Shown here piece after piece: positions 1 through 64,000 of a stretch of 64,000 nt of DNA. The notes under the pieces were generated by a model that was not told where the DNA came from, searched no databases, and was given only the letters and a program-made list of their open reading frames with translations. The stretch comes from Eledone cirrhosa. Lineage: Eukaryota. Both the position numbers and the translations under genes were made by a program. Where the stretch lies: contig OZ024741.1 of assembly GCA_964016885.1 (NCBI GenBank), forward strand, positions 410,998,001-411,062,000. Reading direction: 5' to 3'. Position 1 is the first letter of the stretch. Each line of letters begins with the position of its first letter.

Positions 1-3000
1 CTAACAACTGATGCAGGTAGTTTGTTCCATGGAGGTTTTAAAGGATGCAGTGTCTCGACAGCTAACAACTGATGCAGGTAGTTTGTTCCATGGAGGGTTT
101 AAAGGATGCAGTGTCTCGACAGCTAACAACTGATGCATTTAGTTTGTTCCATGGAGGTTTTAAAGGATGCAGTGTCTCGACAGCTAACAACTGATGCAGG
201 TAGTTTGTTCCATGGAGGGTTTAAAGGATGCAGTGTCTCGACAGCTAACAACTGATGCAGGTAGTTTGTTCCATGGAGGTTTTAAAGGATGCAGTGTCTC
301 GACAGCTAACAACTGATGCAGGTAGTTTGTTCCATGGAGGTTTTAAAGTATGCAGTGTCTCGACAGCTAACAACTGATGCAGGTAGTTTGTTCCATGGAG
401 GTTTTAAAGGATGCAGTGTTTCGACAGCTAACAACTGATGCAGGTAGTTTGTTCCATGGAGGTTTTAAAGGATGCAGTGTCTTGACAGCTAATAACTGAT
501 GCAGGTAGTTTGTTCCATGGAGGTTTTAAAGGATGCAGTGTCTAGACAGCTAATAACTGATGCAGGTAGTTTGTTCCATGGAGGTTTTAAAGGATGCAGT
601 GTCTCGACAGCTAACAACTGATGCAGGTAGTTTGTTCCATGGAGGTTTTAAAGGATGCAGTGTCTCGACAGCTAACAACTGATGCAGGTAGTTTGTTCCA
701 TGGAGGTTTTAAAGGATGCAGTGTCTCGACAGCTAACAACTGATGCAGGTAGTTTGTTCCATGGAGGTTTTAAAGGATGCAGTGTCTCGACAGCTAACAA
801 CTGATGCAGGTAGTTTGTTCCATGGAGGTTTTAAAGGATGCAGTGTTTCGACAGCTAACAACTGATGCAGGTAGTTTGTTCCATGGAGGTTTTAAAGGAT
901 GCAGTGTCTTGACAGCTAATAACTGATGCAGGTAGTTTGTTCCATGGAGGTTTTAAAGGATGCAGTGTCTAGACAGCTAATAACTGATGCAGGTAGTTTG
1001 TTCCATGGAGGTTTTAAAGGATGCAGTGTCTCGACAGCTAACAACTGATGCAGGTAGTTTGTTCCATGGAGGTTTTAAAGGATGCAGTGTCTCGACAGCT
1101 AACAACTGATGCAGGTAGTTTTGTTCCATGGAGGTTTTAAAGGATGCAGTGTCTCGACAGCTAACAACTGATGCAGGTAGTTTGTTCCATGGAGGTTTTA
1201 AAGGATGCAGTGTCTTGACAGCTAATAACTGATGCAGGTAGTTTGTTCCATGGAGGTTTTAAAGGATGCAGTGTCTCGACAGCTAACAACTGATGCAGGT
1301 AGTTTGGCCCATGGAGGTTTTAAAGGATGCAGTGTCTCGACAGCTAGCAACTGATGCAGGTAGTTTGTTCCATGGAGGTTTTAAAGGATGCAGTGTTTCG
1401 ACACCTAACAACTGATGCAGGTAGTTTGTTCCATGGAGGTTTTAAAGGATGCAGTGTCTCGACAGCTAACAACTGATGCAGGTAGTTTGTTCCATGGAGG
1501 TTTTAAAGGATGCAGTGTCTCGACAGCTAACAACTGATGCATTTAGTTTGTTCCATGGAGGTTTTAAAGGATGCAGTGTCTCGACAGCTAACAACTGATG
1601 CAGGTAGTTTGTTCCATGGAGGGTTTAAAGGATGCAGTGTCTCGACAGCTAACAACTGATGCAGGTAGTTTGTTCCATGGAGGTTTTAAAGGATGCAGTG
1701 TCTCGACAGCTAACAACTGATGCAGGTAGTTTGTTCCATGGAGGTTTTAAAGTATGCAGTGTCTCGACAGCTAACAACTGATGCAGGTAGTTTGTTCCAT
1801 GGAGGTTTTAAAGGATGCAGTGTTTCGACAGCTAACAACTGATGCAGGTAGTTTGTTCCATGGAGGTTTTAAAGGATGCAGTGTCTTGACAGCTAATAAC
1901 TGATGCAGGTAGTTTGTTCCATGGAGGTTTTAAAGGATGCAGTGTCTAGACAGCTAATAACTGATGCAGGTAGTTTGTTCCATGGAGGTTTTAAAGGATG
2001 CAGTGTCTCGACAGCTAACAACTGATGCAGGTAGTTTGTTCCATGGAGGTTTTAAAGGATGCAGTGTCTCGACAGCTAACAACTGATGCAGGTAGTTTGT
2101 TCCATGGAGGTTTTAAAGGATGCAGTGTCTCGACAGCTAACAACTGATGCAGGTAGTTTGTTCCATGGAGGTTTTAAAGGATGCAGTGTTTCGACAGCTA
2201 ACAACTGATGCAGGTAGTTTGTTCCATGGAGGTTTTAAAGGATGCAGTGTCTTGACAGCTAATAACTGATGCAGGTAGTTTGTTCCATGGAGGTTTTAAA
2301 GGATGCAGTGTCTAAACAGCTAATAACTGATGCAGGTAGTTTCTTCCATGGAGGTTTTAAAGGATGCAGTGTCTCGACAGCTAACAACTGATGCAGGTAG
2401 TTTGTTCCATGGAGGTTTTAAAGGATGCAGTGTCTCGACAGCTAACAACTGATGCAGGTAGTTTGTTCCATGGAGGTTTTAAAGTATGCAGTGTCTTGAC
2501 AGCTAACAACTGATGGAGTTAGTTTGTTCCATGGAGGTTTTAAAGGATGCAGTGTCTCGACAGCTAACAACTGATGCAGGTAGTTTGTTCCATGGAGGGT
2601 TTAAAGGATGCAGTGTCTCGACAGCTAACAACTGATGCAGGTAGTTTGTTCCATGGAGGTTTTAAAGTATGCAGTGTCTCGACAGCTAACAACTGATGCA
2701 GGTAGTTTGTTCCATGGAGGTTTTAAAGGATGCAGTGTCTTGACAGCTAATAACTGATGCAGGTAGTTTGTTCCATGGAGGTTTTAAAGGATGCAGTGTC
2801 TCGACAGCTAACAACTGATGCAGGTAGTTTGTTCCATGGAGGGTTTAAAGGATGCAGTGTCTCGACAGCTAACAACTGATGCAGGTAGTTTGTTCCATGG
2901 AGGTTTTAAAGTATGCAGTGTCTCGACAGCTAACAACTGATGCAGGTAGTTTGTTCCATGGAGGTTTTAAAGGATGCAGTGTCTCGACAGCTAACAACTG

Positions 3001-6000
3001 ATGCAGGTAGTTTGTTCCATGGAGGTTTTAAAGGATGCAGTGTCTCGACAGCTAACAACTGATGCAGGTAGTTTGTTCCATGGAGGTTTTAAAGGATGCA
3101 GTGTTTCGACAGCTAACAACTGATGCAGGTAGTTTGTTCCATGGAGGTTTTAAAGGATGCAGTGTCTTGACAGCTAATAACTGATGCAGGTAGTTTGTTC
3201 CATGGAGGTTTTAAAGGATGCAGTGTCTAAACAGCTAATAACTGATGCAGGTAGTTTGTTCCATGGAGGTTTTAAAGGATGCAGTGTCTCGACAGCTAAC
3301 AACTGATGCAGGTAGTTTGTTCCATGGAGGTTTTAAAGGATGCAGTGTCTCGACAGCTAACAACTGATGCAGGTAGTTTGTTCCATGGAGGTTTTAAAGG
3401 ATGCAGTGTCTCGACAGCTAACAACTGATGCAGGTAGTTTGTTCCATGGAGGTTTTAAAGGATGCAGTGTCTCGACAGCTAACAACTGATGCAGGTAGTT
3501 TGTTCCATGGAGGTTTTAAAGGATGCAGTGTCTAGACAGCTAATAACTGATGCATGTAGTTTGTTCCATGGAGGTTTTAAAGGATGCAGTGTCTCGACAG
3601 CTAACAACTGATGCAGGTAGTTTGTTCCATGGAGGTTTTAAAGGATGCAGTGTCTCGACAGCTAACAACTGATGCAGATAGTTTGTTCCATGGAGGTTTT
3701 AATGGATGCAGTGTCTCGACAGCTAACAACTGATGCAGGTAGTTTGTTCCATGGAGGTTTTAAAGGATGCAGTGTCTCGACAGCTAACAACTGATGCAGT
3801 TAGTTTGTTCCATGGAGGTTTTAATGGATGCAGTGTCTCGACAGCTAACAACTGATGCAGGTAGTTTGTTCCATGGAGGTTTTAAAGGATGCAGTGTCTC
3901 GACAGCTAACAACTGATGCATTTAGTTTGTTCCATGGAGGTTTTAAAGGATGCAGTGTCTCGACAGCTAACAACTGATGCAGGTAGTTTGTTCCATGGAG
4001 GGTTTAAAGGATGCAGTGTCTCGACAGCTAACAACTGATGCAGGTAGTTTGTTCCATGGAGGTTTTAAAGGATGCAGTGTCTCGACAGCTAACAACTGAT
4101 GCAGGTAGTTTGTTCCATGGAGGTTTTAAAGTATGCAGTGTCTCGACAGCTAACAACTGATGCAGGTAGTTTGTTCCATGGAGGTTTTAAAGGATGCAGT
4201 GTCTCGACAGCTAACAACTGATGCAGGTAGTTTGTTCCATGGAGGTTTTAAAGGATGCAGTGTTTCGACAGCTAACAACTGATGCAGGTAGTTTGTTCCA
4301 TGGAGGTTTTAAAGGATGCAGTGTCTCGACAGCTAACAACTGATGCAGGTAGTTTGTTCCATGGAGGTTTTAAAGGATGCAGTGTCTCGACAGCTAACAA
4401 CTGATGCAGGTAGTTTGTTCCATGGAGGTTTTAAAGTATGCAGTGTCTCGACAGCTAACAACCGATGCAGGTAGTTTGTTCCATGGAGGTTTTAAAGGAT
4501 GCAGTGTCTCGACAGCTAACAACTGATGCAGGTAGTTTGTTCCATGGAGGTGTTAAAGGATGCAGTGTCTCGACAGCTAACAACTGATGCAGGTAGTTTG
4601 TTCCATGGAGGTTTTAAAGGATGCAGTGTCTCGACAGCTAACAACTGATGCAGGTAGTTTGTTCCATGGAGGTTTTAAAGGATGCAGTGTCTCGACAGCT
4701 AACAACTGATGCAGGTAGTTTGTTCCATGGAGGTTTTAAAGGATGCAGTGTCTCGACAGCTAACAACTGATGCAGGTAGTTTGTTCCATGGAGGTTTTAA
4801 AGGATGCAGTGTTTCGACAGCTAACAACTGATGCAGGTAGTTTGTTCCATGGAGGTGTTAAAGGATGCAGTGTCTCGACAGCTAACAACTGATGCAGGTA
4901 GTTTGTTCCATGGAGGTTTTAAAGGATGCAGTGTCTCGACAGCTAACAACTGATGCATTTAGTTTGTTCCATGGAGGTTTTAAAGGATGCAGTGTCTTGA
5001 CAGCTAACAACTGATGCAGGTAGTTTGTTCCATGGAGGGTTTAAAGGATGCAGTGTCTCGACAGCTAACAACTGATGCAGGTAGTTTGTTCCATGGAGGT
5101 TTTAAAGGATGCAGTGTCTCGACAGCTAACAACTGATGCAGGTAGTTTGTTCCATGGAGGTTTTAAAGGATGCAGTGTCTCGACAGCTAACAACTGATGC
5201 AGGTAGTTTGTTCCATGGAGGTTTTAAAGGATGCAGTGTTTCGACAGCTAACAACTGATGCAGGTAGTTTGTTCCATGGAGGTTTTAAAGGATGCAGTGT
5301 CTTGACAGCTAATAACTGATGCAGGTAGTTTGTTCCATGGAGGTTTTAAAGGATGCAGTGTCTAGACAGCTAATAACTGATGCAGGTAGTTTGTTCCATG
5401 GAGGTTTTAAAGGATGCAGTGTCTCGACAGCTAACAACTGATGCAGGTAGTTTGTTCCATGGAGGTTTTAAAGGATGCAGTGTCTCGACAGCTAACAACT
5501 GATGCAGGTAGTTTGTTCCATGGAGGTTTTAAAGGATGCAGTGTCTCGACAGCTAACAACTGATGCAGGTAGTTTGTTCCATGGAGGTTTTAAAGGATGC
5601 AGTGTCTCGACAGCTAACAACTGATGCATTTAGTTTGTTCCATGGAGGTTTTAAAGGATGCAGTGTCTCGACAGCTAACAACTGATGCAGGTAGTTTGTT
5701 CTATGGAGGGTTTAAAGGATGCAGTGTCTCGACAGCTAACAACTGATGCAGGTAGTTTGTTCCATGGAGGTTTTAAAGGATGCAGTGTCTCGACAGCTAA
5801 CAACTGATGCAGGTAGTTTGTTCCATGGAGGTTTTAAAGTATGCAGTGTCTCGACAGCTAACAACTGATGCAGGTAGTTTGTTCCATGGAGGTTTTAAAG
5901 GATGCAGTGTTTCGACAGCTAACAACTGATGCAGGTAGTTTGTTCCATGGAGGTTTTAAAGGATGCAGTGTCTTGACAGCTAATAACTGATGCAGGTAGT

Positions 6001-9000
6001 TTGTTCCATGGAGGTTTTAAAGGATGCAGTGTCTAGACAGCTAATAACTGATGCCGGTAGTTTGTTCCATGGAGGTTTTAAAGAATGCAGTGTCTCGACA
6101 GCTAACAACTGATGCAGGTAGTTTGTTCCATGGAGGTTTTAAAGGATGCAGTGTCTCGACAGCTAACAACTGATGCAGGTAGTTTGTTCCATGGAGGTTT
6201 TAAAGGATGCAGTGTCTCGACAGCTAACAACTGATGCAGGTAGTTTGTTCCATGGAGGTTTTAAAGGATGCAGTGTCTCGACAGCTAACAACTGATGCAG
6301 GTAGTTTGTTCCATGGAGGTTTTAAAGGATGCAGTGTTTCGACAGCTAACAACTGATGCAGGTAGTTTGTTCCATGGAGGTTTTAAAGGATGCAGTGTCT
6401 TGACAGCTAATAACTGATGCAGGTAGTTTGTTCCATGGAGGTTTTAAAGGATGCAGTGTCTAAACAGCTAATAACTGATGCAGGTAGTTTGTTCCATGGA
6501 GGTTTTAAAGGATGCAGTGTCTCGACAGCTAACAACTGATGCAGGTAGTTTGTTCCATGGAGGTTTTAAAGGATGCAGTGTCTCGACAGCTAACAACTGA
6601 TGCAGGTAGTTTGTTCCATGGAGGTTTTAAAGTATGCAGTGTCTCGACAGCTAACAACTGATGGAGTTAGTTTGTTCCATGGAGGTTTTAAAGGATGCAG
6701 TGTCTCGACAGCTAACAACTGATGCAGGTAGTTTGTTCCATGGAGGTTTTAAAGGATGCAGTGTCTCGACAGCTAACAACTGATGCAGGTAGTTTGTTCC
6801 ATGGAGGTTTTAAAGGATGCAGTGTCTCGACAGCTAACAACTGATGCAGGTAGTTTGTTCCATGGAGGTTTTAAAGGATGCAGTGTCTCGACAGCTAACA
6901 ACTGATGCAGGTAGTTTGTTCCATGGAGGTTTTAAAGGATGCAGTGTCTAGACAGCTAATAACTGATGCATGTAGTTTGTTCCATGGAGGTTTTAAAGGA
7001 TGCAGTGTCTCGACAGCTAACAACTGATGCAGGTAGTTTGTTCCATGGAGGTTTTAAAGGATGCAGTGTCTCGACAGCTAACAACTGATGCAGCTAGTTT
7101 GTTCCATGGAGGTTTTAATGGATGCAGTGTCTCGACAGCTAACAACTGATGCAGGTAGTTTGTTCCATGGAGGTTTTAAAGGATGCAGTGTCTCGACAGC
7201 TAACAACTGATGCAGTTAGTTTGTTCCATGGAGGTTTTAATGGATGCAGTGTCTCGACAGCTAACAACTGATGCAGGTAGTTTGTTCCATGGAGGTTTTA
7301 AAGGATGCAGTGTCTCGACAGCTAACAACTGATGCAGGTAGTTTGTTCCATGGAGGTTTTAAAGGATGCAGTGTTTCGACACCTAACAACTGATGCAGGT
7401 AGTTTGTTCCATGGAGGTTTTAAAGGATGCAGTGTCTCGACAGCTAACAACTGATGCAGGTAGTTTGTTCCATGGAGGTTTTAAAGGATGCAGTGTCTCG
7501 ACAGCTAACAACTGATGCAGGTAGTTTGTTCCATGGAGGTTTTAAAGGATGCAGTGTCTCGACAGCTAACAACTGATGCATTTAGTTTGTTCCATGGAGG
7601 TTTTAAAGGATGCAGTGTCTCGACAGCTAACAACTGATGCAGGTAGTTTGTTCCATGGAGGGTTTAAAGGATGCAGTGTCTCGACAGCTAACAACTGATG
7701 CAGGTAGTTTGTTCCATGGAGGTTTTAAAGTATGCAGTGTCTCGACAGCTAACAACTGATGCAGGTAGTTTGTTCCATGGAGGTTTTAAAGGATGCAGTG
7801 TCTCGACAGCTAACAACTGATGCAGGTAGTTTGTTCCATGGAGGTTTTAAAGGATGCAGTGTTTCGACAGCTAACAACTGATGCAGGTAGTTTGTTCCAT
7901 GGAGGTTTTAAAGGATGCAGTGTCTCGACAGCTAATAACTGATGCAGGTAGTTTGTTCCATGGAGGTTTTAAAGGATGCAGTGTCTCGACAGCTAACAAC
8001 TGATGCAGGTAGTTTGTTCCATGGAGGTTTTAAAGGATGCAGTGTCTCGACAGCTAACAACTGATGCAGGTAGTTTGTTCCATGGAGGTTTTAAAGGATG
8101 CAGTGTTTCGACAGCTAACAACTGATGCAGGTAGTTTGTTCCATGGAGGTTTTAAAGGATGCAGTGTCTCGACAGCTAACAACTGATGCAGGTAGTTTGT
8201 TCCATGGAGGTTTTAAAGGATGCAGTGTCTCGACAGCTAACAACTGATGCATTTAGTTTGTTCCATGGAGGTTTTAAAGGATGCAGTGTCTCGACAGCTA
8301 ACAACTGATGCAGGTAGTTTGTTCCATGGAGGGTTTAAAGGATGCAGTGTCTCGACAGCTAACAACTGATGCAGGTAGTTTGTTCCATGGAGGTTTTAAA
8401 GGATGCAGTGTCTCGACAGCTAACAACTGATGCAGGTAGTTTGTTCCATGGAGGTTTTAAAGTATGCAGTGTCTCGACAGCTAACAACTGATGCAGGTAG
8501 TTTGTTCCATGGAGGTTTTAAAGGATGCAGTGTTTCGACAGCTAACAACTGATGCAGGTAGTTTGTTCCATGGAGGTTTTAAAGGATGCAGTGTCTTGAC
8601 AGCTAATAACTGATGCAGGTAGTTTGTTCCATGGAGGTTTTAAAGGATGCAGTGTCTAGACAGCTAATAACTGATGCAGATAGTTTGTTCCATGGAGGTT
8701 TTAAAGGATGCAGTGTCTCGACAGCTAACAACTGATGCAGGTAGTTTGTTCCATGGAGGTTTTAAAGGATGCAGTGTCTCGACAGCTAACAACTGATGCA
8801 GGTAGTTTGTTCCATGGAGGTTTTAAAGGATGCAGTGTCTCGACAGCTAACAACTGATGCAGGTAGTTTGTTCCATGGAGGTTTTAAAGGATGCAGTGTC
8901 GCGACAGCTAACAACTGATGCAGGTAGTTTGTTCCATGGAGGTTTTAAAGGATGCAGTGTTTCGACAGCTAACAACTGGTGCAGGTAGTTTGTTCCATGG

Positions 9001-12000
9001 AGGTTTTAAAGGATGCAGTGTCTTGACAGCTAATAACTGATGCAGGTAGTTTGTTCCATGGAGGTTTTAAAGGATGCAGTGTCTAGACAGCTAATAACTG
9101 ATGCAGGTAGTTTGTTCCATGGAGGTTTTAAAGGATGCAGTGTCTCGACAGCTAACAACTGATGCAGGTAGTTTGTTCCATGGAGGTTTTAAAGGATGCA
9201 GTGTCTCGACAGCTAACAACTGATGCAGGTAGTTTGTTCCATGGAGGTTTTAAAGTATGCAGTGTCTTGACAGCTAACAACTGATGGAGTTAGTTTGTTC
9301 CATGGAGGTTTTAAAGGATGCAGTGTCTCGACAGCTAACAACTGATGCAGGTAGTTTGTTCCATGGAGGTTTTAAAGGATGCAGTGTGTCGACAGCTAAC
9401 AACTGATGCAGGTAGTTTGTTCCATGGAGGTTTTAAAGGATGCAGTGTCTCGACAGCTAACAACTGATGCATTTAGTTTGTTCCATGGAGGTTTTAAAGG
9501 ATGCAGTGTCTCGACAGCTAACAACTGATGCAGTTAGTTTGTTCCATGGAGGTTTTAATGGATGCAGTGTCTCGACAGCTAACAACTGATGCAGGTAGTT
9601 TGTTGCATGGAGGTTTTAAAGGATGCAGTGTCTCGACAGCTAACAACTGATGCAATTAGTTTGTTCCATGGAGGTTTTAATGGATGCAGTGTCTCGACAG
9701 CTAACAACTGATGCAGGTAGTTTGTTCCATGGAGGTTTTAAAGGATGCAGTGTCTCGACAGCTAACAACTGATGCAGGTAGTTTGTTCCATGGAGGTTTT
9801 AAAGGATGCAGTGTTTCGACACCTAACAACTGATGCAGGTAGTTTGTTCCATGGAGGTTTTAAAGGATGCAGTGTCTAGACAGCTAATAACTGATGCAGG
9901 TAGTTTGTTCCATGGAGGTTTTAAAGGATGCAGTGTCTCGACAGCTAACAACTGATGCAGGTAGTTTGTTCCATGGAGGTTTTAAAGGATGCAGTGTCTC
10001 GACAGCTAACAACTGATGCATTTAGTTTGTTCCATGGAGGTTTTAAAGGATGCAGTGTCTCGACAGCTAACAACTGATGCAGGTAGTTTGTTCCATGGAG
10101 GTTTTAAAGGATGCAGTGTCTCGACAGCTAACAACTGATGCAGGTAGTTTGTTCCATGGAGGGTTTAAAGGATGCAGTGTCTCGACAGCTAACAACTGAT
10201 GCAGGTAGTTTGTTCCATGGAGGTTTTAAAGTATGCAGTGTCTCGACAGCTAACAACTGATGCAGGTAGTTTGTTCCATGGAGGTTTTAAAGGATGCAGT
10301 GTCTCGACAGCTAACAACTGATGCAGGTAGTTTGTTCCATGCAGGTTTTAAAGGATGCAGTGTCTCGACAGCTAACAACTGATGCAGGTAGTTTGTTCCA
10401 TGGAGGTTTTAAAGGATGCAGTGTCTCGACAGCTAACAACTGATGCAGGTAGTTTGTTCCATGGAGGTTTTAAAGGATGCAGTGTTTCGACAGCTAACAA
10501 CTGATGCAGGTAGTTTGTTCCATGGAGGTTTTAAAGGATGCAGTGTCTCGACAGCTAATAACTGATGCAGGTAGTTTGTTCCATGGAGGTTTTAAAGGAT
10601 GCAGTGTCTCGAGAGCTAACAACTGATGCAGGTAGTTTGTTCCATGGAGGTTTTAAAGGATGCAGTGTCTCGACAGCTAACAACTGATGCAGGTAGTTTG
10701 TTCCATGGAGGTTTTAAAGGATGCAGTGTTTCGACAGCTAACAACTGATGCAGGTAGTTTGTTCCATGGAGGTTTTAAAGGATGCAGTGTCTCGACAGCT
10801 AATAACTGATGCAGGTAGTTTGTTCCATGGAGGTTTTAAAGGATGCAGTGTCTCGAGAGCTAACAACTGATGCAGGTAGTTTGTTCCATGGAGGTTTTAA
10901 AGGATGCAGTGTCTCGACAGCTAACAACTGATGCAGGTAGTTTGTTCCATGGAGGTTTTAAAGGATGCAGTGTTTCGACAGCTAACAACTGATGCAGGTA
11001 GTTTGTTCCATGGAGGTTTTAAAGGATGCAGTGTCTCGACAGCTAATAACTGATGCAGGTAGTTTGTTCCATGGAGGTTTTAAAGGATGCAGTGTCTCGA
11101 GAGCTAACAACTGATGCAGGTAGTTTGTTCCATGGAGGTTTTAAAGGATGCAGTGTCTCGACAGCTAACAACTGATGCAGGTAGTTTGTTCCATGGAGGT
11201 TTTAAAGGATGCAGTGTTTCGACAGCTAATAACTGATGCAGGTAGTTTGTTCCATGGAGGTTTTAAAGGATGCAGTGTCTCGAGAGCTAACAACTGATGC
11301 AGGTAGTTTGTTCCATGGAGGTTTTAAAGGATGCAGTGTCTCGACAGCTAACAACTGATGCAGGTAGTTTGTTCCATGGAGGTTTTAAAGGATGCAGTGT
11401 TTCGACAGCTAACAACTGATGCAGGTAGTTTGTTCCATGGAGGTTTTAAAGGATGCAGTGTCTCGACAGCTAATAACTGATGCAGGTAGTTTGTTCCATG
11501 GAGGTTTTAAAGGATGCAGTGTCTCGAGAGCTAACAACTGATGCAGGTAGTTTGTTCCATGGAGGTTTTAAAGGATGCAGTGTCTCGACAGCTAACAACT
11601 GATGCAGGTAGTTTGTTCCATGGAGGTTTTAAAGGATGCAGTGTTTCGACAGCTAACAACTGATGCAGGTAGTTTGTTCCATGGAGGTTTTAAAGGATGC
11701 AGTGTCTCGACAGCTAACAACTGATGCAGGTAGTTTGTTCCATGGAGGTTTTAAAGGATGCAGTGTCTCGACAGGTAACAACTGATGCATTTAGTTTGTT
11801 CCATGGAGGTTTTAAAGGATGCAGTGTCTCGACAGCTAACAACTGATGCAGGTAGTTTGTTCCATGGAGGGTTTAAAGGATGCAGTGTCTCGACAGCTAA
11901 CAACTGATGCAGGTAGTTTGTTCCATGGAGGTTTTAAAGGATGCAGTGTCTCGACAGCTAACAACTGATGCAGGTAGTTTGTTCCATGGAGGTTTTAAAG

Positions 12001-15000
12001 TATGCAGTGTCTCGACAGCTAACAACTGATGCAGGTAGTTTGTTCCATGGAGGTTTTAAAGGATGCAGTGTTTCGACAGCTAACAACTGATGCAGGTAGT
12101 TTGTTCCATGGAGGTTTTAAAGGATGCAGTGTCTTGACAGCTAATAACTGATGCAGGTAGTTTGTTCCATGGAGGTTTTAAAGGATGCAGTGTCTAGACA
12201 GCTAATAACTGATGCAGGTAGTTTGTTCCATGGAGGTTTTAAAGGATGCAGTGTCTCGACAGCTAACAACTGATGCAGTTAGTTTGTTCCATGGAGGTTT
12301 TAATGGATGCAGTGTCTCGACAGCTAACAACTGATGCAGTTAGTTTGTTCCATGGAGGTTTTAAAGGATGCAGTGTCTTGACAGCTAATAACTGATGCAG
12401 GTAGTTTGTTCCATGGAGGTTTTAAAGGATGCAGTGTCTAGACAGCTAATAACTGATGCAGGTAGTTTGTTCCATGGAGGTTTTAAAGGATGCAGTGTCT
12501 CGACAGCTAACAACTGATGCAGGTAGTTTGTTCCATGGAGGTTTTAAAGGATGCAGTGTCTCGACAGCTAACAACTGATGCAGGTAGTTTGTTCCATGGA
12601 GGTTTTAAAGGATGCAGTGTCTCGACAGCTAACAACTGATGCAGTTAGTTTGTTCCATGGAGGTTTTAATGGATGCAGTGTCTCGACAGCTAACAACTGA
12701 TGCAGTTAGTTTGTTCCATGGAGGTTTTAAAGGATGCAGTGTCTTGACAGCTAATAACTGATGCAGGTAGTTTGTTCCATGGAGGTTTTAAAGGATGCAG
12801 TGTCTAGACAGCTAATAACTGATGCAGGTAGTTTGTTCCATGGAGGTTTTAAAGGATGCAGTGTCTCGACAGCTAACAACTGATGCAGGTAGTTTGTTCC
12901 ATGGAGGTTTTAAAGGATGCAGTGTCTCGACAGCTAACAACTGATGCAGGTAGTTTGTTCCATGGAGGTTTTAAAGGATGCAGTGTCTCGACAGCTAACA
13001 ACTGATGCAGTTAGTTTGTTCCATGGAGGTTTTAATGGATGCAGTGTCTCGACAGCTAACAACTGATGCAGGTAGTTTGTTCCATGGAGGTTTTAAAGGA
13101 TGCAGTGTCTCGACAGCTAACAACTGATGCAGGTAGTTTGTTCCATGGAGGTTTTAAAGGATGCAGTGTTTCGACACCTAACAACTGATGCAGGTAGTTT
13201 GTTCCATGGAGGTTTTAAAGGATGCAGTGTCTCGACAGCTAATAACTGATGCAGGTAGTTTGTTCCATGGAGGTTTTAAAGGATGCAGTGTCTCGACAGC
13301 TAACAACTGATGCAGGTAGTTTGTTCCATGGAGGTTTTAAAGGATGCAGTGTCTCGACAGCTAACAACTGATGCATTTAGTTTGTTCCATGGAGGTTTTA
13401 AAGGATGCAGTGTCTCGACAGCTAACAACTGATGCAGGTAGTTTGTTCCATGGAGGGTTTAAAGGATGCAGTGTCTCGATAGCTAACAACTGATGCAGGT
13501 AGTTTGTTCCATGGAGGTTTTAAAGTATGCAGTGTCTCGACAGCTAACAACTGATGCAGGTAGTTTGTTCCATGGAGGTTTTAAAGGATGCAGTGTCTCG
13601 ACAGCTAACAACTGATGCAGGTAGTTTGTTCCATGGAGGTTTTAAAGGATGCAGTGTTTCGACAGCTAACAACTGATGCAGGTAGTTTGTTCCATGGAGG
13701 TTTTAAAGGATGCAGTGTCTCGACAGCTAACAACTGATGCAGGTAGTTTGTTCCATGGAGGTTTTAAAGGATGCAGTGTCTCGACAGCTAACAACTGATG
13801 CAGGTAGTTTGTTCCATGGAGGTTTTAAAGGATGCAGTGTCTCGACAGCTAACAACTGATGCAGGTAGTTTGTTCCATGGAGGTTTTAAAGGATGCAGTG
13901 TTTCGACAGCTAACAACTGATGCAGGTAGTTTGTTCCATGGAGGTTTTAAAGGATGCAGTGTCTTGACAGCTAATAACTGATGCAGGTAGTTTGTTCCAT
14001 GGAGGTTTTAAAGGATGCAGTGTCTAGACAGCTAATAACTGATGCAGGTAGTTTGGTCCATGGAGGTTTTAAAGGATGCAGTGTCTCGACAGCTAACAAC
14101 TGATGCAGGTAGTTTGTTCCATGGAGGTTTTAAAGGATGCAGTGTCTCGACAGCTAACAACTGATGCAGGTAGTTTGTTCCATGGAGGTTTTAAAGTATG
14201 CAGTGTCTCGACAGCTAACAACTGATGGAGTTAGTTTGTTCCATGGAGGTTTTAAAGGATGCAGTGTCTCGACAGCTAACAACTGATGCAGGTAGTTTGT
14301 TCCATGGAGGTTTTAAAGGATGCAGTGTGTCGACAGCTAACAACTGATGCAGGTAGTTTGTTCCATGGAGGTTTTAAAGGATGCAGTGTCTCGACAGCTA
14401 ACAACTGATGCATTTAGTTTGTTCCATGGAGGTTTTAAAGGATGCAGTGTCTCGACAGCTAACAACTGATGCAGTTAGTTTGTTCCATGGAGGTTTTAAT
14501 GGATGCAGTGTCTCGACAGCTAACAACTGATGCAGGTAGTTTGTTCCATGGAGGTTTTAAAGGATGCAGTGTCTCGACAGCTAACAACTGATGCAGTTAG
14601 TTTGTTCCATGGAGGTTTTAATGGATGCAGTGTCTCGACAGCTAACAACTGATGCAGGTAGTTTGTTCCATGGAGGTTTTAAAGGATGCAGTGTCTCGAC
14701 AGCTAACAACTGATGCAGGTAGTTTGTTCCATGGAGGTTTTAAAGGATGCAGTGTTTCGACACCTAACAACTGATGCAGGTAGTTTGTTCCATGGAGGTT
14801 TTAAAGGATGCAGTGTCTCGACAGCTAATAACTGATGCAGGTAGTTTGTTCCATGGAGGTTTTAAAGGATGCAGTGTCTCGACAGCTAACAACTGATGCA
14901 GGTAGTTTGTTCCATGGAGGTTTTAAAGGATGCAGTGTCTCGACAGCTAACAACTGATGCATTTAGTTTGTTCCATGGAGGTTTTAAAGGATGCAGTGTC

Positions 15001-18000
15001 TCGACAGCTAACAACTGATGCAGGTAGCTTGTTCCATGGAGGGTTTAAAGGATGCAGTGTCTCGACAGCTAACAACTGATGCAGGTAGTTTGTTCCATGG
15101 AGGTTTTAAAGTATGCAGTGTCTCGACAGCTAACAACTGATGCAGGTAGTTTGTTCCATGGAGGTTTTAAAGGATGCAGTGTCTCGACAGCTAACAACTG
15201 ATGCAGGTAGTTTGTTCCATGGAGGTTTTAAAGGATGCAGTGTTTCGACAGCTAACAACTGATGCAGGTAGTTTGTTCCATGGAGGTTTTAAAGGATGCA
15301 GTGTCTCGACAGCTAATAACTGATGCAGGTAGTTTGTTCCATGGAGGTTTTAAAGGATGCAGTGTCTCGACAGCTAACAACTGATGCAGGTAGTTTGTTC
15401 CATGGAGGTTTTAAAGGATGCAGTGTCTCGACAGCTAACAACTGATGCAGGTAGTTTGTTCCATGGAGGTTTTAAAGGATGCAGTGTTTCGACAGCTAAC
15501 AACTGATGCAGGTAGTTTCTTCCATGGAGGTTTTAAAGGATGCAGTGTCTCGACAGCTAACAACTGATGCAGGTAGTTTGTTCCATGGAGGTTTTAAAGG
15601 ATGCAGTGTCTCGACAGCTAACAACTGATGCATTTAGTTTGTTCCATGGAGGTTTTAAAGGATGCAGTGTCTCGACAGCTAACAACTGATGCAGGTAGTT
15701 TGTTCCATGGAGGTTTTAAAGGATGCAGTGTCTCGACAGCTAACAACTGATGCAGGTAGTTTGTTCCATGGAGGGTTTAAAGGATGCAGTGTCTCGACAG
15801 CTAACAACTGATGCAGGTAGTTTGTTCCATGGAGGTTTTAAAGTATGCAGTGTCTCGACAGCTAACAACTGATGCAGGTAGTTTGTTCCATGGAGGTTTT
15901 AAAGGATGCAGTGTCTCGACAGCTAACAACTGATGCAGGTAGTTTGTTCCATGCAGGTTTTAAAGGATGCAGTGTCTCGACAGCTAACAACTGATGCAGG
16001 TAGTTTGTTCCATGGAGGTTTTAAAGGATGCAGTGTCTCGACAGCTAACAACTGATGCAGGTAGTTTGTTCCATGGAGGTTTTAAAGGATGCAGTGTTTC
16101 GACAGCTAACAACTGATGCAGGTAGTTTGTTCCATGGAGGTTTTAAAGGATGCAGTGTCTCGACAGCTAATAACTGATGCAGGTAGTTTGTTCCATGGAG
16201 GTTTTAAAGGATGCAGTGTCTCGAGAGCTAACAACTGATGCAGGTAGTTTGTTCCATGGAGGTTTTAAAGGATGCAGTGTCTCGACAGCTAACAACTGAT
16301 GCAGGTAGTTTGTTCCATGGAGGTTTTAAAGGATGCAGTGTTTCGACAGCTAACAACTGATGCAGGTAGTTTGTTCCATGGAGGTTTTAAAGGATGCAGT
16401 GTCTCGACAGCTAATAACTGATGCAGGTAGTTTGTTCCATGGAGGTTTTAAAGGATGCAGTGTCTCGAGAGCTAACAACTGATGCAGGTAGTTTGTTCCA
16501 TGGAGGTTTTAAAGGATGCAGTGTCTCGACAGCTAACAACTGATGCAGGTAGTTTGTTCCATGGAGGTTTTAAAGGATGCAGTGTTTCGACAGCTAACAA
16601 CTGATGCAGGTAGTTTGTTCCATGGAGGTTTTAAAGGATGCAGTGTCTCGACAGCTAATAACTGATGCAGGTAGTTTGTTCCATGGAGGTTTTAAAGGAT
16701 GCAGTGTCTCGAGAGCTAACAACTGATGCAGGTAGTTTGTTCCATGGAGGTTTTAAAGGATGCAGTGTCTCGACAGCTAACAACTGATGCAGGTAGTTTG
16801 TTCCATGGAGGTTTTAAAGGATGCAGTGTTTCGACAGCTAATAACTGATGCAGGTAGTTTGTTCCATGGAGGTTTTAAAGGATGCAGTGTCTCGAGAGCT
16901 AACAACTGATGCAGGTAGTTTGTTCCATGGAGGTTTTAAAGGATGCAGTGTCTCGACAGCTAACAACTGATGCAGGTAGTTTGTTCCATGGAGGTTTTAA
17001 AGGATGCAGTGTTTCGACAGCTAACAACTGATGCAGGTAGTTTGTTCCATGGAGGTTTTAAAGGATGCAGTGTCTCGACAGCTAATAACTGATGCAGGTA
17101 GTTTGTTCCATGGAGGTTTTAAAGGATGCAGTGTCTCGAGAGCTAACAACTGATGCAGGTAGTTTGTTCCATGGAGGTTTTAAAGGATGCAGTGTCTCGA
17201 CAGCTAACAACTGATGCAGGTAGTTTGTTCCATGGAGGTTTTAAAGGATGCAGTGTTTCGACAGCTAACAACTGATGCAGGTAGTTTGTTCCATGGAGGT
17301 TTTAAAGGATGCAGTGTCTCGACAGCTAACAACTGATGCAGGTAGTTTGTTCCATGGAGGTTTTAAAGGATGCAGTGTCTCGACAGGTAACAACTGATGC
17401 ATTTAGTTTGTTCCATGGAGGTTTTAAAGGATGCAGTGTCTCGACAGCTAACAACTGATGCAGGTAGTTTGTTCCATGGAGGGTTTAAAGGATGCAGTGT
17501 CTCGACAGCTAACAACTGATGCAGGTAGGTTGTTCCATGGAGGTTTTAAAGGATGCAGTGTCTCGACAGCTAACAACTGATGCAGGTAGTTTGTTCCATG
17601 GAGGTTTTAAAGTATGCAGTGTCTCGACAGCTAACAACTGATGCAGGTAGTTTGTTCCATGGAGGTTTTAAAGGATGCAGTGTTTCGACAGCTAACAACT
17701 GATGCAGGTAGTTTGTTCCATGGAGGTTTTAAAGGATGCAGTGTCTTGACAGCTAATAACTGATGCAGGTAGTTTGTTCCATGGAGGTTTTAAAGGATGC
17801 AGTGTCTAGACAGCTAATAACTGATGCAGGTAGTTTGTTCCATGGAGGTTTTAAAGGATGCAGTGTCTCGACAGCTAACAACTGATGCAGTTAGTTTGTT
17901 CCATGGAGGTTTTAATGGATGCAGTGTCTCGACAGCTAACAACTGATGCAGTTAGTTTGTTCCATGGAGGTTTTAAAGGATGCAGTGTCTTGACAGCTAA

Positions 18001-21000
18001 TAACTGATGCAGGTAGTTTGTTCCATGGAGGTTTTAAAGGATGCAGTGTCTAGACAGCTAATAACTGATGCAGGTAGTTTGTTCCATGGAGGTTTTAAAG
18101 GATGCAGTGTCTCGACAGCTAACAACTGATGCAGGTAGTTTGTTCCATGGAGGTTTTAAAGGATGCAGTGTCTCGACAGCTAACAACTGATGCAGGTAGT
18201 TTGTTCCATGGAGGTTTTAAAGGATGCAGTGTCTCGACAGCTAACAACTGATGCAGTTAGTTTGTTCCATGGAGGTTTTAATGGATGCAGTGTCTCGACA
18301 GCTAACAACTGATGCAGTTAGTTTGTTCCATGGAGGTTTTAAAGGATGCAGTGTCTTGACAGCTAATAACTGATGCAGGTAGTTTGTTCCATGGAGGTTT
18401 TAAAGGATGCAGTGTCTAGACAGCTAATAACTGATGCAGGTAGTTTGTTCCATGGAGGTTTTAAAGGATGCAGTGTCTCGACAGCTAACAACTGATGCAG
18501 GTAGTTTGTTCCATGGAGGTTTTAAAGGATGCAGTGTCTCGACAGCTAACAACTGATGCAGGTAGTTTGTTCCATGGAGGTTTTAAAGGATGCAGTGTCT
18601 CGACAGCTAACAACTGATGCAGTTAGTTTGTTCCATGGAGGTTTTAATGGATGCAGTGTCTCGACAGCTAACAACTGATGCAGGTAGTTTGTTCCATGGA
18701 GGTTTTAAAGGATGCAGTGTCTCGACAGCTAACAACTGATGCAGGTAGTTTGTTCCATGGAGGTTTTAAAGGATGCAGTGTTTCGACACCTAACAACTGA
18801 TGCAGGTAGTTTGTTCCATGGAGGTTTTAAAGGATGCAGTGTCTCGACAGCTAATAACTGATGCAGGTAGTTTGTTCCATGGAGGTTTTAAAGGATGCAG
18901 TGTCTCGACAGCTAACAACTGATGCAGGTAGTTTGTTCCATGGAGGTTTTAAAGGATGCAGTGTCTCGACAGCTAACAACTGATGCATTTAGTTTGTTCC
19001 ATGGAGGTTTTAAAGGATGCAGTGTCTCGACAGCTAACAACTGATGCAGGTAGTTTGTTCCATGGAGGGTTTAAAGGATGCAGTGTCTCGATAGCTAACA
19101 ACTGATGCAGGTAGTTTGTTCCATGGAGGTTTTAAAGTATGCAGTGTCTCGACAGCTAACAACTGATGCAGGTAGTTTGTTCCATGGAGGTTTTAAAGGA
19201 TGCAGTGTCTCGACAGCTAACAACTGATGCAGGTAGTTTGTTCCATGGAGGTTTTAAAGGATGCAGTGTTTCGACAGCTAACAACTGATGCAGGTAGTTT
19301 GTTCCATGGAGGTTTTAAAGGATGCAGTGTCTCGACAGCTAACAACTGATGCAGGTAGTTTGTTCCATGGAGGTTTTAAAGGATGCAGTGTCTCGACAGC
19401 TAACAACTGATGCAGGTAGTTTGTTCCATGGAGGTTTTAAAGGATGCAGTGTCTCGACAGCTAACAACTGATGCAGGTAGTTTGTTCCATGGAGGTTTTA
19501 AAGGATGCAGTGTTTCGACAGCTAACAACTGATGCAGGTAGTTTGTTCCATGGAGGTTTTAAAGGATGCAGTGTCTTGACAGCTAATAACTGATGCAGGT
19601 AGTTTGTTCCATGGAGGTTTTAAAGGATGCAGTGTCTAGACAGCTAATAACTGATGCAGGTAGTTTGGTCCATGGAGGTTTTAAAGGATGCAGTGTCTCG
19701 ACAGCTAACAACTGATGCAGGTAGTTTGTTCCATGGAGGTTTTAAAGGATGCAGTGTCTCGACAGCTAACAACTGATGCAGGTAGTTTGTTCCATGGAGG
19801 TTTTAAAGTATGCAGTGTCTCGACAGCTAACAACTGATGGAGTTAGTTTGTTCCATGGAGGTTTTAAAGGATGCAGTGTCTCGACAGCTAACAACTGATG
19901 CAGGTAGTTTGTTCCATGGAGGTTTTAAAGGATGCAGTGTGTCGACAGCTAACAACTGATGCAGGTAGTTTGTTCCATGGAGGTTTTAAAGGATGCAGTG
20001 TCTCGACAGCTAACAACTGATGCATTTAGTTTGTTCCATGGAGGTTTTAAAGGATGCAGTGTCTCGACAGCTAACAACTGATGCAGTTAGTTTGTTCCAT
20101 GGAGGTTTTAATGGATGCAGTGTCTCGACAGCTAACAACTGATGCAGGTAGTTTGTTCCATGGAGGTTTTAAAGGATGCAGTGTCTCGACAGCTAACAAC
20201 TGATGCAGTTAGTTTGTTCCATGGAGGTTTTAATGGATGCAGTGTCTCGACAGCTAACAACTGATGCAGGTAGTTTGTTCCATGGAGGTTTTAAAGGATG
20301 CAGTGTCTCGACAGCTAACAACTGATGCAGGTAGTTTGTTCCATGGAGGTTTTAAAGGATGCAGTGTTTCGACACCTAACAACTGATGCAGGTAGTTTGT
20401 TCCATGGAGGTTTTAAAGGATGCAGTGTCTCGACAGCTAATAACTGATGCAGGTAGTTTGTTCCATGGAGGTTTTAAAGGATGCAGTGTCTCGACAGCTA
20501 ACAACTGATGCAGGTAGTTTGTTCCATGGAGGTTTTAAAGGATGCAGTGTCTCGACAGCTAACAACTGATGCATTTAGTTTGTTCCATGGAGGTTTTAAA
20601 GGATGCAGTGTCTCGACAGCTAACAACTGATGCAGGTAGTTTGTTCCATGGAGGGTTTAAAGGATGCAGTGTCTCGACAGCTAACAACTGATGCAGGTAG
20701 TTTGTTCCATGGAGGTTTTAAAGTATGCAGTGTCTCGACAGCTAACAACTGATGCAGGTAGTTTGTTCCATGGAGGTTTTAAAGGATGCAGTGTCTCGAC
20801 AGCTAACAACTGATGCAGGTAGTTTGTTCCATGGAGGTTTTAAAGGATGCAGTGTTTCGACAGCTAACAACTGATGCAGGTAGTTTGTTCCATGGAGGTT
20901 TTAAAGGATGCAGTGTCTCGACAGCTAATAACTGATGCAGGTAGTTTGTTCCATGGAGGTTTTAAAGGATGCAGTGTCTCGACAGCTAACAACTGATGCA

Positions 21001-22602
21001 GGTAGTTTGTTCCATGGAGGTTTTAAAGGATGCAGTGTCTCGACAGCTAACAACTGATGCAGGTAGTTTGTTCCATGGAGGTTTTAAAGGATGCAGTGTT
21101 TCGACAGCTAACAACTGATGCAGGTAGTTTCTTCCATGGAGGTTTTAAAGGATGCAGTGTCTCGACAGCTAACAACTGATGCAGGTAGTTTGTTCCATGG
21201 AGGTTTTAAAGGATGCAGTGTCTCGACAGCTAACAACTGATGCATTTAGTTTGTTCCATGGAGGTTTTAAAGGATGCAGTGTCTCGACAGCTAACAACTG
21301 ATGCAGGTAGTTTGTTCCATGGAGGGTTTAAAGGATGCAGTGTCTCGACAGCTAACAACTGATGCAGGTAGTTTGTTCCATGGAGGTTTTAAAGGATGCA
21401 GTGTCTCGACAGCTAACAACTGATGCAGGTAGTTTGTTCCATGGAGGTTTTAAAGTATGCAGTGTCTCGACAGCTAACAACTGATGCAGGTAGTTTGTTC
21501 CATGGAGGTTTTAAAGGATGCAGTGTTTCGACAGCTAACAACTGATGCAGGTAGTTTGTTCCATGGAGGTTTTAAAGGATGCAGTGTCTTGACAGCTAAT
21601 AACTGATGCAGGTAGTTTGTTCCATGGAGGTTTTAAAGGATGCAGTGTCTAGACAGCTAATAACTGATGCAGGTAGTTTGTTCCATGGAGGTTTTAAAGG
21701 ATGCAGTGTCTCGACAGCTAACAACTGATGCAGGTAGTTTGTTCCATGGAGGTTTTAAAGGATGCAGTGTCTCGACAGCTAACAACTGATGCAGGTAGTT
21801 TGTTCCATGGAGGTTTTAAAGGATGCAGTGTCTCGACAGCTAACAACTGATGCAGGTAGTTTGTTCCATGGAGGTTTTAAAGGATGCAGTGTCTCGACAG
21901 CTAACAACTGATGCAGGTAGTTTGTTCCATGGAGGTTTTAAAGGATGCAGTGTTTCGACAGCTAACAACTGATGCAGGTAGTTTGTTCCATGGAGGTTTT
22001 AAAGGATGCAGTGTCTTGACAGCTAATAACTGATGCAGGTAGTTTGTTCCATGGAGGTTTTAAAGGATGCAGTGTCTAGACAGCTAATAACTGATGCAGG
22101 TAGTTTGTTCCATGGAGGTTTTAAAGGATGCAGTGTCTCGACAGCTAACAACTGATGCAGGTAGTTTGTTCCATGGAGGTTTTAAAGGATGCAGTGTCTC
22201 GACAGCTAACAACTGATGCAGGTAGTTTGTTCCATGGAGGTTTTAAAGTATGCAGTGTCTCGACAGCTAACAACTGATGGAGTTAGTTTGTTCCATGGAG
22301 GTTTTAAAGGATGCAGTGTCTCGACAGCTAACAACTGATGCAGGTAGTTTGTTCCATGGAGGTTTTAAAGGATGCAGTGTGTCGACAGCTAACAACTGAT
22401 GCAGGTAGTTTGTTCCATGGAGGTTTTAAAGGATGCAGTGTCTCGACAGCTAACAACTGATGCATTTAGTTTGTTCCATGGAGGTTTTAAAGGATGCAGT
22501 GTCTCGACAGCTAACAACTGATGCAGGTAGTTTGTTCCATGGAGGTTTTAAAGGATGCAGTGTCTCGACAGCTAACAACTGATGCAAGTAGTTTGTTCCA
22601 TG
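1..22602. repeat. 61-bp satellite array (~370 copies, runs off the left edge), derived from the 3' end of a CR1 LINE ORF2
   Basis: Consensus CTAACAACTGATGCAGGTAGTTTGTTCCATGGAGGTTTTAAAGGATGCAGTGTCTCGACAG with period 61. The minus strand reads WNKLPASVVSCRDTASFKTSM, matching WNKLPASIVSCRDTASFKTLM at the end of the CR1 ORF2 (34588-34652). Confidence 0.98.
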
Positions 22603-22756
22603 ATTCGGCAACTCTGAGCATGAAAAAATGTTTCCGAAAGTCATGGGAGCTGTGTTGTTTTCTGACTTTGTTGGGATGTCCATGTGTGTTAGACACATGG
22701 GAATCAAAAAGGTGCTCAGGGTTGTTGTTGGCAAGATGGTTAATAATTTTGTTGAG
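22541..22756 (-). mobile_element. 5'-truncated CR1 LINE fragment, continuous with the last satellite unit (seed of the array)
   Basis: Translates to ..INHLANNNPEHLFDSHVSNTHGHPNKVRKQHSSHDFRKHFFMLRVAESWNKL.., homologous to FNHLANCNPERLFDLHVSNTRGHAYKIRKQHSSHDFRRHFFTLRVAEAWNKL in the CR1 ORF at 34558-35631. Confidence 0.93.
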
Positions 22757-23016
22757 AAATAGGCAAAAATCCAAACCCCTGTTTATAAGTTAAGGCAGCT
22801 AATCAACACATTGTTTAGATGGTGCAGCTTTGAAATTCTCATGAGCGGAGAATATATTTATGAAGTTTTAATCTTTTAATATTTAAAATGTTTTACATTT
22901 CACTTAAAGATTAGTTTTTGTTTCACAACTCCATTATTTAATGTGTTTTTTACCGATTTCCAACCATTTTAAAGACCATATTCTTTCATAACACATTAAA
23001 AACAATAGGAAATACA

Positions 23017-23106
23017 AATTTCACCCCCAAAATGAAACAGGTGTAAAATTCACCCCCAAAGTGAAACTGGTGTAATATTCACCTCCAAAGTGAAACTGGT
23101 GTAATA
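23017..23106. repeat. 29-bp tandem repeat, 3 copies
   Basis: AAATTCACCCCCAAAGTGAAACTGGTGTA-like unit repeated three times. Confidence 0.85.
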
Positions 23107-23176
23107 CAGGGTGGACTGGGTGCTTTTAATCACGGGACTGAAACGACCACAGTATCACTATATTGTGGTCATTTCA

Positions 23177-23473
23177 GAACTGGGTGCTTTTTGTCTTATA
23201 ACCAACATGACCACTTTACAGAGTGGACTGCGTGTTGTTTGTTGTGTAACCAACACAACCAGCTTACAGAGTGGGCTGGGTGTGTTTGTTGTCACCAACA
23301 CAACCACCTTACAGAGTGGACTGGGTGTGTTTGTTGTGTTACCAACACAACCACCTTACAGAGTGGACTGGGTGTGTTTGTTGTGTTACCAACACAACCA
23401 CCTTACAGAGTGGACTGGGTGTTGTTTGTTGTGTCACCAACACAACCACCTTACAGAGTGGACTGGGTGCTTT
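23177..23473. repeat. ~47-bp minisatellite (~6 copies) related to the RTE/SINE 3'-tail motif
   Basis: Unit ACCAACACAACCACCTTACAGAGTGGACTGGGTGTGTTTGTTGTGTT. Its core resembles CACTTTACAGTGTGGGCTGGGTGCTTTT in the RTE 3' UTR (~38815-38845). Confidence 0.85.
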
Positions 23474-23539
23474 TCTTCCTTCTCAATGAAATTTAATTAA
23501 AGATTAAAAAAAGGCACAATAATTTAAAGTAACATATAT

Positions 23540-23545
23540 TTTATT
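23540..23545 (-). terminator. candidate CDC23 polyadenylation signal (AATAAA)
   Basis: TTTATT on the + strand, 18 nt past the stop codon. The context is AT-rich, so a chance match is plausible. Confidence 0.3.
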
Positions 23546-23563
23546 TAATACGAGGTTTGATGT

Positions 23564-23740
23564 TTAAGGAGGTGTGAAGCGATGTCTTCCACTAATAATC
23601 TGCATCAAAGGAGGATGTTCAACATTTGAGTCATTTAATTCACTTCCAATTGTGTCTGTACTTTCTTCCATTTGACTGCTTCCGTCACCAACACGCAGAT
23701 GGGCAATCTGTCGCAATAACGCTTTCCCTTCTTCTTTTGT
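23564..23740 (-). CDS. CDC23: CDC23/APC8 (anaphase-promoting complex subunit 8), last coding exon
   Basis: Acceptor TTTTATTCTTCAG|ACA. 177 nt = TKEEGKALLRQIAHLRVGDG...RFTPP*, matching the conserved CDC23 motif TREEGKALLRQI. Phase 0 with the previous exon. Confidence 0.93.
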   Translation of the reverse strand, partial: TKEEGKALLRQIAHLRVGDGSSQMEESTDTIGSELNDSNVEHPPLMQIISGRHRFTPP

Positions 23741-23846
23741 CTGAAGAATAAAAGTAAGAAAACATAAACACATATATTTGGCTAAGTTAGACACAAGCAA
23801 CCATGAAATATATAACATAGAATACAGCCACTACTTATTAACTGAC

Positions 23847-24826
23847 CACTACCACTTTGCAGAGTGTACTGGGTGTATTTTATAATGTCACCATCACTAC
23901 CACTTTACAGAGTGTACTGGGTGTATTTTATCATGACACCAACACTACCACTTTACAGTGTACTGGGTGTATTTTATAATGACACTGTTACTACCACTTT
24001 ACAGAGTGTACTGGGTGTATTTTATCATGGTACCAACACTACCACTTTACAGAGTGTACAGGGTGTATTTTAGCATGGTACCAACACTACCACTTTACAG
24101 AGTGTACTGGGTGTATTTTATCATGACACCAACACTACCACTTTACAGAGTGTACTGGGTGTATTTTATCATGGTACCAACACTACCACTTTACAGAGTG
24201 TACTGGGTGTATTTTATCATGACACCAACACTACCACTTTACAGAGTGTTCTGGGTGTATTTTATCATGGTACCAACACTACCACTTTACAGAGTGTACT
24301 GGGTGTATTTTATCATGACACCAACACTACCACTTTACAGAGTGTACTGGGTGTATTTTATCATGGTACCAACACTACCACTTTACAGAGTGTACTGGGT
24401 GTATTTTATCATGACACCAACACTACCACTTTACAGAGTGTACTGGGTGTATTTTATCATGGTACCAACACTACCACTTTACAGAGTGTATTGGGTGTAT
24501 TTTATCATGACACCAACACTACCACTTTACAGAGTGTACTGGGTGTATTTTATCATGGTACCAACACTACCACTTTACAGAGTGTACTGGGTGTATTTTA
24601 TCATGGTACCAACACTACCACTTTACAGAGTGTACTGGGTGTATTTTATCATGGTACCAACACTACCACTTTACAGAGTGTTCTGGGTGTATTTTATCAT
24701 GGTACCAACACTACCACTTTACAGAGTGTACTGGGTGTATTTTATCATGGTACCAACACTACCACTTTACAGAGTGTACTGGGTGTATTTTATCATGGTA
24801 CCAACACTACCACTTTACAGAGTGTA
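23847..24826. repeat. 48-bp minisatellite (~20 copies) in the last CDC23 intron
   Basis: Unit TCATGGTACCAACACTACCACTTTACAGAGTGTACTGGGTGTATTTTA, with alternating GGTA/GACA variants. A dispersed monomer core lies inverted at 47601-47624. Confidence 0.95.
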
Positions 24827-25164
24827 CAAGGTGTATATTATGTGTAAAGCCCTACTTCATTGTATGAGGTACACTGTTGAGCAGCATGGTACCAACACTA
24901 CCACTTTACAGAGTGTACAAGGTGTATATTATGTGTAAAGCCCTACTTCATTGTATGAGGTACACTGTTGAGCAGCATGGTACCAACACTACCACTTTAC
25001 AGAGTGTACAAGGTGTATATTATGTGTAAAGCCCTACTTCATTGTATGAGGTACACTGTTGAGCAGCATGGTACCAACACTACCACTTTACAGAGTGTAC
25101 AAGGTGTATATTATGTGTAAAGCCCTACTTCATTGTATGAGGTACACTGTTGAGCAGCATGGTA
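24794..25164. repeat. 91-bp tandem repeat x4 containing the 3' end of a CDC23 exon and its 5' splice site
   Basis: CATGGTA recurs at 24794, 24885, 24976, 25067 and 25158. Each unit carries the minus-strand sequence ..CAGTGTACCTCATACAATGAA|GTAGGG. Confidence 0.95.
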
Positions 25165-25248
25165 GGCCTCATCCAAGAGGTTCTGTCGAAGGTAGAAGTT
25201 TGCCAAGTATTTATAAGCTTGAGCCATCTCTTCACTGGAGTAGAGGTT
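25129..25248 (-). CDS. CDC23: CDC23/APC8 penultimate coding exon
   Basis: TTACAG|AAC...GAA|GTAGGG. 120 nt = NLYSSEEMAQAYKYLANFYLRQNLLDEAYHAAQQCTSYNE, similar to vertebrate CDC23 EESTAFRYLAQYYFKCKLWDEASTCAQKCCAFND. Phase 0/0. Confidence 0.92.
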
Positions 25249-25304
25249 CTGTAATTATAAACAGATTCATTAATTAATTAGATAAAAACTTAATTATACA
25301 GTTA

Positions 25305-25418
25305 GAATAGAAGAGGGAAGAAGAGGGGTGGGAAAAAGGGAGACGAAGGGGAGAGGGGGAACTGTTTGAGAGGAGAGAGAGGGGGGAAGTATGTGAATGA
25401 GGGGCAGAGAAAGGGAGA
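25305..25418. repeat. GA-rich low-complexity tract (pyrimidine tract on the transcribed strand, upstream of the acceptor at 25250)
   Basis: Nearly pure purine run on the + strand. Confidence 0.7.
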
Positions 25419-27149
25419 TTAACCCTTTAGCATTTAAACCGGACATATCCGGCCAGAATTCTGTCACCTTTTTCTGTTCAAACTGGCTGTATCTGTCCAC
25501 TCATACTGACGTTAAGGTATTGTTCTCAAAATGAATAATATCGAAATTTCATAGATTCGATATTATGTGAGATATTTATGTAAAGCTTTTACCATGAAAA
25601 TATAATAGTATATATAGAGTAATGTAAATGTTATGTGAGATATTATGTGAGGTAAAACCTTTACTGTGAAAATATAATAGTATATATAGAGTAATGTAAA
25701 TGTTATGTGAGATATTATGTGAGGTAAAACCGTTACTGTGAAAATATAATAGTATATATAGAGTAATGTAAATGTTATGTGAGATATTATGTGAGGTAAA
25801 ACCGTTACTGTGAAAATATAATAGTATATATAGAGTAATGTAAATGTTATGTGAGATATTATGTGAGGTAAAGCTTTTACCATGAAAATATAATAGTATA
25901 TATAGAGTAATGTAAATGTTATGTGAGATATTATGTGAGGTAAAACCTTTACTGTGAAAATATAATAGTATATATAGAGTAATGTAAATGTTATGTGAGG
26001 TATTATGTGATGTAAAGCCTTTACTGTGAAAATACAATAGTATATATAGAGTAATGTAAATGTTATGTGAGATATTATGTGAGGTAAAACCTTTACTGTG
26101 ACAATACAATAGTAGATATAGAGTAATGTAAATGTTATGTGAGATATTATGTGAGATAAAGCCTTTACTGTGACAATACAATAGTATATATAGAGTAATG
26201 TAAATGTTATGAGATATTATGTGAGGTAAAGCCTTTACTGTGAAAATACAATAGTATATATAGAGTAATGTAAATGTTATGTGAGATATTATGTGAGGTA
26301 AAACCTTTACTGTGAAAATATAATAGTATATATAGAGTAATGTAAATGTTATGTGAGATATTATGTGAGGTAAAACCTTTACTGTGAAAATATAATAGTA
26401 TATATAGAGTAATGTAAATGTTATGTGAGATATTATGTGAGGTAAAACCTTTACTGTGAAAATATAATAGTATATATCGAGTAATGTAAATGTTATGTGA
26501 GATATTATGTGAGGTAAAGCCTTTACTGTGAAAATACAATAGTATATATAGAGTAATGTAAATGTTATGTGAGGTATTATGTGATGTAAAGCCTTTACTG
26601 TGAAAATACAATAGTATATATAGAGTAATGTAAATGTTATGTGAGATATTATGTGAGGTAAAACCTTTACTGTGACAATACAATAGTAGATATAGAGTAA
26701 TGTAAATGTTATGTGAGATATTATGTGAGATAAAGCCTTTACTGTGACAATACAATAGTATATATAGAGTAATGTAAATGTTATGAGATATTATGTGAGG
26801 TAAAGCCTTTACTGTGAAAATACAATAGTATATATAGAGTAATGTAAATGTTATGTGAGATATTATGTGAGGTAAAACCTTTACTGTGAAAATATAATAG
26901 TATATATAGAGTGGTTTCTTTATTTGCCACTAGGGCACAAAAGGTAGGGACAGATACAAGGGGGGAAGTTTACATATAATTAACGAGTACAAAAATATAA
27001 CAATGAAATAACAACAACAAACGAAGTCCTCAATAGGGAGGGGGCATTAACATGGGTCGCACACACCCTGGAAAAAATGTGTAACCCTTCTCCTCAGGAG
27101 CACAAAGAGTAGGTGCTTCCCTCGTCTCCGCTTTTTCCTCTTCTTTCAC

Positions 27150-30100
27150 CTACAGGCTGATATAGAGAGAAGACCCATTCACTCTGGCCATTCTCCCTAC
27201 TTTCACCCACCTTTCATAAAACTTGCTGGGGTAGAGCACCTCTCTCTCCATTCTGATCCTTCTTTTAAAATGGTATTTGAAAAAGGGGACCAGTTGTTGG
27301 CCGGAGAGAAAGGTGTCTGACCTCAGCCCTTTCAGCCTCGTCCACCATACAACTTCTTTAGCCATGGCTACCACACAGAGAAAAACCGCCTCTCCTTCGT
27401 TTTTGAAAGGGGGAGGCGGTTTGATCGTGACAATGGACTCGGTGGTCAACCGGATTGGTCCCACCCTCGACAGTAGTCGTTCCACATAGCCCCACAGGTC
27501 AGCAATGCCTGGGCAGTGTACGAATGCGTGCGCAACGGTTTCGTCATCATGCACGCATCTCGGACAGATCTTATTCAAAGGATCTCTACCCAGGCTCCCA
27601 TGCCTGTGGAGCTTGTCTCGAACGGGTAGAGCCCCTCGGTAGCACTGCCAAGCCAGGGACTTTTGGAAGTTGTCCATCGGTCCAGGGCCAAACGTCCTAC
27701 CGAACAGACTGGCCAGTTCATCTTCCTCCATGCCTAGAGCTTCTCCGAGAGCATCGTCGCACCTGCTGCGTACCAACCCTCTATAGAATGTCGAGGTGGA
27801 GTCTCCACTGATTGCCGGGTCCGCTTTCCAGAGGGCCGTGAGCGCCTGGGCACATTCAATGTGCCAGTCGCCCACTTTTCTCGGTCTTTGCTTGACCCAG
27901 GATTGCAGCTCGGTGAGCGAGACGAGTCTGGGAAAGGCTCGCCTCACAAACGGGGCCCACACCGGTTGACCGGTGAGGAATACCTGGAGGTGCCGTAGCC
28001 TTAATGCGTGTTTACGCATCTGTAGCCACGGCATCCCCAGCCCTCCTTTCGAAGGGTGTTGACAGCAGATGGATCTCCTCACCAAAGGGGTCCGCTTGTT
28101 CCAAAGAAATTGGAACAGCGCGCACTCCATTTTGGCGAGTCTTTTCACTGGGCAAGGCACGACGGTCAAGCGGTAGTAGATGACGGATGCTATATAAGTA
28201 TTCGCCACCTCCGCTCGACCTTTCAGGGATAGTTTGCACTGGGCCCACTTCTGGGTGAGTGCAAACACCCTGGCCGTTACCTCGTTCCAGTTTTTCTCCA
28301 CCTGGAGGTCTGGTCCGAACCAGACCCCAAGCAGCTTCACCGGGCCCTCCGTCCAGCGTCCGACGACGTCGTTGGAGGGCATCGGTTTGCCTCTCCATGT
28401 TCCGAGTTGCAAACCGACGGACTTGTCCCGGTTCAGCTTGGCTCCTGTAAACCTTTCATATTCCTCCAGTAAGGTGCCGATCTCACCGATTTGCGAGGTT
28501 TTCGACACCATTACTGTCACGTCATCGGCGTAGGCCGACGCCGCTTTCTGCAATCCCGGTTCCAAAGGGATGCCCTGCAACCGCTCCAACTTCCGCAGTA
28601 GTGGCTCAAGAGCCAGCACATACAGTAGGGAGGAGAGAGGGCATCCCTGTCGGATGGATCGCATGATTTGGAACGGCTCCGAGAGGTGGCCGTTCACCTT
28701 GACCCTTGAGCAGACGTTGCTGCTGTGCATCGCAGCAATCCAACCCCTGAAAACGGGTCCGAAGCCTGCCGCCGCGAGCACCGCATCCAGGTAACGATGG
28801 TCAACCCTATCGAAAGCTTTAGATTGATCCAAGTTGATCAGGGCCCCACCAAAGCCGGGTTCATTCCCTACCCTCTCTATGATGTATCGCATAAGGTGGA
28901 GATTGTCGTGAATGGACCTGGACGGGATTGCGCATGTCTGCGCTTCTCCCACCAGGTTTCCAACGACAAGCGCCAACCTCTTCGCTAACACCTTGGCCAA
29001 AATCTTTAACTCTGTATTTAGCAGAGTTATGGGCCTGAAGTTACTTATGTCATCCCCCTTGTTCTCATCCTTCCTCACCAGCGTAACTACGCCCTTGGTC
29101 ACAGAACTGGGAATTCTCCCGTTCTGCTGCCAGTTGCAGTAGACCGCTTCGAGGATATCGGAGAACAAGTCCGGCATCGCTACATATAGCTCGTATGGTA
29201 GACCATCGAGACCCGGGGATTTGCGTTTGCCGCATTGGCTCAGCGCCGCCCCTATCTCAGCAGCTGAAATCGTCCTTTCGCAGGACTTCGCCTCCGCGTC
29301 CGAGAGGCGCGGCAGACCGTCGAGGTATGGATTGAAATCCATAGTCTCACCCGGCACGCCGCCCCTCTCGAACAGTCGTGCAAAGTGCCGCTGAAAGGCC
29401 GCACACATCTGCCCAGGTTCAAGGATCACACGCCCATCCTGGTCCTTCAAAGACCGAATCGTGGACTTGTTCCCACTTTTTGCCTCTGTCACTCGGGCCC
29501 AGCTCACAGCTTTGGCTCCCTCATTACCCAGAGCACGTATTTTACTCCTGACAACGCAGCCTTCATGCTTCACCTCAAAGAACTGGTCTAAGGCCATTCT
29601 TGATGCCAGCACGCCGGCTACATTGCCACTCCTAATCGCCTCTTCTACTCTATCTACTAATTCCCTTTCCGTCTTGTTCCTATCCCTTGCTAATTCCTGA
29701 CTAAAACCTATCGATTCTATTCTAATTGCTCTCTTAAGAGAGCTCCACCACCTGTTGTTGACAATTGCCCCTGTCAAACTCTGCTTAACTAACGTGCTAA
29801 TCCGTTTACTGTAAGCTTTGCTTCTCGGTAAGGACAAGTTCAGCTTCCAGTAACCGGGTCCCTGTCTATGGGTTCTATCAAGGTTGGCTATGCAGGTCAC
29901 TAACTTGTGATCCGAATAGTCAACCATGAACATTTTTGGACAGCTAAATGTGTCCCTATCGTTCTCTCTAACTAGGACCCTATCTAGGTACGACCTAGAT
30001 GTTCCACTGCGATTGGTCCACGTCCATAGTGGTACAGTCGGAAAATCTAGTCGATATCTATCGGCCAGGTCAAATCGGCCGATTAACCTTTTGAGGCTTT

Positions 30101-30587
30101 TACACCCCCCTCTATTGGCACATGCCCCTACATAGTCCCAACGTGCATCCAGGATACCATTCCAGTCCCCCACTAAAAGCAAGGAGCGGGACGTTCCCAG
30201 AAAAGTTTCCAGACGTTGGAAGTATTCCGGCCGCGCTGCCCAAAAAGGGGCGTACACAGCTATTAGTCTAAGGGCTCCACTTTCACTACTGCCGACGTCT
30301 AAAACCACCAGTCGACCCTCCGGGTCCAGGTGCACCTTCTGTATGGCGAGGCCCAGGTGTTTTCGCAGCAGAACGACAACTCCACCCCCACCCCCCGGTT
30401 GACAGAGAGATGCGAAGATCTCAAAGTCGTCGAAGAGGGGCGCCAGTTGGTGCTCGCTGCTGATCCTGGACTCGCAAATAGCCATTACATCCATTCTATG
30501 CGACCTGAGATCGTTTAAAAGTTTGCCTTGTTTCCAAGACAGTCCCAGGCCACGTACATTCAGACACCCAACTCTTATATCAGCCAT
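27150..30587 (-). CDS. Tx1-type ORF2: APE endonuclease, reverse transcriptase and C-terminal zinc-binding domain (1145 aa, intact)
   Basis: EN motifs LNVRGL, VYAP, GDWN, YLDRV, SDH. Linker GPGYWKLN. RT motifs KSPGLDG, FRPITLLN, DQSKAFDRV, IRQGCPLS, YADD. C-terminal CPRC..ETVAHAFVHC. Confidence 0.96.
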   Translation of the reverse strand: MADIRVGCLNVRGLGLSWKQGKLLNDLRSHRMDVMAICESRISSEHQLAPLFDDFEIFASLCQPGGGGGVVVLLRKHLGLAIQKVHLDPEGRLVVLDVGSSESGALRLIAVYAPFWAARPEYFQRLETFLGTSRSLLLVGDWNGILDARWDYVGACANRGGCKSLKRLIGRFDLADRYRLDFPTVPLWTWTNRSGTSRSYLDRVLVRENDRDTFSCPKMFMVDYSDHKLVTCIANLDRTHRQGPGYWKLNLSLPRSKAYSKRISTLVKQSLTGAIVNNRWWSSLKRAIRIESIGFSQELARDRNKTERELVDRVEEAIRSGNVAGVLASRMALDQFFEVKHEGCVVRSKIRALGNEGAKAVSWARVTEAKSGNKSTIRSLKDQDGRVILEPGQMCAAFQRHFARLFERGGVPGETMDFNPYLDGLPRLSDAEAKSCERTISAAEIGAALSQCGKRKSPGLDGLPYELYVAMPDLFSDILEAVYCNWQQNGRIPSSVTKGVVTLVRKDENKGDDISNFRPITLLNTELKILAKVLAKRLALVVGNLVGEAQTCAIPSRSIHDNLHLMRYIIERVGNEPGFGGALINLDQSKAFDRVDHRYLDAVLAAAGFGPVFRGWIAAMHSSNVCSRVKVNGHLSEPFQIMRSIRQGCPLSSLLYVLALEPLLRKLERLQGIPLEPGLQKAASAYADDVTVMVSKTSQIGEIGTLLEEYERFTGAKLNRDKSVGLQLGTWRGKPMPSNDVVGRWTEGPVKLLGVWFGPDLQVEKNWNEVTARVFALTQKWAQCKLSLKGRAEVANTYIASVIYYRLTVVPCPVKRLAKMECALFQFLWNKRTPLVRRSICCQHPSKGGLGMPWLQMRKHALRLRHLQVFLTGQPVWAPFVRRAFPRLVSLTELQSWVKQRPRKVGDWHIECAQALTALWKADPAISGDSTSTFYRGLVRSRCDDALGEALGMEEDELASLFGRTFGPGPMDNFQKSLAWQCYRGALPVRDKLHRHGSLGRDPLNKICPRCVHDDETVAHAFVHCPGIADLWGYVERLLSRVGPIRLTTESIVTIKPPPPFKNEGEAVFLCVVAMAKEVVWWTRLKGLRSDTFLSGQQLVPFFKYHFKRRIRMEREVLYPSKFYERWVKVGRMARVNGSSLYISL

Positions 30588-30608
30588 GTTGGTTAAAAGA
30601 GGAAGGAC

Positions 30609-32331
30609 CTACCTGTTCGGCTCCTGAGGAGCAGGTTGCACAATATCCATGGGCGTATTGGAGGGGTTGTTTGGTGGGGTGTTGTTCTGTGGTGGAGTGG
30701 GGGTGTTTGGTGAGGTGTGGGTGGGGAAACGTTTCAAGAGGACGCGGTTATAGGGTCGAGTACATGTTTTCCCCACGTCCTCAGGAAAGTTCTCTCTTAG
30801 TTTTGCATAGGTGTCCATTGGGAGTCTTATCATTTTTAAATGCGGTTTGTTGGCCGCACTTGCAAAGAATTGCCCTTCAGTTTCCACCGAAGGGTCTTTG
30901 TGTATTGTTTTTACTAGTTCTTTGTTATTTGTGTTAATGTATGTATACTGTTTTATTTGTGTTGTGTTTGTTTGTTGTTCTTGTGTGTGCTTACGTTTTG
31001 TTGTATGTGTTATGTTTTGGGGTGGGGCGGATTTTGTTTGTTCTGTTTGTTTTGTTTTTGTTGGTGGTTGTGTGTTTGTTTCGTTTATGTTCGAGTGGTG
31101 CTTTCTTTTTTTCCTTTTTACAGGTTCGAAGGGTTCCCCCTCTTCGTCACTAGGTGCCGTTTCAGCTGGGTCCTCGTCCGTGCTGTCGGGTAGTGGTGTA
31201 TTTTGGGGTTTTTTTGTATTTGTGTGTTTTGGGAGTTGTTTTGGGTGGGGCCGTGTCTTGTGTTATTTTTCCGTGTTGTTTTTGTTGTTGTTGTGGTGGT
31301 GGTGGTGGAGGTGGCGGTGGTGGTGTGTGGGGTGTAGGCAAAAGAGCCTTTTTTTTTGTCAATTGAGGACAAGCAGCCCTTAGATGACCCCTGCTTGAAC
31401 AGTAGTAACATATGGGCCTCCTACCCTCGGCTGAAATGTATATAAATGTTTCTCCATCGAGGGACACCCTCTATGGTATTCTAGCTATTCGTTCTGGTCT
31501 CATTTGGACCAGAACCTCCACGCTCAAACCGCCGAAAACGTCTGTGGTGACTTCTCCTACTGAGAGGATTCCGTCCTCGTCTTCTAAAAATCCTGTTAGT
31601 ACCCAGGAAATGCATGCATTTGGCCGGATTCCGGAGACCCTTATTTTCTGCGTTCTTTTCCCTAAATATGTGGGGAAAAATGTATGTAGCTTGGAAACAA
31701 TTGGCGCCACAGAGTATTTCCTGGCCGTCAATTGATTCTTCATTAGGACCGTTATATTCCCATAGAGTGGCCCTTTTTGTATGAACGATATATCACTCCA
31801 CACATTTTTTAGGACCAGCTCAATCTCTTTTTGGGATAATTGAGCTGGTTTCCTTGTTATGTTGGAAATTGTTCTGAAAGATATCGTTCTTAGCGTCATG
31901 TCTCTTTTGATTTCTTGTGGGGAGGTGATTGTGAAGTCTCCTCCTTCTTTGAAAGTTACATACTGTTTTGCTTCCTTCATCTTTTCTCTCAGAGTTGTAA
32001 TGTCCAGTTGCTTGCAGGTTTGTGTTTTCCGGACCGCCTGTGCAAAGGAGGCACCAGTAGCGGGTTCGCTTTGTTTGGTGTTCTCGTTATTTTTTCCTTG
32101 GTTGGTGTTGTGACTATTGCTGTTATTGTCGTTGTTGTTTTTGTCTGCGTTTATGTGACTTTCTGGGTTTTCACCCATTTTTACAAATTTTTCTTTTAAT
32201 TCCGTGTTCCATGTTTCTTTTGCAGAAGTGAGGAGGGAAGACTTAGAGCCTTGTGCTTCTAGCTTCTCTGTATCACCTTTCTTAGGGGGCGTGGCTTTCA
32301 CGTTAGGATGAGATGTGAAAATTCCGTCCAT
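30609..32331 (-). pseudogene. Tx1-type ORF1 (gag-like, CX2CX4HX4C knuckle), disrupted
   Basis: ORFs 31471-32424 and 31162-31467 are in one frame, separated by a single TAG (31471-31473). Knuckle CYYCSSRGHLRAAC. The C-terminal part (..PDSTDEDPAETAPSDEE..PAPQEPNR*) is in another frame, implying a frameshift near 31200-31260. Confidence 0.82.
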
Positions 32332-32945
32332 TTCTATTAGTTTGCCGTAATAAGTTTTTAACTGGAAAATTCGCCCCAAAAAGGGGCGAAAATAAATAAA
32401 CTCAAAGTTTGACGACCAAGGCAAGGGGTTAACGTATATTACAGTATAAAAAATTAATCAAAACTCACTTTTGAGTAAGTAAATCCGACTCAGTAGCTGA
32501 GCTTGTTCACACACGTCTCTCGTATACGAGATGTTATGTGAGATATTATGTGAGGTAAAGCCTTTACTGTGAAAATACAACAGTATATATAGAGTAATGT
32601 AAATGTTATGTGAGATATTATGTGAGGTAAAGCCTTTACTGTGAAAATACAACAGTATATATAGAGTACTGTAAATGTTATGTGAGATATTATGTGAGGT
32701 AAAACCTTTACTGTGAAAATACAATAATATATATAGAGTAATGTAAATGTTATGTGATATATTAAGTGAGGTAAAACCTTTACTGTGAAAATATAATAGT
32801 ATATATAGAGTAATGTAAATGTTATGTGAGATATTATGTGTGGTAAACCTTTACTGTGAAAATACAATAGTATATATAGAGTAATGTAAATGTTATGTGA
32901 GGTATTATGTGAGGTAAAACCTTTACTGTGATAATACAATAGTAT

Positions 32946-33685
32946 CATCATCATCATCATCAACGTTTAACGTCCGTGTTCCACGCTTGCATGGGTTTGG
33001 ACGGGGGTAGTCCCACTTGAGGCAAGAGTGATTGTCTTGCTCGCATAGGACTGTCTGGCAGGTTTTCTACAGTTGGATGCCCTTCCTAACACCAACCACA
33101 TTTACAGTGTGGGTCTGGGAGGTTTTTACCGTGTTGCCTACACGGCCACATTACAGCGTGGACTGTCTGTTTTTTTGTCGTGACACCTACACAATCTCAT
33201 TTGTTTTGGCCTGGATGGCGCGGCACCAACATAACTTTACATAGAACGGGGTGGTGTGGATGGGGTGGGGGTGGTGGCGGGACGGGGTGTATTTTGTTAG
33301 AGATGCCTACTGGCAAGGCGGGTCTTCTCTGTTACTGAGTACCGCCAAAGGTCTCGGTCCAGTGACATTGTCTTGGAGAGGTGTAAGTGTGTGAGGTCGG
33401 AGTTTATCAGCTCGTCCCAGGTTTTTCTAGGTCTGCCTATTCCGTGGCTACCGTCTATCTTTATTGCCCTGCACTTTGTTATACAGCTATCGACTTTCAT
33501 GCGCATCACGTGTCCATACCAACGTAGCCTTCTCTTGAGTAAACAACATCTGATCCCTCTTATCTCTAATTTTTTCCTTAGTTCGTTTATGCTTTGCCGT
33601 TCACGTATATTACTGTTACACATCTAGCGGAGCATGCAAGCTTCGTTCCTCTCTAGTCTGCGTATATCCTCTGCACACAATGCCC
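32946..33685 (-). mobile_element. 5'-truncated RTE-clade LINE (subfamily A) with (GAT)n tail
   Basis: C-terminal RTE motifs RRLRWYGHVMRM and GRPRKTW. The tail abuts the array at AATAGTAT|CATCAT, and the array resumes at AGTATATATAG. Confidence 0.9.
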
Positions 33686-34557
33686 AGTATATATAGAGTA
33701 ATGTAAATGTTATGTGAGATATTAAGTGAGGTAAAGCCTTTACTGTGAAAATACAATAGTATATATAGAGTAACGTAAATGTTATGTGATATATTAAGTG
33801 AGGTAAAGCCTTTACTGTGAAAATATAATAGTATATATAGAGTAATGTAAATGTTATGTGAGATATTATGCGAGATAAAGCCTTTACTGTGAAAATACAA
33901 TAGTATATATAGAGTAATGTAAATGTTATGTGAGATATTAAGTGAGGTAAAGCCTTTACTGTGAAAATACAATAGTATATATAGAGTAATGTAAATGTTA
34001 TGTGATATATTAAGTGAGGTAAAGCCTTTACTGTGAAAATACAATAGTACATATAGAGTAATGTAAATGTTATGTGATATATTAAGTGAGATAAAGCCTT
34101 TACTGTGAAAATACAATAGTATATATAGAGTAATGTAAATGTTATGTGAGATATTATGTGAGGTAAAGACTTTACTGTGAAAATACAATAGTATATATAG
34201 AGTAATGTAAATGTTATGAGAGATATTATGTGAGGTAAAGCCTTTACTGTGAAAATACAATAGTATATATAGAGTAATAATAATGAAATTATTGTGTACA
34301 GTGCTCAGGTGCACTACAACTCATCAAAGGTGCATGTATAGTACATAGAATAATGTACAAATGTCAGGAAAATGAACAGTGTATGAGTCATGATATAATA
34401 ACAATAACAATAATGAAATATTGTGTACAGTGCCCAGGTGCACCACAACTCATCAAAAAAGTGTATGTATAGTACATAGGGCAATGCACAAACATCAGTA
34501 AAATGAACGGTGCACGAGTCATGATACACACGTGTGCATGTGTATGGAAGGGGTACA

Positions 34558-36790
34558 TCAGGTGTAGTTTTGGCGTATTTCGGGAAGCATGAGTGTCTTA
34601 AAGGATGCAGTGTCTCGGCAGCTAACAATTGACGCAGGCAGTTTGTTCCATGCTTCAGCAACTCTGAGCGTGAAAAAATGTCTGCGAAAGTCATGGGAGC
34701 TGTGCTGTTTTCTTATCTTGTAGGCATGTCCACGTGTGTTCGACACATGGAGATCAAAGAGGCGCTCAGGGTTGCAGTTGGCGAGATGGTTAAAAACTTT
34801 GAGGGTATTCACCAAGTCCATTGCCAGACGTCGGAGCTTCAATGAATCCATGCCCAGGGAAGCAAGGCGTTCAGAGTATGGTAGGTGTCTGATGGAGGGT
34901 ATGCGCTTGGTTGCACGTCTCTGAACAGTTTCCAGGAGGTCAATGTTCCGAGCAAGATAGGGGTTCCAGACTGATGATGCGAATTCCAAGTGTGGTCGCA
35001 CCATAGCTGTATACAGTTTTAAATAGATGGCTGGAGAGCGGCTAACAAAGGTCTTGCTGAGAGATGCCAAGACACCCTCGGCCTTCTTGACAATCTTAGA
35101 GACATGCTTTGTCCAACGCAAATCGTTGCTGACAGTAATGCCCAGGTCACGTTCACAAGAGGACTTTTTGATGTCAGTGTTGTGGAGGGAGTATGTGGAC
35201 GCTGGACTTTTCCTTCCAAAATGCATGGTGGTACACTTGTCCACAGCCAGCTTCAGTTGCCAGTCTGTGATCCATTGCTGCATTGTGTCCAGGTCTGACT
35301 GTAGGAAAGAGTTGTTAATTTCAGGATCAGTCCTTTTGATTTCAAGGTACAGCTTGATGTCATCTGCATATTTTAGTACCGTGGCATTCTGTAAGTTGGC
35401 ATCTATGTCATTAATATATGCCACAAACAAAAGAGGACCAAGAACAGATCCCTGTGGTACACCAGATGACATCTCATATGGTGAAGAATGCTGTCCTAGA
35501 ACCGTGACTACTTCCTTTCGGCTGAGAATGAAGGATTTCAGCCAGTCGAAAAGATCATCCCTCACACCCATAAGTCTTTTGTGTGGCACAGAATTAAAAG
35601 CCTTAGCAAAGTCAAGGTAAACAACATCCACCCATGAGCCGTTGTCAGTGATCCGGGTGATGTCCTCAAGGAACTCAATAAGCTGATCACAGCAGCTGGA
35701 GTTAGGGATAAATCAAACTGTGAGGGCCGGATGAGGCTGTGAGAGCTCCAGAAGTTCCAAAGTGTTTCTCTGACACAGGATTCCATCAGTTTGGCCATAC
35801 AGCTAGTAAGACTGACTGGACGATAGTTGACAGGTGACATGCGGTTGCCCTTTTTGAACAGGGGAATGACACTGGCAGTTTTCCACTGCTCCGGAGTAGC
35901 ACCATTGCTGAGACAGTATTGAAAGAAAAAAGAAAGCTGGCGCAAAAGGAAATCCTCGCCACGTTTGAGAAGCAGGTATGTCACACCATCAAGACCAGGG
36001 GAGGCATAGTTGCGCTTATTCTTAAGGTGACGTCGCAACATTGCAGGTGTAAATTCCATAGTTGTTATGGAATTTGATGTTAGAGATGGTGGAGATGGTA
36101 CATTCTGGTTTTCAACCGTAAAAATACTTGCATAGCACTCAGCAATGAGTTCTGCGCATTCCTTGGGATCGTCAGTGATCTGGCTTGTGTGGGGATTGCG
36201 AAGAGGACCAACTGGAGAGTGAGGTCTCTGCTTTGAATGAACATATTTCCAGAACACCTTACAGTCAGGATTGGTTGCGATGCACTGTTCAAATTCAAGC
36301 ACTGCCTTCTTTGTCACTTGCTTGAGATGGTTAGAAGATTTATTCCGCTTTTTTCTGTTGGCATCCGATTGAAGTCACCTGCAATAAACACATAAGTGGC
36401 TGTTTTCTTGGCAGCAACTCTGAGGATATCGCAAAGCTGTGTGTCCTGATGGTAGTTTGGGGGGCGATAAACAACACCAAGCAGAAGTGTTGACATGGTC
36501 ATATGTATGTCACAGAAAAAAACTTCTTCCTGTGATTCGTTCAAATCAACGCAAGGAATTACCGAAAAGTTTGAACGAGCGTAGACCATCACACCACCAC
36601 CACGGCGGTTAATGCGGTCCTTGCGGAAAAGGTTGTACCCAGTAATGGTGAAAACCCCATCACAGAGTAAGGAATGTGCCCATGTTTCCGTGACTGTGAT
36701 GAAGTCAGGGTCGATGCTTCTGACGTAGGATTCGAACAGATGTATCTTGTTGCATAAACTGCGAGCATTTAAGGACAACAATTTGTACCC
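34558..36790 (-). pseudogene. CR1 ORF2 (EN-RT), broken
   Basis: EN stops right after GDFN (~36368) and is fused out of frame to the pre-RT linker. A 1-nt frameshift at the expected QFGF motif (~35717). A probable short deletion at PHKRLM|GVR. Confidence 0.88.
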
Positions 36791-36837
36791 TGCTCGCAGT
36801 TTATGATGGTGTGTAGAGGGTGGCAGGTTGTTCTGGT

Positions 36838-38189
36838 TTAGTTTCCCAGAGTTGTAGCAGTTTTTACATCGCCAGTTATTGTGGGTAGATCACACTCAGA
36901 CCAGCTGGTATCTCTCTTCCACGTTTCACCAGCCTTGACAAACCTCCAGATCTGCCCATCATCACGCAGACTGAAACTTTCATCTTGTGCTGAGTTCCGA
37001 TTCAAGGAAGCTGCAGCACGTAGTTTTGGACGTACATGGGGTGGTAGGCCTGGGCGTGTTCGGAAGGTAATCCGATTTTCACGCCCAGCTTTAGCAGAGG
37101 CCAGATGATATGAGGTTGCCTCTGCGGGGTCCGAGAAAGACAGCCTGATGAGTCTGGGTTTTGGACCAGGTCGACCAAGGCGGAGGGCACCCTTTGGGGG
37201 AACACAGCCTAGGTCTTTGGCTGAGCTGGCAGCAAATGCCTGAAGATCAGCCTTGTCCTCTGGTACCCCAATGGCAATCACTTCATGGGTAGCAGATTCC
37301 GCAGTCTTTTCAGCAAGAGGTACAGGGAGATTCTTTAGCAAGGCATTCCGATAAGACCCCTCATTGTGGGGTCCTACCCGAATGCTTGCCTCTATTCCTG
37401 CAACTTCCCTTCTCAGAGCAGAAATCATTAGTTGCAGTTCCGCAAAATCTGTACTGGTCGGTTGTTGTTGTTGTTGTTGTTGCTGCTGCTGCTGTCGTTG
37501 TTGGTGATGATGATGCTCCTCCACGGGAATGGCAGGGGAGGACACAGTCGCAGGATGTTGCTGTTGTTGTTGATGTTGGTGATGATGAAGTTCCTTAACG
37601 GGAATGGCAGGGGAGGACACAGTCGCAGGTTGTTGGTGATGATGATGTTCCTCCACGGGAATGGTAGGGGAAGACACAGTCACCAGTTGTTGGTGTCGAG
37701 ATGTACTGGGAGTGGAAGACATGGGTTGTTGTTGTTTCTGATGTTCTCCCACAGGAATAACAGTAGAAGCCAGTGTCATAGGTTTTTGCCGTTGTTCAGT
37801 AACAATGGTAGAGGAAGACACAGTCATTGGTTTTTGTTGTTGTTGTTGTTTTTCAATAACATTAATAACATTAGTGGAGGCAGGCACACAGGCCAGACAC
37901 TGAAAGGACCAGGATTTTAGCTGGACTATCTCCCATATTCCATCCATCATAGCATTATGATGTCTCTTTTTTTGGCCTGGGATCCTCCGGAAGCCTGTGG
38001 CGCATTGAAGGCAGACAGAGATGCGACAGGTTCCACATTCGACCCAGCGATTACGGAACGAGTTTTCGGGTTCCGCACAGATATGGCAGATGTGATTTTC
38101 TGGGCAATGTTCTATTTTGGGACATCGGCCGGTTTTGTCGCATATTTCATCATGGATATCACCATGGCAATTTTGTTATTTCTACCCAT
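36838..38189 (-). pseudogene. CR1 ORF1 with N-terminal PHD-like Cys-rich finger and polyQ/polyH repeats
   Basis: The frame of ORF 36838-37950 stays open upstream: CHIC-x12-CGTC-x4-CLQC...WSFQCLAC. The ATG at 38189 is one base out of frame (A-run near 38171-38174). Confidence 0.8.
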
Positions 38190-38602
38190 CCGTAGAAAAA
38201 CACAGAATGTAAACAATATAGGTTTAGCGCACTCGATTACGATAGAAATAAAATGTAAATGTTATGTGAGATATTATGTGAGGTAAAGCCTTTACTGTGA
38301 AAATACAATAGTATATATAGAGTAATGTAAATGTTATGTGAGATATTATGTGAGGTAAAACCTTTACTGTGTAAATACAATAGTATAAATAGAGTAATGT
38401 AAATGTTATGTGAGATATTATGTGAGGTAAAGCCTTTACTGTGTAAATACAATAGTATATATAGAGTAATGTAAATGTTATGTGAGATATTATGTGAGAT
38501 AAAGCCTTTACTGTGTAAATACAATAGTATATATAGAGTAATGTAAATGTTATGTGATATATTAAGTGAGGTAAAGCCTTTACTGTGAAAATATAATAGT
38601 AT

Positions 38603-40967
38603 CATCATCATCATCATCATCACCGTTTTACGTCCGTTCTTCCACGCTAGCATGGGTTAGACGGGTTGTCCTGTTGTGGGCAGTGTCTGGTCGGCTGACC
38701 ATGCCTTGCTCATACAGGAACTGATCTGGCTTGATTTCTACAGCTGGATGCCCTTCCTAACACCAACCTCATTTACAGTGAGTGCTGGGTGCTTTTTCGT
38801 GGCGCCTACACGTCCACTTTACAGTGTGGGCTGGGTGCTTTTTTGCCGTGGCACCTCCACGACCACCTTGCGGTGGGGGGGGGGGGGGGGCATATTGTTT
38901 ATATGCTTCAGCATGTACCCATGGGAGGTCGGGTACCCTGTATTACTGCGTGACGCCAGAAGTCACGGTCGTGTGTCATTGACTTTGAGAGGTGTAGTTG
39001 GGTAAGGTCGGCTTTTATCACCTCATCCCAAGTCATCTTGGGTCTCCCCACTCCGCGGTTTCCATCAACTTCTAGTGCTCTGCACCTTTTTATGCAGCTG
39101 TCATCCTTCATACGCATCACATGTCCATACCAGCGTAACCGCCTCTCCTGCACGCAGCATTTGATTCCTCTTATGCTCAGTCTCTCTCTCAATTCATTTA
39201 TGCTTTGTCGTTCACGTATATTACTGTTACACATCCATCGGAGCATGCAGGCTTCGTTTCTCTCTAATCTACGTAAGTCTTCCACCTTCAGCGCCCAGGT
39301 CTCACTACCATGCAACATCGCTGTTCGGATACACGCATCATACAGTCTGCCTTTCATTCTGAGGGAGAAGCCTTTTGCAGCTAGCAGTGGTAGTAGTTCC
39401 CTAAACTTCTTCCATCCCGTTCTTACCCTAGTTATTGTACTTTCTGAGCACCCACCTCCGTTGCTAATTCGGTCACCTAGGTAGCAGAAGCTGTCTACTG
39501 TTTCTACAGGGCCCTCCCAGAGATTGGTGGTACTTGTTTCCTGTGGCTGTTTGCTTGCTGTTTCAGCACAGCTGCTGCATGTGAATCCTACATTCTTAAT
39601 TAAGCTTCCTGAGATCCCGCTACATCTCTTGTGTACCCATTGTTTGCATTTGGGGCAAAGAATGGAGTTCCTACCTACACCTTTCCTACATACTGAGCAA
39701 GGCCATTTCCCTGAGGGGATCTGGGTTCTGTTTTCTCGTCTACTTATAAGGACCTTAGTCTTTGTCATGTTGACTTTGAGGCCCTTTCTCTCTAGTCCCT
39801 GCTTCCAGGTTTGGAATTTATTCTCTAGTTCTACCATAGATTCAGCTATGAGTGCGAGGTCATCAGCATACAGGAGTTCCCATGGGCATCCGGTCTTAAA
39901 CTCCTCCGTTATTGCCTGCAGGACTATGATGAACAGGAGAGGGCTAAGAACAGAGCCCTGGTGGACCCCAACCTGTACGCTAAATTCCTCGCTATACTCA
40001 TTGCCAATCCTAACTTTGCTGACTGCTCCCCTATACATGGCTTGTACCGCTTTCACAAGCCATTCATCTACTCCTAGTTTTCTAAGAGCCCACCAGATTA
40101 CTGCACGTGGAACTCTGTCAAAGGCTTTCTCAAGGTCGACAAATGCCAAGTAGAGTGGCTTACTTTTAGCTAGGTACTTTTCCTGTAATTGCCTCACAAG
40201 GAAGAGCGCATCAGTGGTGCCTTTCCCTGGAACAAACCCAAATTGCATCTCGTCTATATTCACCCGGTCCCTAATCAGCTGTGCTATAACTCTTTCTGTT
40301 ACTTTCATGACCTGGTCCATCAACTTTATACCTCTATAGTTTCCTCTATCTAGTGCATCGCCTTTACCTTTGTAGCAGTTGACAATGATGCTACTGCACC
40401 AATCTTTTGGTATGGCCCCCTCTAGTATTACCTGGTTAACGATACGTGTGGTTATAGTGTGACCTACAGACCCAGATGCCTTCAGCATCTCGGCAGCTAT
40501 ACCCGATGGACCGGTTGCCTTCCCTATCTTCATATCTCTGATTGCCTTACTTACTACGCTGCCGCTGACTTGTACTGCTGGTCCCTCTATAGGGTCTACG
40601 TGGGGTAGGGTCTCTTCTTCCCATGCATTCTCCTCATTTAGTAATCTATCATAATGACTCTTCCATGCATCTTTCTTCTCAGCACTTGTGAGGGCAAGCT
40701 CACCTTTATCATTCCGGATACACTTCTCTCCAATGACATCACAACTATCTCTGACACACTGCCTCGCAATCTTGAATACCTCCTGTTTCTGGTCCTCACG
40801 TTGTAAAACATGCTTGAATTTTCTATCCTCTGCTTCCCTCCTAGCTAAGTATACTTGTCGCCTAGCTTCCCTCTTGGTCTCTATGTAATGTACCCTGCTC
40901 CCCCCGTTCTTCCATTCTTTCCATGCCTGTCTCTTGGCCTTGACTGCTTCATCTACCTTATTGTTCC
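38603..40967 (-). mobile_element. 5'-truncated RTE-clade LINE (subfamily B) with (GAT)n tail
   Basis: Tail at AATAGTAT|CATCAT. Homologous to 49131-51450. The 5' truncation point is TTATTGTTCC. Confidence 0.94.
38908..40967 (-). CDS. RTE reverse transcriptase ORF, N-terminally truncated but uninterrupted
   Basis: NYRGIKL, QFGFVPG, FVDLEKAFDRVP, GVHQGSVLSPLLF, LLYADD, an internal CSVC..CPKC..HKRC..CSSC finger, RRLRWYGHVMRM. The first ~87 aa of the track ORF are satellite read-through. Confidence 0.88.
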
Positions 40968-41452
40968 TGAGTATATATAGAGTATATATAGAGTATATAT
41001 ATATAGAGTATATATAGAGTAATGTAAATGTTATGTGAGATATTATGCGAGATAAAGCCTTTACTGTGAAAATACAATAGTATATATAGAGTAATGTAAA
41101 TGTTATGTGAGATATTAAGTGAGGTAAAGCCTTTACTGTGAAAATACAATAGTATATATAGAGTAATGTAAATGTTATGTGATATATTAAGTGAGGTAAA
41201 GCCTTTACTGTGAAAATACAATAGTACATATAGAGTAATGTAAATGTTATGTGATATATTAAGTGAGATAAAGCCTTTACTGTGAAAATACAATAGTATA
41301 TATAGAGTAATGTAAATGTTATGTGAGATATTATGTGAGGTAAAGACTTTACTGTGAAAATACAATAGTATATATAGAGTAATGTAAATGTTATGAGAGA
41401 TATTATGTGAGGTAAAGCCTTTACTGTGAAAATACAATAGTATATATAGAGT

Positions 41453-44400
41453 AATAATAATGAAATTATTGTGTACAGTGCTCAGGTGCACTACAACTCA
41501 TCAAAGGTGCATGTATAGTACATAGAATAATGTACAAATGTCAGGAAAATGAACAGTGTATGAGTCATGATATAATAACAATAACAATAATGAAATATTG
41601 TGTACAGTGCCCAGGTGCACCACAACTCATCAAAAAAGTGTATGTATAGTACATAGGGCAATGCACAAACATCAGTAAAATGAACGGTGCACGAGTCATG
41701 ATACACACGTGTGCATGTGTATGGAAGGGGTACATCAGGTGTAGTTTTGGCGTATTTCGGGAAGCATGAGTGTCTTAAAGGATGCAGTGTCTCGGCAGCT
41801 AACAATTGACGCAGGCAGTTTGTTCCATGCTTCAGCAACTCTGAGCGTGAAAAAATGTCTGCGAAAGTCATGGGAGCTGTGCTGTTTTCTTATCTTGTAG
41901 GCATGTCCACGTGTGTTCGACACATGGAGATCAAAGAGGCGCTCAGGGTTGCAGTTGGCGAGATGGTTAAAAACTTTGAGGGTATTCACCAAGTCCATTG
42001 CCAGACGTCGGAGCTTCAATGAATCCATGCCCAGGGAAGCAAGGCGTTCAGAGTATGGTAGGTGTCTGATGGAGGGTATGCGCTTGGTTGCACGTCTCTG
42101 AACAGTTTCCAGGAGGTCAATGTTCCGAGCAAGATAGGGGTTCCAGACTGATGATGCGAATTCCAAGTGTGGTCGCACCATAGCTGTATACAGTTTTAAA
42201 TAGATGGCTGGAGAGCGGCTAACAAAGGTCTTGCTGAGAGATGCCAAGACACCCTCGGCCTTCTTGACAATCTTAGAGACATGCTTTGTCCAACGCAAAT
42301 CGTTGCTGACAGTAATGCCCAGGTCACGTTCACAAGAGGACTTTTTGATGTCAGTGTTGTGGAGGGAGTATGTGGACGCTGGACTTTTCCTTCCAAAATG
42401 CATGGTGGTACACTTGTCCACAGCCAGCTTCAGTTGCCAGTCTGTGATCCATTGCTGCATTGTGTCCAGGTCTGACTGTAGGAAAGAGTTGTTAATTTCA
42501 GGATCAGTCCTTTTGATTTCAAGGTACAGCTTGATGTCATCTGCATATTTTAGTACCGTGGCATTCTGTAAGTTGGCATCTATGTCATTAATATATGCCA
42601 CAAACAAAAGAGGACCAAGAACAGATCCCTGTGGTACACCAGATGACATCTCATATGGTGAAGAATGCTGTCCTAGAACCGTGACTACTTCCTTTCGGCT
42701 GAGAATGAAGGATTTCAGCCAGTCGAAAAGATCATCCCTCACACCCATAAGTCTTTTGTGTGGCACAGAATTAAAAGCCTTAGCAAAGTCAAGGTAAACA
42801 ACATCCACCCATGAGCCGTTGTCAGTGATCCGGGTGATGTCCTCAAGGAACTCAATAAGCTGATCACAGCAGCTGGAGTTAGGGATAAATCAAACTGTGA
42901 GGGCCGGATGAGGCTGTGAGAGCTCCAGAAGTTCCAAAGTGTTTCTCTGACACAGGATTCCATCAGTTTGGCCATACAGCTAGTAAGACTGACTGGACGA
43001 TAGTTGACAGGTGACATGCGGTTGCCCTTTTTGAACAGGGGAATGACACTGGCAGTTTTCCACTGCTCCGGAGTAGCACCATTGCTGAGACAGTATTGAA
43101 AGAAAAAAGAAAGCTGGCGCAAAAGGAAATCCTCGCCACGTTTGAGAAGCAGGTATGTCACACCATCAAGACCAGGGGAGGCATAGTTGCGCTTATTCTT
43201 AAGGTGACGTCGCAACATTGCAGGTGTAAATTCCATAGTTGTTATGGAATTTGATGTTAGAGATGGTGGAGATGGTACATTCTGGTTTTCAACCGTAAAA
43301 ATACTTGCATAGCACTCAGCAATGAGTTCTGCGCATTCCTTGGGATCGTCAGTGATCTGGCTTGTGTGGGGATTGCGAAGAGGACCAACTGGAGAGTGAG
43401 GTCTCTGCTTTGAATGAACATATTTCCAGAACACCTTACAGTCAGGATTGGTTGCGATGCACTGTTCAAATTCAAGCACTGCCTTCTTTGTCACTTGCTT
43501 GAGATGGTTAGAAGATTTATTCCGCTTTTTTCTGTTGGCATCCGATTGAAGTCACCTGCAATAAACACATAAGTGGCTGTTTTCTTGGCAGCAACTCTGA
43601 GGATATCGCAAAGCTGTGTGTCCTGATGGTAGTTTGGGGGGCGATAAACAACACCAAGCAGAAGTGTTGACATGGTCATATGTATGTCACAGAAAAAAAC
43701 TTCTTCCTGTGATTCGTTCAAATCAACGCAAGGAATTACCGAAAAGTTTGAACGAGCGTAGACCATCACACCACCACCACGGCGGTTAATGCGGTCCTTG
43801 CGGAAAAGGTTGTACCCAGTAATGGTGAAAACCCCATCACAGAGTAAGGAATGTGCCCATGTTTCCGTGACTGTGATGAAGTCAGGGTCGATGCTTCTGA
43901 CGTAGGATTCGAACAGATGTATCTTGTTGCATAAACTGCGAGCATTTAAGGACAACAATTTGTACCCTGCTCGCAGTTTATGATGGTGTGTAGAGGGTGG
44001 CAGGTTGTTCTGGTTTAGTTTCCCAGAGTTGTAGCAGTTTTTACATCGCCAGTTATTGTGGGTAGATCACACTCAGACCAGCTGGTATCTCTCTTCCACG
44101 TTTCACCAGCCTTGACAAACCTCCAGATCTGCCCATCATCACGCAGACTGAAACTTTCATCTTGTGCTGAGTTCCGATTCAAGGAAGCTGCAGCACGTAG
44201 TTTTGGACGTACATGGGGTGGTAGGCCTGGGCGTGTTCGGAAGGTAATCCGATTTTCACGCCCAGCTTTAGCAGAGGCCAGATGATATGAGGTTGCCTCT
44301 GCGGGGTCCGAGAAAGACAGCCTGATGAGTCTGGGTTTTGGACCAGGTCGACCAAGGCGGAGGGCACCCTTTGGGGGAACACAGCCTAGGTCTTTGGCTG

Positions 44401-45428
44401 AGCTGGCAGCAAATGCCTGAAGATCAGCCTTGTCCTCTGGTACCCCAATGGCAATCACTTCATGGGTAGCAGATTCCGCAGTCTTTTCAGCAAGAGGTAC
44501 AGGGAGATTCTTTAGCAAGGCATTCCGATAAGACCCCTCATTGTGGGGTCCTACCCGAATGCTTGCCTCTATTCCTGCAACTTCCCTTCTCAGAGCAGAA
44601 ATCATTAGTTGCAGTTCCGCAAAATCTGTACTGGTCGGTTGTTGTTGTTGTTGTTGTTGCTGCTGCTGCTGTCGTTGTTGGTGATGATGATGCTCCTCCA
44701 CGGGAATGGCAGGGGAGGACACAGTCGCAGGATGTTGCTGTTGTTGTTGATGTTGGTGATGATGAAGTTCCTTAACGGGAATGGCAGGGGAGGACACAGT
44801 CGCAGGTTGTTGGTGATGATGATGTTCCTCCACGGGAATGGTAGGGGAAGACACAGTCACCAGTTGTTGGTGTCGAGATGTACTGGGAGTGGAAGACATG
44901 GGTTGTTGTTGTTTCTGATGTTCTCCCACAGGAATAACAGTAGAAGCCAGTGTCATAGGTTTTTGCCGTTGTTCAGTAACAATGGTAGAGGAAGACACAG
45001 TCATTGGTTTTTGTTGTTGTTGTTGTTTTTCAATAACATTAATAACATTAGTGGAGGCAGGCACACAGGCCAGACACTGAAAGGACCAGGATTTTAGCTG
45101 GACTATCTCCCATATTCCATCCATCATAGCATTATGATGTCTCTTTTTTTGGCCTGGGATCCTCCGGAAGCCTGTGGCGCATTGAAGGCAGACAGAGATG
45201 CGACAGGTTCCACATTCGACCCAGCGATTACGGAACGAGTTTTCGGGTTCCGCACAGATATGGCAGATGTGATTTTCTGGGCAATGTTCTATTTTGGGAC
45301 ATCGGCCGGTTTTGTCGCATATTTCATCATGGATATCACCATGGCAATTTTGTTATTTCTACCCATCCGTAGAAAAACACAGAATGTAAACAATATAGGT
45401 TTAGCGCACTCGATTACGATAGAAATAA
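41453..45428 (-). mobile_element. CR1-clade LINE copy 2, apparently identical to copy 1
   Basis: All ORFs recur at a constant offset of 7177 bp with identical translations and the same lesions. Confidence 0.95.
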
Positions 45429-47274
45429 AATGTAAATGTTATGTGAGATATTATGTGAGGTAAAGCCTTTACTGTGAAAATACAATAGTATATATAGAGT
45501 AATGTAAATGTTATGTGAGATATTATGTGAGGTAAAACCTTTACTGTGTAAATACAATAGTATAAATAGAGTAATGTAAATGTTATGTGAGATATTATGT
45601 GAGGTAAAGCCTTTACTGTGTAAATACAATAGTATATATAGAGTAATGTAAATGTTATGTGAGATATTATGTGAGATAAAGCCTTTACTGTGTAAATACA
45701 ATAGTATATATAGAGTAATGTAAATGTTATGTGAGATATTATGTGAGGTAAAGCCTTTACTGTGTAAATACAATAGTATATATAGAGTACTGTAAATGTT
45801 ATATGATATATTAAGTGAGGTAAAGCCTTTACTGTGTAAATACAATAGTATATATAGAGTACTGTAAATGTTATGAGATATATTAAGTGAGGTAAAGCCT
45901 TTACTGTGTAAATACAATAGTATATATAGAGTAATGTAAATGTTATATGATATATTAAGTGAGGTAAAGCCTTTACTGTGAAAATACAATAGTATATATA
46001 GAGTACTGTAAATGTTATGTGAGATATTATGTGAGGTAAAGCCTTTACTGTGAAAATACAATAGTATAAATAGAGTAATGTACATGTTAAGTGAGATACT
46101 ATGTGAGGTAAAGCCTTTACTGTGAAAATACAATAGTATATATAGAGTACTGTAAATGTTATGTGAGATATTATGTGAGGTAAAGCCTTTACTGTGAAAA
46201 TACAATAGTATAAATAGAGTAATGTACATGTTAAGTGAGATACTATGTGAGGTAAAGCCTTTACTGTGAAAATACAATAGTATATATAGAGTAATGTAAA
46301 TGTTATGTGAGATATTATGTGAGGTAAAGCCTTTACTGTGAAAATACAATAGTATATATAGAGTAATGTACATGTTAAGTGAGATACTATGTGAGGTAAA
46401 GCCTTTACTGTGAAAATACAATAGTATATATAGAGTACTGTAAATGTTATGTGAGATATTATGTGAGGTAAAGCCTTTACTGTGAAAATACAATAGTATA
46501 AATAGAGTAATGTACATGTTAAGTGAGATACTATGTGAGGTAAAGCCTTTACTGTGAAAATACAATAGTATATATAGAGTAATGTAAATGTTATGTGAGA
46601 TATTATGTGAGGTAAAGCCTTTACTGTGAAAATACAATAGTATATATAGAGTAATGTACATGTTAAGTGAGATACTATGTGAGGTAAAGCCTTTACTGTG
46701 AAAATACAATAGTATATATAGAGTACTGTAAATGTTATGTGAGATATTATGTGAGGTAAAGCCTTTACTGTGAAAATACAATAGTATAAATAGAGTAATG
46801 TACATGTTATGTGAGATATTATGTGAGGTAAAGCCTTTACTGTGAAAATACAATAGTATATATAGAGTAATGTAAATGTTATGTGAGATATTATGTGAGG
46901 TAAAGCCTTTACTGTGAAAATACAATAGTATATATAGAGTAATGTAAATGTTATGTGAGATATTATGTGAGGTAAAGCCTTTACTGTGAAAATACAATAG
47001 TATATATAGAGTAATGTAAATGTTATGTGAGATATTATGTGAGGTAAAGCCTTTACTGTGAAAATACAATAGTATATATAGAGTAATGTAAATGTTATGT
47101 GAGATATTATGTGAGGTAAAGCCTTTACTGTGAAAATACAATAGTATATAGAGAGTAATGTGAATGCTAAAGGGTTAAACTGAAATAGGAATGAATTAAA
47201 ATTAATTTAAAAAAAAACAAGAAAGAATCTATAAGGTTAAAGGCCCTCCCCAAATATATATTTCAACAACTTAC

Positions 47275-47380
47275 ATTTTGGTCCCCAATCCTGCGCAGGG
47301 TGTTCTGCCTGTGGACCTGGTTAATATATTGACTGTAGGCTGCAGCAGCCTGTTGCTCCTCATTTAACTTCTCATATAAT
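47275..47380 (-). CDS. CDC23: CDC23/APC8 internal coding exon
   Basis: TGTCAG|A TTA TAT...CAA AAT|GTAAGT. 106 nt = (R)LYEKLNEEQQAAAAYSQYINQVHRQNTLRRIGDQN, similar to KLHEQLTESEQAAQCYIKYIQDI. Phase 2/0 fits both neighbouring exons. Confidence 0.92.
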
Positions 47381-47489
47381 CTGACATGTTAACCAGAAAT
47401 AAGACAATTAGAAATATCCTTCAGTAGTTTATGTAAATTAGTACAATATCAATATAGTATAGCTGGAGAGACCATGTTAGGGGGTTGAG

Positions 47490-47780
47490 AGGACCCTTTA
47501 GTGGTTGGTGTTGGCAAGGGTATCCAGTCATACAAACCATGCCAAAAGGGAACTTTCAGTCACAACACTACAACCTCTTAGTGCTGGTAACACAAAATAT
47601 GCACCCAGTACACTCTGTAAAGTGCAGGAACATATGTGAGATGTGATCCGCCCCAGAGGTCAGTAGCTCTGAGTACTGACTTGGTCTGTGATAACTCCTT
47701 CAACCCTTGCCACTCTGCCTACAGATGGATGTCCTTCCTGACACCAATCACATTGCAGAGATTACTGGCTGTATTTTATC
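47490..47780. mobile_element. degraded SINE/RTE-tail fragments in both orientations
   Basis: GGTTGGTGTTGGCAAGGGTATCCAG, GCACCCAGTACACTCTGTAAAGTG and GGATGTCCTTCCTGACACCAA resemble RTE 3' UTR motifs seen elsewhere in the window. Confidence 0.55.
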
Positions 47781-47806
47781 CTATATCTACATAGATAGAT
47801 AGATAC

Positions 47807-47837
<31 letters not shown>

Positions 47838-48126
47838 GAGGCATCACACAGTAATACAGAAGACTCGACCCCCCCATGGGAACAAGCCGAAGCTGAAACA
47901 TATAGACAATATGCCCCCACCCCCTCCCACTGCTAAAAAGCACCCGGCCCACACTGTAAATGAGCTTGGTGTTAGGAAGGGCATCCAGCTGTAGAAATCA
48001 AGCCAGAATCAGTTCCTGTATGAGCAAGACAAGGTCAGCCGACTGGACACTGCCCACAACAGGACAACCCGTCTAACCCATGCTAGTGTGGAAGAACGGA
48101 CGTTAGACAGTGATGATGATGATGAT
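47838..48126 (+). mobile_element. RTE 3'-end fragment (subfamily B-like) between (TA)n tracts
   Basis: Reverse complement of ~49131-49485 with internal deletions. Ends in (GAT)n. Confidence 0.88.
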
Positions 48127-48168
48127 ATATATATTGTGTGTGTGTGTATATATATATATATTATATAT

Positions 48169-48547
48169 GGAGGCACATGGCTTAGTGGTTAGAAAATTGA
48201 CCTTGCAGTCGAAAGGTTGTGAGTTCAATTCTTAGACCGGGTGATGTGTTGTTTCCTTGAGCAAGACACTTTATTTCACATTGCTCCAGTTTACTCAGCT
48301 GTAGAAATGAGATGATAGGAATGAGATGATTCCGCTGCAAAGTGGTCGTGGAGGTGCCACGGCAAAAAAGCCCCCAGCCCACACTGCAAAGTGGACATGT
48401 AGGCGCCATGGAAAAAAAAGCACCCACCACTCACTGTAAATGAGGTTGGTGTTAGGAAGGGCATCCAGCTGTAGAAATCAAGCCAGAATCAGTTCCCGTC
48501 CCACCCTTGCAAGCAGGGAAAAGTGGACGTAAAATGATGATGATGAT
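48169..48547 (+). mobile_element. tRNA-derived SINE with RTE-type 3' region
   Basis: A box TGGCTTAGTGG, B box-like GAGTTCAATTC, CORE-like CCTTGAGCAAGACACTT, then sequence matching the RTE 3' UTR and a (GAT)n tail. Flanked by (TA)n. Confidence 0.83.
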
Positions 48548-48566
48548 ATTATATATATATAAAATG

Positions 48567-49087
48567 AGAATTGGTGCTCTGAAATAGCGATATATATATG
48601 AATGTATATATAGAGTATTTTGCAATACACTGTATGCTTAATTAAAAGCATTTCGATGACCTTACGCTATTGTTTTAGAGTAGTGACAGTCTCACTTACT
48701 TCAATTTTCAGCAAACAGGGGAGATAAAGCAGACAGAGCTCTGTTTCATACTTTTTGGTACTTATCAAAGCTAACTACTCCTCCTGTTTGCTGAAAATCA
48801 TGGATGTTGGATTCTTATAGAATTCTAGTAAGAATCAGGAACTGATTATACAGAGCAGTTGCCAGTCAAGCAAAAATTGAAAATTAGAATTGGTGCTCTG
48901 AAATAGCGATATATATATGAATGTATATATAGTGTATTTTGCAATACACTGTATGCTTAATTAAAAGCATTTCGAAGACCTGTTTGCTGAAAATTAAAGT
49001 AAGCGAGTCTGTCACTACTCTAAAACAATAGCGTAAGGTCTTCGAAATGCTTTTAATTAAGCATACAGTGTATTGCAAAATACACTG

Positions 49088-49096
<9 letters not shown>
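48567..49096. mobile_element. foldback/MITE-like element with ~118-bp inverted repeats and an internal direct duplication
   Basis: ~48603-48720 is inverted at ~48979-49096. 48567-48662 is directly repeated at 48886-48981. The flanks are TA-rich. Confidence 0.65.
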
Positions 49097-49130
<34 letters not shown>

Positions 49131-49134
<4 letters not shown>

Positions 49135-52100
49135 TCATCACCGTTTTACGTCCGTTCTTCCACACTAGCATGGGTTAGACGGGTTGTCCTGTTGTGGGCA
49201 GTGTCCAGTCGGCTGACCTTGTCTTGCTCTTCCGGGAACTGATTCTGGCTTGATTTCTACAGCTGGATGCCCTTCCTAACACCAAGCTCATTTACAGTGA
49301 GTGTTGGGTGCTTTTTTTCCATGGCTCCTACACGTCCACTTTACAGTGTGGGCTGGGTGCTTTTTTGCCGTGGCACCTCCACAGCCACTTTGCAGTGGGA
49401 GGGTGTCAGGACATATTGTCTATATGCTTCAGCTTCGGCTTGTTCTTGTGGGAGGGGTCGGGTCTTCTGTATTTCTGTGTGACGCCAGAGGTCATGGTCG
49501 TGTGTCATTGCTCTTGAGAGGTGCAATTGGGTAAGGTCGGCCTTTATCACCTCATCCCAGGTCTTGGGTCTCCCCACTCCGCGGTTTCCATTGACTTCTA
49601 GTGCTCTGCACCTTTTTATGCAGCTGTCATCCTTCATACGCATCACATGTCCATACCAGCATAACCTCCTCTCCTGCACACAGCATTTGATTCCTCTGAT
49701 GCTCAGTCTCTCTCTCAATTCGTTTATACTTTGCTGTTTGCGTATAATAGTATTACACATCCATTGGAGCATGCAGGCTTCGTTTCTTTCTAATTTGCGC
49801 AAGTCTTCTACAGACAGCGCCCAGGTTTCACTTCAATGTAACATTGCTGTTCGTATACACGCATCATACAGTCTGCCTTTCATTTTGAAGGAAAAGCCTT
49901 TTGCAGCTAGCAGTGGCAGTAGCTCCCTGAACGTCTTCCATCCCGTTCTTACCCTAGCTGTTGTACTTTCCGAACACCCACCTCTGCTGCTAATTCAGTC
50001 ACCTAGGTAGCAGAAGCTGTCTCCTGATTCTACAGAGCCCTCCCAGAGTTTGGTGGTTCTTGTCTCCTGTGGTCGTTTGATGCTTGCTGTCCCAGCGCAG
50101 CTGCTGCATGTGAAGCCTACATTCTTAGTTAAACTTCCTGAGATCCCACTACATTTCTTGTGTACCCACCCATTGTTTGCATTTGGGGCAGAGGATGGAG
50201 TTCCTACCTACACCTTTCCTATATACTGAGCAAGGCCATTTCCCTGAGGGGATCTGGGTTCTGTTTTCTCGTCTACTTATGAGGACCTTAGTCTTCGTCA
50301 GGTTAACTTTGAGACACTTTCTTTCTAGTCCTTGCTTCCATGTTAGGAATTTCTTCTCTAGTTCCACCATGAATTCAGCTATAAGTGCGAGATCATCCGC
50401 ATACAGGAGTTCCCATGGGCATCCGGTCTTAAACTCCTCCATTATTGCCTGCAAAAATATAATGATCAGGAGAGGGCTAAGAACAGAGCCCTGGTGGACA
50501 CCAACCTGTATGCTAAATTCCTCGCTATACTCATTGCTGACTGCTCCCCTATACATGGCTTGTACAGCTTTCACAAACCATTCATCTACTCCTAATTTTC
50601 TAAGAGCCGACCAGATTATAGAACGGGGGACTCTGTTGAAGGCTTTTTATAGATCAACAAATGCCAGGTAGAGTGGCTTACTTTTAGCTAGGTACTTTTC
50701 CTGTAACTGCCTCACAAGGAAGAGGGCATCAGTGGTGCCTCTTCCTGGCACAAACCCAAATTGCATCTCGTCTATATTCACCCGGTCCCTAATCAGCTGT
50801 GCTATAACTCTTTGTTACTTTCATGACCTGGTCCATCAGCTTTATACCTCTATAGTTTCCTCTATCTAGTGCATCACCTTTACCTTTGTAGCAGTTGACA
50901 ATGATGCTGCTGCCCCAATCCTTTGGTATGATACCCTCTAATATTACCTGGTTAACAATACGTGTGGTTATAGTGTGACCTATCGACCCAGATGCCTTCA
51001 GCATCTCGGCAGATATACCCGATGGACCGGTTGCCTTCCCTGTCTTCATATCTTTGATTGCCTTACTTACTACGCTGCTGCTGACTTGTACTGCTGGCCC
51101 CTCTATAGGGTCTACTTGGGGTAGGGTCTCTTCTTCCCATGCATTCTCCTCATTTAGTAATCTATCATAATGGCTCTTCCACGCATCTTTCTTCTCAGCA
51201 CTTGTGGGGGCAAGCTCACCTTTATCATTCCGGATACACTTCTCTCCAATGACATCACAATTCTCTCTGACACATTGCCTCGCAATCTTGAACACCTCCT
51301 GTTTCTGGTCCTCACGTTGCAAAACATGCTTGAATTTTCTATCCTCTGCTTCCCTCCTGGTCTCTATGTAATGTACCCTGCTTTCCCCGTTCTTCCATTC
51401 TTTCCATGTCTGTCTCTTAGTCTTAACTGCCTCATCTACCTTATTGTTCCACCACCAAGTCACTCTCCTCCTCCCTGTGGTCTTGCTCCAACCACAGATC
51501 TCGTCCGTTGCCTTTAGTAAGTTATTTTTTAGGAACTCCCAGTGCTCTTCTACATTGAATGTCTCTATCTGTTCTTCTTTACTGTCATAGGCGTTAAGTA
51601 GAATATCTTTAAACCTGTTACTGACTGAGGGGGTCTTTCAGCTTCCAGATCTTTCTTCTCCAGGTTGGCCTCTGTTTCCAAGTTCGTCTAGTTCTGACCG
51701 TGAGGTCGCTGACAACTAAGCTATGTTGGGAGGTACATTCCTCACCAGGGAAGGCTTTTGTGTTTACGACCGTCCATCTATCACGTCCTCTGATAAGGAT
51801 AAAATCTATCTGACTAGAATGCTCCCCTGGTCTATAGGTGATCAGATGGTTTTTTGAAGTTTGTGTTACATATCGACATGTCATTGGCGTTGCAGAATTC
51901 CTGAAGCCTTCTTCATTTCTTGTGCCAACCCCGTGGCCTCCATGGACTCTATAGAAGCTGTCACGGTGTTTACCAACGTGTCCATTGAAATCTCCTGCAA
52001 TGATTAGGCAGTCATTGTCGCTTGTTAGAGCAGTAGTGTGCATTAGGGACTTGTAAAATATATCCTTAAGTTCGTCTGGCAACCCCGATTGGGGTGCGTA

Positions 52101-52590
52101 AGCTGATATTATTATGGTAATTGTTTTATTCAGGACTTGTCTGAGTTTGATGATTCTTGCATTCACCCTGTTCACTGAGATTACCTTATCTACCCATTTG
52201 TCAGCTAATAGTATACCTACCCCTCCCATCCCGTTGTCATTTCCCACCCAGAAAAAATAGTAGCATTAACTTTTGCCTACGAGGACTCTAGCAGACTCTC
52301 CTCTCCATCTAGTCTCTTGCACACAGAATACAGCAATTTCCTTTCGCTCTAACATCTCTACAATTTCTCCTGCTCTTCCTTTCATTGTTTACATTGATGG
52401 TTCCAACTCTGAGTTTTGGGCATTTGCCATCACTCATAGGATGGGGTGAATTTTTGCAGGGGGAGGTGTATGCAACCTGTCTCTGGATTGAAGCTTTGCA
52501 TGGGCATTTGGTAGCTTGCGGATTCATATTCATTTATTAATTCGGGGTTGTTCCATTTATCCTCAGCTCATCCATAGATAGCAGTAAGGA
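49131..52590 (-). mobile_element. near full-length, decayed RTE LINE inserted in a (TA)n microsatellite
   Basis: EN motifs LRVGTINV, GVGILL, SAYAPQ, AGDFNGHVG, SQIDFIL. RT motifs NYRGIKL, GVHQGSVLSPLL, LLYADD, split across several frames. (TA)n on both sides. Confidence 0.92.
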
Positions 52591-52898
52591 TTATATATAT
52601 ATAAAGAGTTATATATATATATAAAGAGAGAGAGAGAAGATAGATCTAACTATGTAGATAGGTGGATGTGTATGTTTCAACAAAACATCTAACTGATAAT
52701 TTCCTAAACGTCAACAGTGACATTCATTTATGTCCTGCAGCCGTTTCACAAACATTCATAACTGATAACTTTGATAGGTTTCGGCCAGTAATGGCCCAGG
52801 CCATGTATAACTTAATAGCACCACCTGGCTATATATACTGTATAATAGAATATAAAAATGTATAAATTAGTAACAGGAAGAGCATCTGGCCATAAAAA

Positions 52899-53185
52899 TG
52901 ATGATGGTGATGATAGTAGTAGTAATGGTGGTGGTGATGGTGATGGTGGTGGTGGTGATGAGTGATGGTGGTGATGGTGGTGGTGGTGGTGATGAGTGAT
53001 GGTGGTGATAGTGATGGTGGTGATGATAGTGATGGTGGTGATGATAGTGATGGTGGTGCTGATGATGATAGTAGTAGTAGTAATAGTGGTGGTGATGATA
53101 GTGATCGTGGTGATGGAGATGATGGTGCTGATGATGATAATAATGGCGGTGGTGACAGTGTTGATGCTGCTGGTAATAATGGTAA
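52899..53185. repeat. (GGT/GAT)n cryptic microsatellite
   Basis: Degenerate GGT/GAT/AGT triplets just inside the intron. Confidence 0.9.
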
Positions 53186-53217
53186 AAGTAAAATAATAAA
53201 ATGAAGAGAAATATTAC

Positions 53218-53355
53218 CTGGCCAGCCTCATTAGTGCAATACCTTCCACATCACCAACACTGTGAGCTTTCCAGTAACATTTCTTAGCTTCTTGAAGACG
53301 TTCTAACTTGTCATAGCCATCACCAAGGGCAACCAGCATACGGGAATCATTGGGC
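53218..53355 (-). CDS. CDC23: CDC23/APC8 internal coding exon (TPR region)
   Basis: TTCTAG|G CCC AAT...GCC AG|GTAATA. 138 nt = (R)PNDSRMLVALGDGYDKLERLQEAKKCYWKAHSVGDVEGIALMRLA(R), closely matching CDC23 RPNDSRMLVALGECYEKLNQLVEAKKCYWRAYAVGDVE. Confidence 0.96.
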
Positions 53356-53397
53356 CTAGAATAAGAAATCAGCTTTCAGAATAAATACTAACACTTT

Positions 53398-56300
53398 TTA
53401 ACCCATTCATTACCATATTTCTAATGTAAGACACTGTCTATGTTGTTTAACCCTTTCATTACCATATTTCTAATGTAAGACACTGTCTATGTTGTTTAAC
53501 CCTTTCATTACCATATTTCTAATGTAAGAAACTGTCTATGTTGTTTAACCCTTTCATTACCATATTTCTAATGTAAGACACTGTCTATGTTGTTTAACCC
53601 TTCCATTACCATATTTCTAATGTAAGACACTGTCTATGTTGTTTAACCCTTTCATTACCATATTTGTAATGTAAGACACTGATTATGTTGTTTAACCCTT
53701 TCATTACCATATTTCTAATGTAAGACACTGTCTATGTTGTTTAACCCTTCCATTACCATATTTCTAATGTAAGACACTGTCTATTTTGTTTAACCCTTTC
53801 ATTACTATATTTCTAATGTAAGACACTGTCTATGTTGTTTAATCCTTTCATTACCAAATTTCTAATGAAAGACACTGTCTATGTTGTTTAACCCTTTCAT
53901 TACCATATTTCTAATGAAAGACACTGTCTATGTTGTTTAACCCTTCCATTACCATATTTCTAATGTAAGACACTGTCTATGTTGTTTAACCCTTTCATTA
54001 CCATATTTCTAATGAAAAACACTGTCTATGTTGTTTAACCCTTTCATTACCATATTTCTAATGTAACACACTGTCTATGTTATTTAACCCTTTCATTACC
54101 ATATTTCTAATGTAAGACACTGTCTATGTTGTTTAACCCTTTCATTACCATATTTCTAATGTAAGACACTGTCTATGTTGTTTAACCGTTCCATTACCAT
54201 ATTTCTAATGTAAGACACTGTCTATGTTGTTTAACCCTTTCATTACTATATTTCTAATGTAAGACACTGACTATGTGGTTTAACCCTTTCATTAACATAT
54301 TTCTAATGAAAGACACTGTCTATAATGTTTAACACTTTCATTACTATATTTCTAATGTAAGATACTGTGTATGTTGTTTAACCCTTTCATTACTATATTT
54401 CTAATGTAAGACACTGTCTATGTTGTTTAACCCTTTCATTAACATATTTCTAATGTAAGACACTGTCTATGTTGTTTAACCCTTTCATTACCATATTTCT
54501 AATGTAAGACACTGCCTATGTTGTTTAACACTTTCATTACCATATTTCTAATGTAAGACACTGTCTATGTTGTTTAACCCTTCCATTACCATATTTCTAA
54601 TGTAAGACACTGTCTATGTTGTTTAACCCTTTCATTACCATATTTCTAATGAAAGACACTGTCTATGTTGTTTAACCCTTTCACTACCATATTTCTAATG
54701 TAAGACACTGTCTATTTTGTTTAACCCTTCCATTACTATATTTCTAATGTAAGACAGTGTCTATATATTTAACCCTTTCATTACCATATTTATAATGAAA
54801 GACTGTCTATGTTGTTTAACCCTTTCATTAGCATATTTCTAATGTAAACACTGTCTATGTTGTTTAACCCTTTCATTACTATATTTCTAATGTAAGACAC
54901 TGTCTATGTTGTTTAATCCTTTCATTACCATATTTCTAATGAAAGACACTGTCTATGTTGTTTAACACTTTCATTACTATATTTCTAATGTAAGATACTG
55001 TCTATGTTGTTTAACCCTTTCATTACTATATTTCTAATGTAAGACACTGTCTCTGTTGTTTAACCCTTTCATTACCATATTTCTAATGTAAGACACTGTC
55101 TATGTTGTTTAACCCTTTCATTACCATATTACTTATGTAAGACACTGTCTATGTTGTTTAACCCTTCCATTACCATATTTCTAATGTAAGACACTGTCTA
55201 TGTTGTTTAACCCTTTCATTACCATATTACTTATGTAAGACACTGTCTATGTTGTTTAACCCTTCCATTACCATATTTCTAATGTAAGACACTGTCTATG
55301 TTGTTTAACCCTTCCATTACCATATTTCTAATGTAAGACACTGTCTATGTTGTTTAACCCTTTCATTACCATATTTCTAATGTAAGACACTGTCTATGTT
55401 GTTTAACCCTTTCATTACCATATTTCTAATGTAAGACACTGTCTATGTTGTTTAACCCTTCCATTACCATATTTCTAATGTAAGACACTGTCTATGTTGT
55501 TTAACCCTTTCATTACTATATTTCTAATGTAAGACACTGACTATGTGGTTTAACCCTTTCATTACCATATTTCTAATGAAAGACACTGTCTATAATGTTT
55601 AACCCTTTCATTACCATATTTCTAATGAAAGACACTGTCTATGTTGTTTAACCCTTTCATTACCATATTTCTAATGAAACACACTGTCTATGTTGTTTAA
55701 CCCTTTCATTACCATATTTCTAATGAAAAACACTGTCTATGTTGTTTAACCCTTTCATTATCATATTTCTAATGTAAGACACTGTCTATGTTGTTTAACC
55801 CTTTCATTACCATATTTCTAATGTAAGACACTGTCTATGTTGTTTAACCCTTTCATTACCATATTTCTAATGTAAGACACTGTCTATGTTGTTTAACCCT
55901 TTAATTACTATATTTCTAATGTAAGACACTGTCTATGTTGTTTAACCCTTTCATTACCATATTTCTAATGAAAGACACTGTCTATGTTGTTTAACCCTTT
56001 CATTACCATATTTCTAATGTAAGACACTGTCTATGTTGTTTAACCCTTCCATTACTATATTTCTAATGTAAGACACTGTCTATGTTGTTTAACCCTTTCA
56101 TTACCATATTTCTAATGAAAAACACTGTCTATGTTGTTTAACCCTTTCATTACCATATTTCTAATGAAAGACTCTGTCTATGTTGTTTAACCCTTTCACT
56201 ACCATATTTCTAATGTAAGACACTGTCTATTTTGTTTAACCCTTCCATTACTATATTTCTAATGTAAGACAGTGTCTATATATTTAACCCTTTCATTACC

Positions 56301-59300
56301 ATATTTATAATGAAAGACACTGTCTATGTTGTTTAACCCTTTCATTAGCATATTTCTAATGTAAACACTGTCTATGTTGTTTAACCCTTTCATTACTATA
56401 TTTCTAATGTAAGACACTGTCTATGTTGTTTAATCCTTTCATTACCATATTTCTAATGAAAGACACTGTCTATGTTGTTTAACACTTTCATTACTATATT
56501 TCTAATGTAAGATACTGTCTATGTTGTTTAACCCTTTCATTACTATATTTCTAATGTAAGACACTGTCTCTGTTGTTTAACCCTTTCATTACCATATTTC
56601 TAATGTAAGACACTGTCTATGTTGTTTAACCCTTTCATTACCATATTACTTATGTAAGACACTGTCTATGTTGTTTAACCCTTCCATTACCATATTTCTA
56701 ATGTAAGACACTGTCTATGTTGTTTAACCCTTTCATTACCATATTACTTATGTAAGACACTGTCTATGTTGTTTAACCCTTCCATTACCATATTTCTAAT
56801 GTAAGACACTGTCTATGTTGTTTAACCCTTCCATTACCATATTTCTAATGTAAGACACTGTCTATGTTGTTTAACCCTTTCATTACCATATTTGTAATGT
56901 AAGACACTGTCTATGTTGTTTAACCCTTTCATTACCATATTTCTAATGTAAGACACTGTCTATGTTGTTTAACCCTTTCATTACCATATTTCTAATGTAA
57001 GACACTGTCTATGTTGTTTAACCCTTTCATTACCATATTTCTAATGTAAGACACTGTCTATGTTGTTTAACCCTTTCATTACCATATTTCTAATGTAAGA
57101 CACTGTCTATGTTGTTTAACCCTTCCATTACCATATTTCTAATGTAAGACACTGTCTATGTTGTTTAACCCTTTCATTACTATATTTCTAATGTAAGACA
57201 CTGACTATGTGGTTTAACCCTTTCATTACCATATTTCTAATGAAAGACACTGTCTATAATGTTTAACCCTTTCATTACCATATTTCTAATGAAAGACACT
57301 GTCTATGTTGTTTAACCCTTTCATTACCATATTTCTAATGAAACACACTGTCTATGTTGTTTAACCCTTTCATTACCATATTTCTAATGAAAAACACTGT
57401 CTATGTTGTTTAACCCTTTCATTACCATATTTCTAATGTAAGACACTGTCTATGTTGTTTAACCCTTTCATTACCATATTTCTAATGTAAGACACTGTCT
57501 ATGTTGTTTAACCCTTTCATTACCATATTTCTAATGTAAGACACTGTCTATGTTGTTTAACCCTTTCATTACCATATTTCTAATGAAAGACACTGTCTAT
57601 GTTGTTTAACCCTTCCATTACCATATTTCTAATGTTAGACACTGTCTATGTTGTTTAACCCTTTCATTACCATATTTCTAATGAAAAACACTGTCTATGT
57701 TGTTTAACCCTTTCATTACCATATTTCTAATGTAACACACTGTCTATGTTGTTTAACCCTTTCATTGCCATATTTCTAATGTAAGACACTGTCTATGTTG
57801 TTTAACCCTTTCATTACCATATTTCTAATGTAAGACACTGTCTATGTTGTTTAACCCTTCCATTACCATATTTCTAATGTAAGACACTGTCTATGTTGTT
57901 TAACCCTTTCATTACTATATTTCTAATGTAAGACACTGACTATGTGGTTTAACCCTTTCATTAACATATTTCTAATGAAAGACACTGTCTATAATGTTTA
58001 ACACTTTCATTACTATATTTCTAATGTAAGATACTGTCTATGTTGTTTAACCCTTTCATTACTATATTTCTAATGTAAGACACTGTCTATGTTGTTTAAC
58101 CCTTTCCTTACCATATTTCTAATGTAAGACACTGTCTATGTTGTTTAACCCTTTCATTACCATATTTCTAATGTAAGACACTGCCTATGTTGTTTAACAC
58201 TTTCATTACCATATTTCTAATGTAAGACAATGTCTATGTTGTTTAACCCTTCCATTACCATATTTCTAATGTAAGACACTGTCTATGTTGTTTAACCCTT
58301 TCATTACTATATTTCTAATGTAAGACACTGTCTATGTTGTTTAATCCTTTCATTACCATATTTCTAATGAAAGACACTGTCTATGTTGTTTAACCCTTTC
58401 ATTACCATATTTCTAATGTAAGACACTGTCTATGTTGTTTAACCCTTTAATTACTATATTTCTAATGTAAGACACTGTCTATGTTGTTTAACCCTTTCAT
58501 TAACATATTTCTAATGTAAGACACTGTCTATGTTGTTTAACCCTTTCATTACCATATTTCTAATGTAAGACACTGCCTATGTTGTTTAACACTTTCATTA
58601 CCATATTTCTAATGTAAGACACTGTCTATGTTGTTTAACCCTTCCATTACCATATTTCTAATGTAAGACACTGTCTATGTTGTTTAACCCTTTCATTACT
58701 ATATTTCTAATGTAAGACACTGTCTATGTTGTTTAATCCTTTCATTACCATATTTCTAATGAAATACACTGTCTATGTTGTTTAACCCTTTCATTACCAT
58801 ATTTCTAATGTAAGACACTGTCTATGTTGTTTAACCCTTTAATTACTATATTTCTAATGTAAGACACTGTCTATGTTGTTTAACCCTTTCATTACCATAT
58901 TTCTAATGAAAGACACTGTCTATGTTGTTTAACCCTTTCATTACCATATTTCTAATGTAAGACACTGTCTATGTTGTTTAACCCTTCCATTACTATATTT
59001 CTAATGTAAGACACTGTCTATGTTGTTTAACCCTTTCATTACCATATTTCTAATGAAAAACACTGTCTATGTTGTTTAACCCTTTCATTACCATATTTCT
59101 AATGAAAGACTCTGTCTATGTTGTTTAACCCTTTCACTACCATATTTCTAATGTAAGACACTGTCTATTTTGTTTAACCCTTCCATTACTATATTTCTAA
59201 TGTAAGACACTGTCTATGTTGTTTAACCCTTACATTACCATATTTCTAATGAAAGACACTGTCTATGTTGTTTAACCCGTTCAATACCATATTTCTAATG

Positions 59301-62300
59301 AAAGACACTGTCTATGTTGTTAAACCCTTTCATTACTATATTTCTAATGTAAGACACTGTCTATGTTGTTTAACCCTTTCATTACCATATTTCTAATGTA
59401 AGACACTGTCTATTTTGTTTAACCCTTCCATTACTATATTTCTAATGTAAGACACTGTCTATGTTGTTTAACCCTTACATTACCATATTTCTAATGAAAG
59501 ACACTGTCTATGTTGTTTAACCCTTTCAATACCATATTTCTAATGAAAGACACTGTCTATGTTGTTTAACCCTTTCAATACCATATTTCTAATGAAAGAC
59601 ACTGTCTATGTTGTTTAACCCTTTCAATACCTTATTTCTAATGAAAGACACTGTCTATGTTGTTTAACCCTTTCATTACCATATTTCTAATGTAAGACAC
59701 AGTCTATGTTGTTTAACCCTTTCATTACCATATTTCTAATGAAAGACACTGTCTATGTTGTTTAACCCTTTCATTACCATATTACTTATGTAAGACACTG
59801 TCTATGTTATTTAACCCTTTCATTACCATATTTCTAATGTAAGACACTGTCTATGTTGTTTAACCCTTTCATTACCATATTTCTAATGTAAGACACTGTC
59901 TATGTTGTTTAACCCTTTCATTACCATATTTCTAATGTAAGACACTGTCTATGTTGTTTAACCCTTTCATTACCATATTTCTAATGTAAGACACTGTCTA
60001 TGTTGTTTAACCCTTTCATTACCATATTTCTAATGAAAGACACTGTCTATGTTGTTTAACCGTTTCATTAACATATTTCTAATGTAAGACACTGTCTATG
60101 TTCTTTAACCCTTTCAATACCATATTTCTAATGTAAGACACTGTCTATGTTGTTTAACCCTTTCATTACCATATTTCTAATGTAAGACACTGTCTATGTT
60201 GTTTAACCCTTTCATTACCATATTTCTAATGTAAGACACTGTCTATGTTGTTTAACCCTTCCATTACCATATTTCTAATGTAAGACACTGTCTATGTTGT
60301 TTAACCCTTTCATTACCATATTTCTAATGAAAGACACTGTCTATGTTGTTTAACCCTTCCATTACCATATTTCTAATGTAAGACACTGTCTATGTTGTTT
60401 AACCCTTTCACTACCATATTTCTAATGTAAGACACTGTCTATGTTGTTTAACCCTTTCATTACCATATTTCTAATGTAAGACACTGTCTATGTTGTTTAA
60501 CCCTTTCAATACCATATTTCTAATGTAAGACACTGTCTATGTTGTTTAACCCTTTCATTACCATATTTCTAATGTAAGACACTGTCTATGTTGTTTAACC
60601 CTTTCATTACCATATTTCTAATGTAAGACACTGTCTATGTTGTTTAACCCTTTCATTACTATATTTCTAATGTAAGACACTGTCTATGTTGTTTAATCCT
60701 TTCATTACCATATTTCTAATGAAAGACACTGTCTATGTTGTTTAACCCTTTCATTACCATATTTCTAATGAAAGACACTGTCTATGTTGTTTAACCCTTT
60801 CAATACCATATTTCTAATGTAAGACACTGTCTATGTTGTTTAACCCTTTCATTACCATATTTCTAATGTAAGACACTGTCTATGTTGTTTAACCCTTTCA
60901 TTACCATATTTCTAATGTAAGACACTGTCTATGTTGTTTAACCCTTTCATTACTATATTTCTAATGTAAGACACTGTCTATGTTGTTTAATCCTTTCATT
61001 ACCATATTTCTAATGAAAGACACTGTCTATGTTGTTTAACCCTTTCATTACCATATTTCTAATGTAAGACACTGTCTATGTTCTTTAACCCTTTCAATAC
61101 CATATTTCTAATGTAAGACACTGTCTATGTTGTTTAACCCTTTCGTTACCATATTTCTAATGTAAGACACTGTCTATGTTGTTTAACCCTTTCATTACCA
61201 TATTTCTAATGTAAGACACTGTCTATGTTGTTTAACCCTTCCATTACCATATTTCTAATGTAAGACACTGTCTATGTTGTTTAACCCTTTCATTACCATA
61301 TTTCTAATGAAAGACACTGTCTATGTTGTTTAACCCTTCCATTACCATATTTCTAATGTAAGACACTGTCTATGTTGTTTAACCCTTCCATTACCATATT
61401 TCTAATGTAAGACACTGTCTATGTTTTTTAACCCTTTCATTACCATATTTCTAATGTAAGACACTGTCTATGTTGTTTAACCCTTTCAATACCATATTTC
61501 TAATGAAAGACACTGTCTATGTTGTTTAACCCTTTCATTACCATATTTCTAATGTAAGACACTGTCTATGTTGTTTAACCCTTACATTACCATATTTCTA
61601 ATGAAAGACACTTTCTATGTTCTTTAACCCTTTCAATACCATATTTCTAATGAAAGACACTGTCTGTCGTTTAACCCTTTCATTACCATATTTCTAATGA
61701 AAGACACTGTCAATGTTGTTTAACCCTTTCATTACTATATTTCTAATGTAAGACACTGTCTATGTTGTTTAACCCTTACATTACCATATTTCTAATGAAA
61801 GACACTTTCTATGTTCTTTAACCCTTTCAATACTATATTTCTAATGAAAGACACTGTCTATGTCGTTTAACCCTTTCATTACCATATTTCTAATGAAAGA
61901 CACTGTCTATGTTGTTTAACCCTTTCATTACCATATTTCTAATGTAAGACACTGTCTATGTTGTTTAACCCTTTCATTACCATATTTCTAATGAAAGACA
62001 CTGTCTATGTTGTTTAACCCTTCCATTACCATATTTCTAATGTAAGACACTGTCTATGTTGTTTAACCCTTTCATTACCATATTTCTAACGTAAGACACT
62101 GTCTATGTTGTTTAACCCTTTCATTACCATATTTCTAATGTAAGACACTGTCTATGTTGTTTAACCCTTCCATTAATATATTTCTAATGTAAGACACTGT
62201 CTATGTTGTTTAACCCTTTCATTACCATATTTCTAATGTAAGACACTGTCTATGTTGTTTAACCCTTACATTACCATATTTCTAATGAAAGACACTGTCT

Positions 62301-64000
62301 ATGTTGTTTAACCCTTTCATTACCATATTTCTAATGTAAGACACAGTCTATGTTGTTTAACCCTTTCATTACCATATTTCTAATGAAAGACACTGTCTAT
62401 GTTGTTTAACCGTTTCATTAACATATTTCTAAAGTAAGACACTGTCTATGTTCTTTAACCCTTTCAATACCATATTTCTAATGTAAGACACTGTCTATGT
62501 TGTTTAACCCTTCCATTACCATATTTCTAATGTAAGACACTGTCTATGTTGTTTAACCCTTTCATTACCATATTTCTAATGAAAGACACTGTCTATGTTG
62601 TTTAACCCTTCCATTACCATATTTCTAATGTAAGACACTGTCTATGTTGTTTAACCCTTCCATTACCATATTTCTAATGTAAGACACTGTCTATGTTGTT
62701 TAACCCTTTCACTACCATATTTCTAATGTAAGACACTGTCTATGTTGTTTAACCCTTTCATTACCATATTTCTAATGTAAGACACTGTCTATGTTGTTTA
62801 ACCCTTTCATTACCATATTTCTAATGTAAGACACTGTCTATGTTCTTTAACCCTTTCAATACCATATTTCTAATGTAAGACACTGTCTATGTTGTTTAAC
62901 CCTTTCGTTACCATATTTCTAATGTAAGACACTGTCTATGTTGTTTAACCCTTTCATTACCATATTTCTAATGTAAGACACTGTCTATGTTGTTTAACCC
63001 TTCCATTACCATATTTCTAATGTAAGACACTGTCTATGTTGTTTAACCCTTTCATTACCATATTTCTAATGAAAGACACTGTCTATGTTGTTTAACCCTT
63101 CCATTACCATATTTCTAATGTAAGACACTGTCTATGTTGTTTAACCCTTCCATTACCATATTTCTAATGTAAGACACTGTCTATGTTTTTTAACCCTTTC
63201 ACTACCATATTTCTAATGTAAGACACTGTCTATGTTGTTTAACCCTTTCATTACCATATTTCTAATGTAAGACACTGTCTATGTCGTTTAACCCTTTCAT
63301 TACCATATTTCTAATGAAAGACACTGTCTATGTTGTTTAACCCTTTCATTACCATATTTCTAATGAAAGACACTGTCTATGTTGTTTAACCCTTTCATTA
63401 CCATATTTCTAATGAAAGACACTGTCTATGTTGTTTAACCCTTACATTACCATATTTCTAATGAAAGACACTGTCTATGTTCTTTAACCCTTTCAATACC
63501 ATATTTCTAATGAAAGACACTGTCTATGTTGTTTAACCCTTTCATTACCATATTTCTAATGTAAGACACTGTCTATGTTGTTTAACCCTTTCATTACCAT
63601 ATTTCTAATGAAAGACACTGTCTATGTTGTTTAACCGTTTCATTAACATATTTCTAATGTAAGACACTGTCTATGTTGTTTAACCCTTTCATTACCATAT
63701 TTCTAATGAAAGACACTGTCTATGTTGTTTAACCCTTTCATTACCATATTTCTAACGTAAGACACTGTCTATGTTGTTTAACCCTTTCATTACCATATTT
63801 CTAATGTAAGACACTGTCTATGTTGTTTAACCCTTCCATTAATATATTTCTAATGTAAGACACTGTCTATGTTGTTTAACCCTTTCATTACCATATTTCT
63901 AATGTAAGACACTGTCTATGTTGTTTAACCCTTACATTACCATATTTCTAATGAAAGACACTGTCTATGTTGTTTAACCGTTTCATTAACATATTTCTAA
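53398..64000. repeat. 49-bp satellite array (~216 copies, runs off the right edge) inside a CDC23 intron
   Basis: Unit TTAACCCTTTCATTACCATATTTCTAATGTAAGACACTGTCTATGTTGT with period 49 (CCC at 53402, 53451, 53500). Confidence 0.98.

Follow-up and report, generated by a model that had tools for sequence, protein, structure and literature searches.

The insertion site of the Xenopus element Tx1L lies within the internal tandem repeat of Tx1D. Many families of the Tx1 clade have fixed targets, and the host of Tx1 in Xenopus, Tx1D, is a non-autonomous piggyBac element (PMC4494074, PMC1950540). In crocodilians, Tx1-Mar and Tx1-9_AMi are Tx1 families that favour a fixed region of DNA transposons, Mariner or Harbinger, and a Tx1 family has been called target-specific when more than 20% of its flanks fall in one repeat type (PMC4494074). 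Elements of the RTE/Bov-B type leave a Tn-TA signature, where the first base is an A after a T and a T tract lies around 10 nt upstream (PMC6007223, PMC13295347), and in CR1, L2, and RTE the 3' tail overlaps the target by one to several bp (PMC6007223, citing Ichiyanagi and Okada 2008; PMC13295347). In 28S rDNA, several site-specific LINE lineages share one multicopy repeat, each with its own specificity (PMC5035012), and the arrays of MULEs targeted to microsatellites provide an analogy (PMC5907723). RTE, CR1, L1-Tx1, and piggyBac elements are described as recently active in O. vulgaris, piggyBac accounting for 474 insertions and 3.67 Mb (PMC13282606), and a zinc finger has been described in an octopus RTE (PMC9115989). 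The accessible text of the O. vulgaris repeat annotation contains no analysis of targets (PMC13282606), and that of two other studies gives no target sites (PMC9115989, PMC8967140). Judging by titles and the first lines of abstracts, we found no paper on LINEs that target a satellite or piggyBac element of octopus; Repbase or subscription papers may record a Tx1 target.

We analyzed a stretch of 64,000 nucleotides of the Eledone cirrhosa genome (hereafter the window) in which a 22-kb intron of CDC23 is nearly filled by a single element. The features of this host context are the following.

25423 to 47174, unstranded: non-autonomous piggyBac-like element that encloses the entire 72-bp array and its LINEs
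25560 to 47160, unstranded: tandem array with a unit of 72 bp, split into six segments that total 4893 bp (around 68 units), 73% AT
47275 to 47380, minus strand: CDC23 exon upstream of the array-bearing intron, assigned by eye from its translation
25129 to 25248, minus strand: CDC23 exon downstream of the array-bearing intron, assigned by eye
53218 to 53355, minus strand: CDC23 exon with 98% identity over 47 aa to CDC23 of Octopus bimaculoides

The last of these exons also matched human CDC23 in the PDB. The large element has TTAA on both flanks, at 25419-25422 and 47175-47178, and ends in 12-bp perfect terminal inverted repeats (CCCTTTAGCATT) that start with CCC; we take it to be piggyBac-like from these TTAA/CCC termini, which are hallmarks of the group. 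Each unit of the array, numbered such that TAAAGCC is position 1, has one (TA)4 run. The array probably expanded out of the subterminal region, given that the end of the unit is similar to the element's right terminus. A 12-bp sub-period within the unit was considered and rejected (P 0.8-0.98).

Four independent LINEs, which represent three distant types, interrupt the array. All of them are on the minus strand, which is also the strand of CDC23, as had been noted before.

26913 to 32530, minus strand: full-length L1/Tx1-type LINE with an open ORF2 of 1145 aa (EN, RT, and zf-RVT)
32946 to 33685, minus strand: RTE-a, 5'-truncated, 740 bp, with a (GAT)n tail and at most 5 bp of target duplication
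34279 to 38251, minus strand: copy 1 of a CR1-type LINE, ORF2 broken over three frames, with a (TTA)n tail
38603 to 40967, minus strand: RTE-b, 5'-truncated, with an open frame of 686 aa and a (GAT)n tail
40968 to 41006, unstranded: extra nucleotides at the 5' junction of RTE-b, in which the 11-bp target motif AGTATATATAG occurs three more times
41007 to 45734, unstranded: exact duplicate of 33830-38557, 4728 bp with zero mismatches, including CR1 copy 2 (41456-45428)

The RT proteins of the three types are 17-27% identical in local alignments, and RTE-a and RTE-b are 76-77% identical, which makes them separate insertions. CR1 copy 2 lies inside the zero-mismatch duplicate and is thus not an independent insertion; the crossover of this duplication maps to 38543-38557, 45-60 bp from RTE-b. 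Each of the four independent LINEs has its own target change; RTE-b has the extra motif copies, one of which contains a longer TA run. Such target-templated extra nucleotides are known from LINE 5' junctions (PMC4760211).

The earlier note on this DNA had placed three LINE clades, in one orientation, within about 13 nt of the 72-bp unit. Our analysis bears this out, with a total span of the four junctions of 8-14 nt depending on how microhomology is assigned, and refines it to two sites of the unit, 9-11 bp apart, instead of one spot. The two RTE-type elements are at positions 29-31, a range given for both because AT is common to the target and the (GAT)n tail, the L1/Tx1-type element is at position 40, and the CR1-type element is at positions 39-43. 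We recovered the identical 3' junctions reported for both RTEs (AGTAT, ending at 32945 and 38602), as well as those of Tx1 at 26912 (AGAGT, position 40) and of CR1 at 34274-34278. The Tx1-type and CR1-type elements might have used one and the same TpA. The microhomology proposed between tails and target is also present, as AT with (GAT)n in the RTEs and as TAAT with the tail in CR1.

The Tx1-type element has an ORF1 broken into pieces and ends, without a tail, 6 nt after an AATAAA. Its insertion involved either a 7-bp truncation or a 65-bp duplication of the target, and these are indistinguishable because the target is a tandem array; a 12-bp palindrome lies at its 5' end. The ORF2 protein has Pfam matches to Exo_endo_phos, RVT_1, and zf-RVT, and among solved structures its closest match is L1 ORF2p (E 6e-53, against 3e-23 for R2). 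It thus has the APE endonuclease, the RT, the C-terminal zinc-binding region, and the proximity to L1 ORF2p of the L1/Tx1 group. The hairpin of its EN has the length of the one in L1, aligning without gaps to L1-EN and with two gaps to the Tx1L loop (2v0r). In other words, it lacks the two-residue extension of the EN beta-hairpin of Tx1L, an extension that is not known to be required. Neither homologue searches (for Tx1, the best 78 of 90 matches) nor a cluster look-up provided clade names for the Tx1 and RTE proteins. Relatives of the Tx1 protein were absent from the 42 candidates in prokaryote genomes and the 81 in viral contigs, and were found at 71 loci in metagenomes, with long matches of only around 23-35% identity. 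The 3' flanks of the 11 of these 71 loci that we inspected were uninformative, a 30-letter pattern of the 72-bp unit had no match in metagenome or viral contigs, and we found no octopus DNA in the metagenome, viral, and prokaryote collections.

The RTE elements, whose clade name we presume from motifs, can be compared with further copies in the window. The DNA near the array is rich in LINE-derived pieces, comprising a CR1 fragment and three RTE-tailed elements that served as controls for the target preference of RTE.

47840 to 48126, plus strand: RTE-d fragment, in (CT)n(TA)n
48170 to 48545, plus strand: SINE-like element whose 3' end is of RTE type with a (GAT)n tail, located in (GT)n(TA)n; by eye, its head looks tRNA-like
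49131 to around 52590, minus strand: RTE-c, an older broken copy with 89% identity to RTE-b, in (CT)n(TA)n

All three sit in (TA)n, in agreement with what had been noticed for the RTE copies elsewhere in the window. Their 5' side has (CT)n in two cases, on opposite strands, and (GT)n in one, and the minus-strand reading of the 72-bp unit offers CTCT(AT)n, which resembles the (CT)n(TA)n of the controls. The microsatellites flanking the controls could have grown after insertion. The array RTEs have the microsatellite-like 3' tail and the 1-2 bp target overlap of their group, in the form of (GAT)n with an overlap of AT. Concerning the Tn-TA signature, the TA is present at the RTE site, and TT is found at P-10/-11 only if one assumes a 5-bp duplication; with TT and not TTT at these positions, the fit to the signature is partial. 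Among the 26 TpA-strand sites of the unit, six have TT at P-12 to P-9. Two TT-bearing sites lie inside the TA run, both on the strand that was used, and, assuming a 5-bp duplication, one of them coincides with the RTE site. The RT of RTE-b carries an inserted PHD-like finger.

The CR1 element, whose clade name we presume from C-terminal motifs, has EN and RT domains in ORF2. Its ORF1 shows a Cys/His cluster by eye and had no match in a Pfam search; searches for relatives in the PDB gave none that was informative. Copy 1 has a duplicated 3' end of 131 bp, and its target is either blunt or has a 3-bp duplication. The four nucleotides TAAT at the junction are common to the site and the tail. At least 4 nt of the (AAT)n tail of CR1 are matched by 6 of the 26 TpA-strand sites. 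Three of these six flank the TA run on the strand that was used; the other three, among them the two longest matches (6 nt), belong to the opposite strand.

To what extent do these junctions cluster beyond chance? Under a uniform null, four insertions spanning 9-14 nt on one strand have P = 0.0012-0.0041, and P = 0.013-0.030 if the two RTEs are counted as one (n=3). Restricting insertions to TpA gives P = 0.004-0.011 for n=4 and 0.025-0.051 for n=3. That none of the four fell in the two other arrays of the window, and all in the 72-bp one, has P = 1.5e-4. Those arrays, with units of 61 bp (22.6 kb) and 49 bp (10.6 kb), have small indels only and no insertion, as the earlier note had stated for insertions; they contain zero and two TATATA, respectively, and are thus nearly devoid of RTE target. 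The clustering exceeds uniform chance, though it was recognized post hoc. We also devised, after having seen the data and for n=4, a target-aware null in which the RTEs are limited to the only TA run of the unit, CR1 to TpA sites with at least a 4-nt match to its tail, and Tx1 to any TpA. For all four elements this gives P = 0.018-0.031 with a free and 0.073-0.126 with a fixed RTE strand; for the two RTEs and CR1 alone, P = 0.09-0.50. Taking the preferences of each family into account thus removes most of the cluster (P = 0.02-0.13) and leaves mainly Tx1 to be explained. The proposal that the segment AGTATATATAGAGTAAT is a shared hotspot of nicking or priming can be retained in part: the segment draws insertions, but with such values a shared nick is unneeded. 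A strand bias linked to transcription was rejected, as, of the four LINE-derived pieces beyond the array, two are antisense to CDC23 (plus strand).

We think that the clustering on one strand is best explained by three separate target preferences that meet in the one TA-rich segment of the unit, a reading to which we assign a probability of roughly 55%. The RTE enzyme would nick at TpA within (TA)n, where a tract rich in CT/T lies on the 5' side of the element, and since the unit offers this combination in one orientation only, both RTEs would have the same register and strand. Priming of CR1 would have occurred at a nicked end able to pair with the (TTA)n tail; each unit has six sites of this kind, and half of them flank the TA run on the strand that was used. 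The Tx1-type endonuclease likely recognizes a fixed site in the piggyBac-derived repeat, as does that of Xenopus Tx1L in Tx1D. The CR1 block would have been duplicated by unequal exchange within the array, either later or in a coupled event. The possible use of the same TpA by Tx1 and CR1 is left to coincidence in this three-preference model.

Sequencing reads provide some information on the Tx1 junction. Reads of 4 of 12 runs were placed on 26841-30600, with X4 and X6 representing one sample. In X1, which carries another organism label, one contig of 338 bp among 32 pieces listed spans 26891-27228, including the Tx1 junction, at a depth of 12.2 and with four differences to the window. Three of the four (27069, 27082, and 27130, mapped by distance from the contig end) are inside Tx1, so the 22-bp flank in the unit has at most one; at these three positions it is the window copy that departs from nearly all the read depth. 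The flank on the unit side has 22 letters, below the 31-letter threshold for bridging, and the contig starts directly after position 18 of the unit, which is variable among units. A break of the assembly graph at this point would be compatible with the presence of several Tx1 copies at a single site. The same Tx1 junction in the X1 contig is a weak hint at a recurrent site, and the contig may also be an orthologous copy. In X4/X6, the summed depth on the 72-bp unit is around 2.5-2.8 million, against 7-19 per contig listed, a value that is not a copy number and suggests a very abundant repeat. The summed depth at the 3' end of Tx1, around 1e5 and again not a copy number, implies that the family is abundant. 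Separately, one X8 contig departs from the Tx1 sequence at 26980. Among the loose ends and joints listed, none at 26913 led into foreign sequence, which carries no weight as evidence.

A second explanation, which we regard as unlikely, is a structural hotspot: the array would position nucleosomes or bend DNA in phase and thereby expose two TpA of one strand, one turn apart, to any APE-type endonuclease. The unit length corresponds to 7 turns of 10.3 bp (144 bp for a dimer), and a distance of 9-11 bp separates the nick sites, which share one strand. The YR steps of the unit recur with a period of 10.29 bp (P = 0.0018-0.003 relative to dinucleotide shuffles; 0.019 for TA alone and 0.043 for WW), which is not found in the 61-, 49-, and 48-bp units (P 0.66, 0.76, and 0.24), and each of the two sites precedes a lattice peak (32.9 and 43.2) by 2-3 nt. 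The possibly shared TpA of Tx1 and CR1 and the TpA-only null for n=4 point in the same direction. However, the period has P = 0.19 with a look-elsewhere correction over harmonics, AA/TT/TA gives P = 0.12, and four dinucleotide classes were tried. Furthermore, only two of the seven lattice peaks per unit were used, the strand bias is left unexplained, and the target-aware null already raises P to 0.02-0.13. An extended version, in which this helically phased piggyBac-derived satellite would be a genome-wide, strand-specific landing pad for LINEs in octopus, with two TpA one helical turn apart nicked by three unrelated LINE endonucleases and the Tx1-type element specific for it, seems doubtful to us. 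If true, a DNA transposon would carry a built-in sink for retrotransposons. This high-copy repeat in fixed register would also provide many identical in vivo substrates, allowing endonuclease sequence preference to be separated from chromatin phasing in LINE clades with poorly understood targeting.

It is rather improbable that the pattern is mostly due to chance, i.e., that the RTE pair reflects the TA preference and that Tx1 and CR1, as promiscuous inserters into AT or TpA, landed nearby in an array with 73% AT. The values for n=3 (P = 0.013-0.05) are indeed modest for a post-hoc pattern among very many windows, the EN loop of the Tx1-type element is L1-like, its family has the high 3'-end depth given above, and O. 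vulgaris has 80 L1-Tx1 families over 56 Mb (PMC13282606). Yet, the X1 contig has the same Tx1 junction without three of the variants of the window copy, and fixed targets are common in Tx1-clade elements (PMC4494074). Finally, we find it very hard to believe that the insertions are not independent, or that the assembly created them by array homogenization or haplotype concatenation copying junctions, because the zero-mismatch 4728-bp block and its crossover close to RTE-b would explain only CR1 copy 2, already left out of the count, and the other four elements differ from each other as given above, each with its own target alteration.

Returning to the reading with three preferences, it follows known principles and should be of use to specialists of transposons; it provides a first hint at the target rules of octopus RTEs, namely (TA)n with the orientation set by a CT/T tract. 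The TA and the tail overlap are as in the Tn-TA signature, whereas the octopus site has only TT at P-10/-11, and the octopus copies are also embedded in runs of (TA)n, a feature that the accessible descriptions of the signature do not include (PMC6007223, PMC13295347). In contrast to 28S rDNA, a conserved gene where specificity is strict, the octopus target is a transposon-derived satellite and two of the three families appear loosely selective. The crocodilian Tx1-Mar and Tx1-9_AMi differ in that their targets are shared with SINEs, presumed to be mobilized by the same enzyme, and not with other LINE clades (PMC4494074). The Xenopus pair Tx1L/Tx1D is similar in having a LINE of the L1/Tx1 group inside a non-autonomous piggyBac-type element. 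It differs from the octopus case, which has a mollusc host, an EN hairpin as long as that of L1, a candidate specificity, and a target segment shared with RTE and CR1 types, and which lacks a clear short duplication of the target. Under this reading, the Tx1-type element and the 72-bp piggyBac-derived repeat are a candidate mollusc parallel to Xenopus Tx1L/Tx1D.

The large arrays of the window all appear to derive from parts of transposons, and the repeats and elements considered outside the 72-bp array are the following.

1-22751: 61-bp array, 22.6 kb
23179-23469 and 23847-24841: 47- and 48-bp arrays
24794-25164: 91-bp tandem repeat, four copies
48561-49108: element with long inverted arms (48909-49108)
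53397-64000: 49-bp array

The 61-bp array is an amplified stretch of the 3' region of a CR1 reverse transcriptase (RT); a CR1 fragment directly adjoins the array and is 86% identical to 34654-34801. The 47- and 48-bp arrays resemble, by eye, the repeat of an RTE 3' UTR, a likeness that extends this apparent transposon origin to all large arrays. The unit of the 49-bp array starts with TTAACCCTTT, which is like the terminus of the piggyBac-like element at 25419, and the array is likely the amplified end of a related element. In the 72-bp array (25560-47160), unit variants take turns at 46037-46828 and build a short higher-order pattern. Besides its inverted arms, the element at 48561-49108 carries, between TA runs, a direct repeat of 102 bp; it is probably a TA-flanked MITE.

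Within the 91-bp repeat lie a CDC23 exon's 3' end and splice donor, which leaves spare donors in the intron.

At the 5' junction of the Tx1-type LINE (32519-32530) lies a perfect 12-bp palindrome, CTCGTATACGAG, possibly the product of cDNA fold-back. The CR1 3' end (34275-34526) is a 131-bp tandem duplicate with copies 85% identical, each terminated by a TTA-type repeat. The 5' junction of RTE-b, the RTE-type LINE at 38603-40967, is reiterated. Within 38543-38602, the 4728-bp exact duplication has its crossover no more than 45-60 bp away from the 3' junction of RTE-b. A single event may account for both the insertion of RTE-b and the unequal exchange; alternatively, the join may be an assembly artefact.

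Among the matches listed for the long open frame (ORF2) of the Tx1-type LINE (the best 78 of 90 relatives), P0002-P0046 form a family without a name, 38-45% identical to the ORF2 protein, with clusters reaching 732 members, on contigs of up to 1.1 Mb.

Follow-up and report, generated by a model that had tools for sequence, protein, structure and literature searches.

The window analysed here, 64,000 nucleotides of Eledone cirrhosa contig OZ024741.1, contains on its minus strand a CDC23 intron of 22,026 bp (GT at 47274, AG at 25250-25249), and the two exons bordering it are 97% and 90% identical to Octopus bimaculoides CDC23. Within the intron, TTAA at 25419-25422 and at 47175-47178 enclose a piggyBac-type element that measures 21,752 bp with its contents; the initial annotation was correct in stating that these ends bracket both a 72-bp array and the LINEs in it and nearly fill the intron. 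The features are, in window positions:

25129..25248, minus strand: CDC23 exon downstream of the intron, by its match to Octopus bimaculoides CDC23
25419..25579, plus strand: left end of the MITE (TTAA, TIR and arm), with 76% identity across 65 bp to the corresponding end of an autonomous piggyBac
25580..26912, plus strand: array block 1, 18.6 units
26913..32530, minus strand: full-length L1/Tx1-like LINE, 5,618 bp, with its 3′ end at the fixed target base and its 5′ end abutting the next unit, 7 target bases lost
27153..30587, minus strand: its ORF2, 1,145 aa, intact, with endonuclease (PF03372), RT (PF00078) and zf-RVT (PF13966)
30609..32320, minus strand: its ORF1 region, interrupted in this copy; intact copies elsewhere have ~580 aa with a CCHC knuckle
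32531..32554, minus strand: head of ~24 bases at the 5′ junction, homologous to the unit and probably carried by the element
32531..32945, plus strand: array block 2
32946..33685, minus strand: RTE-like LINE 1, 5′-truncated, with a (CAT)n tail and a 5-bp target duplication
33686..34278, plus strand: array block 3
34279..38251, minus strand: CR1-like LINE, frameshifted, with a (TAA)n tail and a target duplication of ~3 bp
38252..38602, plus strand: array block 4, containing the duplication breakpoint
38603..40968, minus strand: RTE-like LINE 2, 5′-truncated, with an open RT frame, at the same unit base as RTE-like LINE 1 and inside the second copy of the duplicated segment
41007..45734, plus strand: second copy of the segment at 33830-38557 and identical to it, made up of array block 5, a CR1 copy (41456-45428) and the start of block 6
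45429..47166, plus strand: array block 6, 24.1 units
47161..47178, plus strand: right TIR and TTAA, matching the right end of the autonomous piggyBac at 22/22 bases over 47157-47178
47275..47383, minus strand: CDC23 exon upstream of the intron, matched to Octopus bimaculoides CDC23 and spanned precisely by one contig of run X4

Both ends of the element belong to one dispersed MITE family. The inverted ends start with CCC and pair perfectly over 12 bp (13/14 with one mismatch), and TTAA is present on both sides of the window element and of 22 of the 26 other copies for which both ends were found. The many copies of ~220 bp with the same TIRs that had been anticipated from the sequence do exist: among the 29 best other copies, 24 are 216-244 bp long with TTAAs and hold both ends together with one 72-bp unit adjoining the right end. 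In these short copies the unit is the segment next to the right TIR, as proposed; the two ends do not come from different families, and short copies do contain the unit. The genome contains 9,249 exact matches to the right end and 0 to its reversed-pattern control. The piggyBac-type assignment is further supported by autonomous elements of 2,575 bp with a 558-aa PF13843 ORF, alike in the five copies examined, which have ends in common with the MITE.

In the window the 72-bp unit forms six blocks (~68 units, 4,879 bp in total) that keep register through all five LINE blocks. Its array junction is found 20,485 times in the genome, against 0 for the reversed-pattern control. The CDC23 locus is not unique, and the expected other copies with expanded arrays were found: among 30 sampled MITE ends, 8 carry arrays and 22 a single unit. 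With one family of ends and a unit that lies inside short copies, the suggested layering of MITE, internal minisatellite and LINE is supported. Other arrays in the genome harbour 5-6 Tx1-like copies, and both the arrays and the Tx1-like element are concentrated near chromosome ends. Local slippage together with unequal exchange, at a breakpoint used repeatedly, would have enlarged the array.

The first LINE in the array has the organization of the L1 group, with two ORFs and an ORF2 that combines an APE endonuclease, an RT and a C-terminal zinc knuckle (Pfam). The best PDB match of ORF2 is human L1 ORF2p (E=4e-53, residues 10-864; R2, E=3e-23). Its placement in the Tx1 clade is putative, with a weak match (E=2.5e-15) to a Stylophora 'Transposon TX1' protein; look-ups in the protein atlas and clusters returned RT/endonuclease labels and no clade name for the Tx1-like proteins. 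A preference for repeat targets, common but not universal in the Tx1 clade, is seen here as well, with 73/75 loci at one base. The family numbers ~280 copies in the genome, which differ by 1.4% on average. Full-length elements make up 70 of the 76 copies with both ends seen, and both ORFs are intact in 13 of 71 full-length copies. Judged from sequence, the family is likely a newly found, sequence-specific and recently active mobile element. The literature search found no such element described from its group; the target figures in the supplements of PMC4494074, including satellite-targeting Tx1 families, may bear on novelty.

Insertion of this family is specific to a single base. An identical target base and orientation was found in all 30 top-scoring copies, in 28 of the first 30 in genome order, and in 77 of 79 fetched loci (73/75 without four loci picked by their junction); the two exceptions are members of a sister family. 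These samples come from the first chromosomes in order and are non-random, with several tandem copies skipped, and the tally of 75 excludes L190 and the window copy by a filter, while L301 ends at the end of its stretch. Exact counts over the whole genome gave 282 3′ motifs of the element and 266 exact junctions with the unit. Independence of the insertions is indicated by the MITE arms, which are 77-91% alike as against the 1.4% between elements. Seven elements on four chromosomes are 0.02-0.18% apart and yet their flanking unit variants differ, in some cases 12-13 bases from the junction. Five of six truncated copies have target duplications of 2-16 bp at the same nick. Most likely, the element's endonuclease recognises the site in the unit and primes reverse transcription there. 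We hold it highly probable that a MITE with a tandem 72-bp segment and an L1/Tx1-like family are joined genome-wide at one fixed base, by what is most likely endonuclease recognition.

The 5′ junction is equally uniform, all 71 full-length copies joining the next unit through the ~24-base head. Variants within the first 24 bases are present in only 7 of 71 junction units, compared with 30/60 next units and 40/71 units on the other side (Fisher p=5e-7), whereas past base 29 the rates are alike (53/71, 39/60 and 48/71, respectively). In L173 and L174, 72-type heads have been imposed within 60-bp arrays. It is likely that the head is carried on the element RNA in the manner of R2, which would tie full-length copies to tandem arrays. 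As judged from the DNA variants, the RNA would start ~24-28 bases inside the neighbouring unit, and the finished cDNA would anneal to the next unit toward the TIR with the loss of 7 target bases. Such annealing would explain the presence of full-length copies in arrays and their near absence from single-unit MITEs: of 71 copies, none is joined straight to the TIR and one is flanked by a lone unit on both sides, against 22/30 single-unit MITEs. Greater divergence of single-unit sites and clustering at chromosome ends could also account for this avoidance.

Recognition of the array junction by protein, with a fixed second nick 7 bases away and no RNA head, would likewise yield consensus heads and avoidance of single-unit MITEs, and it fits the truncated copy L307, which joins at the same 5′ point with no visible homology. 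We regard this alternative as unlikely, as truncated L311 and L340 sit where no head follows the nick, L337 sits where the head is variant, five of six truncated copies have duplications and not the 7-base loss, and 72-type heads occur inside 60-bp arrays. Two other accounts of the junction were rejected: 5′ transduction of whole units, since the junction units of near-identical elements diverge past base 29, and a fixed 65-bp target duplication, since the left and right units mostly differ. Also counting against our main reading are the junction units of the 60 type in three copies (L122, L158 and L170), and L188, which fits a long target duplication and insertion between two local units equally well.

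The CR1 blocks share 4,728 bp without a single difference, so the five LINE copies named in the initial annotation, while present as five blocks, represent four independent insertions and one duplication. The second CR1 would stem from a recent tandem duplication of ~4.77-4.8 kb within the array. An assembly artefact joining two haplotypes would also produce 4,728 bases of 100% identity, and the TIRs could derive from two same-strand MITEs with recombined arrays; as TTAA flanks every MITE copy, its presence at both ends is no proof of a single insertion. In the one same-species study, where coverage was of the right end only, neither a read nor a contig was found to span the region. Its four runs showed the TIR-flank junction there and no empty TTAA site. 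Both possibilities are nevertheless quite improbable: register is kept from arm to TIR, the sole foreign DNA is LINEs with their own junctions, and RTE-like LINE 2 keeps phase within the second copy, where the 60 bases ahead of it match. We conclude that the 22-kb octopus intron is most probably a tiny piggyBac-type MITE that an internal repeat and four retrotransposon insertions have swollen ~100-fold.

LINEs 2-5 are putatively RTE and CR1, from clade-type motifs and their trinucleotide tails; Pfam detected RT/endonuclease domains in them. The initial annotation held that the array had attracted three LINE clades, and this stands for the L1/Tx1-like family (73/75 at one base) and fails for RTE and CR1. 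An array acting as a general landing pad for all three would account for four insertions in ~4.3 kb of non-duplicated array, with none in the window's other 33 kb of satellites, and for RTE at the same unit base twice in the window and in 13 of 20, the first of 164 exact junction matches. It is very unlikely, however, given at least 12,157 genome copies of the RTE subfamily, mostly at (TA)n, and at least 5,351 of the CR1 family by pattern search, with 0/30 of each in the MITE; moreover, the ordinary neighbouring intron (47.4-53.2 kb) has three RTE pieces too. Both are genome-wide families favouring TA-rich sites, and their copies in the array would be opportunistic arrivals at the unit's TA-rich stretch.

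That the L1/Tx1-like copies spread with their flanks at the DNA level, by piggyBac hitchhiking or ectopic conversion between arrays, would suit the uniform 5′ junctions, the high full-length share (70/76), the homology that arrays offer and the 4.8-kb in-array duplication, but this reading is largely refuted and most improbable compared with targeted retrotransposition, because near-identical elements differ in arms, array lengths and flanking variants, truncated copies have their own target duplications at the same base, and four copies in one C1 array, 0.11-0.59% apart, are nearer to copies on other chromosomes.

The sister family is ~80% identical to the L1/Tx1-like family; 21 of 30 copies are followed by four or more TATC units and 0/30 lie in the MITE. 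This suggests a target switch from an older family at (TATC)n: the L1/Tx1-like family would derive from its (TATC)n-associated sister by having moved to the MITE's TC/TA-rich motif, which is similar. Tentatively, we can picture that the LINE, having moved from (TATC)n to the MITE repeat, depends on the array twice, one unit taking the nick and its neighbour serving both as landing site for the 5′ end and as promoter. The unit's TATATATA run, located ~25-30 bases before the proposed RNA start, would make the neighbouring unit that promoter. Within this same tentative picture, the nicks may drive expansion at the fixed breakpoint, giving a self-feeding loop of transposon, satellite and retrotransposon by which octopus introns are enlarged.

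Tx1D of Xenopus has internal tandem repeats, and Tx1L has a long target duplication. The closest known system is Tx1L of Xenopus laevis, likewise a two-ORF APE-type LINE, which inserts at one sequence in the non-autonomous piggyBac family Tx1D and whose endonuclease nicks its own target almost exclusively (PMC4494074, PMC1950540). In contrast, the Eledone element is from another phylum and has an unrelated target sequence, a 72-bp unit that has grown into kilobase arrays in thousands of small MITEs. From its full-length copies 7 bases of the target are missing, and these copies also seem to carry a head homologous to the target. Crocodilian Tx1-Mar and Tx1-9_AMi, and microsatellite-targeting Kibi/Koshi, are Tx1 families targeting DNA transposons or microsatellites, and the author suggests transcription from the flanking transposon (PMC4494074); Eledone differs in having a microsatellite-associated and a MITE-specific family, ~80% identical, in one genome, with specificity down to a single base. 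R2 RNA bears upstream 28S sequence (PMC3774820). R2 encodes a restriction-like endonuclease and carries an HDV-like ribozyme, whereas the Eledone element is APE-type, its 5′ end has no Rfam match to a ribozyme or RNA family at E<=0.1, and the homology resides in the neighbouring repeat unit. A fold z of -3.5 at that 5′ end was not counted as evidence. MITEs with internal tandem repeats include DTC84 of Donax (PMC3879986) and Xmix/Xstir and miDNA4 of Xenopus (reviewed in PMC9659126). Like these, the Eledone satellite units were born within a non-autonomous DNA element whose flanks are kept; unlike them, the element has piggyBac-type ends and an autonomous partner, and its arrays, up to dozens of units long, house a dedicated LINE.

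Overall, these results add an APE-type retrotransposon that is young, specific to a single base and probably active, some of its copies being intact, and a concrete route from a 0.2-kb element to a 22-kb intron in a conserved cell-cycle gene. They also advise caution, in that LINEs nested in a satellite can mix true targeting with chance arrivals and duplications. Finally, a sister family with another target in the same genome makes a change in LINE endonuclease specificity testable by domain swaps.

The initial annotation had read a roughly 22.0-kb CDC23 intron as one small TTAA-bracketed MITE inflated about 100-fold, and our measurements agree with this. CDC23 is the octopod host gene: one exon shares 98% identity with the protein of Octopus bimaculoides, and four exons were mapped by tblastn; the upstream exon is the exact extent of one contig from the same-species run X4. 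The intron measures 22,026 bp, its GT lying at 47274 and its AG at 25249. The MITE within it begins with TTAA at 25419-25422, ends with TTAA at 47175-47178 and has perfect inverted repeats of 12 bp. Between the TTAAs lie 21,752 bp, corresponding to an expansion factor of about 98. After a 157-bp left arm, this stretch consists of five LINE blocks and six array blocks, the latter totalling 4,879 bp or about 68 of the 72-bp units. Just outside, at 24794-25164, a perfect 91-bp repeat present in 4.1 copies reproduces the GT donor together with the 3' end of CDC23 exon 25129-25248, resulting in extra donor-like sites. The MITE and its LINEs, whose RTE and CR1 names we take from motifs and regard as presumptive, are:

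25419-47178, TTAA-flanked piggyBac-type MITE
26913-32530 (-), site-specific L1/Tx1-like LINE
32946-33685, RTE 1
34279-38251, CR1
38603-40968, RTE 2
41456-45428, CR1

A genome search with the left arm gives candidate matches in the thousands (3,652; 40 scored). As anticipated, short copies hold the unit: 24 of 29 other fetched copies are 216-244 bp long, with TTAAs and a single unit adjoining the right TIR. One copy carries five 60-bp units (L006) and another an array with an RTE inside (L014). Expanded arrays, which the annotation had suggested seeking, occur at 8 of the 30 right ends that come first on chromosome C1; exact matches genome-wide number 9,249 for the right end and 20,485 for the array junction. 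Because each array has its own unit variants but mostly one common junction, arrays were born or homogenised locally, many times. The piggyBac-type assignment held up, in that a PF13843 search returned 2,575-bp piggyBac elements (558-aa ORF) matching the window MITE at 22/22 bases of the right end and with 76% identity over 65 bases of the left. Near-identical autonomous copies (L272-L277) have open 558-aa ORFs, which suggests that this element was recently active. The simplest reading is that both window MITE ends share one origin, although TTAA at both ends does not establish it, since TTAA occurs at every copy; same-species runs from one study showed no empty TTAA site.

The LINE at 26913-32530 has an intact ORF2 (1,145 aa; APE endonuclease, RT and zf-RVT), with human L1 ORF2p as its nearest PDB match. 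ORF1 is broken in this copy and about 580 aa long in others; both ORFs are intact in 13 of 71 full-length copies by our own filter. Its 3' end falls at one unit base in one orientation in 30/30 top matches, in 28 of the first 30 copies in genome order and in 77/79 fetched loci (73/75 leaving out four chosen by junction). Counted exactly across the genome, an internal 3' motif occurs 282 times and the junction 266 times, two sets that nest inexactly. Copies off the fixed base belong to an older, dispersed sister family, about 80% identical, with (TATC)n next in 21/30 and the MITE next in 0/30. In the sister-family loci (L163, L175, L371-L400) the downstream repeat is (TATC)n or (TC)n; at L163, the only locus checked to tell target from tail, this repeat flanks the LINE on either side. 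MITE arms differ by 9-23% versus an average of 1.4% between LINEs, seven LINEs within 0.18% of each other on four chromosomes have differing flanking variants, and target duplications of 2-16 bp mark the common nick in 5/6 truncated copies, indicating that the insertions were independent. Single arrays hold six copies (C1:4.22-4.26 Mb) and five (C10:40.72-40.75 Mb), and some neighbouring copies are only one 65-base piece apart (L154, L329).

At the 5' end, all 71 full-length copies meet the unit at one point, 7 bases beyond the nick position (70 exact, 1 variant). The first 24 bases of the junction unit are variant in 7/71, versus 30/60 for the next units and 40/71 for those on the LINE's opposite side (p=5e-7); bases 29-64 are as variable as elsewhere and track the local array, not the LINE's kin. 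We infer that the LINE RNA may carry about 24-28 unit bases, and its cDNA would anneal to a neighbouring unit, as postulated for R2, so that two adjacent units would be needed. None of the 71 joins the TIR directly and only L188 is flanked by a single unit on either side; single-unit MITEs make up 22/30 of those sampled. Entry into a MITE with one unit did happen for truncated copy L311, which has a 2-bp duplication. Counting against an RNA-carried head are L307, a copy lacking its 5' part and joined at the usual point without visible homology, and three heads of the 60-bp unit type (L122, L158, L170). The greater divergence of single-unit sites and the shared distal position of arrays and LINEs count against the two-unit need. 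On C1 and C2, the LINE and arrays concentrate near chromosome ends, and the interior has the higher density of short MITEs; 1 of 19 LINE motif matches on C1 lies at 31-431 Mb, and is of the sister family. It is speculative to cast the unit's TA run as a promoter or the endonuclease as the driver of array growth.

The annotation had counted five LINE copies. Five blocks are present, but 33830-38557 and 41007-45734 are identical, with a period of 4,768 bp once RTE 2 is excluded, and RTE 2 is in phase within the second copy. The blocks thus go back to four insertions plus a duplication of very recent date; a haplotype join could also give identical segments but is less likely. The proposal that the array attracted three LINE clades survives for the L1/Tx1-like LINE only. 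The RTE 2 subfamily (at least 12,157 copies) has 0 of its first 30 copies in the MITE, most being in (TA)n, and the CR1 family (at least 5,351 copies) likewise has 0/30. RTEs within the unit favour one base, used by 13 of the 20 that come first among 164 exact junction matches; copies there are <1% of the family. The RTE and CR1 copies in this array are chance arrivals.

The other large satellites of the window also resemble TE segments, and all would thus appear to be TE-derived. The 61-bp satellite (1-22751, >22.6 kb) is an expanded 3'-region segment of the window's CR1 family, 88% identical to 34595-34652, and continues into CR1 sequence at 22600-22751. The 49-bp satellite (53397-64000) consists of TTAA plus the terminal segment of a different piggyBac family, 87% identical to the end of L271, a copy encoding a PF13843 transposase. 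The 47/48-bp arrays (23179-24841) are about 74% similar to a 49-bp repeat in the RTE 3' region. In the next intron, a small element (48560-49090) with inverted arms (48332-48719 versus 49398-48979) lies among three RTE pieces.

Precedents in the passages found include Tx1L in the non-autonomous piggyBac Tx1D, Tx1-Mar in Mariner and Kibi/Koshi in microsatellites (PMC4494074, PMC1950540), MITE-borne satellites (PMC3879986, PMC9659126) and, as a postulate, RNA-borne target bases annealing at the R2 5' end (PMC3774820). L1-Tx1 and piggyBac families with recent activity are already on record in Octopus annotations, with no target analysis in the passages found (PMC13282606, PMC8967140). No description of the site-specific LINE was found in the open literature, Repbase excluded, on Octopus Tx1, cephalopod sequence-specific non-LTR elements and Tx1 with satellites. 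It operates like Tx1L and likely belongs to the Tx1 clade. Overall, the layered MITE, satellite and LINE structure is real, and in place of a general landing pad there is one dedicated sequence-specific LINE, two opportunists and one duplication.
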